Source of the DNA: Yuukianura sp. NJ FZ-2021 | Lineage: Eukaryota | Reading direction: 5' to 3' | Length of the DNA: 64,000 nt | Assembly: GCA_046563655.1 (NCBI GenBank) | Contig: CM102287.1 | Span: 2,046,001 to 2,110,000 of the forward strand | Shown here: positions 1 through 64,000 of the stretch, one piece after another | How the letters are laid out: each line of letters opens with the position of its first letter | How positions within the stretch are numbered: position 1 is the first letter of the stretch | Notes under the pieces: model-generated | What the model was told of the DNA's origin: nothing | Seen by the model: the letters and a program-made list of their open reading frames with translations, nothing else | Database searches by the model: none | Program-made: the position numbers and the translations under genes

Positions 1-370
1 CCTACTCGTCGACTTTTATCGAAATCAGACATAAACTCTTGTCCTCACCAAACCTTGTTTCTTTGGGCTTCGTTTCTTGCGTCCCAATTCTCACTTTCAC
101 TTTGACCTGTACACAATTACATTTATAATTTAAAGTGAAAGTGTTTAAAAGGGAGCTTAACTTACAACAAGTGCAAGAAAGAAGAACATTTTCTTCTTTC
201 TTTCCCTTTTCTTGTACTTTAGTACTTTACCTTTCACCTCCATCCGGTCCCTCCCATTAACAGCAACTTTTTTGCTTTTAAAGCAATAAAAGCAAAAACA
301 GCAAAAAAAGCTATTTACAGCAAAAAGCAAAGCATCGACCTTTAAAAAGCGCGTTTTACGGAACACTGCC

Positions 371-2749
371 AAAAAGTGACAAAGAAGTCATTCTGGGCTA
401 TGTTGGATCACAATATTGCAATCCGAAAATTTAAGTCCGATCACCATATAAAGTGCCTAGAACTCAATTTTTAGGGAAAAATTCAATTTTGTCACCAAAA
501 AGTGACAAAGGAGTCATTCTGGGCTATGGTGGATAACAATTTTGCAATCCGAAAATTTAAGTCCGATCACCACATAAAGTGCCTAGAACTCAATTTTTGG
601 TGAAAAAATTCAATTTTTTTGCAAAAAAAAGTGACAAAGAAGTCATTCTGGGTTATGTTGGATCACAATTTTGCAATCCGAAAATTTAAGTCCGATCACC
701 ACATAAAGTGCCTAGAACTCAATTTTTGGTGAAAAAATTCAATTTTTTCGCAAAAAAAGTGACAAAGGAGTCATTCTGGGCTATGGTGGATCACAATATT
801 GCAATCCGAAAATTTAAGTCCGATCACCACATAAAGTGCCTAGAACTCAATTTTTGCTGAAAAAATTCAATTTTTTCGCAAAAAATTCAATTTTTTCGCA
901 AAAATAGTGACAAAGGAGTCCCCGGTAAACACGAGCGTAACGGCAATGTGAATAAACGGTAGCTCAAAAGTAGTCACGGCTTGGTTCATAAACGCCCCAT
1001 TCTACGGTGCACAAATCGTGCGCCTGTTTTGCGCGTTGAAACTGTGCACTTTTTCCAGGCACAAAAGCAACTAATTTTCCCTTATGATATATGTACACAA
1101 AATGCATTGCCTGTCAATCTGCCCTACGTATGACTCCAGCACCAAAAATGCACAATAAACAAAACCACAATACACATACATTTTATGATAATTTTATTTA
1201 ATTTAATTTTTAATACCTAGATATAATAGCAACAAAAGTGTACTTAGCATTTCCTAAACGTTACTCTAGTTAATTAGATTGCGTAATTAGGTACAAAGAG
1301 GAAAAAACACATGAATTGGGACAAACGAATTGATGGATTTTAGGATACAGTTGGAATTAGAGCCGGAAATCACTCTGGTACAGTCAATTCCACAACTTCA
1401 CCGATTGATGTTGCCGACCGATGCTCTTGTTCTGGGTCACTCCTTTCCAATTGGAGTGTGCTGCTGGATCTCAATTCCTCAGATCGATTGTAGGCATTTT
1501 CGTAGAGTTCTGGAAATGATAAGAAGCGATTCATATCAATAAGCACCTTTAGATACAGGCACAGTGACCACAAGGAGTTGAGATATGAAAAAAGCTTACC
1601 GTATGATTTAATCAGTTTACATTCAACAACAATGAATGTTTCATCAGGGACGGAATTATGATCACTCTGGAGTTTAGACTTGTTTAGTTTTCTTTCCTCG
1701 CCAGTGACACTGTCCCCGACCACCTACTAACTAACCAAGTTGGTGGTATCGTTGCTCCTTTGCAAAATAAACTAATGCAAACTTTTTCATTTTAACTCGT
1801 TATTTTACCTCCACTGAATTGAAAACAAAAATGTCGTCAAAAAAACCGAAACAAAAGAAAAACAGGAGTAACGGTTGAGACTATGTTTTTGTGCCGAAAA
1901 AGGCATGACGTGAGAACCGAAACGATTTCGGTAACAAGCCGGTGCAAACTTTAACGGAACGGAGTGTACATCTAATGTCAGCACCGTTAACACACCCAAA
2001 AATGACGCAATATTGAGATAATAAAACTATTGTTCCAATACCGCACCGGCGATGCACATTAAATTTAGTAGAGGATGAGAGCTGTTTTTTGTGTACATTT
2101 TGTGTTCGGTGAAGTTGGAGCAATTCCAGCGACTAAAACTCCGGTACACATTTGCTCCATTTTTGTTATCATACGCTAAGTATATATAATTAGTGTACAC
2201 TGCCCGTGCTTTCAACGTTATTCAATTATCAGTGCCTGTTTTACTGCACAATCCCGGCACATGTGCACTGATTTCATTCACATCGCCGTTAAGTGTGTTG
2301 ATCGGGTCATTCTGGGCTATGTTGGATCACAATTTTGCAGTCAGAAAATTTGAGTCCGATCACCACATAAAGTGCCTAGAACTCAATTTTTGGTGAAAAA
2401 ATTCAATTTTTTTTGCAAAAAAAAGTGACAAAGTCCTTCTGGGCTACGGTGGATCACAATTTTGCAATCCGAAAATTTAAGTCCGATCACCACATAAAGT
2501 GCCTAGAACTCAATTTTTGGTGAAAAAATTCAATTTTTTCACCAAACAGTGACAAAGGAGGTATTCGGGGCTATGTTGAATCACAATCTTGCAATCCGAA
2601 AATTTAAGTCCGATCACCACATAAGTGCCTAGAACTCAATTTTTGGTGAAAAAATTCAATTTTTTTTGCAAAAAAAGTGACAAAGAAGTCATTCTGGGCT
2701 ATGTTGGATCACAATTTTGCAATCCAAAAATTTAAGTCCGATCACCACA
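371..2749. repeat. Tandem satellite, ~126-129 bp unit (AAAAGTGACAAAGRAGTCATTCTGGGCTATG...GTGCCTAGAACTCAATTTTT), about 7.5 units, interrupted at 921-2306
   Basis: The GTGAC unit anchor recurs at ~376, 502, 631, 759, 907 and, after the insertion, at ~2425, 2549, 2677. Units are near-identical with no unique spacers. Confidence 0.95.
921..2306. mobile_element. Non-autonomous TIR DNA transposon, CMC/EnSpm-like (CCC...GGG ends, 2-bp TSD)
   Basis: Imperfect ~36-bp TIRs: CCCGGTAAACACGAGCGTAACGGCAATGTGAAT versus the reverse complement of the right end, CCCGATCAACACACTTAACGGCGATGTGAAT. TC is duplicated at 919-920 and 2307-2308, and removal restores the satellite sequence GAGTCATTCTGGG. Superfamily is inferred only from termini and TSD length. 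Confidence 0.75.
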
Positions 2750-2753
2750 GAAC

Positions 2754-3431
2754 TAGGGGTCGAAATTCGGATTTTAACTTCGGATTTGGATCCGAATTTT
2801 TGACGAATCCGAATAATTCGGGATTCGGATCTGACAGCATGCGGATTCGGATCCAGACGAATTTGAGACTCAAATAGATGTAGGCGCGAATTTAAATTTT
2901 AAGGAGCCTCGTTTCGGAACTGTTTTTAGAAAACTCAACTTAATTCTGCTCCTTGTTTTTTGCATTCCGTTCAATCTTACTTTTGAGTTCAATAATCAAC
3001 CTTAACTCAAATCAGTTGAAGTTTACTTGTAGCCAATCAACGGTAAGCATTTTGAAAATAAAAAATTGAAACTGAAGAAACAACACAAATATTTATTCAA
3101 TTTGTAATATAAAGGTCATGGAGTCTGATCAAGGTCCCAGTCGATCTGTTACAGGAGGCTCAACTGGTCCACGATTTCGTGAAGAATCAAAGCAGTCAGC
3201 AAATTGTGTCCATTGATTTAAAATTTTAAAACATCGTGGCACAACATCATGCCTGTTTAAACATCTGCAGTCAATACACAAAATAGTTCTGGATCGAAAC
3301 AGTCGGCCCGAAACTGCTTCTTCCTCAAAAAGTAAGTATTAAGAAAACGTTTCCAGTCTTAGAATACAGTTCAAATAAATGTAAGTGTTCAAAGCACTGA
3401 AATTCTCTCATTAGCTGAGAGTCGTAGTTAT
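2754..3431 (+). mobile_element. Truncated left end of a hAT-like DNA transposon
   Basis: TAGGGG terminus followed by clustered TTCGGAT/ATCCGAA subterminal repeats (2760-2860), then a BED-finger remnant. Cut off by the LTR at 3432. Confidence 0.55.
3118..3331 (+). pseudogene. BED zinc-finger (transposase N-terminus) remnant
   Basis: Manual translation from ATG 3118 gives ...SANCVH*FKILKHRGTTSCLFKHLQSIH..., a BED CxxC...HLxxxH pattern with the second Cys replaced by TGA. A GTAAGT donor-like site follows. Confidence 0.7.
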
Positions 3432-3686
3432 TGAAGATTGTTGGATGGAATGCCAGATTCTGAACACTGAACGTTTTCTAATTGATTCATTTATTTAATA
3501 ATTGAAAACTCAAAACTTACTTATTTATTACTTATTAGATGACTACTTAACTGATTGAAGTTACTGAAAAGTGAATTGTGAGAATCTAAAGTTGCTGCCT
3601 CTGCAAAAGCTACTAGAAAACTCTCTTCTTGTGGTGTATCTTTTTTCTGTAGTAAAGGAGGGAGCGGTACCTTTTACATACACATA
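3432..3686 (-). mobile_element. BEL/Pao LTR copy (probably extends further right, towards ~4260)
   Basis: Starts TGAAGA and is near-identical to 35668-35909, which abuts the PBS of the BEL/Pao element. The other end was not identified. Confidence 0.8.
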
Positions 3687-4492
3687 CTGTCTTAACTCTA
3701 GTGCGCATGTCAGTAGTACACTAATGGTATTTCCACATTAAAAGTAGACGCTAACCCTCTCCTTTTGATTCTATTCTCCACTCAAGTGGATCAACATTAA
3801 CCCTTTGAACACTTCTCATCTCATCTTACATTAAATTCTCTTCTCTTCTCCTCTCATGCGAGGCAAAACTTAACTTCTAGTTAAAACTAAAGTAAAACTA
3901 CTTTCCATTAAATCTAAACCCATTTCAAATTGATCAAAATTATTCTTATTCCCTGTTGGGATATGCTGAGTAATTCTCAACACTGGCCTCCGATTTGAAT
4001 CTCAGTTCAAATCCAAAAATCAAAACAAAGTGCACAAGTGCAAAAATGAAATCAAAAGTGATTGTTACATCACATACACAGGAACAGAAGAAAGGAAGTG
4101 AACCATCAACTGACCTCGGTGACCTGAGGGGTGGACAAAGTCCCTCGCCTTCATTGCCCGCCTGGGAGCGGGCAGGCTAGTCTTTGCTAAACCTGGTCAG
4201 CATCCAATTCACTAGGAAACACAGGTCACATACAATCACTATCACTTCTGATTTGCATATAAAAACAAGGTAAAGCAATGCTCAAGGGTTGAGCATTGGT
4301 CTTCTGGAGGTAGTTGACAATTAACACGACTTACAAAAATGGCGTTGTCGAAAAAGCTTCGAAAAGCAAATTGAATCATTTATTTCTAATCTAACGCTAC
4401 AAAGTATACAATACAAGAGAAACGTTACAATACATTGAAGGACTGAGTTATTTGTAAATTTTTTGAACATAATTACAGCATGTAGATTTGAT

Positions 4493-5256
4493 TCAAGTTT
4501 CGGACATCGTTGTCAGTCGCTTCAATTTTTTCTTCGGTTGCATTTTCTGATGCTGATCCTGTTTGAACTTCAACTTCTTTCGGAAAGAATGTAGTTGCAT
4601 GAATGTAGGCAGTTTCAGATCTTCTATTTTTTTCCCGTCACTTTCTACAATCTTAAACAGGAACCAAAGAGCCAATAGCGAGCAAGAATCCGGATAACAT
4701 GGCGTCATCACATTCACAAATTTGTGTTTTCGAAAGCGTATCTTGATTCCTGGGAAGCAGTCGCGAATTCTGATCATCACATTTGTCTTTGCCGCTTTTT
4801 CAAAAATTGACTTATGATTTTGACAGTAGTACGTCGCCAAGCCTTTGTCGAGATCCAGGTAGAGCAGAGAGACATGGTCGAACAATTCCTTAGGAACATC
4901 ACCGTGTGTGTAAAACACAATGGGAAGAAGAATTTTTTTTTCTCTGTCAATGTCAAGGATGGAAAGCTTGTAATCTTAATGCTGTAGAGTTGCTTCAACG
5001 ATTTGCAAACTCCGACTTGCTTCCCCTCAATTTCCAGAGCGATGTCACCTTCACGTACCAAATGAAAATTCTTCTTGTTCTCATGCTTAAAGTCAGCGAC
5101 AATTTTCTGAAATTCGTCGCTGTGAATGCCGTCGAAATATATCAGACGCGACATTGTAAAAATATTGTGTTTAAACGTCGACAATCTGTCAAAACGTAAA
5201 CCAACTTTTGAAATTCAAAAAACTCAAACTAATTTTTGAAATTCGTATTACATCAT
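4493..5256 (-). pseudogene. Unknown Helentron cargo gene (~235 aa, one intron, one frameshift)
   Basis: An ATG AT|gtaat...ttttgacag|A splice joins in frame to ORF 4777-5184. That ORF overlaps ORF 4493-4918 next to an A-run, suggesting a frameshift. No domain recognised. Confidence 0.45.
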
Positions 5257-5763
5257 GGCAGAAATTTGTTTCACGAGTAGAGTAGTTTTAAATAGTAATA
5301 AACAATACGAAACACTGTCATATATGTTGTCAGGGAAACCTTGGCTAGTTGGAAAACGTGAAAAATGTAGTTTCCAACATTTCAAAAATTGATAACTTTT
5401 TTGAGAAAAACGATGAAAACGAGAAAAACTAAAAAGAATTTAAAATATGTCACGAATCAATCTAGAAAACTGTCTGACGACATTCTTCAAATTCTAACTA
5501 TTCGAGTTATATAAAATACATTATTTAATTACTGAAAATTAACTATACAACAATGAAGTAAACAAATGTTTAAAGTTTTAATGTTTATAAGAATTATTCC
5601 CAAAATACGTTTCGAATTTGTTAACAAAAACCATTTTGCAGCCGATTTAGTCGTTAACCTAACCGTTGAAGTTTGTTCAGATTTGCCTTTATCAAAGTGA
5701 CCAACATTAAATCTTAGTAACTTTTCAACATCATTGTCAAGTATCTACTCGTAAAGGGACAAT

Positions 5764-7018
5764 ATGCCACCTAAGAAGAAGGGGTGCTCTAATACCAAAG
5801 GCGAACCTGCTCCGAAGGTTCTGAAACTGCAAGACACCGATGGTAATTCTTAAAATAGAACAAATTTTCAACATCGTAAATATACTTTTTTTGAAAATCG
5901 TTCATTTATTTAATAGAAAACGAAAAGTGTGACGCTACTATTGATCATGCTCAAAATGCCAGTGATGTGAGTGATAGCGGCGCTTTCATTGCACCAATTG
6001 CGGAACATACTGTCCAACCCTCAGGTAATTGCTACAAGTACTTTGAAAACTTAACATACATGTAGCGTTTATAGTGCTGCGACTAATAATTTATTAAGCA
6101 AATCGATGTGAATCAACTCTGAGTGAACCCATGCCTGGTTCTAGCGATACTCAAAGTTGCATGTCGCCGTTTCAGCAGTGGAAAAGCCAGATTGAAAAAG
6201 CTCAAGTGAAATCAAACAAGGACCCAGCTGAACTTCCCGTGATCGCTGTGAAGCAGCTACATCCTAACATCCCGGTTACTTCTCGAGTAATCGAAGTCGT
6301 GCTGAAAGTTGCACAACCAATGGCGTACGGAAACGGGACCAACTGCAGCATTTTGTTTTTGGTGACGAGTCCGGGGAGATCCAGTTCACGTTATTCGGAG
6401 GAATGAAACCACAATGGGAGTCCCTGCTTCAGGTATGCATAACGTATTATTTCTTGAACCATAATTTTAAAATATATTAGAAGTTATCAAATAAACTGTT
6501 TCAGGTCAACTCTTTTGTTCGAGTAGAAGGCTTTCTTCTTCGGCCAAAGGATAATCGAAACAAATGGACGAATGCATCATTTGATGCAAGCAGTACTGAC
6601 GCCACCTCTATTACCGAGCCCAAAGGGGCGAGTCATGAAGTAAAACTAACTCCGATCGACTCAGAAGATCTCAAGTTGATGTCGGATGGTCGGATTCGTG
6701 GACATGGCTGGACTCGTAATTGATGTCGGTGAGATTCGTGAGTTTCCTACATGCAAGCTTCGACAAATCACTCTGGTGGACAAGACGGGAAAATTCAATG
6801 CCAAGTTGTGGAACCACTTGGTGGAAATGGAGGAAATCATCCCCTTTGAGGTGATTCTGTTCAAACTGGTGAAGATCTCAAGTTACAACGGCGTCAACTC
6901 AATTGAATGTAACCCCGGGGATTTGATCTTAGTGGGAAAAGATCATAGCATGGCCAAGCATTTGTTAGAGTGGTTCGAAGCCGCGGAGGCAGATACGCTG
7001 AATCGACTATTTCAATAG
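5764..7018 (+). pseudogene. RPA70-like ssDNA-binding protein (two OB folds), Helentron cargo, spliced and frameshifted
   Basis: DBD-A-like GDESGEIQFTLF...VNSFVRVEGFLL and DBD-B-like VDMAGLVIDV...RQITLVDKTGKFNAKLW...AKHLLEWF. GT-AG introns at 5843-5916, 6025-~6080 and 6433-6504. Frameshifts near 6360 and 6690. Confidence 0.8.
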
Positions 7019-7127
7019 TGAAAATATGAATCAATTCTCATACAAAGTGATCAATTTACAAGAACGAAACTAATTAAAAAAAATAAATAAGACAAAAGTG
7101 TTTATGATTATTGACTTTTTAAAGAGG

Positions 7128-7403
7128 AAAACTTGTTAAGGCTTGAAAAAAAATTCCCAACTTGAATGCTAGAGTTAAACTTGAATTTTTCCACAAACTA
7201 CCAACTGTATAGTATCGAAAAAGCGTAATTACTTAAAAATTCTTCGTGGAGTTTACACAGAAAAACTTGTTGAAGTATGAAAAATAATTCCTTACCTGAA
7301 GGTTAGAGTTAAACATAAATTTTTCCACAACTTACTGACTATATTGATTCGAACAATGTTCACTCCTTGAAAATTCTTCGTAGCGTTTATCTAAGAAAAC
7401 TTG
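7128..7403. repeat. Diverged tandem duplication, ~134-bp period
   Basis: AAAACTTG...TAGAGTTAAAC...TTTTTCCACAA...AAAATTCTTCGT recurs at ~7128 and ~7262, and partially at ~7396. Confidence 0.7.
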
Positions 7404-7670
7404 AAGTTGGAATATAGAATCGAGAAATCATCATTACTTTCGTAAATTTACTTTATGAAAACTGATTGAAACTAAACCAAAACATTTTTATTGCAGGTAA
7501 AAGTTTTTTCAGTTCTGTTGTGTTAAATAAAAAATATTTTAAAATTTTCTTTTTATTGCAGGAGAATTGTTACAGAACTTAGTATCTAAATTGCATAATT
7601 TGGATAATGATTATATGATTAGTATCACTGCGATGAAGTTGAATTAATACATATGGAAGTATCGATGCAC

Positions 7671-8515
7671 TCATGATGAAAACCGACCCCAAATTGGCTC
7701 GTGAATGGAAGTGGCGGAGATGTACAATCCAGTAGAGTCCAAAGGAAACGAAGAAAGTATTGCGTCGATTGTCGTCCCGAACTTCGTGGTAGGCATAGTC
7801 GGGGATTGAAGGGTCAATCCCAGAGTAGTCAATGACATCATCTCCGGAGATTCCCGTAAGGTAATGTTCACGGTCAAATCACCAGCCACAATTGTGCGTG
7901 TTCCTCCAAGCTCCCTCATAACGTCCGCAAGCGCAGAAGCCACCAAACTGAAATTGAAACGTGGTGACCGGTACAAGGCGATCACATTTGTGCCAGAAAT
8001 ATTAACGCAGGCGAGGCTGCATGTCCCGGTTCCATGTTCAACAAATCTTGACGTGGCATGTCGAACCTGATCTGTCAAATGTTGCCTGATGTAAATCCTG
8101 GCCCCAAGTGGTCGCCTTTCTGTGGCACAATCCACGCTACAAATTTTGACATGATCTCCAATTGTAAAATTGTCTTCCGGTAGAGTCCATGTCTCCACAA
8201 ATAACAGAATATCGCTCATTTTGCAACTGGCGTCAGACGAATAAATACCAGAGTGTTTTGGCAAAGACTGGACATTGTGGTATAGAAATTGAATTAATCC
8301 GTCTTCCCGCTTATGGAGCGATCGAAACACCGGCAGCAGTTTCATGGTTTCATGTCGCGCCATTTCCAATGCTAGTGGGTTTGTAGAAGAAATTGGTTTA
8401 GGTGCCCGGAAGTCTCCGACGATGTACAGGCCACTGGCTTTGGTTGGTCTGGAACATCCAACGTAGATTAAGGCACGGGAAATAGAGCGGGCACGGTCTA
8501 TGTGGAGAACAGCTC
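7671..8515 (-). CDS. Helentron last exon: helicase C-terminus plus AP-type (EEP) endonuclease
   Basis: YVGCSR helicase motif VI, then EEP motifs YHNVQSL, LLFVETW, ALYRSP, IVAGDL, TIDAI and SIHEPI. Confidence 0.88.
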
Positions 8516-8576
8516 TGCGGAATATATATTATCGTTAAAACTTTAGTAGCTGCTTTAATTTACTTATTATAATTAC

Positions 8577-10430
8577 GCGGAACACGTTATTCCTTGGCTT
8601 TTATGAATAGTAATGGCTTCAGCTGGTACAAGAGGAAACTGCTTCCGTGTGATTTTTATGCTGGCATTCTTCTGGTGAATTTCCTGCGTGAGGAGCTCCG
8701 CTGGCGTCCAAGTTAACTCAATGCCCAAATTGTCTGCAATTGATTCGTACCGACAACGTAATTGTTGACGGCTGCGTGCGTCTTCAAATTCTAGCCATAA
8801 TCGCAGTGGAATGCGGTCGTTTGGATCTTGTAAAGCGACGCCAAGGTCAATTCTTTTAAGAATGCCAGTTACACCGTTCACCAATCCCATCAGAACAGTC
8901 AACGTTTGCTGTCATCATGTATCTTGCGTTTATTTTCAATTGTAGCTCCAGTGGAAGTCCCATTGTTTTATTTAGAGGTTTCGCTTTAAATCTTTGTAGC
9001 AGACGAACTTTGGACGATCCAGGGATGTCTCCACGGACTGCGTCAGCTGCGCAGCTAATGATAAGTTCCTCTGGCATCTGTTGTAGGTACATTTCATTGA
9101 AGGCGTTAACTGCAGCGTTAGTCTGGAAAAAATGAATCGGTCTAAGCTCAGCCACTTCCGAGGGCAGAGTGTCAAAGCAACGGGTCCGCATTAACGACAT
9201 GTCTTCTTCAGTCATTATTCCCCTTGCCATGTTGTTGAGTGCCACAGCGAAGGCGACGTCTTCACTTTGACGCATGATTGTCGTTAATTCATGAACAAGA
9301 AAATGATGCCAGAGCGGACGACAGAATAATAAAGAGATCGAGTTGCTCATTGTTCCGTGAGTTAATGGGACAGCTAGAACGGGTGGTAGCTGATAAAAGT
9401 CACCAACGGCAATGAATGAGATTCCCCCGAAAGGTTCGGTTTGCTTGAACAAATCTCTCAAGCGCTTGTCCACCTGCTCCAGAAGATGCTCACCCACCAT
9501 ACTGATCTCATCGCAAATCACGATCTGAAAATGATAAAGTACAATTACTATACGTTAATAATACAAATTATATAAAACAAACCGAGACCTTTAGTTGTGA
9601 ATAAGTCGTAGCCATCGTGTTAGAAACGTCTGCAGAAAGGGATCCAGCTTCACGTTGGTTTACTGGTAACTGAAATGCAGTGTGAAGCGTGGAGCCTCCT
9701 ATGTTAAATGCAGCTTTTCCAGTTGGAGCCACCAGAAGTACGGAGATTTTGTCGGGATTACGGTTCACATCAGAGTTATAAATCCTCACCAATCCTTGAT
9801 GCAGCGTTTTGATCACATGAGACTTCCCGACACCTGCTCCTCCCTTTAAGTAGATGTGAAATGCCGAGTTTTCAATTCTCTTTACGTGATCAAACGTATG
9901 GTAAACCAAGTCTCGCTGTTCGTCGTTCAAAGAAGTTAGTAGCGACCAGTATTCATCATTGGTAGTCAACGCTGGAGTCTTGAAACTTTCTGCAAATGGC
10001 CGTCTTTCGTATGAACCGAAATCAACCGCGTTAGCTCCAGATGCATCTTCTAGTCGATACTCACGCAGCTCATCGACAGAAGGCTGGTTTTCATCCAAGT
10101 TATCCTCATTCTCTGGTGGCCTAGCGAGGACTTCCTCCATCGCAATGTCAAGAATACAATCATCAAAGAAATTAAATTCTTTTCTGTTTCTGGTGATCAA
10201 GTCAATATTTTCAGCAACTATTTTCTGACAGTCCATATCTTCCCCACACTCCTCCTCTTCGTTCCTCCATGACTTATACAGCATCAGGAGTTTTCTGAAA
10301 AAGTTATCTGGATCTTTGTCTTTGTTGTACCGCACGAACCGAATGACTTTTGCAAATTTCCTCTTGCGGACGTAACCAGAGTTATCGAGTAGCTTGTAAA
10401 TTTCATTACTAGTTTCTTCAGATAGTGGTG
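8577..10430 (-). pseudogene. Helentron PIF1-family helicase (spliced, frameshifted)
   Basis: Walker A GGAGVGKS, APTGKAAFNIGGSTLH, Walker B ICDEISMV, GDFYQLPPV and QFPLVPAEAITIHKSQG. Introns at ~9525-9587 and ~8516-8576; frameshift at ~8890. Confidence 0.92.
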
Positions 10431-10432
10431 TT

Positions 10433-11169
10433 TCATCGTCCTCGTTGTGGTTCGACTACCTGTTTTCTCATAGTTTTGGAATATTCATACCATGCAGAGA
10501 ATTGAGCAAGATTCAGTGATTCCAATGCAAGTGGTCGTTGAGCATAGTGATCAGTTGGACTAGTAAAGAAGATGTTCTGGTCATCGGGGTCCAACTGGGA
10601 TAGATCCGCCTGAGACTTCAACATTCTGGTACGATGGCTGGCAGGAGCAGTCTGAACAAAGACACACTTCTCCGAAGAGTAGCTCATTGGCATTTGTAGA
10701 ACATTGGAAGCGGCTTCTTGTGCGGATAATTCACTATTGAGGTTATGAGCTGCCCCAATCGCTTGCAGGCTGTCTTTCAGCGGTGTGTTTCCTTTCCGCA
10801 CTTCGTCCACAACATTCCTCAAGAGTTCCGAGAGACCTCGATTGCTTTTGTTTATGTAGTCAACAATATAGCTACAACAGGCGTATGGATCAAGGATGAA
10901 TTGAATATCCATGTTGGACTTTTGCAGACGCAAAATCTTCTCGTTGTAGGGGTTGATATAAACTTCGTTCGGTTTACGTCTCAAAAACACATGTGGCTTC
11001 TTCAATTTCGTCTGAATCACGTTTAAATACAATTGAAGATCGCAACCTATTGCTTCCAGAAATGCTTCGAATGACATTCCGGTGTCTAGAACTTGATTTT
11101 CCAAAAAATCTCGAATAGTTTTGTGTAATAACTTGAGATACTTGAGTTGTGCTGTGTCTTCCAGGGGTA
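10433..11169 (-). pseudogene. Helentron Rep C-terminal part
   Basis: INPYN...NMDIQFILDPYACCSYIVDYINK (YxxxY catalytic tyrosines) and ELSAQEAA. Joins in frame to the segment right of 26186 once the insertion is removed (KTRILV-PLEDTAQL). Confidence 0.9.
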
Positions 11170-11835
11170 CTGTTCAGATCAAAAAAGAAACCGCAAAAAC
11201 ACCTGCAATCTGTCATGTGCTTTTTTCCCATAAGAAAAAAGAAGCTCCTCACTTCTCCATTCCTCTCCTGCAAAAGGAGGGAAGTTCTTTTTTGACAGAT
11301 GTCTTTTCAAAAAAGAGATAGAGATTAGAGATTGCGCCGCAAGTCAATGCTCCGCCAAAAATAATTACAAAAATTATAAATACAATAAAAAATTATAAAT
11401 AAAATAAGATTAAGAATATCCTTACATTATTCAATTCGTCCACTAGGCATAACATTTTGAAACACTTCATAATATTATTTCCATAATTTTCACCATTTCC
11501 GTCTAAGCTTAGTTGCTGTAATCATAAGTCTTATATTATCACTTCCCTTTTCTTTGCAAAAAGAACATGTTTTCAAGTTTTTATCGTATTTTTTGTGCTA
11601 CGGTTAGGTTCAAAGTACATAATGTTGTTAATGACAGCATCTCTTCAACGCATGCAAAATTCCCTTCCTTTCAAATTCAAATTCTGAGAATTGATACTAA
11701 ACGAAAGACATGAACCCATATAACTCTCCACGGGGTCAGGTCAAAAGGTTAGCCTGCCTGTTTCTGGCAGGCTTTTCAGAATAAGTATTAATGATAGTTT
11801 TATAGCTTGTAATTAATATTAGCCAATATGTTTAG

Positions 11836-12457
11836 TGTTACACTGGAATTAGTGTAGTGCCGCTTCGGAAGGGCCCTCGGGGTCAGTCGATGTTCTCCCA
11901 AGGGGTCAAGGGTCTTAAGGACCTCTTCCCGGCGATGAGTTCTGTCCTTGTGTGAAATAAATATTTGAATTTGTGTGTAAGCATACCTTATTTGTGCTGA
12001 TTGCTGATTTATTTACGCTTAAGTGCTGGGGGTACTTATTCCTTAGTGACTTCTCCGACTCTTCTCTCTGACTTTCCTTTCTTACTTCTAAACCGTGACT
12101 GAATGTTATTTATACAAAGGTGCTTAATTGCTTAATTAAGGTTGCTAGGTGGTCGTTAATTGGAAATTTGAACAACAACTTTTGCTTCCCTAACCGCATT
12201 AGCGGCGCTGGCTGTGGTAGTACTAATTGGATAAATTTACAATCTTCTTCCACTTGGCCTTGTGGTCACTTGGCCTTGTGGTTTCCGCTCAGAAGGAATT
12301 AGCCTGGTGCTTGGTGTGCTTAGTGACTAAGTCTACTTGGCAACTAGATGTGCTTAGCAACTAGGTAGTGCACGTGCGACCTTGGTCCAGTGTTTTGTGG
12401 AAGTGAAAGTACAAGTGCGGGCACTGAAAGTATTGTTGTGCAAGTGCAGGTGCAACA
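11836..12457 (-). repeat. 3' LTR, family 1 (622 bp)
   Basis: Direct repeat of 25234-25857, with about 10 substitutions and one 2-nt indel counted by eye (~98% identity). Confidence 0.97.
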
Positions 12458-12515
12458 CTTTCCACTGCCTAATCTTTTTGTCGTCCCGACAAAACAAGTG
12501 GTTGAAGGTGATGAC

Positions 12516-13766
12516 TCATTCTTGGGGTGGTTGTCGTCGTTCGAGTTCCAGAAGCCTATCCTGCATATCCCGAACCTGGCGTACTAAGTCGGGGATAAGG
12601 ACATCGGGCGGTGGTAAGTCGCCAAGGGTGAGTTGTCGTTGAAGTGCAGTGGGGTATGGCGTCATTCGTCGGCTGGATGTGGGAGTGGTGGATTCTGCGG
12701 CTCGTCGGCTCGGTGAGCGTATCTCTTCCATGAATTCGGGGCCAAACCAGACAAGTAACTGTGGGATGAGTTGGGACGCTCTGGCTTCGTCCATTCCGGG
12801 TGGTTTGGGTAACGTGGTAATCCGTCGGGACAGTCCTCTGATGAACTCAAGATTGGTACCGGTCTTCCATCGCATGTAGTCGGCAACGAAAAGTTGAGTG
12901 GGAACGTCCAAGACTCGAGCGACATAAATGATGCTGGCGCGAATGCGTGTATCACGATGGTCGGTTGGTAGGGTATTTGAAAAGAAGTGAGTTAGACGAA
13001 ACGGCTCTGCGGTTTGTTCATGGGTGGTCTCGAGCATGCTTTGTAAAAGCGCTGGGATGTCAATTGATCCGATTGCGTAACCGTCCTGTAGGTACACGGT
13101 AATATCTTTCCACAGTTGAGCGATTGTCTCTGTGTGATCAACCATGCGAGGGTCGTCTTGTTGCATGCGGTGTTGGGGGAAACCTGCCGGTATGGTGACC
13201 GTAGACTGGAAGTAGCTTCTCACGGTTCGTGGCGCCGCATGGTCTGGCAAACCGTGTATGTGGCAGCGGATAGTCTCTACGTCCAAGACACTGCGCGGAA
13301 TGACTCCGAAATCTCGCTCAATCCACTGTTGTTGCTCCTTTCCGTTGTAGCAAATCTTCATTATCCGCGGTGATGCAAACAGAGTTTTTAACGGGCCGTG
13401 CGTGTCTTCATCTCTGGGGTCCATGATGAAGGTTTTGTTCTTGGACACAATGACTAGACGGCAGATCGCTCCGATGTATGAATGTGGCCATTCGAAACAG
13501 GCAAAGACAACTGGAGAGAGTTCGATTGCTTGTGAGACATGTGCCGTAACTTCTTCTTTCGTCTTCAAGACCGTGTAGTTAGATGGAGGTAGGAGCCATC
13601 CTGGCGTCCAAAGTGAATCGTGCATACGAGTTTCGTCAATGTCTAGCACTTCCATCCGGTCTGGGCGTATCATTCGTGCTCCGTCCGTGAGGTTGCGCAC
13701 TTGTGTTTGTGCGTACTTGAGTTGTGGGAGGTTCCGTGAGACTGAAGGTGCGATGTCGAATTCCAT
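12516..13766 (-). CDS. Rrp6/RNase D-like DEDDy exonuclease-fold protein, probably catalytically inactive, 416 aa
   Basis: Intact ORF between env and the 3' LTR. FACFEW..SYIGAICRLVIVSKNKTFIMDP...LKTLFASPRIMKICYN...WIERDFGV....VLDVE follows the Rrp6 pattern VDLE...CLMQIST...FIID...L...F.DP.I.KVFHG..D..WLQ.DFG....FDT, but the ExoI and ExoII Asp are replaced. HRDC-like VARVLDVP segment. Confidence 0.72.
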   Translation of the reverse strand: MEFDIAPSVSRNLPQLKYAQTQVRNLTDGARMIRPDRMEVLDIDETRMHDSLWTPGWLLPPSNYTVLKTKEEVTAHVSQAIELSPVVFACFEWPHSYIGAICRLVIVSKNKTFIMDPRDEDTHGPLKTLFASPRIMKICYNGKEQQQWIERDFGVIPRSVLDVETIRCHIHGLPDHAAPRTVRSYFQSTVTIPAGFPQHRMQQDDPRMVDHTETIAQLWKDITVYLQDGYAIGSIDIPALLQSMLETTHEQTAEPFRLTHFFSNTLPTDHRDTRIRASIIYVARVLDVPTQLFVADYMRWKTGTNLEFIRGLSRRITTLPKPPGMDEARASQLIPQLLVWFGPEFMEEIRSPSRRAAESTTPTSSRRMTPYPTALQRQLTLGDLPPPDVLIPDLVRQVRDMQDRLLELERRQPPQE

Positions 13767-13880
13767 GGCTAAGGAGTACCTGAGAAGGTGAAAATTAGAT
13801 TAGACGTACAGTGTGCATGATTTGGTGTGCATCGTCAGGATCGTCATGAGTCAATTTCTGGGTGTGGGTAGCGTTTGCGC

Positions 13881-16154
13881 TCAATAGTTATAGCCCGGTT
13901 CAGGGTTTGTGCCGTTTCCCACATTTGTTTCGGCAAATGAGACTCGTCTGGCCTCAGAAAGAGGATAGTCGTAGTAAACTTTCGGTGGAGTCTCTGGTTG
14001 TTGAGTGGCTTTATGGAGTTCGTTGATCGTCTCGTACTCCGTCTCAATCCGTTCAGCAAGGTTGGCTAGTGCACTGGTCCTAGGGAACTTCAAGTTCGTC
14101 AGTGGGTTGCGTTTCACGACAGGGCTGCTTCGCGTCAATTTGGCAGTTTGGGTTGCTGCAGCATAAGTCACCACCGGTTGTCCTTGGGTCTCAGTTTGGT
14201 TTCGTCGTCGCAGGATGCAGTACCAGTACAGGGTGAATATTATGATGATGGTCATCAGAACCAGAGCTAAGGCAAAGTTGCTGGCATGGTGGTAGTCGAC
14301 GTGGTCCGATTGTGCTGCTACTCCTCGTAGTCTGTCCAGGAACGGCAAGGCAAAGGTCAAGCCCGGGGAGGCTTGCAGTTGCTTGTAGAGTAGGAACCCT
14401 AGTCCCAAAGTGAGGCAGACATTCCAAATGATCAATGCCGTGTTAGTTGATGGCGGAATGATGTGCATCAACTTAGGCACCATCATGGTCTTGAGTTGAC
14501 TGATTTCGGTCAAATTCAGTCGGGGTGCGTCGAGGTCCCAGGATTCGTTGAAGACAGATTTCAAGTTAGGGAAGACAGTTTGGCTTCCGTAGTTCCGGTC
14601 GTGGGCTGGTTTGAGCATGATGTCGATCTTCGACATCATTGCTGGTATGACGATTGTGACTCGTGGTGCGTCCGCCATGCCCGTGGGGCATGGATACGGT
14701 GGTCGAATTGTCCGTCGTCCTGGAACTTGTAGTTCGCAGTCGCAAGAGAGTCTGACTTCAAGGCTTCCAATCTGGTCAGATGGTGGCTGCACGGGGTGAG
14801 TCCTGTTGTCCGAGATCCCGCGTTCTCCGCACTGGATCTGCATTCCTTCTGGGGCTCCGGTCAGAATGAAAGTGTGGTAGTCCAATTGAGTTACGCTGAA
14901 GTCTCCCGGTGTGTTGAGACATTCAAAGAGGCAGACTTCGTTGAGTTCTCGAACGCTGGCTCCGCGTAAGAGCCGTTGGGCGCATAAGTATCCGGTCATC
15001 GGGTCGGAGCTGAACTGTGGTACGTGGCAGAGTCCGGTTTCGGGGTGGCATTGTTGGAGTTGTGTGCCTTGGATCGTCACGAGTTCTTCTTCGTTAACGG
15101 CTAGGTATGCTGGAGCGTGTTGAACAATGCAGGTGCTGCCCTTATAACTGAACGGCACGTTTATCATTTCGTAGAGCTTCCAATTGTCTACGAGCTTCTT
15201 GATGGGTACCCGAATGCGGTACATAATCCGTCCTCCGTCGCTGAAAGCGCAGTCAGTGAGCTTCAGTTTGTAATACCGTGTGACTTCCTCGATGGGTATT
15301 ACAAGTCCGTAGCCGTCGGCTAGTAGCTTCCGGCTGGCTTTGCGGAGATCTGCTGCTAACTGGGTCGGTGGGACTGCCAAAATGGAGATGGTTTGAGCTC
15401 GGCAGTGGTCCTGGAGATCCTTGAAGCGCATCAGCTCTCCGATTTGGTTGAGGTAGTCGAACACTTGGAGAAAGGTTCGTCTAGTGGAATCTCCTTCGGC
15501 GGTAAGCAAGGTCATTGTCCTTTGCACACTTGCGTTGCTGTCCTGCATGGCGGCCTGTTGTTGGTAGAGTCGGTTGACGTGCTCGTGCGCGGTTTGGAAG
15601 AGTCGGGTGACGTTCTTCCCAAAAAGTTCCATTGAGGTTTTCAGGTTCATCACGTTCTGGTTGTTTATGACAACTGAGCCCTTAATGGCTTCCATGAACT
15701 TCTCGATGCTCTCACCGTTGACCTGGAGGTCCTGCATGTCTCTTTTGGAGACGAATCCGCAACAAAAGCTGAACATGTCGCTGACTAGGGTGAGAGGGTT
15801 GAACGATTGCCATGTGAGGTCCCGTTTCGTGCGTCTTGGGCTGGTTCCGGTCATCATCATGTCGTCCTTGATGGATGCAAACATCTTGGTGAGGTAGGTT
15901 GTGTAGGGTCGAATGTTCATTGGGAAGGTGCAGCCTTCAGTTTGAGCGTCACGGCATGTTCCTTCCATGACATTTCCAATCGGGTTGGTAAAGTTGACTT
16001 GAATGTCATAGACCAGGGGAATTGTAGCGGTGTACAATTCCGTTCCTTTGACCTCCCGAACGAGAGATCCTGTAGTGACTCTGACTTCGGTGGGCTGAAT
16101 TGAGAACGCATTGGTTCCTCCCATGATGGTTGTCAGTATAACCAGCCACTCCAT
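13881..16154 (-). CDS. env: Envelope glycoprotein, class I fusion (baculovirus F/errantivirus-like), ~757 aa from ATG 16154
   Basis: Signal peptide MEWLVILTTIMGGTNA, furin site RRTKR (~15822-15836) followed by a hydrophobic fusion-peptide-like stretch, heptad region, Cys-rich ectodomain with N-glycosylation sequons, and C-terminal TM helices. Lies directly after pol. Confidence 0.88.
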   Translation of the reverse strand: MEWLVILTTIMGGTNAFSIQPTEVRVTTGSLVREVKGTELYTATIPLVYDIQVNFTNPIGNVMEGTCRDAQTEGCTFPMNIRPYTTYLTKMFASIKDDMMMTGTSPRRTKRDLTWQSFNPLTLVSDMFSFCCGFVSKRDMQDLQVNGESIEKFMEAIKGSVVINNQNVMNLKTSMELFGKNVTRLFQTAHEHVNRLYQQQAAMQDSNASVQRTMTLLTAEGDSTRRTFLQVFDYLNQIGELMRFKDLQDHCRAQTISILAVPPTQLAADLRKASRKLLADGYGLVIPIEEVTRYYKLKLTDCAFSDGGRIMYRIRVPIKKLVDNWKLYEMINVPFSYKGSTCIVQHAPAYLAVNEEELVTIQGTQLQQCHPETGLCHVPQFSSDPMTGYLCAQRLLRGASVRELNEVCLFECLNTPGDFSVTQLDYHTFILTGAPEGMQIQCGERGISDNRTHPVQPPSDQIGSLEVRLSCDCELQVPGRRTIRPPYPCPTGMADAPRVTIVIPAMMSKIDIMLKPAHDRNYGSQTVFPNLKSVFNESWDLDAPRLNLTEISQLKTMMVPKLMHIIPPSTNTALIIWNVCLTLGLGFLLYKQLQASPGLTFALPFLDRLRGVAAQSDHVDYHHASNFALALVLMTIIIIFTLYWYCILRRRNQTETQGQPVVTYAAATQTAKLTRSSPVVKRNPLTNLKFPRTSALANLAERIETEYETINELHKATQQPETPPKVYYDYPLSEARRVSFAETNVGNGTNPEPGYNY

Positions 16155-16188
16155 TCTGAATATAGAAGATTTAGGGTTAGAACTTACG

Positions 16189-19100
16189 CTAGGTAAACCG
16201 TGCAGGTTTACGGATCTGTCGCCCTGCGCGTGTGACATAGGGCGTTTGTGACCTTTTGGTTTCATCTATGTCGGCCTTGTCGACCTTTGTGTCGACCTTC
16301 TCCTCTTCCGAGGACTCACTACTACTCTCGCAACTGTCCTCGCTAGTCGAGGTTGCAGTAGAGCTACTGTCATTCTTTTCGTCGTCAGAAGTCAGAGGCG
16401 ACGATGACGTAGGTATTGTAAAGTTTTGAAGCACTGGAGGCGGAGCATTGCCTTCCCCAACTTGATTTGCTGCTACTCCCGGAGCAGCTTCAGTGGTCGC
16501 AAATTCGAGTAGTGACTCGGAGTACGGTTTAAGATGATCGATGTGGGCCCGAACATGAGGCGCGTCGGGATCGGCGCGTGGCACGCACCAGTACGAGAGT
16601 GGGGAGTGTTTCTTGGTGATGACGTAAGGTCCACGGTATCGCATCGCAAGTTTGCGAGAAGTACCGGGTGCTGGTTTGTGAACCTTGATGAGGACAAGGT
16701 CCCCTTCATTGTATTCGAAATCCAGTCGGCCGACGTTAAAGAGTTTGCATTGGCGTTGTTGGCTCTGTTGGAGACCTTTGCGTGCCGCGTCTCGTGCTTC
16801 CTGCATTCGCCGAATGCGCGTCGGAATGTCGGTGGATAGTCGGACCGTCGTACACGATGTCAAGAGGGTGATAGGGATGACGACCGTAAAGGATATAATA
16901 GCTGCTATATCCAGTAGAGTCCTTGTGCACTGCAGTGTTGAGTGCAAAAACGGCGGATCCAAGATATTTGTCCCAGTTGCGCTGGTTCGACGAAACGTAG
17001 TTGGTGAGGATTTCTTCAATGCTACGGTTGTTCCGTTCCACCAGCCCATTAGTCCTGCTGTGGTATGGCGATGAATAGACGTTGGTCGCCCCGATCAGGG
17101 AGTTGAATTGCTTGAAGAACGAAGCGGTGAAGGTAGAGGCGTTATCCGTAAGGATCGTTTTGAAGACGCCGTGAATTTTGGATGATTTCCATAAGGAAAT
17201 CTAGCATCGCTTTCGTAGTATTGTGGCGTATGGCCTTCGCGTAGACGTATCGTGAGAGGAACTCGACTAGGACGACAATGTACTTATTTCTCGACTTTGT
17301 AGAGGGCAGGGGCCCGATGACATCTACGCTGACTCGGTCGAAGAGGTCACCTACTGGGATGGGTGACAACAGTCCGGCGGGGTGTGTGTTCCGGACTCGG
17401 CGCTTCTGACAGCTGGCACAGTTCCGTACGTACTCGGTTATAAGCGCGTCGAGCCTGAACGCGAATATGCTGTTCCGAGCCCTGGCAAGGGTTCGGGCGA
17501 CGCCTAGATGACCCATGAGTACGTCGTCGTGAAAACGAGGTAGAATGGAGTGCACCATGTGCGTCGGGATTACTGGAAGGTTAGCCTTCGTTTGTTTGCA
17601 CTTGTATTGTAGGAGACCGTCGTCTACAGTGAAGCGTTTGTGGAGCTTGCTCCTAGCGTTTGTAGTGAGAGTAGCTAAAATTTTCTGAAGCTTCTCATCG
17701 TCTTGTTGTTGGCGTAAGAGCTCGGTACGCGACTCCATCGGGGTAACAAATTGCATTGCGTACCAGTGTACTGGGAACTCATCAGTAAATGTCGCAGCGT
17801 GATCCTCCACAGGGAAACGTGAGAGGCAGTCTGCTTGAACGTGGCTTTTCCCATTGACGTGCTTTATGGTGTAGTCCACGTCCTGGAGTCGTAATGCCCA
17901 ACGTGCCAGGCGCGAGTTGCGCAAATTCCTGCACGTTTTGAGGTAGCAGAGGGCGTGATGATCGACCACAATCGTAAAGGCTTTGAAGCCAATATACTCT
18001 CGAAATTTTTCAATTCCCCACAGGACTGCTAGGCATTCTTGTTCACTGGTGTTGTAGCGCTCCTCAGCGCCACGGTAGGTGCGGCTGGCGTAAGCCACCA
18101 CGCGTAAAGTGTCTCCCTCTCGTTGTTGGAGTATGGCGGCAATGCCCTTGTTTGACGCGTCTGTGTGTAACTCGAGTTCTGCATTCTCATTAAAGAATGC
18201 GAGGATGGGTGCGGAAACCAAACATTGGCGAAGAGAATCGAAGGCTCCCTGTTCTTGGTCGCCCCACTGAAAAGCTACGGTACTTTTCGTGAGCTCAGTC
18301 AGTGGTTTCGCAATTTGGCTGTAGTTCTTGATGAAGCGACGGTAATATCCAGTACAGCCAAGGAACGTCCGTACTTCGTGAACGTTGGTGGGAGGTCGCA
18401 TCTCCGTGATGGCCTTAACTTTGTCAGGGTTGACGGCAACTCCATCCCCTGTGATGATGTGACCAAGGAGTGCTAATTTCGTTTGTCCGAAGTAACATTT
18501 CGGTGGTTGAAGGGTAAGATTGTAAGCACGAAACTGTCGGAAGACATTTTCCAAGTTGGCCAAATGTGACTGAAAATCTTTGGCGAAGACGCATACGTCG
18601 TCAAGGTATGCGGTGCAAATGGAGTGGATCCTCGTCCCAAGAACTGTCTTCATGAATGCACTAAAGGCGGCTGGTGCGCAGGTTAGGCCAAACCCCATGT
18701 AGAGGTGTTCGTAGGCGCCGGCATGAGTTACGAAGCTTGTCTTCTCGACGTCGTCCGGATGAATCGGGATTTGGAAGTAGCCGGACATCAGATCCAGGCA
18801 AGAGAAGTACTTGGCGCCATTCAAAGAAGCCAATAGTTCAGAAATTACTGGCATAGGCCAGTTGATGGTTTTGGTGACGAAGTTGAGTTTCCTCCAGTCG
18901 ATGACCATCCGGTATTTGTCACTGTTCGGTTTCTTAACTAAAGAAACTCCAGCGGCCCAAGGGGAGCGGCTTTCTCGAATAATTCCTGCTTGTAGAAGTT
19001 TGTCGACTTCTTCTTCAATGATTTTCTTCTCCGCCGGGCTCTTCTTGTAAGGTGGGCAGCTTACTGGTAGTGCGTCGCCAGTGTCGATACGGAAAGTTAC

Positions 19101-20153
19101 ATCCTTTGCTTTGCCCAACTGATCCAAATTCCAAGCGAAGATGTCGCCATATTCTAAAATGAGAGCGCGGAGTTGCGCTTGTTCGTCGGGGCTTAAGTCT
19201 GGATTTATTTGAAGTTGGTCAATATTTTCCCGGGTGGATTCCTGCCGTTGCCGGCGGATTTCCTCTTCTGGTTCCGTTTCTCGAACCAAAACACGGTAGA
19301 TATTCCCGACGTTGACTCCGCGGTACAACTTGACAGCGACTGGACGCGGGTTATCAATGGGGATCTCGAAGTCTCCTTCTGCGACATGAGCGAGTCCTGG
19401 GGCACATAGGCCTAACTTGTCGAGGGCTTGGCTATTCGGTTCGAAAGCAAGGATTCCTCGGAGCTGGTCAACTGGAAAGACCTTGATGAGCGTGGTTGAG
19501 AATGGTGGCAACATTGTTTCCTCAACTGTAAGAACTTTTGGCATCGAGGGACCATGAACCTGGGTAGCGTGAACTTGTTCGCGTTGCATGGTGTTTAGAC
19601 TCAGTCCAAGGGCGGCTGGGGTACGTAGGTTGAATCCTCGCGGTACCTTCATACCTAGGAACTGGAAAGTTCCATGTTCCAGCGACTTCGAATACTTCAA
19701 TTGCAGTTCATGTTCCAATGTAAAGTCATTCCCGAGGATTACATCGTAGGATATGTCCGCCAGGACATAAAACTTATGCGTTAGCAGAGTGGTTGACTTG
19801 CGGGAAAATGTGACTTGCCGATAGACGTAACCGAGTACCGTGACCTTCGACCCGTTTGGAAGGTCGAGAGCTGATGAAGAGTCTATGGGCCTGATTTCGT
19901 CCGAAGTGACATTGTTGAGCCGAATTATGCTGACTGGGCATCCCGTGTCAAGGAGACACGAGCATCGCTTGAGTTTTGAGTTTTGTGACAAAAATATGCT
20001 AATTATGAGGTTGCCGACTGGATCCGTACTACTAGGGTCTCCTGGAAAAGCTGTGTTGCGGGTCATCATAGCTAGAATTGGTCGTGTTGGATTAGAGGGT
20101 TTAGCGTTTGAGTGGGCTTCAGACCTCTCTACTGTCGCCGCGCTGCGTTTCCC
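16189..20153 (-). pseudogene. pol: Gypsy pol (PR-RT-RNase H-IN), integrase frameshifted
   Basis: LLDTGC protease, YLDD RT, LHTDAS RNase H, HxxxxxGH...CASC and VSVDVIGP integrase, and a GPY motif. The integrase is spread over several frames, with shifts at ~17160, ~17045 and ~16830. Confidence 0.95.
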
Positions 20154-21598
20154 TGAGCCGATACAGTTCGTCCTGCCGTCGGAGCTGAAGCTACAGCTTC
20201 GGAAGAGTTGCCTCTGTGTTCCGGTTGTCGCCGGGGGCAATCGAACGTAAGGTGTTCTCCGTCACACTGAGCGCAGCGGGGGTCCCGAATAGTGTTCCGC
20301 AAATATGATTGGTAGCGAGAGCACTCCGCTCGACGGTGTTGCGGTGATCCGCACTCGAAGCATCCACGGAACGTAGGTCGGTCTTGCCATGGTCGCCATG
20401 GGCGACCGTTGCTGCGCTGTCCAGAGCTGTATGGATTGGTTCCCGGAGATTGACGTGGTTGATCGCGATTGTACCCGTGGCCTGCTTTGCCCCATGCTGG
20501 GCGTCGTTTCACCGTGCGTCGCTCCACAGCTTGTGGTTCCGCTGGTGCTTCCAAGTTCATGTTGTTGAAGCGTGCAGTCAATCGGGGTAGATCGGTGCCT
20601 GCCCGTTTCCGCTTCATCATGAAGTCGTAGTTCTCCTTTTCTATAAGAAACTGCGTCACATCTTGCGGCGTCTTCGGTTGACGTAGGAATATCTCGTGAC
20701 TGACATCTGCTGGCAACCCCTTGAGCAGGAAGTTGACCCGCTTTTCGTCCTTCATGGTGGTCCCTTGGCTTTTGTCCAACTGGTCACATAGTCGCAGCAC
20801 CTTGCCGCAGTAGTCTTCCACGCTCTCTTTTGGATTTCTCTTCCGTTGAGCCAAGCGGTATTCCAATTCTTCTTCAGTCAGCCGTGACTTGAAGCTAGTG
20901 TGGAATCCCTCCTTTAGGGTCTTCCATGGAAGAGCGACAACGTCGCCGTTGGCGTCTCGATTGGCTGGGTCACGCTCCCAGTCGGTGCGAAAGTTCAAGA
21001 ACCAGGTTTTCGCATAGCCCTTGAGGTAAAGCGGCAGATGGCGCACTTTCGCAGCCTCGTCCCAACGTTGATTAACAGCTATTGCCTTGAATGTCTCCTA
21101 GAAATTCCTGGCTGGGTAACCTCGCTTCCCCTCGAATGTTGAATCGCCCGGTGGTGTCCAAACGGATACCACAACACTCGGTGCGGGAGTCGTCAGCACA
21201 ACAGGTTGCTGAGGTCCCGGAGTAGGTGGCGTGCCTGTGCCTCCTGGCATTCCAGATGCTGGTGGCTGTCCGCCACCGGTTAGGTTCACAACTGGGACTG
21301 TTGAGCTTGGCCCACCAGCTCCTGCTGGCGGCGTCGGTGGGGTAGTCGTTGCGGGCACCGGAAGAGTGAACGCGCTCCCGGTCCCTCCGGCGGGTCCGAA
21401 TGTCCCGCCCGTTTGGCCCGTTGTTGGGCTTACAACAAGGTCGCTAGTTCTTGTCGTCGCACCGGCTCATGCCGTGGGCGTCTTCGGCCGTTGCCGATCC
21501 CGTTCCTTTGCCTCCTTCAGTACTGCGGAGAGGTCCGCAAGTCCGTACGTTGGTGGAGTCCCGTCCTGTCGGGTGTGTCGATGAGCTGGATCCGACAT
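20129..21598 (-). pseudogene. gag: gag with two in-frame stops
   Basis: ATG 21598, ORF 21098-21358 and ORF 20129-21046 share one frame, broken by TGA 21467-21469 and TAG 21098-21100. Capsid-like LYLKGYAKTWF and ESVEDY; knuckles CFECGSPQHRRAEC and CAQCDGEHLTFDC. A -1 slippery heptamer GGGAAAC at 20153-20147 leads into the pol frame. Confidence 0.9.
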
Positions 21599-22669
21599 GA
21601 CTTACTTCGTCTTCTTCTTCTTCTGAAAGGATCAGATGATTAGTTGTATTTGGTCCCCTAGGGCGTGGGATGATGTAGGGTCGAGGGTTGGATAACTTCC
21701 TCCCTCGGCATTTGCAGAAAAATGAAATAGCTATTGCCCCCATGCCGGCTAGTAACCCTACTATGAAACCGCGCATGAAGGTGTCGGGGTTGAATATATC
21801 GGACATAAGGTGGGCAGTTTGACAGTCTACCCCCAGTTGAAGATATGCGTATAGGGACTTGTCCATGAGTAGCTTGTTTTCCCGGGTTATCAGCTGGACC
21901 CGGCCTTTCTCGTAAGTGTAAACGCCTCGTTCCGTGTCCCGAATACCGACAAGGCGTAGATCTCGTAGGTGAGGGTAGGGCATGTAGATGTCGGGCTCGT
22001 CCCATAAGGTTTGAATCATGCCCTTCTCTAGGTATAGCGGCCTCCATCCAGTAGCCAGCATGATCCAAAGGGTGTGTTCTGATGGGAAGTACCCCAAAAC
22101 TGGGTATGTAATGCCAAAGAAACTTCGGTGCTTGAGTCCTGGTGTAATTAGGTGGCCGTCTGATAAATATACTCCGATTTGGTCGTCAACCATAACATAG
22201 AGGTAACTCGCGACGCCGACTGTGAAGTTGATTCGGCCGTCCGGCGGGAAGTCCTCGAAGAAATCGGCATTCTGCACTGGAGTAGGAAGTAGTGTCCCAG
22301 CTCCTGTAACTCTAACGTGACTTTTCCCGTGGAACAAGAGGTGGTCCCCATTGAGGTATCCAACATGATCGTACCACAGGGTACTCAGGCCTCGGATGTT
22401 TTCTCCATCCGGCCCTTCGTCGAAGAATCCTGGTGGGTACAGGACTTTCAGTGCTTCTTCGTCGGGAACTCCTATTTCCGTAACGTGCGGCCAGAACTGG
22501 TACCATGCTGTCATCACAGATCCTATGGCACGAGTGTGTGGCAAGGCCAAGGCGTGGCCTATTTCGTGTAGGAGTACCGAAAATAGATTGACGTGTTCGT
22601 CGTCTTCTCCGAGAGACCAAGTCTCGTTTGCGTCTAGGTGGATTTGTCCGCCCATAACTGATCCTGGAT

Positions 22670-24181
22670 CAGAGGTGGTAGCCTGCAACTATTTTCCCCA
22701 ACCTGCCCCGCCTGCACTGCAGGAATTTTTAGCCTGCACGCCTGCAGCCTGCAAAATTGTCGAAAATCGGCAGCCTGCACGCCTGCACCCGCAAGGCTCT
22801 TTGGCAGGCCAGCCTGCAGCCTGCGCAGGCTGCCTGCAGTTAGCCTGCAATTTTTTTATACGAACTGTAATCTGAAAAAATTTTAATATACACTTACAAC
22901 TACTGCGTAGATTCGTTTGCGTATAATGGCAATTACTCAATCACCCTCGATTATCTGTCGGTTGTCCTTTCCAAACACGTAGCGAGAAAAATTCCTTGTA
23001 ATAAATTGTTCTACGACACTTCTACCTTACTTTTGGTTAGACTTTCACGGCTCCGGCTCTTTGGCAAAGAGTCGAGTCGGAGTCGGAGCCGGAACCGACT
23101 CTCGACTCCCATATTTTCAAGGAGTCGGAGTCGGAGTCGAATAGCCGACTCGGCTCTTTACTCAAGAGCCGAGTCGGAGCCGGAGTCGAGCCGGGAGCCG
23201 TGGCGCCCGGAGCCGGGTATTTTTATCATGAAAAAATCAGAAAAATTTGCTACGCTGTACATTTCCAAGCCATTCGTACACAGACTTGTGGCGATTAACT
23301 AACGGATTAATGCAGTCATCAATGACGTTCAAAAAAGGTTACTGCTACTGTGCCTTAAATCAACAAAAATACATTTTATCTACTGTGAGAGAAATTAGGG
23401 AGACAAGAAACGACTCTTGCATAGTAGCGAGCAACGATTTTGAGCAAGAAACAACAATTATTTTCGTAAAATTCGCTGAAAAGTCACGTTTTCGACTCCC
23501 GGCTCTTGGCCTAACAAGGAGCCGGAGTTGGAGTCGGAGTCGGTACCGACTCCCGACTCCCATATTTTTCAAGAGTCGGAGCCGGAGCCGAAGGTCCGAC
23601 TCGGCTCTTTAAGGAAGAGTCGAGTCGGAGCCGAGCCGGGAGCCGCGGCTCCGGAGCCGTTGGAGAGCCGAGAGCCGTGAAAGTCTACTTTTGGTTTGTT
23701 TAACTTTTAAAAATTCTTGATCCTTGCACATAAAAAAATCCGCAAAAGTTATACTGTCAAATCTTGCGTTGTCTACACGTGCAAGTGTAACGCCAACTTT
23801 ACTTTTTAACCATATTTCTTCTTTCTCCGGATTCATTATTTATTGTTTAAAAGCCCTATAGTGCAACTAATGTGCAGCAAAAAGTTTGCATAGTTCCATT
23901 GACTTTAATTCTTCAACATTCCAAAGTAATTTTTCTATTCGTTTCTATCTTTTCTTGAAGTTTCTGAGAATAAAACGCTCAAAAAATCACAACCCGCAGC
24001 CTGCAGGCCAAATGCAGGCGCCTGCAGAGCATTGAAGACTGAACCCGCCCGCCTGCAACATTTCCAAATAAAAACCTGCACGCCTGCAGCCTGCAAAAAT
24101 CCACCGCAGGTTGAGCCCGCCTGCACGGGCTGCAGGTTGGCCTGCAACCTGCGCAGGTTTACCTGCAGGCTACCACCTCTG
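22670..24181. mobile_element. hAT-type MITE inserted in the MMP gene
   Basis: 18-bp TIR CAGAGGTGGTAGCCTGCA, 8-bp TSD TCCTGGAT (22662-22669 and 24182-24189), GCCTGCA subterminal repeats. Confidence 0.95.
23038..23687. mobile_element. Second hAT-type MITE nested in the first
   Basis: TIR TAGACTTTCACGGCTC, 8-bp TSD CTTTTGGT (23030-23037 and 23688-23695), GAGCCG/GAGTCG subterminal repeats. Confidence 0.95.
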
Positions 24182-25215
24182 TCCTGGATAGTGGGCGTGG
24201 GCTAGTGTGCCTCCACGTCCGTCACTGGCGTCATCATGAATTTCGTGTTCGAAAGTGATGGGGATGTCAGCACTCCCTTCTACGTAAGTAAAGGTGAAGT
24301 TGGAATAGCGTTGCCACTTCACAAACGCCAGACTGGCGTCAGCCAGTGCTTCTTCTCGGTCCATATCATATGGAGTAGGTCCAAGGGTCCAGGTAAGGTC
24401 CCTCTTGGTCCACCGGTGAGGGTTCACCGGACTTCGTCGAGTTCGTGTCGCCGGTGCCCACGGGCACATCATCGTTCCGGCGACCTCTGCAACGAGCGTC
24501 GTCCCGACGCAAAGTACAAGGAGCATCCGTAGAGTCATACCGTCCAGGTATCCTGTAACAGGGTTGAACCGCCAAGGTTCGGTAATTTGTTTCATTGCTT
24601 CGTTTGTAGCCTCGTTGTGTTTCGCTCCTCGGGGTATGCGACAGGTGTCGAAGAAAAACCTCTGTCCTACGTCATCGCCTCTCTCGAGTGGTCGCGACTC
24701 CACCCTCAAAGCGACTTCGATTACTTGCGCTAAATGGGCAGCTGTAGGGTCTGGGACCTCAATGTTCTACAGCCCGGTCAAGATTTACACCGTTGCCGAG
24801 GTGACGGCCCACCGTCCCTCAACCCGTTCCTTCACGGAATATTTCTAGACGTTCGGTTTCATCTACGCCAAGCGCGGAGAGCAGTGAATCTTCTATACAA
24901 GTCGTTAATACGCCAGCCAGCTACCCAACTGGCTGGGGAAGAAAGTAGCGTCGAAAAAGAAATGACAGTAGGAGTTTCCTCCCCCTCTCTCAATTGTGAG
25001 AACAATAAGTTAGTAAGTTACGTTATTGTCTTACGTTACTGACTACGTTATAGTTTCGCGCACACATTCATTCAATACGTTAAGTTACGTTAACAGCTGC
25101 ATTAAAGACTGCGGTATTGTAGTAACAATAGTCTCATTTGAATAAACAGCGCAAGAAAGAAAAGCAAACAGCCGCAGAGGCGGGAACCTCTTATTGTTTT
25201 AAAATAAATTGCCAT

Positions 25216-25231
25216 CTCGGCAAATGCACCA
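25216..25231 (-). promoter_or_regulatory. Primer-binding site, family 1 (tRNA-Gly-like)
   Basis: TGGTGCATTTGCCGAG lies 2 nt inside the 5' LTR and resembles the complement of the tRNA-Gly(GCC) 3' end, TGGTGCATTGGCCGGG (recalled, not searched). Confidence 0.7.
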
Positions 25232-25233
25232 TT

Positions 25234-25857
25234 TGTTACACTGGAATTAGTGTAGTGCCGCTTCGGAAGGGCCCTCGGGGTCAGTCGATATTCTCCCAAG
25301 GGGTCAAGGGTCTTAAGGACCTCTTCCCGGCGATGAGTTCTGTCCTTGTGTGAAATAAATATTTGAATTTGTGTGTAAGCATACCTTATTTGTGCTGATT
25401 GCTGATTTATTTACGCTTAAGTGCTGGGGGTACTTATTCCTTGGTGACTTCTCCGACTCTTCTCTCTGACTTTCCTTTCTTACTTCTAAACCGTGACTGA
25501 ATGTTATTTATACAAAGGTGCTTAATTGCTTAATTAAGGTTGCTAGGTGGTCGTTAATTGGAAATTTGAACAACAACTTTTGCTTCCCTAACCGCATTAG
25601 CGGCGCTGGCTGTAGTTGTTCTAATTGGATAAATTTACAATTTTCTTCCACTTGGCCTTGTGGTCACTTGGCCTTGTGGTTTTTCCGCTCAGAAGGAATT
25701 AGCCTGGTGCTTGGTGTGCTTAGTGACTAAGTCTACTTGGCAACTAGATGTGCTTAGCAACTAGGTAGTGCACGTGCGACCTTGGTCCAGTGTTTTGTGG
25801 AAGTGAAAGTACAAGTGCAGGTAGTGAAAGTATTGTTGTGCAAGTGCAGGTGCAACA
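25234..25857 (-). repeat. 5' LTR, family 1 (624 bp)
   Basis: Direct repeat of 11836-12457 and adjacent to the PBS. Minus-strand TATAAATA at ~25505-25512 and AATAAA at ~25406-25411. Confidence 0.97.
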
Positions 25858-26186
25858 TTAGCGTAAATGTATCAGTTGTATTTTAAGGAAAGGTGCGTAT
25901 ATTAATAGTTTACTAGGATTATTGTTTTTCAACTTTTAAATTATATAGTCTTACTCTTATTTTATTTATAATTTTTGTAATTATTTTTGGGCGGAGCATT
26001 GACTTGCGGCGCAATCTCTAATCTTCGTCTCTTTTTGGAAAAAACACCTGTCACAAAAGAACTTCCCTCCTTTAGCAGGAAAGGAATGGAGAAATGAGTA
26101 GCTTTTTTTGTCTCTTTGTTCCTTATGGGAAAAAAGCACATGACAGATTGCAGGTGTTTTTGCGGTTTCTTTTTTGATCTGAACAG

Positions 26187-28247
26187 TACAAGGATCCGAG
26201 TTTTATCCATTGGAAAGAAAGGAATTCCAAAACGACATTTCACTCCTTTGTGCGTTCTTTTGTAGCAAGTATGAGTATGGCGATGCGTTTGGAGCGACAG
26301 TAGACCATTAATGGGATCCTCAGGAGTGTAGTTTGTACTGCATGTAATCATGCTGTCAATAAAATTCGTCACGTCATCGTGATAAGCCTTCTCCGAGTTG
26401 AAGGTTGGTGCGTCGGAGAGCCAGAACATGGCATGGACATGAGGACTTCCCCGGTGCTGGAACTCTACTCTCTCATAAAAGTGGCGAATTTCGTGACAAC
26501 CAAAAGGACCATTTCGGGAGCGGTAAGTTGCCTTCCGCGCGGAGTAACGGTTGTCAAAATAACGTGCACAAGTGATCGGGTCGCGTTGAATGAGAAGCGC
26601 CTTTTCAGAATGCGGTAACTGCTCGGCTTCCTCTTCAGAGGTTTCAACGCCATCCAGAATTTTCTTCAGTAAAACAAGTAACTCGTTCCACTTCATCTCT
26701 GCCGCGCTGATTGTTACAAACAAAGTAGCGATCCCAAAGGTACGAATCATTGCCCGAACTTTGTTACCCTCGTTCTTCCAGTGTATTCCTGCGTTTCTAA
26801 TTCCCGCTAGAACTCTATAAGCGTTATCGTCCCGGATGAGGCCATCGACGTAAGTCTGGTGCAAGACTTGGCCTGCTGTGGGAACAATGAGCTCTCCGTT
26901 AAGTCTTCGCTTCCTAAGGTGTATGTTTCTGTTGCTTGCTATTCGCGAGATTTCCAGGGTCTTCGCCATGAACAAAAGAAAATCCACGGATTCAGCCACA
27001 CGCCGGTCCTTATTCCTAGCAAATGACTTGAACATATCGGCTCTTGAGATTTTCTTCCCAGCAAAAATGGGGTTCATCTTGTGTCCGGCGAACAACTGAG
27101 GAAAAGCGAGAAATACAGAGTCTTCGTCCAGAAGAACAGAAACAGGGCGATTTCCCTCCGCGAGGGGCATCCGAAGCCCGGCGCTATCGGTCAGCAGGGT
27201 TTCATTTGCGGTGGATTCTTCAAATTCTCCACCCGACTGTACTTCGCTCGAGATACTCAGAGGGTTTTCGAGCAAATTCTCCAGGCTAGAGTCCATTGAA
27301 GTCAATTCTCGATGAGAATCCACCAGCCAAGAATGGGAGACATTCACACCATGTTGAGAGTACAATGGAGATTTGCACAGAACTTCAGCAGCTAGAAAAA
27401 CTTTTTCTGGACGGATGTTTCCAGAAGTATAATTCTTCTCAACATGCATCTGACGGGCTAGCCGAAGATGCAGCACCGAATCGTCTGAAGGAAGACGTGG
27501 CAGGGATTGGACGATGTTGGTAACAGATACAGGCACGTTGATAATACGACCTTTGGTCTTGAGCTGACCTAAAGTTAAGAAATATTTGAATTACCTTTCT
27601 TGAAACTGATTCAATTAAAAACTAAATCCTTGAGGTCCTTGGACTGCCCATATCGCTTGAAAAACATGGTAAGGCGACACTAATCTGGCCTCCAACCGTG
27701 TCAAAGACGCGACTTCAGATGGTACGGCCGGAAACTGGAGTCCATTGGTTAAGCACAGTCGAGAGCTACGACCAGATTTCACAGCAGCGTGGCAAGTAAT
27801 GCAAAATTGTCCTACAAGTTGATTTGACGTGAAAATTGTGTTGAGAAAGTTGTCGTCAGATTTAGTACAGTCGGATCGCCGCAGCTGCTTGATAGATTTT
27901 TTAAACCAAAGTCCACCACAGGAGATGCATTCGTGTGATGGACCTTCTCTGCATTTTTCTTCGAAGACCTCGACGACACAATCCCAGGACTCATCATGAA
28001 TTTGACGCAGTTGACGATGAGCTGCAGTATCTCGTTCTCGTTCCAGTTGTCTGTAGTCGTCATTTTCACGTAGTTGACGATGAGCTGCAGAATCCCGTAC
28101 TTGCTCTCCACGGCGGATCCCTTCATCTAGCCGGGCAACTCCGTGAGAAATGATGTTTCTGCTTTGTTCTTCTTGTCTGCTAGATTCGACTGCCCTTACG
28201 AACTGCATTCGTCGTCTCGCTCTGGCTCGTCGGTGCGGATTTGACAT
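26187..28247 (-). pseudogene. Helentron Rep N-terminal part (zinc finger plus HUH Rep), two exons
   Basis: RDxAAHRQLR repeats, CISC...CITC zinc finger, intron at ~27570-27625, LFVTISAAE motif I and VEFQHRGSPHVHAMFW HUH motif. Confidence 0.93.
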
Positions 28248-29069
28248 AATTCTATCTGAAATAAAGAAATATCACGTAATTGGGTATTCCTTGATAGTGA
28301 CAAATAAAATTAGAAACCACATTCTTACCCGACGGAAATGTATAAATTTGAATCTAAGATTGAGGTTACGTACTACTTAAATTATAACTGAGAATTGTGA
28401 ATTAAACTGTAAACTAGACACTTGAATGATACAGGCAAAGAACTAATGTCAGTTGATCTTAATTGTGTAAAGTTTATAAGTTTAAGATGAGACCGTATTG
28501 GAACAAAATTCAAAAAAACTCGTTTTGCCAATTACACTTTGTAGCCAAAAATGTTTCAATACAATCCACAACTATTAAACAACCCCCACATAATGTATTG
28601 TCAAAGTTGCCATGGCAATATACTATTATCACTTCTGCACTAAATTGATGTTGTTAATTTGTTGTGCACCAAATGCACAAAATTGAACGCTGAGGCAGCC
28701 GCATATTTTGACGTTGTTAATGTAAGACTTTGAGTGCAATGTAGACCTACTAAAAACACTTGAGCCAAACATAACCCCCAGACTGCGATGGGGCTTATGT
28801 TTCAGTGGAAAGGGTCCTAAAAAAGGTGACAGACAGACGGACGGACGGACAAAGTCGTATCAATAGTCTTCTTCAGCATGTCGTAGACATGCGTCTCCAG
28901 AAGACTAAAATTGAATTCATGCAAGATTAAATGCACAAAATTGAACCCTGAGGAGAATGGGTGGAATACTCCTTCTTTCAAATCCAAATCGGTTCATGAA
29001 AATGCACAGTGTTTTACATTTAGTGCATAACTTATTGAGTCGAAAATCGCTTGTTTACAATCAAATATA

Positions 29070-30513
29070 CAGGGTGTGGCAGCCAAAAGTAGACACCCTA
29101 AATTCGTTGTTATGGGTAACCGACGAAAAAGTCGTAAATAATGGGGGAAGAATTTATCCCAAAAATTGTCAAAAGGCAAAAAACAAAAATTCAAATCCGT
29201 TTTGAGTTATCGGTTTCTTTTTCGTCTTCCAATTTCTTTCTGCAAATCAAAACTGCCGCAATTATTCGCCATTCAAAGAGCAGAATTGTCTGCCATGTAC
29301 TTTCAGCAAGGCAGCTACATAAAATCCAGAGATTATTTTCCGGTACTTTATCCGCATCGGCGAATTCCGGCGATTCGGACATTTGAAATGGTAGTGAAAA
29401 AACAAGTCCAGTTGGGAAATTTGAATAACCGTGTGCGGAATTGCTCGAAGCCTGCAACAAACAATGGAAATGCTGGCAGTGTTTTAGCCTTTGTAAATAT
29501 GAACCATACTCGTCACTGAGGGAAATGAGCGGTCATGCTGTATCCGACGAATTATTAGGAAAGAAAATTTTCACCCTTACAAGATGAAATTTCTACATAC
29601 TTTACAAAATGGAAATCATAAGAAACAGGATTGATTTCTGTGAGGAAATGCTGAATATGTGTGACCGGGATCCTACTTTGACTTTCGAAATCTGTTTCAC
29701 AGATGAGGCCACATTTTTTCTCAACGGCAAGATGAACCATCATAACTTCCGGTGCGTTTTCTAAAAGTAGGGTTAACTTCCGATTGCGTAAACTGTTTTA
29801 AAATTGAATTTTATGCAGGTATTGGGCAAACGAAAATCCTCACTGGATGAGTGATTGCAAATCACATAGTTCACCCAAGCTTAATGTTTGGGCTGGAGTG
29901 CTGGGGGATCAACTTGTGGGTCCTTTCTTTTTTGATGGGAACATAAATGGGGAAAGCTATCTTACAATGCTTCAAGACGAAATCGGACCTGAACTCGAAC
30001 GGATTGCCGGAGCAAATGAGATTTGGTACCAGCAGGACGGAGCGCCTGCGCATTGGACCAAAGTTGTTCGTGACTACCTTCACGATACTTTTCCTGAAAA
30101 ATGGATTGGAAGGGATGGACCAATTCCATGGCCTGCTCGGTCCCCTGACCTTGCCCCACTTGATTTTTGCTTCTGGGGGATCATCAAACATCGTGTATTT
30201 CTGGAAAGGTGTGAAACTCTCGCGGAGCTTCGTCAAAGAATCGTAGACGCATTTGCAACGATAACGCCAGAAACTTTTCAGAACGCCCGGGACGCCTTCT
30301 ACAACCGTCTAGGATACTGCTTGGTAGCGGAAGGAGGCCATTTCGAGCACCAAATCTAATTTAGTCTCAGTTACAATAATGTACTTGCATCTTATCAGTA
30401 CATGTTTCACAGATTCTCAATTTATTGCGCTTCGGTGCAAGTTTCCCCCCAGAATTACGAAAATAAACAAAATATTTATAATTTAGGTGTCTACTTTTGG
30501 CTGCCACACCCTG
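29070..30513 (+). mobile_element. Tc1/mariner transposon, DD41D (rosa/VS) family
   Basis: 28-bp perfect TIR CAGGGTGTGGCAGCCAAAAGTAGACACC with a TA TSD on both sides. Confidence 0.95.
29253..30359 (+). pseudogene. DD41D transposase, one intron, frameshifted N-terminus
   Basis: ICFTDEATF...NFR|YWANENPHW across GT-AG intron 29752-29818. QQDGAPAH to SPDLAPLD has 41 residues between the second and third Asp. The HTH-like N-terminal segment is out of frame. Confidence 0.9.
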
Positions 30514-30845
30514 TATAACAATTTCTTGCAAAGGCAAATTTTAACCCTGCCAAGCACTGTTTCCATATTATGAGTTTAAGCCAGATTTTCTACCCTCTAG
30601 TTAAGTCTTAATTTAACAACGTAATTAAACATACTGCCAGAAAATGACCGGATCAAAACTTCGTTGTTTAAATATATTTTGAGTGTAATCGAAACCAAAA
30701 TGTTTCCGGGAAACGACTGCACTTAGGGTGCATAAAGTGGCCGCCCATTTCCACGTTGTTAATATAACACTTTGAGTGCAATGTAGACTTAATGAGGCAT
30801 ACATAACCCCCCGGACAAAATGGAGCTTATGTTTTAGCGCAAAGG

Positions 30846-33800
30846 TTTCAAATTCTCATCTTTGGTCTTCCATTTGTTCCTCTGTTGGAGTGAATTGATG
30901 TATTCTGCGCTCCAGCGCTTCCAAAAATGTTGAGTCATCTGCTGGACTCTCTGCCAACGGGAAAGTCGGTTCTCCTTGATTTCTCGTAGATCCAGTTCTG
31001 GAATTGACATCAGAGGCTTGCCAATCAGAAAGTGACCTGGAGTTAGTGCCTCGTAGTCTCCTGGATCCTGGCTCTTAGCACAAATCGGACGTGAATTGAG
31101 AACAGCTTCCACTGTAGTCAGCAGTGTGTAGTACTCCTCCAGGGTCAATGTAGTTGTTCCCACGACCCTCTTGATGTGGTATTTGGCAGACTTCACGCCT
31201 GCTTCCCAGATTCCTCCCATGTGGGGTGCATCAGGTGGATTCAGATGCCACTGAATTCCCTGAAACGACAAAAAATCAAATACTTTAGAATTTGAAATAA
31301 TTGAGTGCCACTCCTTTAACTCATTAGCAGCACCAACAAAATTAGACCCACAATCAGAATAAATATTAGTACTCAGGCCCCTCCTGGAAATGAATCTTTT
31401 TAGTGTGGCTATAAAAGCCTCCGTAGTAAGATCAGTCACCGGCTCGAGGTGAACTGCTTTAGTGGTGAAACATACGAAGATGCAAAAATAGGCATTGAAT
31501 TGTCGTTTCCCACGGCCGTATTTTTCTTGGAGCTTAGTCGGTCCAGCATAGTCAACTCCACAGTGATTAAATGGTGACGAAGGAGTGACTCTGGCCTTGG
31601 GCAGGCTACCCATGAGTTGTTCTGTGATCTTAGCCTTCATTCTCTTGCAACGAAGGCAGCTCCGAATCATGTTCCGAATGGCCACTCGGGCTCGAATGAT
31701 CCAACATCTTCTCGACAGATTGGACCAGAGCAGCTGATAATTTGCATGATGAAACTTACGGTGGTAGTCCATAATGATTAGTTGTGTCAAATAATGATGT
31801 CCACTGATGATAATCTGGTGTTTCTGCTCATCTGGAGCTTCCGAATTCTGGAGTCTGCCTCCGACTCTCAGTACACCTTCTTGATCTAAAAACGGATTTA
31901 CTGAACTTATGGAACTACTCTTACCAATTGGTTTACCCTTCTGTAGTAATGTGATCTCTTCCCAAAAGTCATCCCATTGGGCGGATCTGACACAAACCAT
32001 GAATGCAGAGTGAGTTTCTGCTACCGTTAAGTCTCCAGTGTGACTTTGGCCTAACTTCTTGTTCCTGCAATTGAAAATAAATCTTGTGGCATAAGCCACT
32101 GCACGGTTAAGCCTCATGAGGATTGAAAACCTCAACATGAAATTTAGATCCACAATTGACAAACCAACTTTTACCTTTCGTAATTCTAGGTCAGGAGGCT
32201 CACTCACCTTGCCCCCTGGCTCAAAATTAGGTAGAATTACGTCACTTAACAATAGTGGTCACTTCCACCAAAATGACGAACTGGCTAAATCATCTGCACA
32301 GATTCCTCTAGTGCCAAGATCAGCTGGATTCTCAATTCCTGGTACGAAGTTCCAGGATTCCATTGGTAATACTTCTTGTATTTCAGCAACTCGGTTCGCA
32401 ACGAATGTCACGAAACGACGAGATGAATTCCGAATCCATTTCAGAACAGTTTCACTGTCTGACCAAGCTGAAATAGAACATTTTAAGTTAAGTGATTCCA
32501 TTACTTTTGGTATCAACCTTGACAGCAGAAGTGCCCCACACAGTTCCAACCTGGGGAGACTGACTTGCTTGGCAGGAGCCACTTTTGTTTTCGCTGCTGC
32601 TAAGTTCGTAGAAATTGATCCGTCTGGGAAAGTACATCTGATGTATACAGCAGCACAGTAGGCATGTTCAGACGAATCCGAAAAACCATGTACTTCTACT
32701 TGGCTGGCCCCACCTAATCCTAAGAATCTGGGGATTTTAATTAGTTTAATCTTACTTAACCCGTCGATGTACTCTCTCCACGGCTGTTGTAATTGAGTTG
32801 GGATTTCATCGTCCCATTTGAGCTTCTGACCCCTGTGATCATGCTCCCATAATTCCTGAAAATAAATCTTAATTGTCACAGTTAGAGGACTTAAAAACCC
32901 TAGAGGATCAAAAACACGAGAAATGTTAGACAAAATGATTCTTTTGGTTAAAATCCCAATTGGCTGAGATGAGAATCCACGGAAGTGGAATTCATCGACA
33001 TTCAAATCCCAGCATACTCCTAAGACCCTGTCCATGTCAAGGTCACTGAATTGATCATTTTTGCCTCTTCTGTCCTCAGGAACATCTTTAAGTGCCTCTT
33101 TCGAATTTGAGTCGAATTTTGATATTTCCAAGCATCCAAGGCTCAGAATACTGGTCAATTCAGTTATCAACTGACTGGCCTCCGTTGATGTATCTAGTGC
33201 TGTCAGTAAATCATCAACATAAAAATCGTTTTTAATTACCTCTGCTGCACGTGGGAATTTACGTCCCTCATCTTCAGCAAGTTGATTTAAGCATCTGACA
33301 GCATGAAAAGGTGCTGAACTTGTGCCATAGGTGACTGTAGTCAATCGGAATTCTTGAATTTCATCTTTCGGACTGTCTCTCCAGAGAATCCGTTGTTTGT
33401 CTTGGTCCAATGGGTGAACCAGAAACTGACGGTACATTTTGACTATGTCCGCCTTCAGAGCAAAGGCTTTTGACCTGAAATTGAGCAAATGGGAAAATAT
33501 GTCCTTTTGTACGGTCGGACCGACCATGTAAAATGCCTAGGTCCTCCTCGGTCAAAGGTCACTTTTCGTTTTCTCGGTACCTATCGTTTGACTTTACTAA
33601 CTTGAAAAAGCTATCAGAATGGCCCTAATCAAGTCAGTGGTATTGAATATGTTCAAGTTCAACCAATTTATTTAACCAATTAAAAACCAGTAATAATTAT
33701 CAGGGAAAAAACCAACAACTTACTTCCCCCTCTTCTTCACAACTATTAAAAATACAAAAAAAGTAACGGTTCAAAAAATGCCAACTTTGAATGAACCGCC

Positions 33801-35909
33801 AATATCTCAAATCAAACGAATACTTTCAGAGTTCTCAAAAATGTTCTTAAAATTAGTCAAAAAATTAATAACATAACTTAAATAATTTTAACGTATTTTA
33901 ACAGACCATTAGACATTTGTTAAGCGATATTCCATTGCTCGTTTCCGCAGAGCCATCAAACACGACTCTCAGTTTCGTAGTGGAGCTGGTATCCTTTAGT
34001 ACAAAGTGATGTGGAAGATAATTAGTTACTCCCATCACCTCACCTGCCCCCAACTTGGGAACCTGGACCATGTGACCAAGTTCAACATAATTACTCATGA
34101 ACTTACGGTGCTCGACCTTGTGTTCAGGATGTTTTTCTAATCTCCGTTCAATTCCGTACAGCCGTCTCATGACTATTTCTCGGGATGAACCTAAATTTTG
34201 GCAATTCTATTTAAATGGCAACTTGACAACATACCTTCCGTCATCATTCCTGGAGTGATTGGCTACAAAATGTGCCTCGGCGGCTTTCTCTTCCACTGTC
34301 AGTGGCTGGTGGTGTGGGACATTCTCCAATTCCCAAAATTTCTGCAAAATCTGATTAGTTTCCACTAAAGCGTGGTTCACACTCACCACACGGCCTGGTT
34401 TGACTGGACCGGAAATTACCCAACCGAGTTCTGTTTCTTCCGCTACTGGATGATTAAGGTCTCCTTGAACCTTTTTACCAGTTTTGAGACGAGCCACGAA
34501 TTCTCCTCCAATCAAAATGTCAATGTCATTTGGTTTGTAGAATTCCGGATCGGCCAACTCCAATTCGTCCAAGAATGTCCAATCACTCGGATTAATTTGA
34601 AATGATGGCAGTGTACCTGTTACCTTTGGTAAAATCAAAGCATTAACAGTGAGCTTGTAATTTTTTGCCATTGACTCGATTTGGAATGACGTTTCCCCAA
34701 GTGCTTTTTGCACCATGGCTCCAGAAATCCCTGTGTGTTCCACGACGGTTCCGACCTAAAAATTTGACACATCGTTCTGAAATGAAATTAGATTCCGAAC
34801 CTTGATCGAGTAGCACTCGACAACTTTGAAGATCTCCAATGGAATTTTGCACATTGACAATGGCTGTGGCTAAAACAACCCGTGCGCCTGCGCAATGATT
34901 GGCTGCAGTGGAGGTTCCCTGTTGACCTTCTGACTTTGGTTGACTTTCTGACCTTGGTTGTGGTTTCTCACGATGGAGAAGTGTATTGCGCTTCTTCTTA
35001 CACTTGCCACAAGTGAAAGGAGCACGACAATTTTCTGCAGTATGCGCCGGCCTTAAACAATTCAAACAAAGTTTATTAGTTCGGACATATTTTTCTCTTT
35101 GATCTTGAGGCATGGCTCCAAATTCTGGACTCAATGGAAATCAGCTTTGAGCTAATTCTCTCAATGAACTTGTCACAAATGTTAATTTCCTTTGCTTGCT
35201 TACGAAGTTCCTCATCGTCTTCGCAATTCATGTAAATCTCATGCCTAATCAAACCCAACTTAGACTCAAAGTTCTCGATGGCTACAGCAGCCCTTGCGAC
35301 TGCAGTTGAGGAAGTCCCAAGTTCCTCTATTTTCATATGGAAATACTGGAGGTCAAGGCCAAATCCCTTTAGTGACCTTCCCAGTTTCTTCATCGTTTCT
35401 GTTTCTGTAGATGGAAGTACGCTAATGCTGGTCCCTGCTGCTCCAACGCCTGCAACAGCCTTAGGTGTCCCAGTATCATCGCTCTTGTCCGCCATCTTGG
35501 ATATACTTGCTGCCTTGACTCGTGACCTCGTTCCTGACGCCGTGGTTACGGTACTATGGGCACTCAAGTCCACTCACTTACAGTTCAATGTCCGAATCGG
35601 TTCGTCATCCTTTGTGTAACAGGCAGTGGGATTGATTATGACTCACTGTAACCGTCTTTCGGCACCATGAAGATCGTTGGATGGAATGCCAGATTCTGAA
35701 CACTGAACGTTTTCTAATTGATTCATTTATTTAATAATTGAAAACTCAAAACTTACATTAGATGACTACTTAACTGGTTGAAGTTGCTGAAAAGTGAATT
35801 GTGAGAATCTAAAGTTGCTGCCTCTGCAAAAGCTACTAGAAAACTCTCTTCTTGTGGTGTATCTTTTTTCTGTAGTAAAGGAGGGAGCGGTACCTTTTAC
35901 ATACACATA
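30846..35909 (-). mobile_element. BEL/Pao LTR retrotransposon, degenerate and truncated
   Basis: Partial 5' LTR 35668-35909 and PBS TGGTGCCGAAA (35667-35657, tRNA-Phe-like). Gag knuckles CLNC...H...C, protease LLDQGSE, KLRVVFDGS, RT YVDD, Pao RNase H (HGFSDSS, LPRLELCGA), integrase GVDYAGP and SDCGSNF. Frameshifts, an internal gag deletion and a missing 3' end. Confidence 0.93.
33527..33903. mobile_element. Probable solo LTR inserted in the BEL RT
   Basis: TGTAAAAT...ATTTTAACA ends and 5-bp TSD GACCA (33522-33526 and 33904-33908). Removal restores LNKCLMVGPTVQ in frame. Confidence 0.75.
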
Positions 35910-37136
35910 GGGTCACATACCTAGGGTCACACATTCAACACAAAAGTTGTTGGCCTCGATGAGATGAACAACTTTTGTAGAGGTCATTTTCCATGTTACC
36001 GGGTGTAAAACCGGTTGACCTTGACCTTTGACCCGGAAGGAGTTGACACCCGGGGGTCATATTCAATAGTTACCAAGCCCGGGTCATGACATGGTCACCG
36101 GTGAAAACCGGAATGAAATCGGACCAGTAGTTTCTGAGATAATTAATCCGGACAGACAGACAGACGGACAGACAAACCTCTTTTATCATAATAGCTTCGC
36201 TATTATAATAAACCGGTTGTAAACCGCCCATACTGATAATAGCGAAGCAATAGGCCCCCCGAAGGGGGTTTGTTCCCCCCACTTTCCCGCCTCCCCCCTC
36301 CGGGGGGAGTGGGGGTGTGTTTTTCCCAGTTTTCCGCCCCCCCCCGGGAAGTAGGGGTGTTTTCCCGCTTTTTTGCTCCGCACCCCAGGAGGCGTGGGGT
36401 GTGTTTCCCCCACTTTCCCGCCCCCCCCCCCTCCCGGAGTAGTGGGGGTGTGTTCCCCCCACTTTCCCGCCCCCCAGGTTGTTTTGACAGGTGAGACGTG
36501 ACAGCTGAGGCGTGACAGGTGACACCCGGCAAGTGACACTTGAGGGTGCCAGGTGACACGCGGCACGTGACAGGTGACACCCGGCAAGTGACAGGTGACA
36601 CCCGGTATGTAACAGGTGACACCCGGCAATTAGCAGGTGACAGGTGACACCCGGCAGGTGACAGGTGACACCCGGCAATTAACAGGTGACAGGTGACACC
36701 CGGCAAGTGACAGGTGACACCCAGTGGACACAGTGCATTAGTGTGTAATGTGTATATGTCAAGTGCGTAATAGATTTTTTGCTAAGCAGAGAATCAAGTC
36801 CCATGCCAATTGCCTTTCCAGTCTCACAAGCAGAGATTTTGTTACACACACTTGCATTACAAATGACCTTTGAAATCGATTTTGACCCGGAAGCAGGTGA
36901 CCTAGGGTCACACATTACACACAAAAGTTGTTCCCCTCGATGAGATGAACAACTTTTGTAGAGGTCATTTTCCATGTTACCTGGGATGAAACCGGTTGAA
37001 CTTGACCTTTGACCCGGAAGGAGTTGACACCCGGGGGTCATATTCAATAGTGACCTAGTCCGGGTCATGACAGGGTCACTGGTGAAAACCGGAATCAAAT
37101 CGGACCAGTAGTTTCTGAGATAATTAATCTGGACAG

Positions 37137-37186
<50 letters not shown>

Positions 37187-38048
37187 CACTTTTATCATAA
37201 TAGCTTCGCTATTATAATAAACCGGTTGTAAACCGCCCATACTGATAATAGCGAAGCAATAGGGCACCCCGAAGGGGGTTTGTTCCCCCCACTTTCCCGC
37301 CCCCCCCCGGGGGAGTGGGGGTGTGTTTCCCCACTTTCCCGCCCCCCCCCGGGGGAGTGGGGTGTGTTCCCCCCACTTTTACGCCCCCCCGGGGAGTGGG
37401 GGTGTTCCCTCCACTTTTTTGTGAAGTGCCCCGGTTTTCCCCCTTTAGGTTAGGGTCAATTGCCCCTTGAGGTTAGGGAGTGGCCTTAGGTTAGTGTAGT
37501 TAGGCTAGTGGTTAGTCTTAGCGTTAGGTTAGTGAGATTGGTTTAGCGTTTTAGCGCGAGTTTTGAGTAGAGTTAGCGTGGTAGAGAGGAGAGAGACTGG
37601 TTGTGCCAGTCAGTCGGTATTTGGTGGTTGTCTAAGACTGTGTATCTTTTGTACAAATAAATATATTTTATATTTATTTGTCTTCGTGTCTTTCGTGTTG
37701 TTCTTTGGTGTCCCTTATGGTCCTCAGTTTTGTGGCATGAGTCCGGCAGTGCTCGGATCGTAGTCTGGAGGCCATCTTTGGCAGTTTTACGTAGCACGAG
37801 GTGCTACACATGGCGACCGTTTTGTGAGTGTTACTGCTGAGGTCAAAGGTCACAATGGTGTAACAACACATGGTGAGTGTTAAAAACTTTTATTCTGTGT
37901 CAAGTGGGATCAAGACATCATGTAATTGTTCGTGAGTGGACGTTACCCTTGGTCAAAGGGAATTGGCCTTAATTCCGAAGTGGATCATCTGTAAATTTTG
38001 TACATAGAAGGAGGAAGTTGCCGAAACAACTTCCACTGGATCCACTCC

Positions 38049-39581
38049 ATGTCAGACAGAAAACCAGTAAGTAAAGAATTAAAAAATCTTGAAATTGATC
38101 CTACAGTGACATTTAAGCTACCAGAGCTTAGTCCAACATCAGATTCGGAAGGACCGTTTCTCCGAAGTCAAGAAAGTAAAATTCCGACTCCAAGTACATC
38201 CCCAAAAATCATTGTCAGTGCTCCAGGTTCATCAGTAACCATGGCAACATACACCAAGGAGGAAGTGGACAGATTAGTGGCCGAGGCCGTGGCCCATGCC
38301 GTGCGCGGCGTGGAGCAGAGATTAGTTCAGCGGGTGACCGGTGGAGTCGCTGCGGTGACTCCAGCCCCTGCGGAGGCAGATCCAGTTGGTCAGACCCAAG
38401 CATTGATAACAGCATTGAAGAGTATCAAGTTCACATCATTATCATCTAAATTGCCTGTGCCGAGTTTTGATCCAAAGAAGATGTCAGCGGCAGGCTACCT
38501 TAGTGAAGTAGAGCGTTACTTCACAGCTCAAGGACATGAGCAAAGGCAGTTTCTTTATCTTGTGAAGACGGTCTTGCCTGTTGAATCTCAACCATGGCTA
38601 GACCACATCCTAGTGACAGTGACGGACTGGGATTCATTCAAAGATGCTTTTATCAACAGATATGATAATTGGATGGACGTGGCAGAACGAACGAGGCTTC
38701 TGCACACAAGAAGACAACAGTTCAACGAGTCTGTTGAATTTTATTTGTATGTTGTGGTTCGGTGCTCCAGATTAATTTATCCACATGAGTCAGTGGCTGA
38801 TGCAGTGTTACGTGCAAAATTAGGTTTGAATCCGAGGATTCGCACAGCCCTAGGAACTCAACAGTTCGACACAGTGGAATCACTTTTTGATGCATGTAGA
38901 ATTGCTCATGCTAATCTTACAGCAGAAGATAGAATCACAAAAAACAAATTCGGATTACCTCCAATTGTCAAGGTCGACTCAAAGTCAGAGTCAGTCAAGA
39001 AAGATGATAATTCCACTAATTCAAATGCTGGAAGTTCTGCTGGAACTTCCAATGGAAATAATTGGTTTCGTGGGAAGGAAGCTAAGAATAATGGCTTCCG
39101 TGGAAACTGGAAAGGCAAGGGAAATGGCTACAAGAATCATTCCAGTGATCAGTCCCCGACTAGTGGAAGTAATGGAAGTCCGAACAGTGGACATTCCTCA
39201 TCTCAACCTAATGACCAGTCACACGGTCAAAGTTCAAAATCCAATTATGACAAGAATTCAGTGCATCCTCAAAATGAATCATCTGCACGTGGGAAGGGCG
39301 GTTACCGTGGTAATCGTGGTTCTTCTAATGACAACGACCGAGGTGGTGGTCAAGGCAGAGGTCAAGGCCAGACCTCTAGGCAAGATTTAAGTGATGTTCA
39401 GTGCTTCAAGTGTAATGGTTTTGGGCATCGTAAGTTTCAGTGTCCATCAGGTGTTGGTTTGGCCTTAGGGTCATTTCATGAGGAGGTCCCTCAAGGACCT
39501 CCAGTTCCAAAAAAGAAGAAGGAGCCACCTGAAAAAAATGAAGCGTCAACTTCTAATGAGAAGTTAAACGCGCAGTGGTGA
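38049..39581 (+). CDS. gag: gag, family 2
   Basis: Capsid-like WDSFKDAFINRY and QQFNESVEFY; knuckle CFKCNGFGHRKFQC. First ATG is at 38049. Confidence 0.93.
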   Translation: MSDRKPVSKELKNLEIDPTVTFKLPELSPTSDSEGPFLRSQESKIPTPSTSPKIIVSAPGSSVTMATYTKEEVDRLVAEAVAHAVRGVEQRLVQRVTGGVAAVTPAPAEADPVGQTQALITALKSIKFTSLSSKLPVPSFDPKKMSAAGYLSEVERYFTAQGHEQRQFLYLVKTVLPVESQPWLDHILVTVTDWDSFKDAFINRYDNWMDVAERTRLLHTRRQQFNESVEFYLYVVVRCSRLIYPHESVADAVLRAKLGLNPRIRTALGTQQFDTVESLFDACRIAHANLTAEDRITKNKFGLPPIVKVDSKSESVKKDDNSTNSNAGSSAGTSNGNNWFRGKEAKNNGFRGNWKGKGNGYKNHSSDQSPTSGSNGSPNSGHSSSQPNDQSHGQSSKSNYDKNSVHPQNESSARGKGGYRGNRGSSNDNDRGGGQGRGQGQTSRQDLSDVQCFKCNGFGHRKFQCPSGVGLALGSFHEEVPQGPPVPKKKKEPPEKNEASTSNEKLNAQW

Positions 39582-39633
39582 ATGAGAAGTCGTCCATCAT
39601 TCACCCTACCTTAGTTCAAGTTTCGGACGATTT
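39563..39633 (+). promoter_or_regulatory. -1 ribosomal frameshift signal (G_TTA_AAC plus H-type pseudoknot)
   Basis: Heptamer at 39563-39569 and a 7-nt spacer. Stem 1 GGTGAATGA/TCATTCACC (39577-39585/39597-39605); stem 2 AAGTCGTCC/GGACGATTT (39587-39595/39625-39633). Pol is in the -1 frame. Confidence 0.8.
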
Positions 39634-42600
39634 AATTCCTTTTGTGACTGTGGCGAATGAAGATTCGAAATGTTTGGCTATTTTCGACACGGGATGTTCG
39701 CAGTCACTCATTGATGTACAGTTATGTGAAAAGTTACAGTCAGTTGTAGTTCCATTAAAAAATAAGTCTACAACTATGATGAATAGTCAGAAGCTGCGTC
39801 TCATTGGCTTCTGTTTTGTGTATATAAAAATTGGTGGTCGAACTTTGAAGTCAAAGTTCTATGTGGCGGAAGGTTTGCCAGTTAAGTGTGTGTTGGGTTC
39901 TGATTTTTGTTTTCAGAATGACATTGTAATTAGATTGAGAAGTAAAGAGTTTTGGTTTGGTGACAATGGAAGTCAGAAATTCAAATTGACTTCCACTACA
40001 GAAACAACCGGGACTGCGTTGTTTTCAGTGGCTTTACCAGTAAGCCATAATGAAGATAGTGAAGTGAGAGTGAGAGTTCAGCGTGTCCTAGAGAAATTTC
40101 CAACGGTCGTCCGGAGTGATGGGAAGTTGGGAAGGACGGACCTGACTCATCATGTGATAGAAGATGAAGGGTGTCCCCCGGCAAGGAACCCTTACAGAAG
40201 GTCACCAGAAATGCAGAAGATCATCAATGATCAAATTCAAGAAATGTTGAAGGAAGGTCTAATCAGACCTTCAAGGTCACCGTATGCAGCTCCAGTTGTG
40301 GTGGTACCAAAGAAAGACGGCAGTAAGAGACTTTGTGTGGACTATACATTGCTCAATCAGCAAACGAAGACGAATGCTGCGCCAATGGAGAGTGCTCATT
40401 CTATTTTACACACAATTCCTGCTGGTTATTGGTGCACAGTGATTGATCTTGCGAAAGGATATTGGCAAGTCAAGTTGCATCCGGACAGTGTTGAAAAGTC
40501 AGCGTTCGTGACTCAAGATGGCCATTACGAGTTCCTAGTGATGCCATTCGGATTAAAGAATAGTCCAAAGACGTGTCAGCAGTTGATGCGGAAAGTCATC
40601 CAAGGATTCTCCAAGTTTGCAAAGTGCTACATGGACGATATCATTTTGTTCAGTAAGACTCTGGATGAACATTTAGTGCATTTAGAAAAAGTGCTGAGTA
40701 GGTTGAAGATGGCAGGACTCACCATTAGTCCTCAAAAGTTACAGTGTTGTCGGCGTGAGGTTGATGTGTTGGGCCATCGTTTGACAGAACATGGTCTACA
40801 AAAGTGTCCTAAAAAAGTGAGTGCCATAGTGGATTTCCCTACTCCGAAGAACGTCAAGGAAGTTCAAAGTTTCCATGGAATGACTCAGTGGTATGCTCCA
40901 TTTATTGAACATTTTGCTGCAAAGGCAGAGCCACTGTACCGACTTCTAAGAAAAAACCAACCGTGGATTTGGGGAGAAGAACAGGAGAAGTCGTTCCAGT
41001 CACTAAAAGAGTCAATGTGCAACGATGTGATGTTACATGCAGTTGACTACGACCATCCGATTTTGTTGAAGTGCGATGCGTCGAATTATGGGTTGGGTGC
41101 GGCCTTAACTCAAGTCATCAATGGTGTGGAGAGACCAGTGATGTTTATCAGTAAAACACTCCGAAAATCAGAAATTCGGTACCACATTTACGAAAAAGAG
41201 TTGTTCGCGATTATTTGGGCCTACCGGAAGCTCAGAGAATACATTGAAGGTCAGAAGTTCACAATTATAACTGACAACAAAGCCTTATCATTCCTCAACA
41301 AGATGAAGGAGCGGAAAGCAAAATTGGCTTTGTGGGATACGGAGAACAAGTCATGGGGTGTCGAGATCAAGCATCGCTCCGGGAAGGATAATGTGGAGGC
41401 GGACGCGCTTTCACGTGCTCCAGTTCCTGTCGATGAAGCAGATCTCGATTTTGAAGATGATTCCCCGGCGTACATGTACTCGCCAACGGCCGTGGCGTTA
41501 CTGTCGTTTGATACTCCTACGATCCAGAGGATGAAAGACGAACAACGAAGAGATCCTGATTTAGTGAAAGTGATCAGTGACATTGAAAGTGGTAAAAGTG
41601 TAAAAAGTTACGTCCTAAAGAATGGCGTACTAGGCAGAGAAGTCAAGAGTTTTGACTTCTATTCCGATAATGGTTTCTGCGGAGACATTATCGAGGGGCG
41701 ATGTGCGGAAACGAGGCCTCAATCTTCCGACATCACTCTAGAGGATGTTGACGAAAAAGAGTTCAGCAGTTCCTCAGCTCGTAAAAGTGAGCTCATTCAG
41801 GTGCCAGTGGTACCAAGGGTCATGATACCCGAAATAATGAAGTTACTACATGATGTGCCAGAAGCAGCGCATCTTGGCATCAAAGCCACAAAAGTAAAAA
41901 TCAAACGAAGATTTTTCTGGAAAAACATGAATAAGGACATCAGTGATTATGTAAAGTCATGTCCAGTTTGTCAAGCAGTCAAGTCTTGCAACTACAAGCC
42001 CTTTGGATTATTGCAAGCAGTGTCTCCTCCTACTAAAGTGTTTGAGAAAATCTACATTGATTTTATGGGTCCACTGCCAAGATCTTCAAATCAAAATGAG
42101 TATTTGTTCGTCGTGGAAGACGATTTATCCAAGTGGGTGGAGTTATTCCCGATGCGGAAAGCAAAATCGAAAAAAGTTGTGGAAGTGTTAGTGAATGAAA
42201 TTTTTTGTCGTTATGGTACTCCGAAAACAGTTGTCTCGGATAATGGAAGCCAATTTCTGTCAAAAGTGATGATTAAGATGGCTAAGGACTGGAAGATCAA
42301 CCATGTTCCCGTAAGTCCGTACCATGCGCAAGCGAACACTGTGGAAAGAGTTAATCGAAACCTTAAGCCTATGCTCCAGGCTTATGTCGACAAGAATCAT
42401 AGATCATGGGACCAGCATCTCCAGAAGTTCGCATTGGCTCTTAGAACCTCTGTACATTCGACTACTAAAGTGACTCCTGCGTTACTAAATTTAGGTCGTG
42501 AGATTCCGCTGCCCCTTGATAGGAACTTACAAAGTGATGGTGACAGGGAAGTCCGGAAGTTAGGACTTCTGCCTGCTCAATTAGAAGAAATAATTCAGTT

Positions 42601-43021
42601 CGTGAGGAAGAACATGGAAGAAGCACATGAGCATAATATCAAGCATTATGACTCTAAACATCAAGAAGGAAACTTTCAAGTTGGTGATTTAGTGCTTATT
42701 AAAAACCATTCGTTGTCAGACAAGAAGAAAGGCATTGCTAAAAAATTAGATCCTCGATTTATTGGTCCATACCAAATTAGTGAAGTGTTAACCCCAGTGA
42801 CCTTCAAACTTGTGACATTGCCTGAAAAAACTAATTTTGGAAAGCGTCATGTGTCGGAGTTGAAGCCTTATACTGTTCGCACGTCGCAGTTTGTGGTTCC
42901 GAAAATTCCCACTAAGTCTGAGGATTGGTCGGACTCGGAGGAGGAAGCGAACTCTGGAGGAAGAACTTTGAGGAAAAAAGTTCGGCTCAACTACCGCACG
43001 CTCGCTGGATACAGAAGTTAA
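39563..43021 (+). CDS. pol: pol (PR-RT-RNase H-IN), intact
   Basis: IFDTGCS, YMDD, LKCDAS, HDVPEAAHLG...CPVC, IDFMGP/SDNGSQF/VERVNR and GPY in one uninterrupted frame. Confidence 0.97.
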   Translation, partial: VKRAVVNEKSSIIHPTLVQVSDDLIPFVTVANEDSKCLAIFDTGCSQSLIDVQLCEKLQSVVVPLKNKSTTMMNSQKLRLIGFCFVYIKIGGRTLKSKFYVAEGLPVKCVLGSDFCFQNDIVIRLRSKEFWFGDNGSQKFKLTSTTETTGTALFSVALPVSHNEDSEVRVRVQRVLEKFPTVVRSDGKLGRTDLTHHVIEDEGCPPARNPYRRSPEMQKIINDQIQEMLKEGLIRPSRSPYAAPVVVVPKKDGSKRLCVDYTLLNQQTKTNAAPMESAHSILHTIPAGYWCTVIDLAKGYWQVKLHPDSVEKSAFVTQDGHYEFLVMPFGLKNSPKTCQQLMRKVIQGFSKFAKCYMDDIILFSKTLDEHLVHLEKVLSRLKMAGLTISPQKLQCCRREVDVLGHRLTEHGLQKCPKKVSAIVDFPTPKNVKEVQSFHGMTQWYAPFIEHFAAKAEPLYRLLRKNQPWIWGEEQEKSFQSLKESMCNDVMLHAVDYDHPILLKCDASNYGLGAALTQVINGVERPVMFISKTLRKSEIRYHIYEKELFAIIWAYRKLREYIEGQKFTIITDNKALSFLNKMKERKAKLALWDTENKSWGVEIKHRSGKDNVEADALSRAPVPVDEADLDFEDDSPAYMYSPTAVALLSFDTPTIQRMKDEQRRDPDLVKVISDIESGKSVKSYVLKNGVLGREVKSFDFYSDNGFCGDIIEGRCAETRPQSSDITLEDVDEKEFSSSSARKSELIQVPVVPRVMIPEIMKLLHDVPEAAHLGIKATKVKIKRRFFWKNMNKDISDYVKSCPVCQAVKSCNYKPFGLLQAVSPPTKVFEKIYIDFMGPLPRSSNQNEYLFVVEDDLSKWVELFPMRKAKSKKVVEVLVNEIFCRYGTPKTVVSDNGSQFLSKVMIKMAKDWKINHVPVSPYHAQANTVERVNRNLKPMLQAYVDKNHRSWDQHLQKFALALRTSVHSTTKVTPALLNLGREIPLPLDRNLQSDGDREVRKLGLLPAQLEEIIQFVRKNMEEAHEHNIKHYDSKHQEGNFQVGDLVLIKNHSLSDKKKGIAKKLDPRFIGPYQISEVLTPVTFKLVTLPEKTNFGKRHVSELKPYTVRTSQFVVPKIPTKSEDWSDSEEEANSGGRTLRKKVRLNYRTLAGYRS

Positions 43022-43081
43022 CACGTGCTCTGTTCAGTTGTTCTTTTTCAGTGTTTTGGAAGTCATTTTGTGACTTCCATC

Positions 43082-45100
43082 ATGCCATCATCAATTGTTA
43101 GTGATGTGGTTCCAGTCAGTGGAAAGAAAAAGAAAACTCAAGATTACTGGAAGAAGCGACGTGAATGTGAGTTAAAATACGGTACTGCTGATAAGAGTCC
43201 GCAGGAACGTAAGGACATGTTTTTATTTGAAGTGGCTCAACGGAATTCATGGGATGAATTCCCATACAAATATCATCCTCATGTGTCGTTAGTGAAAGTT
43301 TTTCGGTTGTGGGACGCAGTGATGGAGCCTTCAAAACAACCGATTATGGATGAGAGACTGCAAGTGCCAATTCGCCTTATCGACACGGAAGCAAAGTTCA
43401 TGGTAATGTTGGGTTGCTTAAGAGCAGAACGAGTTATCAGTGTGGACATGGAGTTTAGTCATGACAAGGGATATCGTGATCGTTATGTTTGTGTACTGCA
43501 GATTTCGACCCAAGAATCGGATTACATCATTGATCCATTCGTAGTGCCAATCCAGATGCAAATGCTGAGGGAAATCTTCTCCAATGGCAACTACATCAAG
43601 ATTCTGCATGGGAGTGTTAATGACCTACTCATGTTCCAGCTCCATTATCATATCTTCTTCGTGGGTGTAATTGACACTCAAATTGTTGATACTGTCTTTG
43701 GTGGTCATCAGGGACGTGGACTGGACAAAGTGATTCGTGACTACTTGCCTGGTGTGAAAGCGAGCAAGGATTGTCAACTTGCTGACTTCAGGATCCGTCC
43801 AATTGAAAACATGCATCCAGACATGATCCAGTATGCAAGGAGTGACACACATTTGTTATTACGTGTGTTTGAAGTCATGAAGCAACGTCATGACTTCAAA
43901 AGTGAAAGTGTTAAGTGGAATGAGGTTGTCAAGTTGTGTAATAATTTGTGCTTAAAAGTGTACAAATTTAAGCAGCATCCAAGTGCCCGTGAGATTTTGG
44001 CTAAAGTGGACATGCCCACTTTAAGTGTAAGTGTGATGGAGCAAGTTGTCGGCTGGAGAGACATGGTTGCCAGGGAGATGGACGTTCAACCAAAGGAGGC
44101 CATTGCTGACGTTACTTGTGCACAATTGGTTAAGGAAGGGCCAAAAGATAAGTTAAGTGTGGAGAAAGTGATTGGCAAAAATGTTTTGTCATCTGGTCAT
44201 TTGGATATGCTAATTCCCATTTTTGTGTCTACTAAAAGTGTGGGTGGAGTCACAGAAGTTGCTGCTACAACTTCTACAGTGCAAAAAGTGACTCTGGATT
44301 TATCGGTGTTTGATTGGGATACACCAATCACTAAAGAAGATGTACAAAGAATGGAACAGGAAGTTGCTCAATCAACTTCCAAAAGTGCTAATGTTCCTGC
44401 TACAGTGCAAAAAGTGACTTTAGATTTGTCGGCTTTCGACTGGGATACGCCAGTCACAAGAGAAGATATTGCCAGGATGGAGGCGGAAGTCGCACAAACG
44501 ACTTCCCAAAATGTAAATATTAGTGCTCCAGTGCCTGTTGACATTGATGGTTTATCGGATGTTTCCGATCTGTCAGACGTTTCTGACGAACCATTAGCGG
44601 ACCAAGTTGCTGATTCGGAAGTGGAAGTGGAGTGCAACGTCCAGGAATTTAGTGACAGCGATGACGGTGAGATGCTGATCGTCACCGTTTCTGAAGATGA
44701 TTTGCGTGAGGTGGTAGGATTACCACACGAAGAAAATCCGAATGTGGTTTACGAACCACAAGTACCAGAGGAAGATCCCCAGGAAGTGATCGATGCGATG
44801 GAGGAGGAGCCCCGGGAAGTAGTAGCTGCAGCCGAACGAAGAGATCGGCGAGATCGGCGAAATTGTCCCCACTGTGGCAGCGAGCGGCATACCGATGTCC
44901 TGTTTTGCCGATTTCGTGATCTGCCAGAAGCAGAGGCCAGAAGACGTCATCGACGCCGGCGTCTCAATATGAATCGACGCCGTAATCTTCGTGTTCGTGC
45001 TGAGGAGGAGCGGTTGCGACGAGAAGCGGAACGTGCAGCCCGAGAAGCAGCGGATGTTGGAGATCGTGTCCCGAGGAATGCCCCGGAACCCGCTCTTTAG
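43082..45100 (+). CDS. Rrp6/EXOSC10-like DEDDy 3'-5' exonuclease plus HRDC with long acidic/basic tail, 672 aa
   Basis: ExoI ISVDME (D 43445, E 43451), CVLQIST..DYIID, ExoII KILHGSVND (D 43622), QLADFRIRP, ExoIII YARSDTHLL (Y 43832, D 43844), HRDC-like WRDMVAREMD. Intronless; the stop abuts the PPT. Confidence 0.92.
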   Translation: MPSSIVSDVVPVSGKKKKTQDYWKKRRECELKYGTADKSPQERKDMFLFEVAQRNSWDEFPYKYHPHVSLVKVFRLWDAVMEPSKQPIMDERLQVPIRLIDTEAKFMVMLGCLRAERVISVDMEFSHDKGYRDRYVCVLQISTQESDYIIDPFVVPIQMQMLREIFSNGNYIKILHGSVNDLLMFQLHYHIFFVGVIDTQIVDTVFGGHQGRGLDKVIRDYLPGVKASKDCQLADFRIRPIENMHPDMIQYARSDTHLLLRVFEVMKQRHDFKSESVKWNEVVKLCNNLCLKVYKFKQHPSAREILAKVDMPTLSVSVMEQVVGWRDMVAREMDVQPKEAIADVTCAQLVKEGPKDKLSVEKVIGKNVLSSGHLDMLIPIFVSTKSVGGVTEVAATTSTVQKVTLDLSVFDWDTPITKEDVQRMEQEVAQSTSKSANVPATVQKVTLDLSAFDWDTPVTREDIARMEAEVAQTTSQNVNISAPVPVDIDGLSDVSDLSDVSDEPLADQVADSEVEVECNVQEFSDSDDGEMLIVTVSEDDLREVVGLPHEENPNVVYEPQVPEEDPQEVIDAMEEEPREVVAAAERRDRRDRRNCPHCGSERHTDVLFCRFRDLPEAEARRRHRRRRLNMNRRRNLRVRAEEERLRREAERAAREAADVGDRVPRNAPEPAL

Positions 45101-46305
45101 AAGGAGGAAGGTGAAGTGCCCCGGTTTTCCCCCTTTAGGTTAGGGTCGTTTGCCCCTTGAGGTTAGGGTGTGGCCTTAGGTTAGTGTAGTTAGGCTAGTG
45201 GTTAGTCTTAGCGTTAGTGAGATTGGTTTAGCGTTTTAGCGCGAGTTTTGAGTAGAGTTAGCGTGGTAGAGAGGAGAGAGACTGGTTGTGCCAGTCAGTC
45301 GGTTTTTGGTGTTTGTCTCAGCATGAGCTGATGATCTTGTATTTATTGTACAAATAAATATATTTTATATTTATTTGTCTTCGTGTCTTTTGTGTTGTTC
45401 TTTGGTGTCCCTTATGGTCCTCAGTTTCGTTGCATGAGTCCGGCAGTGCTCGGATCGTAGTCTGGAGGCCATTTTTGGCAGTTTACGTAGCACGAGGTGC
45501 TACATTTGCTCCGCACCCCAGGGAGCGCGGGGGTGTGTTCCCCGGGGGAGAGGGGGTGGGTGCCCCGGGGGAGAGGGGGTGGGTGCCCCGGGGGAGAGGA
45601 GGTGGGTGTCCCGGGGGAGGGGATTGGTAATTATAAGATACATGTTAATTAATATAAGATTATAAGATTAATTGAATAGACAGCCGCACTCCAGATTTCT
45701 TGCGTGTGGCGCAATAGACAGCCACACTCCAGATTTCTTGCGTGTGGCGCAATAGACAGCCACACTCCAGATTTCTTGCGTGTGGCGCAAATATGAGCCA
45801 CAGTCAAGATTTTTTGCGTGTGGCGCAAATATGAGCCACAGTCAAGCCACGTGACAGGTGACACCCGGCAAGTGACATGACAGGTGACACCCGGTGGACA
45901 CAGTGCATGAGTGTGTAAAGTGTTATGTCAACTGCGTAATAGATTTTTTGCTAAGCAGAGAAGCAACTCCCATGCCAATTGCCTTTCCAGTCCCTCAAGC
46001 AGAGTTTTGTTTACCCACACTTGCATTACAAATGACCTTTGAAATCGATTTTGACCCGGAAGCAGGTGACCTAGGGTCACACATTACACACAAAAGTTGT
46101 TCCCCTCGATGAGATGAACAACTTTTGTAGAGGTCATTTTCCATGTTACCTGGGATGAAACCGGTTGACCTTGACCTTTGACCCGGAAGGAGTTGACACA
46201 CGGGGGTCATATTCAATAGTGACCTAGTGCGGGTCATGACATGGTCACTGGTGAAAACCGGAATCAAATCGGACCAGTAGTTTCCGAGATAATTAGTCTG
46301 GACAG

Positions 46306-46336
<31 letters not shown>

Positions 46337-48219
46337 AACCACTTTTATCATAATAGCTTCGCTTTTATAATAAACAAAATTCCGAGTTAAACAAGCTTGA
46401 CCGGATGGATACATTTATCCCCACCACAACCAAAAGCAGTACGTCCACCTAGCGGCAATACAGTAACCTCTGAATTCAAGCTGGCAACGTTTTTTCCTTT
46501 TTGATTTGGTAAATCCTGTTATATTTTAGGTTAGCGTTAGGTTTGGTAAAGCACGCAGTACTGATTACGTCTGTAGGTTTGACTTATTGAGTTTCGCTGT
46601 GTTGATTAAATCTGCCCTGGGTGGGTACAATGGAGCAATGGTACAACGTTGCCAGCTCGAATTTGCTAGTCCCACTTCAGCCGCTAGGGGGACTCGGTGT
46701 ACGTCTGGTGGGTACAGATTTGTCCCCACCAAGTGGGGACAAATGTATCCATCCGGTTAGGGATGTTCACGTTCAGTTTCGTTTCGTTTCCACGAGGATA
46801 CGGAAACGGAAACGAAACGGGACGTCAGGAAACGAAACGTCGTCTCCCCCTGGAAACGGAAACGGATACGGAAACGAAACGCCAGGAAACGGAAACGGAT
46901 ACGGAAACGGCTAATTTTTTTCTGCATGTCAAAAAATAAGCTAAAATTAGGTGGGCTAAATGTAAAACTCTATTGTACAATGGCACTTTCCACTATTACA
47001 TCAGTGAAGTTGTCAAAAACTGACCCAAAATCGGTTCCATCCAGCTTTATATGGTAATGAAGTGCGTTATTGCGGCAGGTATAACATTCACTGTCGCTTA
47101 TCTCAAAGCAAATCTGATCAGAAAGGTCAGATGTGTGACTATGTTTTATTTTTGAGCGCAAATCAATCTTGTGTCTGTGAATTTTTAGCTTTGAAAATTT
47201 AAATTACCCTCCAAAAAGAAAATAACCGTTTCCGTTTCGTTTCCAAGAAGGAAACGGAAACGGAAACGAAACGGTGTGAGGGATGACAGACGAGGATATA
47301 CCGATCCTCGCCTGCCCTCAAATAAATGAACAACCGATGACAACGATTCGTGTGCTACGATTTATTTATAAATCGTAGCCGTAATCTCTAAATGTACATG
47401 AGCCCGATCTAAACAAAACAATGGGCCTTAAGGGCCTAAACCGAAGGTACTGGGGAGAAGGAGCGGGACAAGCCACTACCTGGCTATGACCACTACCTGG
47501 TCATGGCCACTCCTGGCCAAGGGCCACTAACTGGCCCGAAGGATGCGTAGAGTGTCCATTGACCTTACGTGACCCAACTGACCGTGACGAAGGCGGTGGT
47601 GACAAGGCGGCGTGGCGGAGAGGAGTTGCTGCTGCTGCATCCAGAGCCAGAATTGAAGTGAGTGGCTGATGCAACTTCTGCTGCTGCTCCTCCAATTTGA
47701 ATTGTGGGAAGCGGGAAGCGGAGAAACACTTATGGGCAATGCCCTAACTTAATATTTTTAACTATTTTAACTTTTTAACTATTTTATACTTTTAATTAAC
47801 TAACATTTGAGGATCATATCCTCACATCACCCCCTCCCCGCTTTGTAGCTTTGCTACAAAGAGAGGAAGACAAGAAAAACAAAGAAATTTTGAAATGGAA
47901 ACAAATGAATCAGAAAACAAAACTTATGCTAATATGTACACGCTAATTAATTGGAAAAATTTTGGCAATTGTCAAAAAATGAATTTGGCTTAAAATTACT
48001 GTGCTGAAGGCACTTAATACGGGACTCTAGTCCCAACTAAATCTACCACTAGACTAACTGAGCACAAAAATCGTTGCTATCGTTTGCTTGCTGCGTAACT
48101 TGGTTACTCTGCTTGGGGTGACATTGAAAAAGGCTCCTGCGGACGGAGCTGTAAAGTTAGCGTTTGAACAAAGACAATTTTGGAAAAGCGAAGTCTTTCT
48201 AAAACCAACAAAAGAAAAA

Positions 48220-51200
48220 TTAGTTGCCTGTCACACGACTGCGCAAGTTGTAACTACTTTGGACTGGAACCGGCTTAGTTTTTACTGCTTTTACGTACGT
48301 CAAAGGGTCAGGAATAGGTTCGGAAGGGCGGGAAAAATACCTTTTCAAATTGACTATGTTATGGCGACCTGCGTTTTCCTCAGCATCAAACAACTTTAGG
48401 CCATAAACTAAGGGCGTAACCTTTTCTGAAATGACGTAAGGGCCTTCCCACTTGAACGAAAACTTTTTCATAATGCCCTTAGCTTTGTCAGACTGTGGAT
48501 GCGTGCGCAGGAGAACTAAATCGCCAATTTCAAATGCGTCTGAGCGACGTTTCGCGTTGTAGTATTTGGCTTGAGACGCTTGTGCTTTTTCTAAGTGTTC
48601 CCTGGCTAAACGATAGACTTTTGAAAGACGCTCGATTAATTTTAGCTGGTACTCTGTCCATTCTGCAAATTCATCGCTCTGGGAGTCATCTAAAACCAAA
48701 TCAAAAGGAGTCGAGAGCTCGCTTCCAAAGTTTAACATGGAGGGACTGAAACCGGTCGAATCGCTGATCGCCGTACGCAAAGCCATTGCGACTTCTGGCA
48801 GATTTTCATCCCATTTTGAATGTTTGCGAGCGACGTAGGCGCGAAGAATGGCTATCACGTTCCGGTTGACACGCTCCGTAATGTTCGCCTGTGGATGATA
48901 AGTAGAAATGAACTTTAGTTTAACTTGCCAAGTTCTACAAAGTTTCTTAAATAATTCCGAAGTGAATTGAGAACCATTGTCACTTAATAACGCTCTAGGT
49001 CTACCGAAACGACAAAATACTTCCTGTTCGACTTTTTGGACAATCTGAGGAGCTGTAGCCTCCCTGAGAGGAAAAATTTCAACCCATTTGGTAAAATGGT
49101 CTGTAACGACTAACAAAAAGGTATTTTGACGCTGCGTCTTTGTAAGGGGGCCTATCAGATCAAGTGCCAACATATCCCAAGGACCTCTAGTCTGAACGCT
49201 CTGTAACTCACCTACTGGTTTCGTAGTGGGATTTTTAGTCTTTTGACAAATGTCGCAGGACGTAACGAACTTGTAAATGTCCTCGTGCATACCAAACCAG
49301 AAGACTCGTCGCAACAAACGATAAAGGGTTTTTCGAAAGCCCATGTGACCTGACTCTGGACGATCATGAAAATAACTCAAAACTTGAGAACGTAAAGAAG
49401 ATGGAATAAAGGGAAGCTTTCCGGAATATTTCCCTAGTCGGTAAAGAATTCCGTCGTCGACTACGAAATCCTTTCCTGTGTCCGTGAGCAACGCTTGGAC
49501 TTCTAAATCTTTACTTTGCTCTTCTTTGAGCTGTTCGAATGAAATTTCGCGCGTCAGTGAAAGAAAAATGGCGGGGGAAGAACGATTAAGTGGAAAATTT
49601 AACTTTTCACGGTGATCTTCAGCATCCTCACTTTCTCCTACTGGGGCTCTTGAAAGGGCATCAGCTACAACGTTAAGTTTCCCTGGACAATGAGTAATAA
49701 TGGGCTGGAAATCCTGAATTCTAAGGGCCCAACGGGTAAACTTACTGTTGACATCTTTCATCTTGTCTAACCAAACGAGAGCTCTGTTGTCTGTCTCGAG
49801 GCGAAATCTCTGACCGTCAATGTAATGTTCAAACTTCTTAAGGGCGAACAAAATACCTACACACTCGATTTCACTGGAACCGTAGTTCTTTTCTGCGTTA
49901 TTTAGAGAGCGACTGGCAAAAGCAATTGGTCTCTCAAAACCATTAATTTCCTGGGCAAGGACTGCAGATACACCAACCTTGGACGCGTCCGTCCGGATGA
50001 TGAACTCTTTAGAAAAATCGGGAAAAGCCAAAACTAACTTATCGGAACAAATCGCTGCTCTGAGCTTTAAAAATGCAGACTCCTGAGCGTCTGACCAATC
50101 AAAGGGGACATCCTTATGTAACAAACGATTGAGGGGCTCGCTAACCTCAGAAAACTTGTCGACAAACTGTCGATACCAGGAGCAAAGTCCTAAAAACTGA
50201 CGAACTTGTTTAGGCGTCGTTGGCCTGGGGAACTCAGAAACTGCCGAAACTTTCTCCGGATCACGCTCAATTCCGTTTGGAGAAATGATATAGCCTAAGT
50301 ACTTTAATGTAGTTTTGCCAAACTCATATTTATCCTTATTTACAGTAAGACCTGCAGATTGTAAACGTTCGAAAACGTACTTTAAGTGCTCTAAGTGCTC
50401 TGTCCAAGAGTTTGAGTATACAATGATATCGTCAATGTATCCATCAGCAAAGCGACCTCTCGCTGTGCCCAGAACTTTATTTACAAGCCTTTGAAAAAGA
50501 GAAGGGGCAGATTTTAGCCCAAAGGGCATTCGAGTGAATTGAAATTTCCCTTCATGACAAATAAAAGCAGTATATTTGGCACTATTTTCATCTAAAGCTA
50601 CTTGCCAATAGCCTTTCTTAAGATCTATGACGGAAAGAAACTTAGCTTGTCCTAAGTTGTGGAAAAGATAATCTAACCTAGGAATTGGGAATGGATCATG
50701 AGGGAGCCGCGCGTTGACTTTTCTCAAGTCCAGGGTAAATCTCCAAGACTCACCTTTGTCTTTTGTATGCATATATACAGGGAAGCCCATTCAGATTCGG
50801 AGGGAACAATGACTCCTAACTTGAGCATTTCAGAAATGTTATCAGCAATCAATTGTCTTTTAAAGGGACTAACGGGGTAGGGCTTAGAAGCAATTGGGGG
50901 TCCAGGAGACGGTGTCAACTCACACTTAACCCAATCAGTCAGGCCTAACTGCGAAGAGAAAAGTGAGGGAAAACTATCGGTCAAGGTCTTGAGGTCTCGA
51001 GATTGAGCATCGCTGAGTCCCAAAAGTGCACACAGGTACTCGCGATTGTAGAAATCGTATTCCAAACGACCTTTAGTTTTTGTCCCGTTAATGGAAAATG
51101 TACCGTCATGAAAGTCAGGAACCAAGTGATAGTTCCGAATGAAGTCAAGTCCGAGAATTAATGGAAATGGGGGAGACTGGAGTACGTGTACTCTCTGAAC

Positions 51201-51457
51201 ATACTCGTCCGTATAGATTTTGAACTTTAAATTGGCTGAACCTAAAGTACTGATCGTACTAGAATCTCCAATCGTTAATGTTAGTTTACAGTCTGGGGTA
51301 AATTGTAATCCCAGTTGCTTAGCTAAAGAAAGAGAAATGTGGGAGTAGGTAGAAAGGGAGTCTAGATGAGCTGAACAAACCAAATTTCGAATTTTAACTC
51401 TAATTGTGGGAGCTGCTTTCGAGAAATCTAAATTCGGAAGGATAGGGGGCTCCCGTC
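48220..51457 (-). pseudogene. pol: pol, family 3, one frameshift at ~50785
   Basis: Protease-like HLDSLS, RT YIDD, RTDAS, HDRPESGHMG...CDIC, LDLIGP, SDNGSQF and GPY. The PR and RT ORFs overlap out of frame at SESEWAS. Confidence 0.93.
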
Positions 51458-52519
51458 CTACCTTCCGTACAAGTTTGGAGGATCCGGAACGAACTGGTTA
51501 GCCCTCTCGGCCCTGTCGAGATTCTGAGGTAACTTTGGTGTCATAGGCACAAAGGAAGGGACTTCAGCTACTGAATCTGGAGTGTACTGCTGAAGGTTAG
51601 TCTCTACCGAACGTTGCTGGGCACTACTCTGCTTACTCTCATTCCCTGGAAGTGGACGACTGTTACTGGCAATGCTGGACTGAACTGAATCTGAGCTAGC
51701 TAGAGGGCGCTGTACATTGGAACTAGAAGGAGCTGAATCGTTAGAAGCCCTAGGCTGATATCGTGCAGATGCTTTCTCTCTAAGCCTTTGATTGTGTTCA
51801 GAAAAATCATCCGATGCTTTAGCACGGAGTAATGGCTTGTTCTCGAAGCGTCTAGTCCTATTCAAATCACCTATGATTGCTTTACCATGAGAAATAAGCT
51901 CCGCTATCCCTGTAGCTGGGGAAGATCTAAGCAAAAGAGAGATTTCTGGGATACAGGAATTAAGAATTCGGTCTCTAATTGTCTTTGCGGGTGTCTGAGG
52001 ATCAATACGTTTGTAGGAATTTGAAATATCCCATGCGAAAGTTTCAAATGGTTCAGAAAAGAATTGTTTTCGAGAAAATAATTCAGAAAGAAGTTTGTCT
52101 TTTGACTGATCAACACCCTCATAGTTTTGAAAAACCACTTTAAAATCATTCCAATTACTGATACTATCCTTTGTATCCAACCACCATCGGAAAATGTCGG
52201 AATCTTTGTGGAACATTCGACTAATCAAAACCAATTTTCCTTCTTCAGATAAATTTTTCAGAGCAAAATAATCTTCAGCGTCTTTAAAGAAAGAGGAAAT
52301 AGGCATACGATGTGAATATTTGGGAATTGGAATCACTGCTGCGTGTTCGACTAATAAAACTTGGGGCGCGCTAGGTGGGGTGATAGCTAGTACGGGCGCG
52401 GCGACTTCGGGCGCGGCGGTTAGCTGTTGTGTTTGCAAGGCGGCTAATTGTGCTTGTAATGTTTGTAATTGTTGACGTAGGTCAGCAATTACAACGTCTT
52501 TGGAATCGGTGGGGTCCAT
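51458..52519 (-). CDS. gag: gag-like ORF, family 3 (no zinc knuckle seen)
   Basis: Lies between the PBS and pol. N-terminal coiled coil and capsid-like WNDFKVVF...RKQFFSEPFETFA. Confidence 0.8.
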   Translation of the reverse strand: MDPTDSKDVVIADLRQQLQTLQAQLAALQTQQLTAAPEVAAPVLAITPPSAPQVLLVEHAAVIPIPKYSHRMPISSFFKDAEDYFALKNLSEEGKLVLISRMFHKDSDIFRWWLDTKDSISNWNDFKVVFQNYEGVDQSKDKLLSELFSRKQFFSEPFETFAWDISNSYKRIDPQTPAKTIRDRILNSCIPEISLLLRSSPATGIAELISHGKAIIGDLNRTRRFENKPLLRAKASDDFSEHNQRLREKASARYQPRASNDSAPSSSNVQRPLASSDSVQSSIASNSRPLPGNESKQSSAQQRSVETNLQQYTPDSVAEVPSFVPMTPKLPQNLDRAERANQFVPDPPNLYGR

Positions 52520-54192
52520 AATTGAGACTGAATCCGAAAATCTGATTTGGTTGAGTCGAGTGAGAATCTGAGTAAGAAACAACGAAAACTAGAATTAATT
52601 TTATACGATTTAGTTTAATTTACGCGGCATTGTTTTGAAAAGTTGCGAATTTGAACTTTAAAAAGAATTTGCAATGTGAAAATCCGAACTGTTAATTTGG
52701 GGTGCGGTACCGCGCTCGACTTGAAAAATGTTAAGCAGAGCGGTGCAGTCAGCACTGCTGTGCAAAAACCGTACCGTATCCGGGTTATGCCTATAGCTTA
52801 TGGAAAGCCATGCTTCCCACCGAAACCATGACCGAAAACTACCGAATTCGTCGGTATTATGCCGTTAATCGGTGATTAATCCTTGATTAATCATCGATTA
52901 GCACAATGGGAGAGCTAAAGGGGCGGTCAAACTCTGCTTTCGGCACCAGATATGAGGGATGACAGACGAGGATATACCGATCCTCGCCTGCCCTCAAATA
53001 AATGAACAACCGATGACAACGATTCGTGTGCTACGATTTATTTATAAATCGTAGCCGTAACCTCTAAATGTACATGAGCCCGATCTAAACAAAACAATGG
53101 GCCTTAAGGGCCTAAACCGAAGGTACTGGGGAGAAGGAGCGGGACAAGCCACTACCTGGCTATGACCACTACCTGGTCATGGCCACTCCTGGCCAAGGGC
53201 CACTAACTGGCCCGAAGGATGCGTAGAGTGTCCATTGACCTTACGTGACCCAACTGACCGTGACGAAGGCGGTGGTGACAAGGCGGCGTGGCGGAGAGGA
53301 GTTGCTGCTGCTGCATCCAGAGCCAGAATTGAAGTGAGTGGCTGATGCAACTTCTGCTGCTGCTCCTCCAATTTGAATTGTGGGAAGCGGGAAGCGGAGA
53401 AACACTTATGGGCAATGCCCTAACTTAATATTTTTAACTATTTTAACTTTTTAACTATTTTATACTTTTAATTAACTAACAATTGAGGATCATATCCTCA
53501 CAACGGAGAGGTTGGAAACGGAAACGAAACCGGTCGTTTCGTTTCCAAAATTCGAGGAAACGGAAACGGGTTTCTGGAAACGGAACCTGAACATCCCTAC
53601 ATCCGGTGGGGACACTGGGTGGGTACAATGGAAGCAACGCGAAAATTGGAACGGGTGCGGACAGTTCAGTCCCTCAAGTTTACTTCGCCCGAGAATTCGA
53701 TTCAATTTCACACTTCTGAAAACATTTCACAAGTAAGTCCAAGGATTTGTTGACACGAATCAGCTGATCGTCGCATCACACGCTCTAGCTGGCTTAACTC
53801 CACCAGATTTTCCAATTCCTCTTGACCTTCTCGGCAGTAGGTGTGAACTTCACCTTTGACCTGAAATTTTACAAAATTTCGACTTAAGTGCTTAGTTCCC
53901 TCGTCTCCTTTGCTAAAATTTGTAAATTAAGATTAAGAGAATCCCATGGTTGACGCAAAAGTAGCAACTGTCACTGTCAACATCACGCCACATGAGTTCA
54001 GCTTCAGATAAATTGTGTGGTTTTACTGGCTGGAGATTAGAAGTTACCATTTACAAGATTAAAGATAGAATAAACCGGTTGTAAACCGCGCATAACGAAA
54101 TAGCTCAAGCCAATGGATGGTTTTCCCCCAGGCGGGGAATGTGGGGGGTAGGTACTCACTCTTTTCCCCGTATTCTTCCCCGTTTCCCCTAC

Positions 54193-54480
54193 TGAGGGGT
54201 TACAGCAGCTGCAACCCACCCTCAAGTCAACCAGAAGTTCGTCTCCGTCTCCACTCGTCACAACTTCAAGTCAGTCGTCTTCCCCCTTTCCACACATCAA
54301 CATCTTTTCCGTTTGCTCATTTCATTTTCAATTCAAAACTAAAGTTAAACTTAAAGTTAATTCTAAATTAAACTTAAATCTAAATAAACGGAGTATCCAC
54401 TCCATTTCCTAGCATCACATCTCATCAGTTGTTCCTGTCTTGTTTCTTGGGCTTACCCATTAGCCCGTCAAGTGGTGGAC
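54193..54480 (+). mobile_element. Candidate 5' LTR plus PBS of a further, possibly non-autonomous, LTR element
   Basis: TGAGGGG...CCCGTCA imperfect inverted ends (54193-54470), internal AATAAA, then AG-TGGTGGA. No partner LTR in the window. Confidence 0.35.
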
Positions 54481-55322
54481 GATCTTCGACGCGAACAAGG
54501 GGACCGGAAACTACTGCCAACGACCTCACCGCTGACCTACATTGCCGGATTTGAGCAGTAACCGTCGCCGTTCAGCGAATATCGGTAAAGTAAAACATCT
54601 GATTTTCGAAATGTAGGCATTGTAGCCAGAAATTCGCCTCGTACGGTTGCCGCCCCTCCCCCCTCTATCCGTTTTATCCCATTTCGCAGGTCAGAGGTCA
54701 CGCCAGTGGCGTGGAGCTCAGTTAGTGGAGCAGTTTACCTTTTTTTTCTGGTAAAGCAAGTTAGTTTTGGTGGATTATGGTGGTTTAGTGGCTCCCTACG
54801 ACCATTATTTCATTCGTCCTTGTCCCACCATCCCGTTTTCCCCATTTTTAGGCAGTTTTGAGGCCATTTTGACCCCGAATCATCGATTTTGAGCCACAAA
54901 AGAGGGAAATTTCAAGATGGTGGCTTGGACGCTTGGAAGGAAGGAAGCCTTCATGGACGCTTAGAGGTGGTGAGGAGGTTGAAGGAGTCCACCCCCTCCT
55001 TCGGAATACACGCTAGCGGCGGATCTCCCCTCTTCTTTCCCTCTTTTCCCTTCTTTTCAACAGCGTCTCCTCCAACCACCACGAAACACCACTACCTATT
55101 GCAATTGCAATTGCAAAATTGCAGTTGCACTACAGCAACGCCTGTTCCCTTGTACTCTCCACTTCTACCGTTTAATTCCTTTTACCAATTCCTCCTTTTA
55201 GACGACAATACTACAAAAACCTAATTAAATACAAAATTTAGGAAATCTAATTTCGCAATTATTGGTTCTTTTGCTAATTACTTTTCTTTTGAGTTTCAGT
55301 TAATTCCATTTGATTTCCTGCC

Positions 55323-56684
55323 ATGAGTCAGCAGCCATTCTACACAAATTCATCCAGGGGGACCACAAATAACCTACGAACCCCTGATGGTCGCCCGATT
55401 TGCAACTTTTGTAGATTCGGTGGCCATACCAAAGGATGCTGTCCCCGCAACAGGAACCGTCACCGATCTACGCAACGAATCACGCCAGTACCACTCATGT
55501 CTCTTCATTTTGACTCTCCGCCTGCTCCAAATCAATTCCAAATTCCAGAATCCAGAAGCCCGTCATGTTCTTCCTGTGGATTAGAAGACTCCCTAGCCCC
55601 GATTCTTTCCGGAATTCTGCAGATGCTGCAGGAAATCATTCGTCGTTTGCCAGCAGTAGCTCCCGATTTTCCTCAATCCACAGGAACCCCATCGAAGTCG
55701 ACTTGTTCCACCCAAACCGACCACGCTCCATCGTCGCCTTCAGCTGAAACTCCGTCACCCCCGATTATTCCAGAACTTCCAGAGCCCGTGATCCCTGATA
55801 CTATCCTACATCCGTTACCTAATCCTAACCCTAGCTATGTCAGTTCGAGAGACCCCGATTCCGTTTTTGTGCCCCCTGCTCCAGTTCCGATGCCCGTTCT
55901 CCCAGTTTCAGGCATCTTTCCTCTTTCTCACACTTTAGGTGATCGACGTAAGATTTTCCGCCTCGGAGATATTCCTGAGAGCTGGATGAGGGAGAAGGAA
56001 TGGGAAATTGCCATGGTCTACCACGAACTCGACTTTTACACCCCAATCTTCGGCAGTCTCTTGATCAACGACATAGATCCTCCTCTCCAAAAATATTTCC
56101 TTTCCCATGTTGACCACGGACTCCAAGTTCTTGAGAAGTTGAGACTCCTAGATGAATTCCGAGACTCCCTTCCTAGTTTCCTTGATTGGGAAGCGCTGAT
56201 GGTTCAGCGTGGATTGCCTTGCCCCGCCCGGTTTAGTGAGCCCGAGTTCCCAGCACCTCGTGATGATGCCATTGTACTTTCTGCACTCTCCTGTGACAAG
56301 CCCGGTTTGGTCAAGGAACAAGTTCAACTTCCCCGTTTTCGCCTTTTCCAGAACTTTCGCTTCAAGAAAGACGTGACACCAAAGAAGCCCTCCTTTTCAC
56401 TTGGATCAAACCCATCCAAGTTTGTTCGTTTGGCGAAACAGTACCTGGACTTCCATTTTCCCGCCAAAGTTTACCCAGATCGAGGCCAGGACATTGTTGA
56501 ACTTTTGGACCCCCAACTCCAGATCTACTTCACCCTTGGATGCGAAACAGAAGAAACTGTTTGTCGCCGTCTCGTCCTCCTGAACAGTTTCCGCCGTTCC
56601 CTTCCCAATTTTTTAGATTGGAAATCCCTGATGGTCACTGAAGAATTGCCTTGCCCTCCTCCTCGCCCTGGATTTGGTATGTAA
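55323..56684 (+). CDS. Orphan 453-aa protein: gag-type zinc knuckle, Pro-rich linker, two copies of an unknown ~60-aa domain
   Basis: ATG-initiated intact ORF with RTPDGRPICNFCRFGGHTKGCC. The motif DPxLQxYF...LxLLxxFRxSLPxFLDWxxLMVxxxLPCP occurs twice. Confidence 0.7.
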   Translation: MSQQPFYTNSSRGTTNNLRTPDGRPICNFCRFGGHTKGCCPRNRNRHRSTQRITPVPLMSLHFDSPPAPNQFQIPESRSPSCSSCGLEDSLAPILSGILQMLQEIIRRLPAVAPDFPQSTGTPSKSTCSTQTDHAPSSPSAETPSPPIIPELPEPVIPDTILHPLPNPNPSYVSSRDPDSVFVPPAPVPMPVLPVSGIFPLSHTLGDRRKIFRLGDIPESWMREKEWEIAMVYHELDFYTPIFGSLLINDIDPPLQKYFLSHVDHGLQVLEKLRLLDEFRDSLPSFLDWEALMVQRGLPCPARFSEPEFPAPRDDAIVLSALSCDKPGLVKEQVQLPRFRLFQNFRFKKDVTPKKPSFSLGSNPSKFVRLAKQYLDFHFPAKVYPDRGQDIVELLDPQLQIYFTLGCETEETVCRRLVLLNSFRRSLPNFLDWKSLMVTEELPCPPPRPGFGM

Positions 56685-57696
56685 GTTCTTCAGTCCTCCC
56701 CGAATTTGGTAAGGGTATTGTGTCTGAAATTGGGGTGAAATATGCCTCTGGTTTTGTGGTTGGTTTAATTGAAGTGAAACATGCTTCTTGTCTTTTGTCT
56801 TTGTATTGCGGTGAAATATGCTGCTGGATTTTCTTTGGTTTGCATTGGGGTGAAACATGCCTCTGGATTTTGGTAATTGATTTGATTTTTGTGTTTTTGG
56901 TATTTTTGGCCTTGATTTTTTGTGTATTTTGGTATTTTGTGCACTGATTTTTGATTGAATTTTGTGATGTTGCCTATATGGTTCCCCGTTTTCCCCGCTA
57001 ATCATTTGATTTCCCAGGTTTTTAGGAGACATAGGCCTGCAGGAGATCGACGTCGCGCGCACCCCATGGATTGATACTTTGATGACTACTTTGGACACTT
57101 TTACTGGTTCTTAAACACACCTTTTGATTTATGTATATATACGAAATACAATTTTTCCTGGCCTTTGCTTTCTTTCCTTTTCTAGAGATGTTGATTCCCT
57201 AAATTTGTTCCCCACACCCTCCATTTTGAGCCTTAGACGAGCATTTTTCCTAAATTTTCCCCCTACCCGTGTAGCACCTCGTGCTACGCAAACTGCCAGG
57301 AATGGCCTCCAGACTACGATCCGAGCACTGCCGGACTCATGCAACGAACTGAGGAACCAAAGAACACCAATGAAACAGCACGAAGACAACACAAAGACAC
57401 GAAGACAAATAAATATAAAATATATTTATTTGTACAAAAGATACAAAGTCTTCAGCTCATGCTGAGACAAAACCCAAACACCGACTGACTGGCACAACCA
57501 GTCTCCAATACTCTCCTGACCTCTCCTCTACCACGCTAACTCTCTCAAAACTCGCGCTAAGCGCTAAACCAAATCTCGACTAACGCTAAGACTAACCGCT
57601 AGCGTAACTATACTAACCTAAGGCCACACCCTAACCTCAAGGGGCACACGACCCTAACCTAAAGGGGGAAAACCGGGGAACTACACCTTCCTCCTT

Positions 57697-59696
57697 CTAA
57701 AGAGCGGGTTCCGGGGCATTCCTCGGGACACGATCTCCAGCATCCACTGCTTCTCGGGCTGCACGCTCCTCTTCTCGTCGCAACCGCTCCTCCTCAGCAC
57801 GAATACGAAGATCTCGGCGTCGATTCATGTTGAGACGCCGGCGTCGATGACGTCTTCTTTCTTCTGGTTCTGGCAGATCTGGCAGATGCCGCTCGCTTCC
57901 ACAGTGGGGACAGTTTCGGCGATCTCGCCGATCTCTTCGTCCGGCTGCAGCTACTACTTCCTGGGGCTCCTCCTCCATCGCATCCATCACTTCTTGGGGC
58001 TCATCCAGTGGAACTTGTGGTTCGTAAACCACATTCGCAATTTCTTCTTGTGGTACTCCTACCACCTCACGCAGATCATCTTCAGAGACGGTGACAATCA
58101 GCATCTCACCGTCATCGCTGTCACTAAATTCCTGGACGTTGCACTCCACTTCCACTTGAGATTCCTCTTCTTCCTCCTCCAATGGTTGGTCAGAAACATC
58201 TGACAAATCGGAAACATCTGATAAACCATCAATGTCAACAGACACTGGAGCACTAATATTTACATTTTGGGAAGTTGATTGAGCAACTTCCGCCTCCATC
58301 CTGGCAATATCCTTCCTTGTGACTGGCGTATCCCAGTCAAAAACAGACAAATCAAGAGTCACTTTTGGCACTGTAGCAGGAAAATTTACACTTTTGGAAG
58401 TTGATTGAACAACTTCCTGTTCCATTCTTTTTACATCTTCTTTAGTGATTGGTGTATCCCAATCAAAAATGGATAAATCCAAAGTCACTTTTTGCACTGT
58501 AGAAGTTGTAGCACCAACTTCTGTGACTCCACCCACTTTTTCTTTAGAGTCAAAAATGGCAATCAGCATATCCAAATGACCAGATGACAAAACATTTTTG
58601 CCAATCACTTTCTCCACACTTAACTTATCTTTAGGCACTTGCTTAATCAATTGAGCACAAGTAACATCAGCAATGACTTCTTTTGGTTGAACATCCAATT
58701 CCCTGGCAACCAAGTCTCTCCAGCCGACAACTTGCTCCATCATAGTGACACTTACGTCAGGCATGTTCACTTTAGCCAGAATCTCACGGGCACTTGGATT
58801 AGGCTTAAACTTGTACACTTTTAAGCACAAATTGTTACATAATTTGACAACCTCATTCCACTTAACACTTTCACTTTTGAAGTCATAATAACGTTGCTTC
58901 ATGACTTCAAACACGCGTAACAACAAATGTGTGTCACTCCTGGCGTATTGTATCATGTCTGGATGCATGTTTTCAATTGGACGGATCCTAAAGTCAGCAA
59001 GTTGACAATCCTTGCTCACTTTCACACCAGGCAAGTAGTCACTAATCACTTTGTCCAATCCACGTCCTTGAGTCCCTCCAAAGACAGAATCCACAATTTG
59101 AATGTCGATGACACCAATGAAGAAAATGTTATAATGAAGTTGGAACATCAGCATGTCATTAGCACTTCCATGCAGAATCTTGATGTAGTTGCCATTGGAG
59201 AACACCTCACGTAACATCTGCATCTGAATAGGCACGACAAATGGATCAATGATGAAATCCGATTCCTTGGTGGAAATCTGCAAGGAACAAACATAACGAT
59301 CACGATAGCCTTTGTCATGACTAAACTCCATGTCCACACTTATAACTCGTTCGGCTCTCAACAAACCAAGCATAACCATGAACTTTGCCTCCGTATCAAT
59401 AATGCGAATAGGAACATATGATCTCTGGTCAGCAATTTTTTCCTTAGACGGCTCCATGACTGCATCCCACAACCGAAACACTTTCACTAACGACGTATGA
59501 GGATGATACTTGTACGGAAATTCATCCCATGAATTCCGTTGAGCAGATTCAAATAAAAACATGTCCTTACGTTCCTGTGGACTCTTATCAGCAGTAATAT
59601 ACTTTAGTTCGCACTCACGTCTCTTCTTCCAGTAATCTTGAGTTTTCTTTTTCTTTGCACTAACTGGCACCACATCCTAACGACGGATGATGGCAT
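57697..59696 (-). pseudogene. Rrp6-like DEDDy exonuclease, copy B; 1-nt deletion just after the ATG, otherwise open
   Basis: Same D-E-D-Y-D motifs as copy A. ATG 59696 is 23 nt from the in-frame GTG 59673, against 24 nt in copy A. Confidence 0.88.
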
Positions 59697-59755
59697 GATG
59701 GAAGTCAGGAAATGACTTCCAAAACACTGAAAAGAACAACTGAACAGAGCACGTT

Positions 59756-62700
59756 TTAACTTCTGTATCCAGCGAGCGTGCGATAGTTGAGCCGAACTTT
59801 TTTCCTCAAAGTTCTTCCTCCAGAGTTCGCTTCATCCTCCGAGTCCGACCAATCCTCAGACTTAGTGGGAATTCTCGGAACCGCAAACTGCGACGTACGA
59901 ACAGTATAAGGCTTCAACTCCGACACATGACGCTTTCCAAAATTAGTTTTCTCAGGCAATGTCACAAGTTTGAAGGTCACTGGGGTTTACATTTCACTAA
60001 TTTGGTATGGACCAATGTAACGAGGATCTAATTTCTTCGCAATTCCTTTTTTCTTGTCTGACAACGAATGATTTTTAATAAGCACTAGATCACCAACTTG
60101 AAAGTTTCCTTCTTGATGTTTAGAGTCATAATGCTTGATATTATGCTCATGTGCTTCTTCCATGTTCTTCCTCACGAACTGAATTATTTCTTCTAATTGA
60201 GCAGGCAGAAGTCCTAACTTCCGGACTTCCCTGTCACCATCACTTTGTAAGTTCCTATCAAGGGGCAGCGGAATCTCACGACCTAAATTTAGTAACGCAG
60301 GAGTCACTTTAGTAGTCGAATGTACAGAGGTTCTAAGAGCCAATGCGAACTTCTGGAGATGCTGGTCCCATGATCTATGATTCTTGTCGACATAAGCCTG
60401 GAGCATAGGCTTAAGGTTCCGATTGACCCTTTCGACTGTGTTAGCTTGCGCATGGTACGGACTTACGGGAACATGGTTGATCTTCCAGTCCTTAGCCATC
60501 TTAATCATCACTTTTGACAGAAATTGGCTTCCATTATCCGAGACAACTGTTTTCGGAGTACCATAACGACAAAAAATTTCATTCACTAACACTTCCACAA
60601 CTTTTTTCGATTTTGCTTTCCGCATCGGGAATAACTCCACCCACTTGGATAAATCGTCTTCCACGACGAACAAATACTCATTTTGATTTGAAGATCTTGG
60701 CAGTGGACCCAGAAAATCAATGTAGATTTTCTCAAACACTTTAGTAGGAGGAGACACTGCTTGCAATAATCCAAAGGGCTTGTAGTTGCAAGACTTGACT
60801 GCTTGACAAACTGGACATGACTTTACATAATCACTGATGTCCTTATTCATGTTTTTCCAGAAAAATCTTCGTTTGATTTTTACTTTTGTGGCTTTGATGC
60901 CAAGATGCGCTGCTTCTGGCACATCATGTATAGTTGGGGCAACCAAAATAGACCCAAGTTTTTCTAGAGGATACTCGCACTCACGCCCTTCTCCAACTGG
61001 CACCCGCTTCTCCACTCAACTCCAAAATGAACCTCCCATCTAAGAGGAGACTGCCACAAGCTTTACAGAGGTGTGAGTGCGAGTATCCTCTAGAAAAACT
61101 TGGGTCTATTTTGGTTGCCCCAACTATAGTAACTTCATTATTTCGGGTATCATGACCCTTGGTACCACTGGCACCTGAATGAGCTCACTTTTACGAGCTG
61201 AGGAACTGCTGAACTCTTTTTCGTCAACATCCTCTAGAGTGATGTCGGAAGATTGAGGCCTCGTTTCCGCACATCGCCCCTCGATAATGTCTCCGCAGAA
61301 ACCATTATCGGAATAGAAGTCAAAACTCTTGACTTCTCTGCCTAGTACGCCATTCTTTAGGACGTAACTTTTTACACTTTTACCACTTTCAATGTCACTG
61401 ATCACTTTCACTAAATCAGGATCTCTTCGTTGTTCGTCTTTCATCCTCTGGATCGTAGGAGTATCAAACGACAGTAACGCCACGGCCGTTGGCGAGTACA
61501 TGTACGCCGGGGAATCATCTTCAAAATCGAGATCTTCTTCATCGACAGGAACTGGAGCACGTGAAAGCGCGTCCGCCTCCACATTATCCTTCCCGGAGCG
61601 ATGCTTGATCTCGACACCCCATGACTTGATCTCCGTATCCCACAAAGCCAATTTTGCTTTCCGCTCCTTCATCTTGTTGAGGAATGATAAGGCTTTGTTG
61701 TCAGTAATAATGGTGAACTTCTGACCTTCAATGTATTCTCTGAGCTTCCGGTAGGCCCAAATAATCGCGAACAACTCTTTTTCGTAAATGTGGTACCGAA
61801 TTTTATGATTTTCGGAGTGTTTTGCTGATAAACATCACTGGTCTCTCCACACCATTAATCACTTGAGTTAAGGCCGCACCTAACCCATAATTCGACGCAT
61901 CACACTTTAACAAAATCGGATGGTCGTAGTCAACTGCATGTAACATCACATCGTTGCACATTGACTCTTTTAGTGACTGGAACGACTTCTCCTGTTCTTC
62001 TCCCCAAATCCACGGTTGGTTTTTTCTTAGAAGTCGGTACAGTGGCTCTGCCTTTGCAGCAAAATGTTCAATAAACGGAGCATACCACTGAGTCATTCCA
62101 TGGAAACTTTGCACTTCTTTGACGTTCTTCGGAGTAGGGAAATCCACTATGGCACTCACTTTTTTAGGACACTTTTGTAGACCATGTTCTGTCAAACGAT
62201 GGCCCAACACCTCAACCTCTCTCTTACAACACTGTAGCTTTTGAGGACTAATGGTGAGTCCTGCCATCTTCAACCTACTCAGCACTTTTTCTAAATGCAC
62301 TAAATGTTCATCCAGAGTCTTACTGAACAAAATGATATCGTCCATGTAGCACTTTGCAAACTTGGAGAATCCTTGGATGACTTTCCGCATCAACTGCTGA
62401 CACGTCTTTGGACTGTTTTTTAATCCGAATGGCATCACTAGGAACTCGTAGTGGCCATCCTGAGTCACGAACGCTGACTTTTCCACACTGTCCGGATGCA
62501 ACTTGACTTGCCAATATCCTTTCGCAAGATCAATCACTGTGTACCAATAACCTGCTGGAATTGTGTGTAAAATAGAATGAGCACTTTCCATTGGCGCAGC
62601 ATTCGTCTTGGTTTGCTGATTCAGCAACGTATAATCCACGCAAAGTCGCTTACTGCCGTCTTTCTTTGGTACCACCACAACTGGAGCTGCATACGGTGAC

Positions 62701-63413
62701 CTTGAAGGTCTGATTAGACCTTCCTTCAACATTTCTTGAATTTGATCATTGATGATCTTCTGCATTTCTGGTGACCTTCTGTAAGGGTTCCTTGCCGGTG
62801 GACACCCTTCATCTTCTATGACATGATGAGTCAGGTCCGTCCTTCCCAACTTCCCATCACTCCGGACGACCGTTGGAAATTTCTCTAGGACACGCTGAAC
62901 TCTCACTCTCACTTCACTATCTTCATTATGGCTTACTGGTAAAGCCACTGAAAACAACGCAGTCCCGGTTGTTTCTGTAGTGGAAGTCAATTTGAATTTC
63001 TGACTTCCATTGTCACCAAACCAAAACTCTTTACTTCTCAATCTAATTACAATGTCATTCTGAAAACAAAAATCAGAACCTAACACACACTTAACTGGCA
63101 AACCCTCCGCCACATAGAACTTTGACTTGAAAGTTCGACCACCAATTTTTATATACACAAAACAGAAGCCAATGAGACGTAGCTTCTGACTATTCATCAT
63201 AGTTGTAGACGTATTTTTTAACGGAACTACAACTGACTGCAACTTTTTACATAACTGTACATCAATGAGTGACTGCGAACATCCCGTGTCGAAAATTGCC
63301 AAAAAATTCGAATCTTCATTCGCCACAGTCACAAAAGGAATTAAATCGTCCGAAACTTGAACTAAGGTAGGGTGAATGATGGACGACTTCTCATTCACCA
63401 CTGCGTGTTTAAC
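59756..63413 (-). pseudogene. pol: pol, copy B, disrupted
   Basis: Near-identical to copy A, but with a stop plus frameshift at ~61803, a MITE at 60931-61126, and TTA>TAA at 59987. Confidence 0.95.
60931..61126. mobile_element. 196-bp MITE, TA TSD (Tc1/mariner-type)
   Basis: 54-bp perfect TIR TAGTTGGGGCAACC...CGCACTCAC, with TA at 60929-60930 and 61127-61128. The empty site is present in copy A (AAGTTAC-TA-CATGATG, ~41848). Confidence 0.96.
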
Positions 63414-64000
63414 TTCTCATTAGAAGTTGACGCTTCGTTTTTTTCAGGTGGTTCCTTCTTCTTCTTTGGAACTGGAAGTCCTTGGGGGACTTCCTCCTGA
63501 AATGACCCTAAAGCCAAACCAACACCTGATGGACACTGAAACTTACGATGCCCAAAACCATTACACTTGAAGCACTGAACATCACTTAAGTCTTGCCTAG
63601 AGGTCTGGCCTTGACCTCTGCCTTGACCACCACCACGGTCGTTGTCATTAGAAGAACCACGATTACCACGGTAACCGCCCTTCCCACGTGCAGGCGAATC
63701 ATTTTGAGGCTGCACTGAATTCTTGTCATAATTGGATTTAGAACTTTGACCTTGTGACTGGTCATTGGGTTGAGATGAGGAATGTCCACTGTTCGGACTT
63801 CCATTACTTCCATTAGTCGGGGATTGATCACTGGAATAATTCTTGTAGCCATTTCCTTTGCCTTTCCAGTTTCCACGGAAGCCATTATTTTTGGCTTCCT
63901 TCCCACGAAACCAATTATTTCCATTGGAAGTTCCAGCAGAACTTCCAGCATTTGAATTAGTGGAATTATCATCTTTCTTGACTGACTCTGACTTTGAGTC
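63395..64000 (-). CDS. gag: gag 3' part, copy B (runs off the window)
   Basis: Matches the copy A gag C-terminus, including the CCHC knuckle. Confidence 0.92.
   Translation of the reverse strand, partial: DSKSESVKKDDNSTNSNAGSSAGTSNGNNWFRGKEAKNNGFRGNWKGKGNGYKNYSSDQSPTNGSNGSPNSGHSSSQPNDQSQGQSSKSNYDKNSVQPQNDSPARGKGGYRGNRGSSNDNDRGGGQGRGQGQTSRQDLSDVQCFKCNGFGHRKFQCPSGVGLALGSFQEEVPQGLPVPKKKKEPPEKNEASTSNEKLNTQW

Follow-up and report, generated by a model that had tools for sequence, protein, structure and literature searches.

A defective copy of an env-bearing Ty3/Gypsy endogenous retrovirus with a probable five-gene structure, including a matrixin gene ahead of gag and a remote exonuclease-like ORF after env

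Results

At positions 11836–25857 of the window (the whole 64,000-nucleotide stretch of DNA that was analysed), an animal genome carries a retrovirus-like element of about 14 kb on the minus strand, with the gene order LTR – MMP – gag – pol – env – ORF5 – LTR, in which MMP is a metalloproteinase gene. The two LTRs (5′ LTR, 25234–25857, 624 bp; 3′ LTR, 11836–12457, 622 bp; both minus strand) are 98.2% identical over 624 columns and, on the element strand, start with TGTTG and finish with AACA (TG..CA type). TTAG on the plus strand flanks the element on both its 5′ side (25858–25861) and its 3′ side (11832–11835), confirming the LTR pair of about 98% identity and the TTAG TSD that an earlier note on this DNA had described. 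The 5′ LTR contains TATAAA at 25512 and AATAAA at 25411. A PBS-like TGG... stretch (25216–25231, minus strand) begins 2 nt past the 5′ LTR, and a PPT-like purine-rich tract (12458–12480, minus strand) adjoins the 3′ LTR; both were read from the sequence, and the window holds no tRNA genes for matching the PBS. Between PBS and MMP lies a leader of 620 nt with seven upstream ATGs (24596–25215, minus strand).

The empty integration site is represented in all three sequencing runs (X1–X3), which derive from one sample and are probably the source of the assembly itself. In each run, two contigs join position 11831 to 25858, skipping 14026 bases with four letters shared. The single TSD together with the empty site indicates that the element integrated as one unit. 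It did so into a Helitron, whose Helitron_like_N and PIF1 domains lie upstream and downstream of the insertion on the same strand; the surroundings are a dense patchwork of transposons. GC content is 0.51–0.57 in all five genes compared with 0.444 for the window, and the only AATAAA between the 5′ LTR and pol is located inside a MITE described below. Summed contig depth, which gives no basis for copy counts or for ranking the genes, is roughly even over MMP, pol and env.

The pol gene (16189–20261, minus strand) encodes PR-RT-RNase H-IN in the frames 20261–17142, 17200–16736 and 17094–16189. Pfam matches (RVT_1, E 2.2e-24; RT_RNaseH, 3.2e-31; Integrase_H2C2, 3.1e-13) support this domain order, the protease DTG motif is present, and the best PDB matches are Ty3 Gag-Pol (7q5b, E 9.9e-85) followed by Ty3 RT (3.3e-70). 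Three other elements in the window (B, C and D) are 31–34% identical in pol, and L001, the closest relative fetched, reaches 64%; pol relatives were not found in IMG/VR. Judged by its sequence features, namely TG..CA LTRs, a short TSD, the pol domain order and Ty3 as closest match, the element is a member of Ty3/Gypsy (Metaviridae), as the earlier note had proposed when calling it a retrovirus-like Gypsy. The gag gene (20129–21466, minus strand) combines a Pro/Thr/Gly-rich N-terminus with a capsid domain and a CCHC knuckle (Pfam Retrotrans_gag, E 3.9e-9). A G_GGA_AAC heptamer (20147–20153, minus strand), read in the zero frame of gag and located 18 nt ahead of the gag stop, is a putative slippery site, pol being in the −1 frame.

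The env gene (13881–16265, minus strand, 794 aa) is predicted to encode an F-type class I fusion glycoprotein with a furin site (RTKR, aa 145–148) and a transmembrane (TM) segment (aa 666–684). Its relatives number 547 representatives at E ≤ 1e-3, and 11 of 55 aligned env members match Pfam Baculo_F (best 2.2e-15); relatives in IMG/VR were not found. Searching PDB by sequence returned no match at E ≤ 10, and the fold search alone succeeded: with an AF2 model of pLDDT 73.6, Foldseek placed the F proteins of RSV, hPIV3 and henipavirus on top (E 1.4e-9, probability 1.0). According to this model env has the paramyxovirus-F/baculovirus-F class I fusogen fold, bearing out the fusogen that had been claimed for the element. 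Its position 3′ of pol, the class I fusogen, the furin site and the TM anchor are those of env-carrying elements of the F type.

The MMP gene is present in two parts. The N-terminal part (24182–24595, minus strand) encodes a signal peptide, one Cys, a furin site (RTRR) and the first half of a matrixin catalytic domain, and matches Pfam Peptidase_M10 above cutoff (E 8.9e-14, profile positions 1–82 of 159). The C-terminal part (21444–22661, minus strand) continues with the zinc motif HEIGHALALPH, a Met-turn, a TM anchor (aa 307–325 of this part), a cytoplasmic tail and a stop, and matches M10 above cutoff as well (E 4.3e-17, profile positions 75–158 of 159). The zinc motif follows HExxHxxxxxH with Ala at a position usually occupied by Gly in matrixins; despite this exchange, the motif and the Met of the Met-turn place the protein among the matrixins (MEROPS M10A / PF00413). 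The closest solved structures are MMP-1, MMP-16 and MMP-14 (PDB, E 1.5e-9 to 7.7e-9). A propeptide with the PRCGxPD cysteine switch is absent, and only about 12 residues with one Cys separate the signal peptide from the furin site. About 200 aa of the C-terminal part are possibly hemopexin-like: the MMP-1 alignment reaches into the first blade, while Pfam gave no hemopexin match even at E ≤ 10. Neighbours in the Atlas are matrixin plus hemopexin clusters (score 0.85, to be taken as a lead only). In word-index protein searches the whole C-terminal part had no match among 8000 candidates, and residues 1–300 of MMP had one among 1901 (39% identical, covering 26% of the query). On these sequence grounds MMP is a membrane-anchored matrixin with an intact zinc motif, and the metalloproteinase gene claimed to precede gag is substantiated by M10 matches on both halves.

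The two parts are separated by 1512 bp of inserted DNA, bounded by perfect TIRs of 18 bp and flanked by an 8-bp TSD (MITE, 22670–24181; one TSD copy at 22662–22669, so that the inserted unit spans 22662–24181, and the other at 24182–24189). TSDs of 8 bp are a mark of hAT transposons, and with this TSD and short TIRs the insertion qualifies as a hAT-like non-autonomous one. Once the 1520 nt of MITE plus TSD are ignored, the MMP frame is continuous and open over 543 codons. MITE-free MMP was found in three contigs (two in X1, one in X2), the two X1 contigs showing the precise joint from 22661 to 24182 with eight letters shared. Further damage consists of an in-frame stop in gag (21098–21100) and two frame breaks in the integrase part of pol, which is thereby spread over three frames. 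The present copy is unable to make MMP, Gag or integrase. Of the earlier description as five same-strand, intronless and tightly packed genes, the five genes on one strand hold; with the copy defective and MMP interrupted, "intronless, tightly packed" is true only of the ancestor.

ORF5 (12516–13766, minus strand, 416 aa) resembles diverged Rrp6/RNase D-like proteins of the DEDD fold, without conservation of the catalytic residues. Its Pfam match (E 1.1e-4, 22.5 bits) stays under the cutoff of 23.6; further matches are to Rrp6 in PDB (E 5.3e-5) and to RNase D in NCBIfam (E 1.1e-3). In all three libraries aa ~103–192 fall on the ExoI–ExoII region of Rrp6/RNase D, every one of the 14 PDB matches at E ≤ 1 is Rrp6, EXOSC10 or RNase D, and the ORF5 motif WIERDFG aligns with WLQKDFG of Rrp6. 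Aligned to Rrp6, ORF5 has Ala/Cys at the position of the ExoI Asp and Gln at that of the ExoII Asp. A word-index search gave no match among 3421 candidates, relatives in IMG/VR were not found, the Atlas score of 0.87 serves as a lead only, and a single-sequence AF2 model (pLDDT 37) was discarded. An HRDC-like stretch seen by eye (BLAST segment E 6.4, no Pfam match) is not claimed. The weak but consistent match suggests that ORF5 may be a remote Rrp6/RNase D-like protein; that it would be an active RNA-surveillance enzyme is unlikely. The RNA-surveillance-related gene of the earlier note is thus retained, weakly, as a likeness to Rrp6/RNase D and is improbable as an active enzyme, the ExoI and ExoII aspartates being lost.

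Intact Rrp6-like exonuclease ORFs do occur in the window. Two Gypsy elements of the structure gag-pol-exo (B and C), 12–45 kb from the five-gene element, carry them as the last ORF before the 3′ LTR. Both ORFs keep D-x-E, D and Y-x3-D, and their comparison yields a dN/dS of 0.20 over 659 codons, indicating purifying selection and hence that such ORFs can be functional cargo. Aligned to these two ORFs with hhalign, ORF5 reached E 0.022 and a probability of 2%.

Further copies of MMP, env or ORF5 are absent from the rest of the window, and diverged copies were found in contigs of the same sample. One X3 contig (contig 20) spans 20934–22663 with 82 differences and joins gag and MMP, a second (contig 22) connects the 5′ end of MMP with the leader and the LTR edge, and an X1 contig (contig 3) spans 13345–14043 and joins env and ORF5; MMP itself occurs in copies about 5% different. 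The element is multi-copy in the same genome, and MITE-free MMP together with the three gene junctions in diverged contigs shows that the layout is not a one-off, which answers the concern about a single capture or misassembly raised with the original description. In three X1 contigs the match to the element breaks off at position 12494, which lies 37 nt inward of the edge of the 3′ LTR, so some LTR-sharing copies have other sequence where ORF5 ends. A metagenome scan with env returned four loci, none extending upstream of RT; only L001 (pol 64%, env 45% identical) had more than 300 nt after env, and its 750 nt 3′ of env contain no ORF5-like sequence.

Discussion

Taken together, the locus quite probably represents a defective member of a Ty3/Gypsy endogenous retrovirus family that bears env, is present in multiple copies and has a five-gene structure, a statement about structure and not about functions. 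Its ancestral genome would have measured about 12.5 kb and comprised LTR, PBS, leader, MMP, gag, pol, env, ORF5, PPT and LTR.

Retroviruses can carry captured cellular genes, and MMP and ORF5 might accordingly be host-derived passengers, transduced into one subfamily and without a role in replication of the element. The lack of ORF5-like sequence 3′ of env in L001, the divergence of some LTR-sharing contigs where ORF5 ends and the lost catalytic residues of ORF5 are what such passengers would leave behind. We nevertheless consider this unlikely, since MMP is distant from any cellular MMP found (one match in 1901 candidates, none in 8000), is intronless, streamlined and devoid of a propeptide domain, and has the composition of the other element genes. 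Moreover, it has kept its zinc site and, apart from the MITE, a frame open over 543 codons, and it recurs in copies about 5% different, and the exonuclease ORFs of elements B and C evolve under purifying selection over 659 codons (dN/dS 0.20). Still less likely is that ORF5 is a fast-evolving accessory ORF unrelated to exonucleases and matched by chance. The sub-cutoff Pfam score (22.5 against 23.6 bits), the hhalign probability of 2% against elements B and C, the empty word-index search (3421 candidates), an Atlas score (0.87) that is only a lead and a model without a confident fold (pLDDT 37) would all fit chance; the same family in the same register from Pfam (1.1e-4), PDB (5.3e-5) and NCBIfam (1.1e-3), the 14 of 14 PDB matches to one family, the alignment of WIERDFG to Rrp6 WLQKDFG and the bona fide Rrp6-like ORFs in the equivalent last position before the 3′ LTR of B and C argue against it. 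An artefact, be it a misassembly or the nesting or recombination of two distinct elements between unrelated LTRs, might be suspected in a transposon-dense region with runs that are probably the assembly's own data, and is highly improbable given identical 4-bp TSDs, a matched LTR pair, a precise empty site, three gene junctions bridged by independent diverged contigs, all genes on one strand with uniform composition, and a sole nested insertion that is a MITE with its own TIRs and 8-bp TSD.

For the five-gene endogenous retrovirus, a replication scheme can be proposed. The LTR would drive a single primary transcript (TATA, with a poly-A signal about 100 nt on), Gag-Pol would arise by −1 frameshifting at G_GGA_AAC, and Env, cleaved by furin at RTKR and anchored in the membrane, would mediate cell-to-cell entry. 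MMP, whose N-terminus in place of a real propeptide offers only the signal peptide, a single Cys and the furin site, would be displayed on the membrane of the producer cell or particle. There it may, as a tentative proposal, cut extracellular matrix or basement membrane between producer and target cells; that it instead sheds or processes surface proteins seems distinctly improbable. Lacking the ExoI and ExoII aspartates, ORF5 would act non-catalytically, and a somewhat doubtful reading is that it might bind RNA or a cofactor, and in this way protect the element RNA or direct its traffic, rather than be a nuclease. More doubtful still is the full scenario of a "complex", recently infectious lineage, in which captured enzymes were put to use, a constitutively activatable membrane MMP encoded before gag opening the matrix to particles or producer cells, for instance towards the germline, and a dead Rrp6-like protein guarding the RNA from the nuclear exosome or small-RNA surveillance.

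Were this true, it would be, as far as our literature search shows, the first reported reverse-transcribing element with its own matrix-degrading protease. Retroviruses have their invertebrate counterpart in env-bearing Gypsy elements, and the question bears on how tissue barriers to the germline are crossed. It would also mean that the genomes of such elements can grow complex, with accessory enzymes encoded ahead of gag.

The element MMP shares with the cellular membrane-type MMP-14 and MMP-16 and with the collagenase MMP-1 a matrixin catalytic domain that contains the zinc motif and Met-turn, is preceded by a furin site and is followed, towards the C-terminus, by a TM anchor. It differs in being intronless, retroelement-encoded and only remotely similar, and in lacking a propeptide domain, a canonical cysteine switch and hemopexin repeats detectable with Pfam. 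Baculoviruses (granuloviruses) encode metalloproteases, MMP and enhancin, that are thought to breach extracellular barriers of the host. These are the nearest functional analogy, likened by function and not by sequence, but belong to DNA viruses. To our knowledge, a barrier-breaching metalloprotease strategy is so far known only in large DNA viruses, and a membrane-bound MMP would, if the proposal is true, point to such a strategy in a retroelement.

Env-bearing Gypsy elements have been catalogued across Metazoa (eLife 2026, PMC13524379). As described there, env-carrying metazoan Ty3/gypsy elements ("errantiviruses" in the wide sense, with F-type env) share with ours LTR-gag-pol-env, a Ty3-like pol, an env 3′ of pol with paramyxovirus-F/baculovirus-F fold, furin site and TM, and multiple copies. 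The present element has five ORFs instead of the three of gag-pol-env, the two additions being MMP, which precedes gag, and ORF5, which follows env. The survey's text and seven supplementary files contain no mention of exonuclease, metalloproteases, matrixin or peptidase, and its authors state that other ORF arrangements were not searched for (PMC13524379). Precedent for an ORF before gag comes from ENV-GAG-POL Gypsy elements of oribatid mites in the same survey, which likewise have a membrane-protein gene 5′ of gag; in the mites that gene encodes the fusogen itself, whereas our element has a protease gene in this position and keeps the fusogen in its usual place. A DEDDy exonuclease ORF3 has been reported in the Juno/Vesta LTR retrotransposons of bdelloid rotifers (Rodriguez, Kenefick, Arkhipova 2017, PMC5408684). 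From the published description these are a close fit for elements B and C (gag-pol-exo), and, if the weak likeness of ORF5 holds, they share with the five-gene element the placement of an RNase D/Rrp6-like ORF as the final gene of a Gypsy-type element, ahead of the 3′ LTR. In Juno/Vesta, however, the exonuclease replaces env, the catalytic DEED is kept and MMP is absent, whereas ORF5 comes after a genuine env and is without the aspartates of ExoI and ExoII. With intact Rrp6-like exonuclease ORFs in B and C, such ORFs are not peculiar to rotifers, and the part played by RNA 3′-end enzymes in retroelement biology becomes testable in a second host. The suggestion that the layout was undescribed thus stands for its MMP-bearing part, since neither an MMP-bearing LTR element nor the five-gene set came up in our literature search, and gives way where env-bearing Gypsy elements and exonuclease ORFs are concerned; as both are already published (PMC13524379; PMC5408684), the layout is new only in part.

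Integration and gene content of element A

The evidence below shows that element A, the five-gene element on the minus strand at 11836-25857, is genuine: it is a provirus-like Ty3/Gypsy element that was once mobile and has multiple copies. The earlier note had described a single LTR pair, about 98% identical and with a TTAG target site duplication, and this description held: a repeat search and BLASTN recover the LTRs at 11836-12457 and 25234-25857 as one repeat pair with 98.2% identity over 624 columns. On either side of the element stands CTAA, corresponding to TTAG in plus-strand reading. On the element's own strand, the aligned LTR copies both start with TGTTG and end with AACA, and each contains a TATAAA followed about 100 nt downstream by an AATAAA. 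A stretch starting with TGG lies 2 nt past the 5' LTR, and a purine-rich tract adjoins the 3' LTR.

Both flanks (7671-11835 and 25858-28271) are parts of a single minus-strand Helitron with Rep (Helitron_like_N), DUF6570 and PIF1 helicase ORFs. The Helitron_like_N ORF (25962-27590) lies on the same strand as the PIF1 ORFs (8856-10455), and the helicase occupies several frames. The Helitron is multi-copy, because many contigs cross the insertion site. Three sequencing runs of one sample (X1, X2 and X3) each contain a pair of contigs in which 11831 is connected directly with 25858; 14026 bases are absent, and four letters are shared at the joint. This joint is the empty site in other copies of the Helitron, and the whole five-gene block thus entered in one integration event.

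Genes were defined by stop-to-stop frames and a Pfam scan of nine pieces, of which two, the N-terminal extension of gag and an integrase-core piece, had no Pfam match. All five genes that the earlier note had called same-strand, intronless and tightly packed are present on the minus strand, but here an insertion divides MMP, gag contains a stop and the integrase is spread over three frames. The MMP gene comprises an N-terminal part (within 24766-24170; Peptidase_M10, E 8.9e-14, profile positions 1-82 of 159) and a C-terminal part (22688-21444; Peptidase_M10, E 4.3e-17, profile positions 75-158 of 159). It is followed by gag (21466-20129; Retrotrans_gag, E 3.9e-9, with a CCHC knuckle), pol (20261-16189; RVT_1, RT_RNaseH and Integrase_H2C2, with a sub-cutoff SH3_Tf2-1 match), env (16265-13881; a Baculo_F match that also falls below cutoff, E 2e-4) and ORF5 (13799-12516; DNA_pol_A_exo1, E 1.1e-4, with 22.5 bits below the cutoff of 23.6). 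Among solved structures, pol comes nearest to Ty3 Gag-Pol (7q5b, E 9.9e-85), with Ty3 RT second and caulimovirus, foamy-virus and gammaretrovirus enzymes scoring far lower. The frame of pol is -1 relative to gag. A putative frameshift site is the heptamer G_GGA_AAC, which is in use among retroviruses; it occurs in the zero frame of gag and precedes the gag stop by 18 nt.

The metalloprotease gene and damage to this copy

The gene that the earlier note proposed as matrix-degrading encodes a matrixin domain, although in this copy the gene is interrupted. Its closest solved relatives are MMP-1, MMP-16 and MMP-14 (E 1.5e-9 to 7.7e-9). It has HEIGHALALPH as zinc motif and the methionine of the Met-turn. 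The N-terminal part begins with a signal peptide and about 12 residues with one cysteine, followed by a furin site (RTRR) abutting the catalytic domain; the sequence contains neither a propeptide domain nor a canonical cysteine switch. At the C-terminus, a transmembrane segment precedes an 85-residue tail. There are only hints of a hemopexin-like domain: the alignment with MMP-1 extends into hemopexin blade 1 and the Atlas neighbours score 0.85, but Pfam gave no hemopexin match. Similarity to database MMPs is remote: the single match was to a protein of a beetle named "interstitial collagenase-like", with 39% identity across 26% of the query. In base composition, MMP (GC 0.52-0.55) and its GC3 resemble the other genes of the element (GC 0.51-0.57), unlike the window (GC 0.444).

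The interruption at 22670-24181 is a 1512-bp insertion bounded by perfect 18-bp terminal inverted repeats. Its target duplication measures 8 bp, the hallmark of hAT-type elements; as it contains no transposase ORF, we regard it as a hAT-like MITE. It includes an internally duplicated block of 150 bp. Summed contig depth in X1 exceeds 10000 over the MITE compared with a few hundred over element A, which marks it as a very abundant repeat in the genome. When 1520 nt (the MITE and one copy of the duplication) are left out, the two MMP halves share one frame of 543 codons from an ATG at 24595. Further damage consists of a single in-frame stop in gag (21098-21100), within the capsid domain, and of two frame breaks, around 17.18 kb and around 16.85 kb, that divide the integrase region. 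The copy in the window is dead. Among the contigs listed, those from other copies vary in length at both integrase breaks and lack the MITE, so these defects are confined to this copy or shared by only a few.

Other copies of the five-gene layout

Evidence for the family as a whole is intragenomic, coming from contigs of the same three runs of one sample, with the following as examples among the contigs listed. One X3 contig (20934-22663, 82 differences, 11 gaps) spans the end of MMP and the start of gag, another (24444-24713 and 25014-25239) connects the start of MMP with the leader and the LTR edge, and a third (14022-18647, 298 differences) runs across env and pol, while an X1 contig (13345-14043, seven differences) bridges the junction of env and ORF5. 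MMP free of the MITE occurs in at least three contigs, two of X1 (joining 22661 to 24182 with eight letters shared) and one of X2. Contigs of X1 and X3 join 14068 to 24375 with 28 other letters between, which is an internally deleted derivative keeping the start of MMP, the tail of env and ORF5. At 12494, shortly before the 3' LTR begins, at least three X1 contigs depart from the sequence of element A, so that some LTR-sharing copies differ where ORF5 ends; these are evidence against a uniform layout. On the question raised in the earlier note, whether other copies keep the layout, the leader-MMP, MMP-gag and env-ORF5 junctions recur in other copies, and the end of ORF5 differs in some.

Env resembles F-type fusion proteins

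A full HMMER scan of 1.84 billion representatives yielded 547 env relatives at E<=1e-3, of which 101 reached E<=1e-30. The best has 47% identity; those with names include firefly and springtail. From the 150 relatives listed, 54 were aligned with the query, and 11 of these 55 members matched Pfam Baculo_F (best 2.2e-15). The AlphaFold2 model built from this alignment (mean pLDDT 73.6) retrieved the F proteins of RSV, hPIV3, henipavirus and metapneumovirus as top matches in a Foldseek search of the PDB (E 1.4e-9, probability 1.0), in agreement with the fusogen gene claimed earlier. A furin site (RTKR, residues 145-148) is followed by a hydrophobic stretch, 11 of the 18 cysteines are invariant across the alignment, and a transmembrane segment spans 666-684. 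Judged by its predicted fold, env is an F-type class I fusogen, as reported for many env-bearing Gypsy elements of metazoans (PMC13524379).

Four loci were found in an env metagenome scan, none with sequence upstream of RT; IMG/VR scans gave no relatives. In one 5.7-kb locus (L001), an unbroken RT-to-IN frame is 64% and env 45% identical to element A, and no ORF5-like sequence is present in the 750 nt after env.

ORF5 and the exonuclease ORFs of neighbouring elements

In three libraries (Pfam, PDB and NCBIfam), residues of about 103-192 of ORF5 align to the segment of RNase D/Rrp6 proteins that holds ExoI and ExoII. The best PDB match is T. brucei RRP6 (5.3e-5), all 14 PDB matches with E<=1 belong to Rrp6, EXOSC10 or RNase D, and NCBIfam gave RNase D (1.1e-3); hhalign against the exonuclease ORFs of elements B and C returned a probability of 2% and a word-index protein search no match. 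We consider homology to the DEDD fold quite probable. In the Rrp6 alignment, both the ExoI and ExoII aspartates are substituted. By inspection of the sequence, the ExoIII tyrosine also appears to be lost, and nuclease activity is unlikely. For the "exonuclease-like" ORF of the earlier note, the family matches are weak but consistent.

In two further Gypsy elements of the window, pol is immediately followed by an ORF that is strongly Rrp6-like and includes an HRDC region. Element B (37421-45504, plus strand) is complete, with TG..CA LTRs (37421-37808 and 45111-45504) that are 92.8% identical, the primer binding site TGGCGACCG, gag (37995-39581), pol (39560-43021) and a 692-residue Rrp6/EXOSC10-like ORF with HRDC (43022-45100; PDB Rrp6, E 2e-27), which lies in the pol frame with one stop between. 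Element C (57697-64000, minus strand, ending at the window edge) is a second copy of this family, its exonuclease ORF at 57697-59676. The DEDD-Y residues are intact in both ORFs, which are 86% identical in protein, and a dN/dS of 0.20 over 659 codons indicates purifying selection. As the pol proteins of elements A and B are only 31% identical, exonuclease-type ORFs recur among separate Gypsy lineages within this genome.

Element B is surrounded by a repeat region with a period of roughly 1 kb (35774-37400 and 45500-46340), in which G/C-rich tandem units of 21/28 nt (36524-36743) recur on both sides of the element with 96% identity. Element D (47277-53502, minus strand) is a compact Gypsy element without env or exonuclease ORF, and probably a very recent insertion; its 550-bp LTRs (47277-47826 and 52953-53502) are 99.6% identical. 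Upstream of its pol (48220-50790), further ORFs extend to 52588, among them a 376-residue minus-strand frame (51458-52588) with no Pfam match that is probably its gag. A 456-residue plus-strand frame (55314-56684) likewise had no Pfam match, and a minus-strand BEL/Pao fragment occupies 30834-33536 (Peptidase_A17, E 2e-49, integrase zinc domain, DUF5641).

Proposed expression and comparison with known elements

The LTR of element A would drive a single primary transcript; the only AATAAA between the 5' LTR and pol lies inside the MITE. Since gag stands behind the 543-codon MMP frame and a leader with seven ATGs, its translation would need splicing or internal initiation, and Gag-Pol would arise by -1 frameshifting. 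Env may act as the fusogen, a furin-activated MMP on the membrane may cleave extracellular barriers or surface proteins, and ORF5 may bind RNA or a cofactor without catalysis.

The layout, which the earlier note took to be undescribed, is in part known, as both the gag-pol-env backbone and the exonuclease idea have precedents. Gypsy elements that carry an env of F type or gB type are present throughout Metazoa, and oribatid mites have ENV-GAG-POL arrangements, in a survey that looked for no others and whose text and seven supplementary files contain no exonuclease or metalloprotease terms (PMC13524379). The literature searched, with subscription journals, Repbase, Dfam and GyDB outside its scope, held no retroelement-encoded MMP, and literature listings, as far as their entries show, gave no DEDDy LTR elements beyond the rotifer work and one review. 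DEDDy exonuclease ORF3s are published for the bdelloid LTR elements Juno and Vesta and for Athena elements, with suggested roles in RNA 3'-end processing, and EXD1 and Maelstrom are inactive DEDD derivatives acting in the piRNA pathway (PMC5408684). Within this literature, two features of element A are provisionally new, an MMP gene that precedes gag and the joint presence of env and a degenerate exonuclease. Element B matches the DEDDy ORF3 type of rotifers, in a different genome.

Follow-up and report, generated by a model that had tools for sequence, protein, structure and literature searches.

Exonuclease genes have been reported in LTR retrotransposons, and we know of no role for them. 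In bdelloid rotifers the LTR retrotransposons Juno and Vesta, together with the Athena/Terminon elements, carry an ORF3 encoding a DEDDy-type exonuclease (Rodriguez, Kenefick and Arkhipova 2017, PMC5408684). Passages of the same paper report that this ORF3 was acquired more than once and is common to several retroelement types, and they cite EXD1 and Maelstrom as inactive DEDD derivatives in which RNA binding is kept. For Egalitarian, excerpts of the published work describe binding to localisation signals, among them the one of the I factor retrotransposon, with the active-site residues dispensable for binding.

The ORF described here, ORF4, is similar to the rotifer ORF3 in being, as far as the published passages describe the latter, an extra RNase D/Rrp6-like DEDD ORF that a Ty3/gypsy-type LTR element carries at its 3' end, downstream of pol. 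However, the rotifer ORFs are described in those passages as having the invariant residues intact (DEDD or DEED), whereas the acidic residues of ORF4 are gone, a comparison made by description. In addition, most of the rotifer elements are described there as having no true env, while ORF4 sits after env. DEDDy ORF3s in LTR elements are therefore already published, and what is new here is the inactive variant. We found no catalytically dead exonuclease described for any LTR element in the freely accessible main-text literature.

ORF4 belongs to a 14-kb element (family 1) with LTRs, a primer binding site (PBS), a polypurine tract (PPT) and a 4-bp target duplication, present in one copy within the 64-kb window, by which we mean the whole stretch of DNA analyzed. 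The element has the features of the Ty3/gypsy type, namely an LTR pair, target duplication, PBS, PPT, gag, and a pol arranged PR-RT-RH-IN. Its gene order is LTR-PBS-matrixin-gag-pol-env-ORF4-PPT-LTR, and its parts are as follows.

11832–11835, minus strand: target site duplication CTAA on the 3' side, read directly in the sequence; its partner is at 25858–25861
11836–12457, minus strand: 3' LTR of family 1 (TG...CA), 98.2% identical over 624 nt to 25234–25857
12458–12479, minus strand: putative PPT AAAAAGATTAGGCAGTGGAAAG, assigned from position and composition, abutting the 3' LTR
12516–13766, minus strand: ORF4 (P0015), the 416-aa pseudo-exonuclease; stop at 12516–12518, start context agccATGg
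13780–13794, minus strand: candidate splice acceptor ttttcaccttctcag, a pyrimidine tract plus CAG recognized by motif, 14 nt upstream of the ATG
13881–16265, minus strand: env ORF of 794 aa with a signal-like N-terminus, an RRTKR site and a C-terminal membrane span
16189–20261, minus strand: pol (PR-RT-RNase H-IN), with two frame changes inside the integrase that split it into ORFs 17142–20261, 16736–17200 and 16189–17094
20129–21097, minus strand: gag, with capsid and two CCHC knuckles; an in-frame stop (21098–21100) lies immediately upstream
21444–24766, minus strand: matrixin (MMP-like) ORF, split in two and situated between the PBS and gag, with a match to Pfam Peptidase_M10
25216–25231, minus strand: PBS TGGTGCATTTGCCGAG, 2 nt past the 5' LTR
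25234–25857, minus strand: 5' LTR of family 1, pairing with the 3' LTR

The two halves of the matrixin ORF cover positions 1–82 and 75–158 of the Peptidase_M10 profile, and are separated by a 1512-bp insert (22670–24181) with 18-nt terminal inverted repeats and an 8-bp duplication, ATCCAGGA. The freely accessible main-text literature yielded no report of a matrixin gene in an LTR element. The env product matches Pfam Baculo_F weakly, below the curated cut-off (E = 2e-4, 20.5 bits; cut-off 24.1).

Counted from 13799, the open frame of ORF4 runs 427 codons to the stop, and the first ATG at 13766 gives the fully open 416-aa product of the original prediction. Over 200 shuffles of positions 12458–13880 the longest ORF was 267 codons, with a mean of 120. 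Pieces of sequencing runs that cover ORF4 (three runs from one sample of one study) differ from it by 0–2.2%, or 0 to 13 letters each, with one gap in one piece. The codon for Q145 is the only catalytic-site codon within a run piece that shows no differences. The one ORF4 variant listed from the runs is a double change, CTA to TTG, that retains Leu104. The features recognized within ORF4 are listed below.

12534–12608, minus strand: predicted long C-terminal helix (residues 387–411, from the low-confidence model 1), preceded by an S/T/R/P-rich linker
12732–12959, minus strand: predicted helical domain after the exonuclease fold (residues 270–345), with an ARxLDxP motif at the place of the Rrp6/RNase D HRDC domain (pLDDT 80–90 in model 2)
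12990–13592, minus strand: DEDD/DnaQ-like exonuclease-fold domain, approximately residues 59–259, recognized by Pfam, the family profile, hhalign and the structural model
13122–13145, minus strand: ExoIII remnant MVDHTETI (residues 208–215), with H211 at the Tyr position and no Asp
13332–13349, minus strand: ExoII remnant YNGKEQ (residues 140–145), with Q145 at the Asp position
13491–13511, minus strand: ExoI remnant VVFACFE (residues 86–92), where HMM alignments put F88 in place of the Asp and C90 in place of the Glu

By sequence comparison ORF4 is a real, very diverged homologue of the Rrp6/RNase D 3'-5' exonucleases. The match to Pfam PF01612 (E = 1.1e-4, 22.5 bits) falls just below the curated gathering cut-off of 23.6 bits, as do those of its relatives P0010 (18.4 bits) and P0006 (19.3 bits), and P0010 matches the same family independently (E = 0.002). 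A search of 1.84 billion representative proteins returned four at E ≤ 0.001; all four match PF01612, three exceed its cut-off, and two of them carry HRDC. Against the PDB, ORF4 alone (E = 8.1e-5) identified 14 sequences, 13 of Rrp6/EXOSC10 and one RNase D. A profile built from ORF4 and its three metagenomic relatives found 17 sequences at E ≤ 1, with Rrp6/EXOSC10 accounting for all of the top 13 (best E = 2.9e-8) and only the last two (E about 0.9) coming from another family. The similarity to the DEDD fold claimed in the original prediction is found by profile searches, including hhalign of the family against real DEDD enzymes (97.6%, E = 4.5e-12), as well as by structure search with an alignment-guided model. 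The neighbors of ORF4 in a protein language model are exonucleases and Exd1 homologues (score 0.87), which we take as a lead only.

The window also contains a second LTR family with an exonuclease ORF3 (43022–45100, with a second copy at 57697–59676). Like ORF4, this gene is the last one in a Ty3/gypsy element, with the PPT and 3' LTR after it, and among PDB entries it matches Rrp6 best (E = 2e-27). However, the family 2 ORF3 has an intact DxE, ExoII Asp and YxxxD, and there is no env upstream of it. The two families are distinct, as was originally proposed: the family 1 LTR has no blastn match at E ≤ 1 to the family 2 region, the PBS differs (TGGTGCATTTGCC in family 1 and TGGCGACCG in family 2), and the pol products are 31% identical over 699 aa. 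The further claim that ORF4 can be aligned with the family 2 exonuclease stands for the register between ExoI and ExoII, which is correct, but not for pairwise similarity, as the BLASTP match falls short of significance (E = 0.073, with 17% identity across 87 aa). With profile methods the homology of ORF4 to DEDD enzymes is significant.

The ORF4 family profile scores the family 2 ORF3 at 13–17 bits, compared with 24.2–36.2 bits for all 13 Rrp6/EXOSC10 sequences in the PDB and 25.7–36.2 bits for the quoted catalytic-domain entries among them. In a maximum likelihood tree ORF4 and the family 2 ORF3 do not come out as sisters, and ORF4 sides with the Rrp6-like sequences of eukaryotes, apart from bacterial RNase D (97/96). 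A joint clade of ORF4 and the family 2 ORF3 is not rejected by the AU test (p = 0.233), but is not supported either. The repeated or ancient acquisition of an Rrp6-like gene put forward in the original prediction is a candidate history on these results.

Under every alignment of ORF4, the Asp positions of ExoI, ExoII and ExoIII are without an acidic residue. The original prediction placed a Cys at the ExoI Asp. While an acidic residue is indeed missing there, HMMER and hhalign align F88 with the Asp and C90 with the Glu, and MAFFT aligns A89 with the Asp and a gap with the Glu. Only in the register of the original prediction is a Glu (E92) retained at the ExoI Glu position, and both relatives, in which this segment reads VFSCFQ, have Gln there. 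Q145 occupies the ExoII Asp position in all alignments, as predicted, and Gln is found in each of the three family members that cover the site. The YxxxD motif is also absent, as had been noted, with H211 at the Tyr position and either Ile or the inside of a four-residue gap at the Asp position. P0010 keeps the Tyr of ExoIII and not the Asp. As the metal-binding acidic residues are replaced, ORF4, judged from these alignments, is incapable of two-metal 3'-5' hydrolysis by the standard mechanism.

The lesions originally reported in gag and pol are present, comprising the two integrase frame changes and the in-frame stop at 21098–21100 upstream of the capsid ORF, and the open ORF4 in their midst had been interpreted as a sign of retention. 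However, approximately four lesions in approximately 9.6 kb of other coding sequence would, by simple arithmetic, spare a 1.25-kb ORF by chance in roughly 6 cases out of 10. An open frame in a single copy is no evidence of selection, and it is by comparing lineages that constraint becomes evident. The same arithmetic speaks for a rival reading in which ORF4 is a relic in decay: an exonuclease once active, like the family 2 ORF3, would have lost its residues by neutral drift, and the frame would still be open only because the insertion is young. Consistent with a relic, the LTRs are only about 1.8% apart, and one of the relatives, L002, is itself broken.

The comparison between lineages argues against such decay. 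The ORF4 family is tiny, consisting of ORF4 and copies from one metagenome (L001 and L002). Word-indexed protein searches identified no relative of ORF4, and P0006 found only itself; the family profile added one further fragment, P0016. IMG/VR scans with P0010 and P0015 gave no relatives, and P0011, an ORF upstream of the dUTPase in L001, has no match in Pfam, the PDB or Atlas. L001 and L002, the sole relatives found, are only 27% identical to ORF4, yet they too are without the acidic residues and have the same F, C and Q replacements. Comparisons of 171 and 174 codons between L001 and L002 give a dN of 0.21–0.23, with dS either saturated or at 2.97. Replacements shared by relatives whose synonymous sites are saturated at a dN of about 0.2 imply that the loss is old and the protein constrained. 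Drift would preserve neither the replacements nor a recognizable fold, and we therefore regard a relic as unlikely. The codon comparison indicates instead that the ORF4 protein is kept by purifying selection as a non-enzyme.

Conservation of the replacements would also be expected if ORF4 were still an enzyme, either a nuclease or another hydrolase whose active site was rebuilt in the way suggested for Maelstrom. The Cys at ExoI and the Gln at ExoII are invariant in the three family members covering them, His or Tyr is found at the ExoIII Tyr position, and the available part of the published work describes an 'active site switch' for the Maelstrom DnaQ-H domain. However, the family alignments contain no conserved set of metal ligands or general base around the cleft, and we consider a rebuilt enzyme quite improbable. 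To our knowledge, F, C and Q do not correspond to any known catalytic constellation.

An AlphaFold model from the family alone (model 1) was poor (pLDDT 40.7). Model 2 reached a pLDDT of 71, with 80–90 in the core, and its best structural match is RNase D (Z 17.5, rmsd 3.1 over 181 residues), followed among others by Egalitarian (Z 16.4) and human Rrp6 (Z 15.9), at 13–16% identity in the structural alignments. The input alignment of model 2 included RNase D and Rrp6 sequences, and thus its fold is not independent evidence. A specific kinship with EXD1 was looked for and not seen: EXD1 is absent from the PDB profile matches at E ≤ 1 and ranks 40 in Foldseek. An HRDC domain following the exonuclease fold is not supported by a custom profile (E = 0.12 over four targets), which matches only the motif VARxLDVP. 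Neither PMC2NT nor HRDC is identified in a Pfam scan at E ≤ 1, and an exosome-binding C-terminal tail is not detectable. The C-terminus of P0010 is basic and helical-looking, as is that of ORF4.

The failure of model 1, the BLASTP result and the Pfam score below the cut-off would all be compatible with a spurious similarity, in which case ORF4 would be an unrelated accessory protein, such as a Rev-like adaptor, with no DEDD fold. However, independent searches agree on one family and one register, and among the 17 PDB sequences another family is reached only with the last two, which makes this very improbable. We give hardly any credence to ORF4 being a host gene fragment or other transposon piece inside the LTR pair, a reading that the single family 1 copy in the window would permit, given that ORF4 lies within the unit bounded by LTRs and target duplication, on the same strand as env and 115 nt after it, ends 36 nt ahead of the PPT (37 nt from the stop codon), shares its GC content and strand skews with pol, env and the remainder of the element and not with the flanks, and shows, in contrast to the matrixin insert, no terminal repeats of a nested insertion around it.

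By the precedent of host DEDD folds that bind RNA, which also stands behind the decoy or RNA-binding role of the original prediction, ORF4 is probably an RNA-binding helper and not a nuclease. The best explanation, to which we attach moderate confidence, is that ORF4 is a 3'-terminal accessory gene with a conserved but dead Rrp6-type fold and a putative holder of RNA for the element. The candidate acceptor and good Kozak context just upstream suggest that a spliced subgenomic mRNA may serve as its template. RNA would be held by the dead nuclease cleft and the helical domain that follows, with transcripts of the element itself, or the 3' ends of these, as the likeliest ligands, and the predicted C-terminal helix could allow ORF4 to self-associate. 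For the element, the gain might be that its RNA is protected, exported or trafficked; ORF4 could, for instance, occupy 3' ends that would otherwise be trimmed by the nuclear exosome (Rrp6). A more elaborate version, which we regard as doubtful, is counter-defense. The element would cover 3' ends or structured regions of its transcripts with a catalytically dead copy of the host Rrp6 exonuclease domain, blocking their trimming and decay by the nuclear exosome or their entry into silencing linked to the exosome or piRNAs, beside a membrane metalloprotease and fusion glycoprotein of its own for spread from cell to cell. If so, few retrovirus-like elements known outside vertebrates would be richer in genes.

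A version that is conserved but has lost catalysis separates two possible roles of retroelement exonucleases. What is needed, in the ORF4 lineage at least, would appear to be the capacity of the fold to hold nucleic acid and not hydrolysis, and the question of its role thereby becomes testable by simple binding and activity assays.

Metazoan errantiviruses (Chary and Hayashi 2026, PMC13524379) are described in the main text of that paper as gag-pol-env LTR elements, and family 1 shares with them this organization, with an env whose similarity to Baculo_F is weak and below the cut-off. The same main text does not contain the word 'exonuclease', and describes neither a fourth ORF after env nor a matrixin before gag. 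The arrangement of family 1 suggests that env-carrying gypsy elements of invertebrates can bear accessory genes after env, like complex retroviruses.

Rrp6/EXOSC10 and bacterial RNase D are the best sequence and structure matches of ORF4, with the exonuclease domain alignable over about 200 residues. However, ORF4 is without the catalytic residues of Rrp6/EXOSC10 and without a detectable PMC2NT, HRDC or exosome-binding C-terminus, and therefore cannot mimic the protein contacts of Rrp6. The parallel that we propose is with the host pseudo-nucleases that act on transposon RNA. Egalitarian, EXD1 and Maelstrom, as portrayed in the published excerpts, use a DnaQ-like fold in animal germlines to recognize RNA rather than to hydrolyze it. 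Egalitarian, according to the same excerpts, retains its DEDDy residues, while ORF4 does not, and all three are host genes, whereas ORF4 is a gene of the element.

The original prediction of an open 416-aa frame at 12516–13766 holds. On the minus strand no stop codon interrupts the frame between 13799 and the TGA at 12516–12518, and its first ATG, at 13766 in the context agccATGg, gives 416 residues (P0015, here ORF4). In shuffled versions of 12458–13880 (n = 200) the longest ORF averaged 120 codons with a maximum of 267. A sequence motif consisting of a pyrimidine tract and CAG lies upstream of the ATG at 13780–13794. ORF4 is the final gene of a 14-kb LTR element (family 1), whose gene content is unusually rich.

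Features of the family 1 element
25234–25857 and 11836–12457, minus strand: LTRs, 98.2% identical over 624 nt
Both flanks: target duplication CTAA
2 nt inside the 5' LTR: PBS, TGGTGCATTTGCC...
Adjoining the 3' LTR: purine tract, starting 37 nt past the ORF4 stop codon (36 nt between)
Gene order, 5' to 3': matrixin ORF (two halves), gag, pol, env, ORF4
gag: Retrotrans_gag and two CCHC knuckles
pol: order PR-RT-RNase H-IN
env: 794 aa; signal-like start, RRTKR site, membrane span

The GC content and strand skews of the 12–14 kb region are like those of 14–20 kb and unlike those of the flanks. As had been predicted for gag and pol, the element carries several lesions: two frame changes in the integrase and an in-frame stop upstream of gag, in addition to a repeat inserted in the matrixin gene. 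That gene (21444–24766, minus strand, between the PBS and gag) is MMP-like, with HEIGHALALPH and a C-terminal membrane span, and its halves match Peptidase_M10 profile positions 1–82 and 75–158. A 1512-bp insert (22670–24181) splits them and resembles a non-autonomous transposon of hAT type, having terminal inverted repeats of 18 nt (CAGAGGTGG...) and a duplication of 8 bp (ATCCAGGA). The literature searched gave no LTR element carrying an MMP of its own. Two minus-strand ORFs contain the heptapeptide TKRDLTW: env (13881–16265), in its furin-like site (RRTKRDLTW), and matrixin (24170–24766), where the catalytic domain begins (RWTKRDLTW). This could reflect chance or a common processing-site history. 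Just beyond the 3' LTR, 11000–11400 is probably a far more abundant repeat, with a contig word depth of ~5900–7400 (run X1) compared with ~270–480 over ORF4.

ORF4 on its own falls slightly below the 23.6-bit cut-off of the Pfam DNA_pol_A_exo1 profile (PF01612; E 1.1e-4, 22.5 bits), and BLASTP against the exonuclease of the second LTR family in the window (family 2) reaches only E 0.073. An exhaustive phmmer search with ORF4 over 1.84 billion representatives gave four proteins at E<=0.001, all of which match PF01612, three clearly (two of these with HRDC) and the fourth (P0006) sub-threshold. Through P0006, two contigs from a single metagenome were identified, L001 and L002. The former encodes a full-length relative (P0010; BLASTP E 1e-26, 27% over 252 aa), itself sub-threshold against PF01612 (E 0.002), and the latter a broken copy; P0016 is an additional fragment of the family. 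A profile of four sequences (ORF4 and metagenomic relatives) was searched against all PDB sequences and matched 17 at E<=1. The top 13 are all Rrp6/EXOSC10 (best Trypanosoma Rrp6, 2.9e-8; human, 3.3e-6; yeast, 4.4e-5), ranks 14–15 (E 0.14–0.19) are T. brucei RNase D chains, as identified by structure search, and the final two (E ~0.9) are unrelated proteins. Using hhalign, the family aligned with five real DEDD enzymes at 97.6% (E 4.5e-12, 126 columns). Because of this ranking and the hhalign result, homology of ORF4 to the Rrp6/RNase D family is well supported at the sequence level, and the predicted DEDD fold is upheld by profile comparison.

Catalytic positions of ORF4
ExoI Asp: F88 (HMMER/hhalign), A89 (MAFFT), C90 (original prediction); VFSCFQ in both relatives
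ExoI Glu: C90 (HMMER/hhalign), gap (MAFFT), E92 (original prediction); Gln in relatives in the latter register
ExoII Asp: Q145 (HMMER/hhalign and MAFFT), Q (original prediction); Q in both relatives
ExoIII Tyr: H211 (HMMER), L (MAFFT), absent (original prediction); Tyr kept in P0010
ExoIII Asp: Ile or inside a 4-residue gap (HMMER), Ile (MAFFT), absent (original prediction); no Asp in relatives

The ExoIII MAFFT residues come from a different alignment than those for ExoI and ExoII. Under every placement ORF4 has no acidic residue at the ExoI Asp position. The predicted catalytic losses are right in substance (no ExoI Asp, Q at ExoII, no YxxxD), but in HMMER/hhalign the Cys falls at the ExoI Glu, not the Asp. 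The L001 and L002 sequences likewise lack the acidic residues at ExoI and ExoII.

A structural model from the family-only alignment was poor (pLDDT 40.7). A second model, of residues 55–345, used a 19-row alignment including Rrp6-like and RNase D sequences and reached pLDDT 71.3 (80–90 in the core). It matches RNase D (E 1.3e-7) and Rrp6 (E 1.4e-7) in Foldseek, and RNase D (Z 17.5, rmsd 3.1, 181 residues), Egalitarian (16.4) and human Rrp6 (15.9) in VIA-align. The model is compatible with the predicted DEDD fold, but is not independent proof of it because its alignment included such enzymes. The matches span model residues 5–210 only. Behind them lies a confidently modelled helical domain, at the HRDC position and with an ARxLDxP motif; an HRDC assignment is not supported, since a purpose-built HRDC profile reaches just E 0.12 against the ORF4 family.

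The open frame of this copy proves little about maintenance, because with ~4 lesions in ~9.6 kb of coding sequence elsewhere in the element a 1.25-kb ORF would escape damage ~6 times in 10. Comparison between lineages argues more strongly for it. L001 and L002 differ by 61 and 62 synonymous and 54 and 60 non-synonymous codon differences (dN 0.23 and 0.21; dS saturated in one half, 2.97 in the other), and their sequences share the F, C and Q replacements with ORF4 at 27% identity. Sequencing-run pieces differ from the window at ORF4 by 0–2.2% with at most one gap; among the differences listed, the one in ORF4 alters two bases and leaves Leu104 unchanged.

The two families are distinct, as predicted: their LTRs do not match, their PBS sequences differ, and pol is 31% identical. 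ORF3 of family 2 (43022–45100; second copy at 57697–59676, 86% identical) encodes an intact DEDDy enzyme, and its best PDB match is Rrp6 (E 2e-27, spanning exo and HRDC). The ORF4 family profile scores 13–17 bits against this ORF3, 25.7–36.2 bits against unselected PDB Rrp6/EXOSC10 catalytic-domain entries (24.2–36.2 over all 13 rows), and 36–40 bits against three proteins chosen as best matches (P0007, P0008, P0009), whose scores are therefore biased upward. In a maximum-likelihood tree (17 rows, 167 columns; P0013 and P0016, without the domain, excluded), the ORF4 family, family 2 and Rrp6-like proteins group together against bacterial RNase D (97/96). ORF4 and family 2 are not joined, and constraining them as one clade lowers the log-likelihood by only 1.15 units (AU p 0.233). 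The sequence data thus support ORF4 as Rrp6-like, and do not distinguish repeated from single ancient acquisition.

On L001 (63–2604) and L002 (969–3902) a dUTPase ORF (Pfam E 9e-40) lies immediately upstream of the pseudo-exonuclease gene and overlaps it; the dUTPase is itself preceded by a 246-aa ORF without detectable family. The contigs are short. Two pairs of direct repeats, one nested in the other, surround family 2, and the inner pair looks like the true LTR.

Repeats flanking family 2
37421–37808 and 45111–45504: inner pair, 92% identical, adjoining PBS and PPT
36683–37222 and 45848–46375: outer pair, 92% identical, outside the inner pair

All three ORFs of family 2 (528, 1153 and 692 aa) are open though its LTRs are just 92% alike. 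Its exonuclease copies contain no stop codons and differ with dN 0.07 and dS 0.35 over the whole ORF (dS 0.68 in the exo domain), consistent with purifying selection on the active version as well. Upstream, 36524–36743 consists of tandemly repeated units of 21 and 28 nt (GGTGACA...CCCGGCAA), then C/G-rich repeats.

ORF4 belongs to the element and encodes an Rrp6-type exo fold that is conserved and catalytically disabled; behind it come a helical domain and a tail in which a long helix is predicted. The parts through which Rrp6 contacts Rrp47, Mtr4 or the exosome core are absent from ORF4, and any "decoy" action would therefore have RNA as its target rather than exosome proteins. The protein may be expressed from a spliced subgenomic RNA, with 13780–13794 as candidate acceptor. 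By analogy with host proteins, its dead exonuclease cleft may bind RNA; it might self-associate via its tail, and could shield, export or move the element's RNA. Binding of the I factor localisation signal by Egalitarian, a host DEDD-fold RNA binder, is described as not requiring its active-site residues. EXD1 and Maelstrom are further precedents, named by Rodriguez et al. 2017 in their discussion (PMC5408684).

DEDDy ORFs count among the known accessory domains of LTR retrotransposons (PMC6338049). In bdelloid rotifer LTR retrotransposons they are described as ORF3s common to Athena elements and independently acquired in two clades (PMC5408684). Their catalytic residues are reported intact, whereas those of ORF4 are replaced. 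Gypsy elements carrying env are widespread in metazoans, in a paper whose main text makes no mention of an exonuclease (PMC13524379). Because the published rotifer ORF3s are intact and no inactive exonuclease in such an LTR element was found in the main texts of the open-access papers searched, we rate ORF4 as an inactive variant, new against the already known retroelement DEDDy ORF3s.

Follow-up and report, generated by a model that had tools for sequence, protein, structure and literature searches.

A matrix metalloproteinase gene ahead of gag in a dead copy of an env-carrying Ty3/gypsy-type endogenous retrovirus

The window analysed (64,000 nt of contig CM102287.1 from Yuukianura sp. NJ FZ-2021) carried a full LTR retroelement on its minus strand. 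This retrovirus-like element spanned ~14 kb, or ~12.5 kb once a hAT-like insertion was subtracted, and its genes were ordered matrixin, gag, pol, env-like ORF and 3' ORF (Table 1). The structural hallmarks of a Ty3/gypsy LTR element were present (paired TG..CA LTRs, a target site duplication [TSD], a primer-binding site [PBS] and a purine-rich tract), as were the coding ones (gag, and a pol ordered RT, RNase H, integrase). The 5' and 3' LTRs differed by 9 mismatches and a 2-nt gap, and the TSD CTAA lay immediately outside each of them. The PBS presumably resembles the 3' end of tRNA-Gly; no tRNA genes were found in the 64-kb window by ARAGORN. The surrounding region was crowded with transposons (hAT-like, Helitron-like, Pao and further gypsy copies).

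Table 1. Features of the element, in its 5' to 3' direction (window coordinates)
Feature	Position	Strand	Remarks
5' LTR	25234..25857	-	624 nt, TG...CA ends
Primer-binding site	25214..25231	-	TGG start, 2-nt spacer after the 5' LTR, read directly
Matrixin, N-terminal part	24182..24538	-	119 codons from ATG 24538; signal-like stretch, Cys-bearing spacer, RTRR, first catalytic half
Non-autonomous hAT-like insertion	22670..24181		1,512 bp, splits matrixin
Matrixin, C-terminal part	21444..22661	-	405 codons + stop; second catalytic half, divergent hemopexin-like region, TM stretch, ~85-residue tail
gag	20129..21598	-	ATG 21598; Retrotrans_gag E 3.9e-9, also Ty3_capsid
pol	16189..20261	-	protease region, RT, RNase H, integrase
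env-like ORF	13881..16265	-	794 residues; RRTKR site, C-terminal hydrophobic stretches
3' ORF	12516..13799	-	427 residues; weakly resembles 3'-5' exonuclease folds
3' LTR	11836..12457	-	622 nt; purine-rich tract just ahead

The gag gene contained two in-frame stops (21467-21469 and 21098-21100). It was 47% identical over 298 residues to the gag of a divergent relative on a metagenome contig (L002), and the segment enclosed by the stops was alignable too. The gag start at ATG 21598 is supported by its homology to the L002 gag start (MSD...). The pol ORF matched the Pfam profiles RVT_1 (442-603), RT_RNaseH (693-794) and Integrase_H2C2 (898-956), plus SH3_Tf2-1. The integrase frame was broken twice, near 17142-17200 and near 16736-17094, and contigs from other copies differed in length at both sites. 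The env-like ORF had three relatives, 37-47% identical, and a Baculo_F match (E 2e-4, 20.5 bits) under the cut-off of 24.1; one of four aligned members matched Baculo_F. A search of its profile against the PDB gave no meaningful match. For the 3' ORF, DNA_pol_A_exo1 reached 22.5 bits, under the cut-off of 23.6, and RRP6 was matched with E 5e-5. We identify the window element as an endogenous retrovirus of the env-carrying Ty3/gypsy (errantivirus-like) kind. This copy is dead, with the hAT-like insertion, the two gag stops and the two integrase frameshifts.

The matrixin gene lay between the PBS and gag, and the gag ATG overlapped its tail by 154 nt. It was present as two fragments, both of which exceeded the cut-off of 24 bits for Pfam Peptidase_M10 (PF00413). 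The ORF at 24170-24766 matched profile positions 1-82 of 159 (E 8.9e-14, 52.1 bits) and the ORF at 21444-22688 matched positions 75-158 (E 4.3e-17, 62.9 bits), so that the fragments are abutting halves of one domain. The two parts were in register across the insertion and gave 119 + 405 = 524 stop-free codons from ATG 24538. Read directly, the joined protein opens with a hydrophobic N-terminus and carries RTRR just ahead of its catalytic domain. HEIGHALALPH and a Met-turn come next, and a further hydrophobic stretch is C-terminal. The three zinc-binding His, the catalytic Glu and the Met-turn were all intact, and H130, E131, H134, H140 and M148 (L002 numbering) were invariant in 30 aligned rows, including the window C-fragment. 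The columns of the structural Zn/Ca ligands (H, D, H, H; DGxGG; E of DxxExW) were near-invariant in a 30-row alignment, and the ligands aligned with those of stromelysin-3, MMP-1 and MMP-16. In the zinc motif of the window copy, Ala replaced the near-invariant Gly of HExxHxxGxxH; L002 reads HEIGHALGLHH. Two traits of membrane-type MMPs (MT-MMPs) were present, namely a furin-type site (RTRR in the window, RKRR in L002) and a C-terminal anchor, read directly as a hydrophobic stretch in both proteins.

The first-pass annotation had described two minus-strand matrixin fragments here, which on removal of the insertion would fuse into a stop-free protein of 524 residues with a membrane-type layout (signal peptide, furin site, catalytic domain, TM anchor) and structural-zinc motifs, encoded by the first gene of an LTR retroelement and overlapping gag by ~155 nt. 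This description held, and both fragments passed the M10 profile check that it had proposed.

The insertion that splits the gene ended in 18-nt terminal inverted repeats (TIRs) that matched perfectly, and it was flanked by an 8-bp TSD, ATCCAGGA, at 22662-22669 and 24182-24189. We take perfect TIRs together with an 8-bp duplication to be the hAT pattern. The earlier boundaries (22670-24181) and TSD were correct; the label 'MITE' was not retained, as 1.5 kb is long for one. The window copy cannot make the matrixin protein because this insertion interrupts the gene. The empty site was also found: three contigs of one sequencing run (X1) joined 22661 to 24182, skipping 1,520 letters with 8 letters shared. 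Internally deleted variants of the insertion were also present in the sequencing runs.

Contigs from organism A, whose runs represent one sample and possibly the window's own source, covered the element's internal region in full (30 of 30 bins). A 1,941-nt contig of this organism spanned the gag start and matrixin with 82 differences. From organism B, a contig of 1,703 nt spanned the N-terminal part of matrixin and the leader, and a second one covered 22113-22663 with 27 differences in 551. The gene is therefore not confined to this copy, as contigs bridge the empty site, link matrixin to gag and, in organism B, link it to the leader. Neutral evolution among copies was not indicated: six of the seven listed matrixin differences were synonymous versus 24% expected (P about 0.001), a count drawn from a small, tool-chosen set of 40 of the 1,861 copy differences. 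Among the listed differences, 11 of 17 in env and 5 of 9 in pol were synonymous.

The relative L002 carried an uninterrupted matrixin followed by gag and then pol, which is the order of the window. Its matrixin matched M10 with E 2.9e-47 (160.9 bits, PF00413 positions 2-158) and it had a TM helix, with RKRR preceding the catalytic domain. Between the window and L002, identity was 53% for pol, 47% for gag and 32-40% for matrixin (43% in the catalytic domain); the C-terminal part of the window matrixin aligned with 32% identity over 225 residues (E 2e-24). The predicted fold of the L002 protein (pLDDT 84.6) comprised a beta-rich domain (204-378) and a helix (389-424). Its best PDB matches were full-length MMP-13, MMP-1 and MMP-12 (E 1e-26 to 1e-22 over ~390 columns) and its catalytic domain reached a TM-score of 0.94, but the model favours the MMP fold because it was built with an MMP alignment. 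L002 was the sole divergent relative found; two collection scans with the matrixin itself as query returned none. Taken across the window, the other copies and L002, the matrix metalloproteinase is a conserved 5'-most gene, ahead of gag, of this element family.

Cellular MMPs have a pro-domain of ~80 residues. In the window matrixin, roughly twelve residues, one of them a Cys, are all that separates the signal-like stretch from RTRR. Neither a Pfam match to the pro-domain profile PG_binding_1 nor a PRCGxPD cysteine switch was found in it; the pro-domain status rests on the window copy, as the N-terminus of the L002 matrixin is lost at the contig end. DUF3377 (the TM/cytoplasmic tail of MT-MMPs) had no Pfam match in either protein.

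The claim of a probable hemopexin-like region stood in part. In the window copy, Pfam Hemopexin gave no match even at E up to 10, and the likeness was to blade I only. The hhalign probability was 19% (P 0.0012 over 45 columns, with none of 20 shuffles equalling the score), phmmer alignments extended into MMP blades I and II, and ESM gave a lead of 0.80 for a hemopexin domain. In L002, Hemopexin (PF00045) was above threshold (25.1 bits versus a cut-off of 21.3), and the window matrixin aligned to the L002 matrixin through this region.

In a tree of 123 catalytic domains, in which the adintovirus protein P0097 was the only viral MMP, the window and L002 were sisters (support 100/87). Both fell inside a five-row clade (97/87) with the invertebrate MMPs P0004, P0105 and P0012. 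P0004 and P0105 have canonical pro-domains (PRCG switch), and P0004 also has a Pfam PG_binding_1 match. No close cellular or viral MMP was found among 1.84 billion representative proteins; the best of these had E 2e-20 and 30-52% identity over the catalytic half only, which rules out the near-identity to a host MMP raised in the first-pass annotation. The matrixin derives from an invertebrate cellular MMP subfamily and later diverged along with gag and pol. Orthology to the vertebrate MT-MMPs (MMP14-17/24/25) was considered and rejected: the DUF3377 tail and a canonical pro-domain are missing, and the tree groups the protein with invertebrate MMPs.

Our preferred reading, to which we assign a probability of roughly 60%, is that of an env-carrying endogenous retrovirus family with a conserved 5' MMP gene, the product of which is a surface protease that cleaves matrix and aids spread. 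The protein would enter the secretory pathway and be cut by furin. The active zinc endopeptidase would then be displayed by the cells that express it, at their surface, and perhaps on the particle envelope too, where it would cleave extracellular matrix or basal lamina. This would let enveloped particles or infected cells cross between tissues. A similar use has been suggested for the MMPs of large insect DNA viruses. Translation of gag-pol is awkward because a 1.5-kb first ORF precedes gag, which might be expressed by splicing, from an internal entry site or through a second promoter. A wider version of this reading is tentative, and we would not bet on it: a 'complex' lineage of invertebrate env-carrying retroviruses may have long kept, over pol divergence down to 53% identity, a remodelled, pro-domain-less membrane MMP as its first gene. 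Infected cells or the particle envelope would display this protease, and it would open basal laminae for spread between tissues (soma to germline, or across the gut), an independently arisen counterpart to the MMPs that granuloviruses, ascoviruses, nudiviruses and adintoviruses carry. In this version the 3' exonuclease-like (Exd1/RRP6-like) accessory gene may counter host RNA-based defence.

The conserved enzyme might instead act on something other than matrix, either as a sheddase of cell-surface proteins or as a processor of the element's own envelope protein. Membrane-type MMPs are known sheddases; the furin-type site is shared with them, and the anchor (direct reading; TM helix in the L002 model) would place the enzyme beside other surface proteins. 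As a sheddase it could serve receptor removal, the blocking of re-infection or the blunting of host defence. We consider this unlikely, though worth keeping in view. A hemopexin-type domain is retained, most clearly in L002, and in cellular MMPs this domain serves matrix-substrate binding. The RRTKR site of the env-like ORF, which fits a processed envelope protein, points to furin and needs no MMP.

A use of any kind would be absent if the matrixin were a passenger, i.e. a cellular MMP cDNA captured once and carried in one sub-lineage. Retroelements do acquire host sequences, the window copy is broken and a single divergent relative was found. Against this, the gene has kept its position in two lineages with pol only 53% identical, its catalytic residues are intact, six of the seven listed copy differences are synonymous, the 1.84 billion representatives held no close cellular source, and the layout has been remodelled with loss of the pro-domain. 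A mere passenger is therefore improbable. Least credible of all, and close to negligible, is an artefact, through misassembly or through an unrelated insertion nested in the element and mimicking one of its genes. The region is indeed a transposon pile-up, but contigs of separate runs and of a second organism join matrixin to gag and to the leader, L002 has the identical gene order, and the gag start overlaps the matrixin tail.

For env-carrying retrotransposons, the route out of the expressing cell and into the germline, or into a new host, is unclear. A matrix protease encoded by the element and displayed on the particle or cell surface would, if true, be a concrete and testable invasion factor. 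Retroelements would then have recruited a host MMP as several large insect DNA virus families did, a convergent acquisition of one tool. Conserved accessory enzymes encoded upstream of gag are rare, and this would be one more; with it comes the question of how gag-pol is translated. Genome annotators should note that an intronless 'MMP-like' gene in an invertebrate assembly may belong to a retroelement.

Compared with cellular MT-MMPs, the element matrixin shares the furin-type site, the catalytic domain, the C-terminal anchor and, most clearly in L002, a hemopexin-type domain. With P0004, P0105 and P0012 it shares HLD..E.WSL in place of the usual HFD.DE.W. It differs from cellular MMPs in having no PG_binding pro-domain or PRCGxPD switch and no DUF3377, and in being intronless and within LTRs. 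Several MMPs of large insect DNA viruses are likewise said to lack the cysteine-switch pro-domain. These viruses also carry a matrixin, but the carrier here is a retroelement and not a DNA virus. BFVD lists MMPs in granulo-, nudi-, asco-, irido-, entomopox- and hytrosaviruses, in agreement with the earlier statement on granuloviruses and entomopoxviruses; their predicted folds match with E 2e-24 to 1e-6. Identity to the MMP-named BFVD matches (ranks 1-17) was 15-32%, below the 34-39% seen with human catalytic domains. A dragonfly adintovirus protein named 'collagenase' (P0097) was among the sequence matches and was not the sister of the window matrixin in the tree.

With env-carrying Ty3/gypsy elements (errantiviruses, Metaviridae), the window element has in common the TG..CA LTRs, the 4-bp TSD, gag and a pol ordered RT, RNase H, integrase, and its third ORF is errantivirus-like in its envelope-like features and weak Baculo_F match. 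Unlike errantiviruses, it has an extra matrixin ahead of gag and an extra exonuclease-like ORF after env; ~12.5 kb is long for an env-carrying Ty3/gypsy element. Captured or accessory genes are known from retroviruses and LTR elements (dUTPase, oncogenes, extra ORFs of plant Ty3/gypsy elements). No retroelement-borne MMP was found in the literature searched, in which the main text of two recent surveys (PMC13524379 and PMC12992720) does not use the terms metalloproteinase or accessory, and that of PMC13524379 not the term peptidase either. The gene, hitherto described from cells and from large insect DNA viruses, is here part of a retrovirus-like element. As with the other captured genes, a cell-derived gene has been retained, but in this case it encodes a predicted secreted, membrane-bound matrix protease and stands upstream of gag.

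On the minus strand of the window, 14,022 bp are taken up by a complete LTR retroelement (see the table). We read it as a Ty3/gypsy element that carries env and has a matrix metalloproteinase (matrixin, Peptidase_M10) as its first gene, and we regard this reading as real and well supported. Between the two LTRs there are 9 mismatches and a single gap of 2 nt, and the 4-bp duplication CTAA is present on both flanks. The primer-binding site (PBS) begins with TGG, 2 bases past the 5' LTR; ARAGORN found no tRNA gene within the window to compare with it. Stop-to-stop frames and Pfam matches gave the internal order matrixin (in two pieces), gag, pol, env-like ORF and 3' ORF. The Baculo_F match gives no firm type for the env-like ORF. 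The G+C content is 0.49–0.56 inside the element (~12 to 22 kb) compared with 0.36–0.44 in the flanks below 12 kb.

Features of the matrixin-bearing retroelement and of its surroundings in the window
Feature	Position	Strand	Details
5' LTR	25234-25857	minus	624 nt, TG...CA
Matrixin, N-part	24182-24538	minus	119 codons, ATG 24538
Insertion	22670-24181		1,512 bp
Matrixin, C-part	21444-22661	minus	405 codons
gag		minus	Pfam Retrotrans_gag, Ty3_capsid
pol		minus	RVT_1, RT_RNaseH, Integrase_H2C2, then integrase core in shifted frames
env-like ORF		minus	794 residues; Baculo_F match below threshold
3' ORF	12516-13799	minus	427 residues, between env and 3' LTR
3' LTR	11836-12457	minus	622 nt, TG...CA; purine-rich tract just before
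Helitron-like element	25962-27590 and 27615-28271	minus	Helitron_like_N (E 8e-19); DUF6570
Inverted repeats	11167-11361 / 25985-26189		89–97% complementary
Further retroelement	30834-33536	minus	
Further retroelement	40124-42202	plus	
Further retroelements	49054-51017 and 60575-62852	minus	

The Helitron-like element adjoins or encloses the LTR element, and the inverted repeats lie on either side of the LTR-element insertion. The further retroelements of the window comprise one Pao/BEL-type element (Peptidase_A17, E 2e-49) and three gypsy-type pol regions, the latter with 30–34% identity to the pol of the matrixin element. No matrixin was found in any of these four.

The first-pass annotation had joined the two matrixin frames into one gene split by a MITE. 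The pieces indeed form a single Peptidase_M10 domain, as they match abutting halves of the profile (1-82, E 8.9e-14, and 75-158, E 4.3e-17), and both parts are free of stops, with the frames on the two sides of the insertion in register. The proposed overlap with gag was also found: the gag frame has its ATG at 21598 and shares 154 nt with the tail of the matrixin. The insertion stood with its terminal inverted repeats and target duplication, but it is rather long for a MITE. Its 18-nt terminal inverted repeats are free of mismatches and its target duplication measures 8 bp, which we take to be the hAT pattern. In this hAT-like, non-autonomous insertion (1.5 kb), a CCTGCAGG-type motif forms GC-rich sub-terminal repeats, and there are two further repeats of ~109 nt in the interior. 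The insertion is represented by many contigs in the sequencing runs, including several internally deleted forms.

The window copy of the element is dead due to the insertion, stops in gag and breaks in the integrase frame. There are two in-frame gag stops (21467-21469 and 21098-21100), and the stretch between them can still be aligned to the uninterrupted gag of L002, a metagenome contig with a divergent relative of the element. In the integrase frame there are two breaks, and both are private to the window copy, because contigs of other copies differ in length there.

The catalytic set of the matrixin is intact: across a 30-row alignment with the window C-part among its rows, there is no variation in the three zinc histidines, the catalytic glutamate or the Met-turn, and the ligands for structural zinc and calcium line up with those of stromelysin-3, MMP-1 and MMP-16. 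In the zinc motif HEIGHALALPH, the window copy has alanine (codon 22548-22550) at a near-invariant glycine position, which is glycine in L002 (HEIGHALGLHH). A pro-domain is absent, with ~12 residues including one cysteine between the signal-like stretch and RTRR. Downstream of the catalytic domain, some 220 residues lead to a hydrophobic stretch, behind which comes a tail.

The hemopexin-like region that had been proposed for these ~220 residues was not matched by Pfam in the window copy (E up to 10), but it was in L002 (25.1 bits vs. a cut-off of 21.3). Compared with a profile built in-house from 59 C-terminal regions of MMPs, the window residues gave a blade-I-like match (hhalign P 0.0012, probability 19%), and none of 20 shuffled controls reached its score. 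The phmmer alignments of the window C-part to MMP-1 and several database MMPs extend into blades I and II. The language-model atlas gave a weak lead (0.80) to MMP-16-type hemopexin clusters. The single-sequence fold of the C-part had a mean pLDDT of 34.9, and this model was not used.

L002 came from a scan of metagenome contigs with pol, in which 342 pattern matches yielded three loci. The contig (4,435 nt) has an uninterrupted matrixin followed by gag and pol. Its matrixin is open at the 5' contig end and comprises 431 residues, with Peptidase_M10 matched over positions 2-158 (E 2.9e-47), RKRR directly before the catalytic domain and a hydrophobic helix at the C-terminus. The gag of L002 (617 residues) starts 70 nt past the matrixin and opens with the same residues as the window gag, which supports the gag start. 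Identity between L002 and the window is 53% in pol (441 residues), 47% in gag (298), 40% in the matrixin N-part (91) and 32% in the C-part (221), where the alignment reaches well into the post-catalytic domain. No relative was confirmed from C-part peptide patterns among viral contigs (2 stretches matched) or metagenome contigs (19 matched), nor from the pol scan of viral contigs (35 stretches matched).

The L002 protein model (mean pLDDT 84.6, pTM 0.69) was built on a 30-row alignment of MMPs, which favours an MMP-like outcome. In the model, the catalytic domain is accompanied by a beta-rich domain at 204-378, and the chain ends in a long helix. Its best PDB matches in Foldseek were full-length MMP-13, MMP-1 and MMP-12 (~385-393 columns, E 1e-26 to 2e-22), and against catalytic domains alone the TM score was 0.94 at 1.3 A.

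The matrixin belongs to the element family. In organism A (three runs, one sample), contigs spanned 30 of 30 bins of the element's internal region. Three contigs represent the empty hAT site, joining 22661 to 24182 with 1,520 bases skipped and 8 letters shared, and a 1,941-nt contig with 82 differences extends over the matrixin C-part and the start of gag. This sample may be the one from which the window itself was derived. The contigs speak for presence and linkage, not copy number. The run labelled as another organism (B) gave one contig over 22113-22663 (27 differences in 551) and a 1,703-nt contig that runs from the matrixin N-part via the leader to the LTR edge. No RNA run was among the 5 sequencing runs listed. 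An internally deleted derivative was also seen: contigs of both organisms (runs X1, X3 and X4) join 14068 to 24375 with identical 28 filler letters, so that the leader and the matrixin start are retained and run into the env-like ORF at a point 186 nt upstream of its stop codon.

An unrelated nested insertion was rejected on the linkage in the run contigs and in L002, and an artefact is very unlikely. The copy differences bear on a functionless passenger. Within the matrixin, 6 of 7 were synonymous (the other being Phe to Ile) vs. 24% of random changes (P about 0.001), in a small, tool-selected sample of 40 listed differences out of 1,861; the synonymous share was 11/17 in env and 5/9 in pol. 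This points to purifying selection on the matrixin, and a passenger is unlikely.

At the other end of the element, the 3' ORF probably represents a second accessory ORF and possibly a second accessory gene. Three leads, all weak but in agreement, connect it with a 3'-5' exonuclease (DEDD) fold: a Pfam DNA_pol_A_exo1 match (22.5 bits, slightly below the cut-off), RRP6 in the PDB (E 5e-5), and atlas clusters of giant-virus exonucleases and an arthropod 'Exd1 homolog' (0.86). The fold may be inactive, because the first acidic motif does not align cleanly.

The matrixin is distant from known proteins. When 1.84 billion representatives were searched in full with HMMER, there were 560 matches with E up to 0.001, five with E up to 1e-10 and none up to 1e-30. 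They cover mainly the catalytic half (30–52% identity); a few extend into the first hemopexin blades, but no match spans the C-terminal two thirds. We rejected the idea that the gene was captured recently from a host mRNA, as no close MMP was present among these representatives. Of 8,000 candidates scored in the word-based protein search with the C-part, one matched, a collagenase-like protein of a beetle (39% identity, 19% of the query); with L002, the word-based search gave 12 matches, the best 31% identical.

For the tree, 167 proteins matching the L002 catalytic domain were taken and 41 with a match of less than 120 positions were removed, leaving 126 rows. The first tree placed the long, oddly composed P0079 beside the pair of window and L002 matrixins. 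After removal of the long branches P0079, P0099 and P0167, the tree was rebuilt from 123 catalytic domains, with an X at the insertion break of the window sequence. The two matrixins were sisters (support 100/87) within a 5-row clade with the database proteins P0004, P0105 and P0012 (97/87). P0004 and P0105 have canonical PRCG pro-domains. This placement and these pro-domains argue for a single origin: most likely, the matrixin was acquired once from an invertebrate cellular MMP of the P0004/P0105/P0012 subfamily, after which the pro-domain was lost and the gene went on to diverge together with the element. P0012 (Mesorhabditis belari, nematode, partial) resembles the window protein in that a signal-like stretch and basic residues lead directly into the catalytic domain, with no pro-domain in between. 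Around the pair lies an 11-row group with weak support (69/82). It includes P0097, named 'collagenase [Ladona dragonfly adintovirus]' at NCBI, which assigns an MMP to an integrating DNA virus of the Polinton-like kind. A literature search for 'adintovirus' with 'collagenase' returned 0 papers.

In full-text literature searches, neither LTR retroelements nor errantiviruses were reported to carry a matrixin. In the main texts of two recent papers on env-carrying Ty3/gypsy elements (PMC13524379 and PMC12992720), 'metalloprote(i)' and 'accessory' are absent, as is 'peptidase' in the main text of PMC13524379. In passages of a review on insecticidal proteases (PMC3153225), native granulovirus MMPs are not covered.

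For the matrixin, identity and place are established, as are the intact catalytic set and the fact that two lineages have retained the gene. As to its role, the protein would enter the secretory pathway and be cut by furin, and it might be active despite having no latency domain. It would be displayed on the cell surface or the particle envelope, where it could cleave matrix or basal lamina and thereby let particles or cells pass between tissues. The main rival is a role as a sheddase or immune-evasion factor.

No reverse-transcribing virus or element was among the HMMER, word-based or viral-structure matches. The known systems to compare are the MMPs of DNA viruses, whose existence is supported by matches among predicted viral structures: granulo-, nudi-, asco-, irido-, entomopox- and hytrosaviruses were matched, at 15–32% identity for the MMP-named proteins. 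The function attributed to these DNA-virus MMPs runs parallel to the passage between tissues proposed for the matrixin.

Follow-up and report, generated by a model that had tools for sequence, protein, structure and literature searches.

What is an enzyme that resembles part of the RNA-surveillance machinery doing inside a retrotransposon? The original prediction for this locus held that a gypsy provirus carries, in the env position, an intact Rrp6/EXOSC10-like exonuclease retro-captured from its host. Rrp6/EXOSC10 serves the nuclear RNA exosome as its distributive 3'-5' exoribonuclease, and a look-alike in a retrotransposon could represent a stolen host gene, an extension of Pol, a decaying passenger, or a gene that works for the element. 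We addressed this question in the 64,000-nt stretch of DNA analyzed here (the window, to which all coordinates refer), and we conclude that the reading frame concerned, ORF3, is very probably a selected, element-borne Rrp6-type gene.

ORF3 belongs to a complete Ty3/gypsy element on the plus strand (copy 1, 37422-45504), with LTRs, TSD, PBS, PPT and open gag, pol and ORF3. Its 5' LTR (387 nt, TG...CA; 37422-37808) and 3' LTR (393 nt; 45112-45504) were delimited by blastn against each other, and the sequence reads TTTG on both sides of the pair (left TSD, 37418-37421; right TSD, 45505-45508). A putative PBS, TGGCGACCG, was read from the sequence 2 nt past the 5' LTR (37811-37819), and the PPT, AGAAGGAGGAAGG (45099-45111), abuts the 3' LTR and overlaps the ORF3 stop codon, where ORF3 had been said to end. 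The provirus was also described as having intact gag and pol, and both frames are open: gag extends from a first ATG at 38049 to 39581, with a CCHC knuckle near its C terminus (Pfam zf-CCHC, E 9.1e-4, slightly under the cutoff), and pol (39560-43021, stop TAA at 43019-43021) encodes PR-RT-RNase H-IN-SH3, with Pfam matches to RVT_1 (9.1e-32), RT_RNaseH_2 (9.7e-32), rve (8.5e-14) and Integrase_H2C2 (5.3e-20). The pol frame is -1 relative to gag with an overlap of 22 nt, and we infer that gag-pol is expressed via frameshifting; a -1 frameshift at the A-run at 39533-39539 was ruled out because stops occur in the pol frame up to 39559. The LTRs are 92.8% identical by blastn with gaps counted (15 substitutions over 381 aligned columns, K2P 0.04, with 18 further gap columns and three indels in all), and because they have diverged to this extent and copy 2 (described below) is broken, the element may no longer be active. 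A host gene merely adjoining the element was ruled out, as ORF3 lies inside the LTR pair with its TSD and a second copy exists.

ORF3 itself (43082-45100, plus strand) is an uninterrupted frame of 672 codons, from the ATG at 43082 to a TAG at 45098-45100, and is thus intronless as predicted. The Pfam HMM DNA_pol_A_exo1 (PF01612), which had been proposed as a check, matched residues 98-268 (43373-43885) with an E value of 3.9e-26 (score 92.3 bits, cutoff 23.6), and all of the DEDDy residues are present (D122, E124, D181, Y251 and D255), as are the three Rrp6-typical motifs (LQISTQESDY, QLADFRIRP and YARSDTH). In a phmmer search of the PDB, residues 94-362 aligned with the EXO and HRDC domains of yeast Rrp6 (E 2e-27), followed by human EXOSC10 (3.8e-21) and, far behind, RNase D (1.2e-5). 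The AlphaFold2 model had pLDDT values mostly above 90 for residues 12-385, and its top Foldseek matches were exclusively Rrp6/EXOSC10 cores, aligned over 333-354 columns across EXO and HRDC at 20-25% identity (4nlb, TM 0.71, rmsd 4.0; 3saf, TM 0.69); RNase D (1yt3, 9.7e-15), Nibbler (7jw2, 4.7e-11) and EXD1 (5fiq, 3.2e-7) also matched. Rrp6 is therefore nearest both by sequence and by fold, which upholds the assignment of ORF3 to Rrp6/EXOSC10-type DEDDy nucleases. The HRDC-like segment held up at the level of the fold: the Rrp6 alignment and the predicted fold place a helical domain at residues ~300-387 (43979-44242), but the Pfam HRDC match (residues 318-363; E 0.013) is weak, scoring 15.9 bits where the cutoff is 23.8.

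Outside this core, ORF3 departs from cellular Rrp6. PMC2NT, the N-terminal Rrp47/C1D binding site of Rrp6, was absent (PF08066; whole ORF at E≤0.01, residues 1-97 at E≤10), and the stretch N-terminal to EXO is just 97 residues long. Cellular Rrp6 also has a C-terminal exosome-associating region; past residue 362 ORF3 aligned with no Rrp6/EXOSC10 chain in the PDB by phmmer, although in a region so poorly conserved a lack of similarity says little. The AlphaFold2 confidence of the C terminus is low, one helix excepted. In this region a 126-nt (42-aa) unit that contains an F-D-W-D-T-P motif is duplicated in tandem (44271-44522; 75% identity in a repeat search); both units are kept in copy 2, and an acidic-W-acidic motif occurs at the same place in ORF3 relatives. 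A CCHC-like knuckle, CPHCGSERHTDVLFC (CX2CX4HX5C, 44864-44908), was found by regular expression and alignment; its spacing is off-consensus and Pfam zf-CCHC did not match it. The exceptional helix is long and Arg-rich (residues 616-662, 44927-45067; block pLDDT 85-94), and the final 82 residues of ORF3 include 24 R.

A second copy of the same element family (copy 2, minus strand, 57270-64000; blastn and tblastn), cut by the window end, allowed us to ask whether ORF3 is maintained. Copy 2 has an LTR at 57270-57682 (blastn) and an ORF3 frame open across 659 codons at 57697-59676 (tblastn), 86.5% identical to copy 1 in amino acids over 666 positions. It is damaged: its ORF3 ATG is out of frame, owing to a length difference of one base beyond codon 6, the knuckle is partly deleted, and pol differs from that of copy 1 by a 1-nt insertion, a 198-nt insertion and one in-frame stop. 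Between the two copies, dN/dS was 0.197 for ORF3 as a whole, 0.09 for the EXO domain (at dS 0.62) and up to 0.43 in the C-terminal part, and the Fisher test on synonymous versus nonsynonymous changes gave p 3.5e-19. As read from these codon changes, purifying selection is shown to act on the ORF3 gene. The knuckle, in contrast, looks unconstrained in the host's lineage, being off-consensus, partly lost in copy 2 and set in the part with dN/dS of 0.43. The same copy pair gave a dS of only 0.075 for pol, so that the synonymous divergence of ORF3 is 5-10 times that of pol; the ORF3 module and pol therefore do not share one ancestry.

Relatives of ORF3 were collected by exhaustive profile search. 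A word-index search with the whole of ORF3 returned one match, a fungal Rrp6, and one with residues 50-370 returned none; related loci were found with a 3-sequence alignment as the query, which in viral_contigs gave 99 pattern matches, 0 of them confirmed. The element-borne relatives are 19-32% identical to ORF3 and share its N-terminal motif, its EXO-HRDC core and usually the C-terminal CCHC knuckle. A CCHC-type knuckle follows EXO-HRDC in 18 of the 24 element-type rows of the alignment (five of the six rows without it are ≤433 aa), and 21 rows keep all DEDDy residues, while the other three have lost DEDDy residues; at the third DEDD position, where ORF3 has D181, one relative of the 24 (P0021) reads DEEYD. 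By Pfam, PMC2NT was found in 0 of 22 element-type relatives versus 20 of 30 cellular-type representatives, HRDC was significant in nine of the 22, and EXO scored 53-113 bits in the element type versus 149-182 in the cellular representatives scanned. The genomic setting recurs as well. Two metagenome contigs (L002 and L003) have the order gag-pol-EXO, and their pols rank 6th and 7th among 2717 pol matches; in a third (L004), EXO comes after an IN core and SH3. In a gene model from a springtail (Orchesella), P0006, the EXO ORF is fused to a pol C terminus, the first 135 residues of the model matching pol residues 974-1104 at E 3e-22. All named members of the group are springtail proteins, and their annotation names ('ribonuclease D', '3'-5' exonuclease domain-containing protein') read as if they were host genes. 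The loci L006 and L007 show 28% identity over 73 residues.

In the tree, ORF3 was placed with the element-borne proteins: 21 of 25 labelled rows form one group (SH-aLRT 87), which lies outside the 66-row cellular Rrp6 clade (SH-aLRT 93) in a topology rooted on a single, very long outgroup and containing several further long branches. One candidate member, P0013 (Aphelenchoides), was ruled out because the first tree moved it to the nematode EXOSC10 group, and the set of 24 rows was settled only after that. Constraining these 24 rows as one clade gave a tree 46.7 log-likelihood units above the free quick search, and the constraint was not rejected (p-AU 0.985). From its sequence relationships, ORF3 is a member of an old element-borne group and no private capture in this genome. 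The wording 'retro-captured host nuclease', which suggests a capture in this genome, is thus not supported as it stands: the group is old and diverse (19-32% identity), stands outside the cellular clade, lacks PMC2NT and accompanies related gypsy pols elsewhere.

That ORF3 sits inside an intact gypsy element, as the third ORF after gag and pol, agrees with what had been claimed. Calling this the env position captures its rank only, since a related, degenerate ORF follows env in the window's other gypsy family. There, in an env-bearing element (11836-25857), the last ORF (P0276, 416 aa; minus strand, 12516-13766) sits 3' of a Baculo_F-like env. P0276 matches PF01612 slightly under the cutoff (E 1e-4), has T. 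brucei Rrp6 as its best PDB match (8.1e-5), and aligns with the element-borne family by hhalign (probability 94.7%, E 6.3e-8); in these alignments the D and E of ExoI and the D of ExoII are replaced. Because P0276 follows an env, the nuclease ORF is an accessory gene at the 3' end, more than a mere replacement for env. An env-like function of ORF3 was likewise dropped: we found no transmembrane-like segment (maximum 19-residue Kyte-Doolittle mean 1.3), no env Pfam family matched, and the predicted fold is that of a nuclease. Loss of DEDDy residues in three of the 24 relatives and in P0276 suggests that catalysis is maybe not the sole function of these proteins.

How might ORF3 be expressed? 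A spliced subgenomic mRNA, as for env genes, would join a donor in the leader to an acceptor at 43051/43052. The leader (37824-37937) contains three GTGAGT donor-like hexamers (at 37824, 37873 and 37932), the second of which abuts an ATG at 37870-37872; three of the five GTGAGT on the plus strand of copy 1 are in the leader, while the plus strand of the whole window has 16. The 8-mer GGTGAGTG was not enriched across the window (observed 3, expected 2.0). The putative acceptor, a polypyrimidine tract plus CAG (43040-43051), ends 30 nt upstream of the ORF3 ATG and recurs in copy 2, where the sole difference is the loss of one base from a T-run; L002, L003 and L004 have AG-ending sites 2-30 nt upstream of the corresponding ATG. 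AG acceptors are common, and the motifs behind this splice model are consensus-like only.

We propose that a Ty3/gypsy lineage has long kept ORF3 as an accessory gene whose product is an extra-capsid, RNA-directed exonuclease, a reading that as a whole we hold at slightly under an even chance; its functional half, a role outside the capsid and directed at RNA, is the more tentative part. ORF3 encodes an Rrp6-family catalytic core, a 3'-5' exonuclease made up of DEDDy EXO plus HRDC, apparently without the regions through which cellular Rrp6 contacts the nuclear exosome and Rrp47, and its product is predicted to be active and exosome-independent, with RNA 3' ends as the likeliest substrate, as for Rrp6 and RNase D. 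The acidic W-containing repeat, the CCHC-type knuckle and the Arg-rich helix could bind nucleic acid and direct the protein to the nucleus. Because it would be expressed apart from Gag-Pol, the protein probably works outside the capsid, where host or element transcripts would be its targets and it would act as a regulator or counter-defence factor, for example by removing antisense or small-RNA precursor transcripts or by competing with host RNA surveillance.

The alternative that we take most seriously, although it is the less probable one, is that the nuclease is a replication helper packaged in the particle, where its knuckle and tail would bind element RNA and its nuclease would trim the 3' ends of RNA or cDNA as reverse transcription proceeds; its substrates might be the poly(A) tail or non-templated ends, remnants left by RNase H or the primer, and proofreading in trans is another option. 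A CCHC knuckle followed by a basic stretch does resemble a nucleocapsid knuckle and recurs in 18 of 24 relatives, the DNA_pol_A_exo1 family, as its Pfam name indicates, includes proofreading domains, and 3'-end processing of element RNAs is proposed for the rotifer ORFs in the passages of Rodriguez et al. that discuss them (PMC5408684). However, capsid-internal enzymes normally lie within Pol, while the nuclease ORF is separate, 60-167 nt past the pol stop across copy 1 and L002-L004, and in L002-L004 it occupies other frames than pol. The nearest proteins by sequence and fold, moreover, are RNA-trimming Rrp6 cores and not polymerase proofreaders, and the knuckle is degenerate in ORF3 and partly lost in copy 2. 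The same spacing bears on the idea that ORF3 is no separate gene at all, only a C-terminal extension of Pol made when ribosomes read through the lone TAA at 43019-43021. Pol and ORF3 of copy 1 do share a frame, with 20 sense codons between that TAA and the ATG, and P0006 combines a pol C terminus and the EXO ORF in one protein. We nevertheless regard read-through as improbable: the frames differ in L002, L003 and L004, with gaps of 136-167 nt, and the shorter T-run of copy 2 breaks the frame relation. None of the best 150 representatives is a full-length pol-EXO fusion, as all are ≤1246 residues, and the two longest, P0019 and P0048, lack an RT or integrase domain.

We give very little credence to two further accounts, which concern the origin and upkeep of ORF3. 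If one element family had recently retro-captured EXOSC10 mRNA of its host, an intronless frame whose nearest solved relatives are Rrp6/EXOSC10 would be expected, but this account sits poorly with the low identity to Rrp6 cores (20-25% in the Foldseek alignments), with the lack of PMC2NT and of any similarity to the Rrp6 C terminus, with relatives that bear the same special termini and follow gypsy pols at other loci, one of them in a springtail genome, and with the position of the group outside the cellular clade. The view of ORF3 as a passenger in decay, of no present use to the element, is just as hard to sustain. The diverged LTRs of copy 1 and the out-of-frame ATG of copy 2 are what decay would produce, but frames of 672 and 659 codons are still open, the EXO domain has a dN/dS of 0.09 over a dS of 0.62, and the architecture is conserved among proteins merely 19-32% identical to ORF3.

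A bolder and, in our judgment, unlikely extension of the accessory-gene reading is that these proteins form an ancient retroelement-specific branch, sister to cellular Rrp6, with its own knuckle and Arg-rich targeting tail, which serves the gypsy elements that inhabit soil arthropods by antagonizing or hijacking nuclear RNA surveillance or the piRNA pathway. Catalytically dead forms, among them the ORF at 12516-13766, would then be decoys, and the module would be swapped between element lineages by recombination, which would explain the 5- to 10-fold excess of synonymous divergence in ORF3 over pol. If true, this would be an Rrp6 branch not derived from the gene of any living host.

To our knowledge, non-env accessory genes of retrotransposons are rare and poorly understood, and in our literature searches no gypsy element was described as carrying an ORF of Rrp6 or HRDC type. 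ORF3 is recognizable as an RNA-surveillance enzyme, is under selection and is common to a clade of gypsy elements in springtail genomes and metagenome contigs. It would bear on how retroelements confront host RNA decay or small-RNA silencing, or process their own RNA, and it provides a concrete protein for expression and assay.

Among known systems, Rrp6/EXOSC10 is the closest: it has the same order of DEDDy EXO then HRDC, the QIST, ADWRxRP-like and YARxDTH motifs, and catalytic cores (4nlb, 4nlc and 3saf) that match the ORF3 model at TM 0.69-0.72. ORF3 differs in lacking PMC2NT, in carrying an acidic repeat, a CCHC-like knuckle and an Arg-rich helix after HRDC, and in being encoded within an LTR element and placed outside the cellular clade. 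Bacterial RNase D also combines EXO and HRDC (two HRDC domains in its case) without PMC2NT, but its sequence and fold matches are weak, leaving it far more distant than Rrp6, and it has neither knuckle nor tail. Nibbler/Mut-7 and EXD1 are DEDD-fold proteins of small-RNA pathways that share the EXO fold with ORF3; only that domain aligns, much more weakly than Rrp6. EXD1 is described as a catalytically inactive derivative in the part of PMC5408684 that mentions it, a parallel to the degenerate P0276 of the env-bearing gypsy family. Dada DNA transposons, as the relevant section of Kojima and Jurka 2013 (PMC3706591) describes them, are likewise mobile elements encoding a DEDDy exonuclease domain, but there it is inserted in a DDE transposase and is not a separate retroelement ORF.

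The nearest precedent, correctly anticipated in the original prediction, is in bdelloid rotifers, whose Juno and Vesta LTR retrotransposons and Athena/Terminon elements carry a DEDDy ORF3 (Rodriguez, Kenefick and Arkhipova 2017, PMC5408684). As set out in the passages of that paper on these ORFs, they too are extra DEDDy ORFs after pol in LTR retrotransposons, without coiled-coil or transmembrane env features, and are closer to one another than to cellular RNase D, mut-7, WRN or Rrp6. The same passages call them RNase D-like, require HHpred for their placement, report DEDD changed to DEED, and contain 0 occurrences of HRDC. Compared with that published description, the ORF3 in our window is a direct Pfam and phmmer match with an intact DEDD and an HRDC domain, and the named hosts of its group are springtails. 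Our data thus extend the single published case to another animal phylum and to an Rrp6-type form of the nuclease.

The interval at window positions 37422–45504 (+) is a complete LTR retrotransposon (copy 1). Its 5′ (37422–37808, +) and 3′ (45112–45504, +) LTRs have TG…CA termini and are 92.8% identical with gaps counted (K2P 0.04; 15 substitutions over 381 aligned columns plus three indels), and TTTG stands on either side of the element. We read TGGCGACCG two bases 3′ of the 5′ LTR (+), and the purine run AGAAGGAGGAAGG, which forms the polypurine tract (+), directly 5′ of the 3′ LTR. The plus strand carries open frames for gag (38049–39581; its CCHC knuckle falls just below the Pfam cutoff), pol (39560–43021; −1 frame; protease, RT, RNase H, integrase, and SH3 domains), and ORF3 (43082–45100; 672 codons), whose stop codon overlaps the polypurine tract. 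Thus, the original prediction of a third ORF ending at this tract in a provirus with intact gag and pol was borne out. The insertion site is a GC-rich tandem array with a period of ∼1 kb (35774–37420 and 45509–46420), in which the flanks 36683–37167 and 45848–46336 are 95% identical and which also contains 21/28-nt GGTGACA-type microrepeats (36524–36743) and G/C-run repeats.

The DEDDy 3′–5′ exonuclease domain (EXO) of ORF3 is real: it matches Pfam DNA_pol_A_exo1 at E 3.9e-26, all five catalytic positions are filled (D122, E124, D181, Y251, and D255), and the motifs quoted by the prediction are present. Its Rrp6-type identity, also predicted, held by both sequence and fold. The closest solved proteins by sequence are yeast Rrp6 (2e-27), Trypanosoma Rrp6 (2.5e-26), and human EXOSC10 (3.8e-21), compared with 1.2e-5 for RNase D, and the alignments run from about residue 54–94 to ∼362, covering EXO and HRDC. 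AlphaFold2, given 20 relatives, modeled residues 12–385 with pLDDT mostly >90; the first twelve Foldseek matches listed are all Rrp6/EXOSC10, with TM 0.69–0.72 over 333–336 columns against the isolated catalytic cores 4nlb, 4nlc, and 3saf, and much weaker matches to Nibbler, trypanosome RNase D, NrnC, and EXD1 come next. The predicted HRDC-like segment is spanned by the Rrp6 alignments and Foldseek matches, but its Pfam match is sub-threshold (E 0.013, residues 318–363), so that of the two domains proposed for an HMM search only DNA_pol_A_exo1 was significant in ORF3; HRDC is significant in 9 of 22 ORF3-like (element-type) relatives.

Cellular Rrp6 has two defining parts that are missing from ORF3, PMC2NT and the Rrp6-like region after HRDC. 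A Pfam scan found no PMC2NT in ORF3, where only 97 residues precede EXO, and no stretch downstream of HRDC could be aligned to Rrp6. The C-terminal 280 residues hold a tandem duplication of a 42-residue unit (44271–44522, +, by repeat detection), an acidic stretch, a CX2CX4HX5C motif, and an arginine-rich helix, modeled at 47 residues; no ORF3 segment is hydrophobic enough to be a membrane span. Between HRDC and the knuckle (residues ∼415–520) is an acidic-W-acidic motif, FDWDTP, duplicated in copy 1 and with counterparts (DWES/NWEP/QWEV/DWEG) in aligned relatives, which we take to resemble W-acidic motor-adaptor motifs.

An exhaustive profile search returned 4109 proteins at E ≤ 1e-3, 13 of them at E ≤ 1e-30. 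We built a tree from 91 proteins trimmed to the EXO–HRDC region; 25 were labeled element-type beforehand, and 64 of the 128 remaining representatives (every second one) were sampled, plus P0002, the protein of metagenome locus L005, and E. coli RNase D as outgroup. P0005, P0010, and P0022 (identical to locus ORFs) were left out, as were P0023, P0153, and P0154. In the quick IQ-TREE tree, 21 of the 25 labeled rows formed one group (SH-aLRT 87), and P0018, P0059, and P0092 sat on long basal branches with unresolved placement. P0013 was rejected as element-type: it fell within a 66-row cellular clade (SH-aLRT 93), beside nematode EXOSC10 (Trichinella, Panagrolaimus). With P0013 removed, a constrained tree holding the other 24 rows together, a set fixed after the first tree was seen, exceeded the unconstrained quick tree by 46.7 log-likelihood units (AU test p 0.985). 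The tree proposed in the original prediction, run here with cellular Rrp6 and E. coli RNase D, placed ORF3 with the element-type rows, outside the cellular clade. Within the limits of one very long outgroup, several long rows, and SH-aLRT support only, the element-borne proteins appear to be one old group outside the sampled cellular Rrp6, and ORF3 is probably not a recent copy of host EXOSC10; the predicted retro-capture of a host nuclease was too narrow a reading.

Top profile-search matches align from their own N terminus, with EXO beginning near residue 75–100, unlike ordinary Rrp6. The 20 aligned relatives share FG..RPQ..RN..FP..HP..W ahead of EXO and usually have a canonical CX2CX4HX4C knuckle, then a basic stretch, near the C terminus. 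The knuckle is found in 18 of the 24 element-type rows; five of the six lacking it are ≤433 aa, and the sixth is copy 2, the family's second copy in the window (57270 to the window end, −), which has a deletion at the knuckle. All five DEDDy residues are kept in 21/24 (exceptions: L003, P0014, and P0021), and PMC2NT occurs in 0/22 element-type proteins scanned versus 20/30 cellular-type representatives.

One metagenome scan yielded seven loci, four with an element-type ORF. L002 and L003 have the full order gag, pol (PR-RT-RH-IN), EXO, and L004 has an integrase core and SH3, then EXO; two scanned upstream ORFs (at least 150 aa) of L001 gave no Pfam match, and L006 and L007 are weak partial matches. 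L005 has a cellular-type gene amid ordinary genes. This gene (2024–4063; EXO and HRDC, with a weak N-terminal R3H match) adjoins an HSA-domain gene and an LRR gene and has a very long branch in the tree. Named element-type members are springtails, Orchesella dallaii (P0006, P0061, and P0275) and Allacma fusca (P0092). P0006, the only long-N-terminus row with such a CCHC-type knuckle, starts with ∼137 residues related to the C-terminal end of the window pol (residues 974–1104; 33% identity, E 3e-22), so in this springtail copy, too, the nuclease immediately follows a related pol. Among 2717 matches to the window pol, those of L002 and L003 rank 6th and 7th (46% and 44% identity) and an Orchesella pol ranks 9th (49% over half of the query); thus, pol and ORF3 travel together in a coherent clade, and springtails are the nearest named relatives for both.

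In copy 2, ORF3 retains an open frame of 659 codons whose protein is 86.5% identical to that of copy 1; its ATG is out of frame because of a one-base length difference after codon 6, and seven residues are absent, including the knuckle's last Cys. Compared with copy 1, the copy 2 pol carries two insertions, of 1 nt and 198 nt, and a single stop. Between the copies (Nei-Gojobori, Fisher tests), dS and dN/dS are 0.353 and 0.197 for whole ORF3 (p 7e-30), 0.79 and 0.107 for the N terminus, 0.62 and 0.09 for EXO (p 3.5e-19), about 0.25 and 0.30–0.31 for HRDC plus repeat, and 0.15 and 0.43 for the C terminus. Because EXO combines low dN/dS with high dS, the nuclease part has long been under strong purifying selection. 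Pol has dS 0.075 and dN/dS 0.09 over its whole length (39575–43018 versus 59677–64000), and the copy 2 LTR is 83% identical to the copy 1 5′ LTR. Since ORF3 dS exceeds pol dS, the ORF3/LTR modules of the two copies split earlier than their pols, which points to recombination between sub-lineages; the 3′ module (41847–45504 versus 57270–60930) apparently derives from a different sub-lineage, so that the element would be a mosaic or recombinant.

A tblastn search of the window with ORF3 (E ≤ 1e-3) matched only these two copies. A 14-kb gypsy/errantivirus-like element (11836–25857, −; 622/624-nt LTRs 98.2% identical, TG..CA ends, TSD TTAG) has, in minus-strand order, a matrixin-like ORF upstream of gag (21444–22688, −; Peptidase_M10 4.3e-17), gag, a pol that is divided between frames near the integrase core, a Baculo_F-like env (13881–16265, −; E 2e-4, below cutoff), and, last, an ORF whose Rrp6-like EXO domain is degenerate (12516–13766, −; ExoI and ExoII acidic residues lost). 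Further remnants (9568–10335, 25962–27536, 30834–33527, and 48220–52582, all −) include PIF1-like and Helitron_like_N ORFs, a Pao/BEL-type element (Peptidase_A17 2.2e-49, DUF5641), and a third gypsy pol (RT-RH-IN) without an ORF3 match.

According to PMC5408684, third ORFs of LTR elements usually use spliced subgenomic mRNA. In copy 1, pol and ORF3 share a frame, separated by one TAA and 20 sense codons. In L002–L004, the frames of pol and the EXO ORF differ (gaps of 136–167 nt), and the T-run in the copy 2 gap is one base shorter; therefore, a shared frame is not general. A pyrimidine run ending in CAG (43040–43051, +), 30 nt 5′ of the ORF3 ATG, is a candidate splice acceptor, and AG-ending sites lie just 5′ of the EXO ORF ATG in L002–L004. 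Three of five GTGAGT hexamers on the element's plus strand lie within ∼110 nt of leader; that at 37873 directly follows an ATG, and joining this ATG to 43052 would be in frame with ORF3. GGTGAGTG was not enriched in the window. The motif layout fits a putative spliced subgenomic mRNA in which a leader donor would join the acceptor before the ORF3 ATG.

Judged from its sequence, ORF3 encodes a selected Rrp6-type catalytic core that is intact, lacks exosome-docking parts, and has a basic, zinc-knuckle tail of its own. It is predicted to be expressed separately from Gag-Pol and to be an autonomous 3′–5′ exonuclease, most likely acting on RNA. We tentatively favor a regulatory or counter-defense role outside the capsid, directed at host or element transcripts. 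The main rival, a packaged helper that would trim RNA or cDNA ends during reverse transcription, we consider only somewhat less likely. The extra-capsid role is favored because enzymes that work in capsids usually belong to Pol, because the arginine-rich helix resembles a nuclear or RNA-binding signal, because the module shows the evolution and recombination of a host-interface gene, and because the other gypsy family in the window keeps an EXO version without the ExoI and ExoII acidic residues, which suggests that binding can suffice.

The rotifer precedent invoked by the prediction is published: DEDDy ORF3s occur in bdelloid Juno and Vesta elements and Athena/Terminons (PMC5408684). The paper classes them as RNase D-like and reports DEED in place of DEDD, without mention of HRDC, and its authors saw no clear departure from neutrality. 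Other reports describe a DEDDy domain inside the transposase of Dada DNA transposons (PMC3706591) and, in a list of accessory domains of LTR elements, a DnaQ-like exonuclease with reference to the rotifer work (PMC6338049); the word "nuclease" is absent from the text of a 2026 survey of env-carrying gypsy elements, Collembola included (PMC13524379). Full-text searches of the main text of open-access articles turned up no gypsy element described as carrying an Rrp6- or HRDC-type ORF. Compared with the published description of the rotifer ORFs, with which the ORF3 group may share an origin, the window ORF3 is clearly Rrp6-type, with HRDC present and DEDD intact, has a knuckle and basic tail, is under purifying selection, and belongs to a group whose named hosts are springtails.
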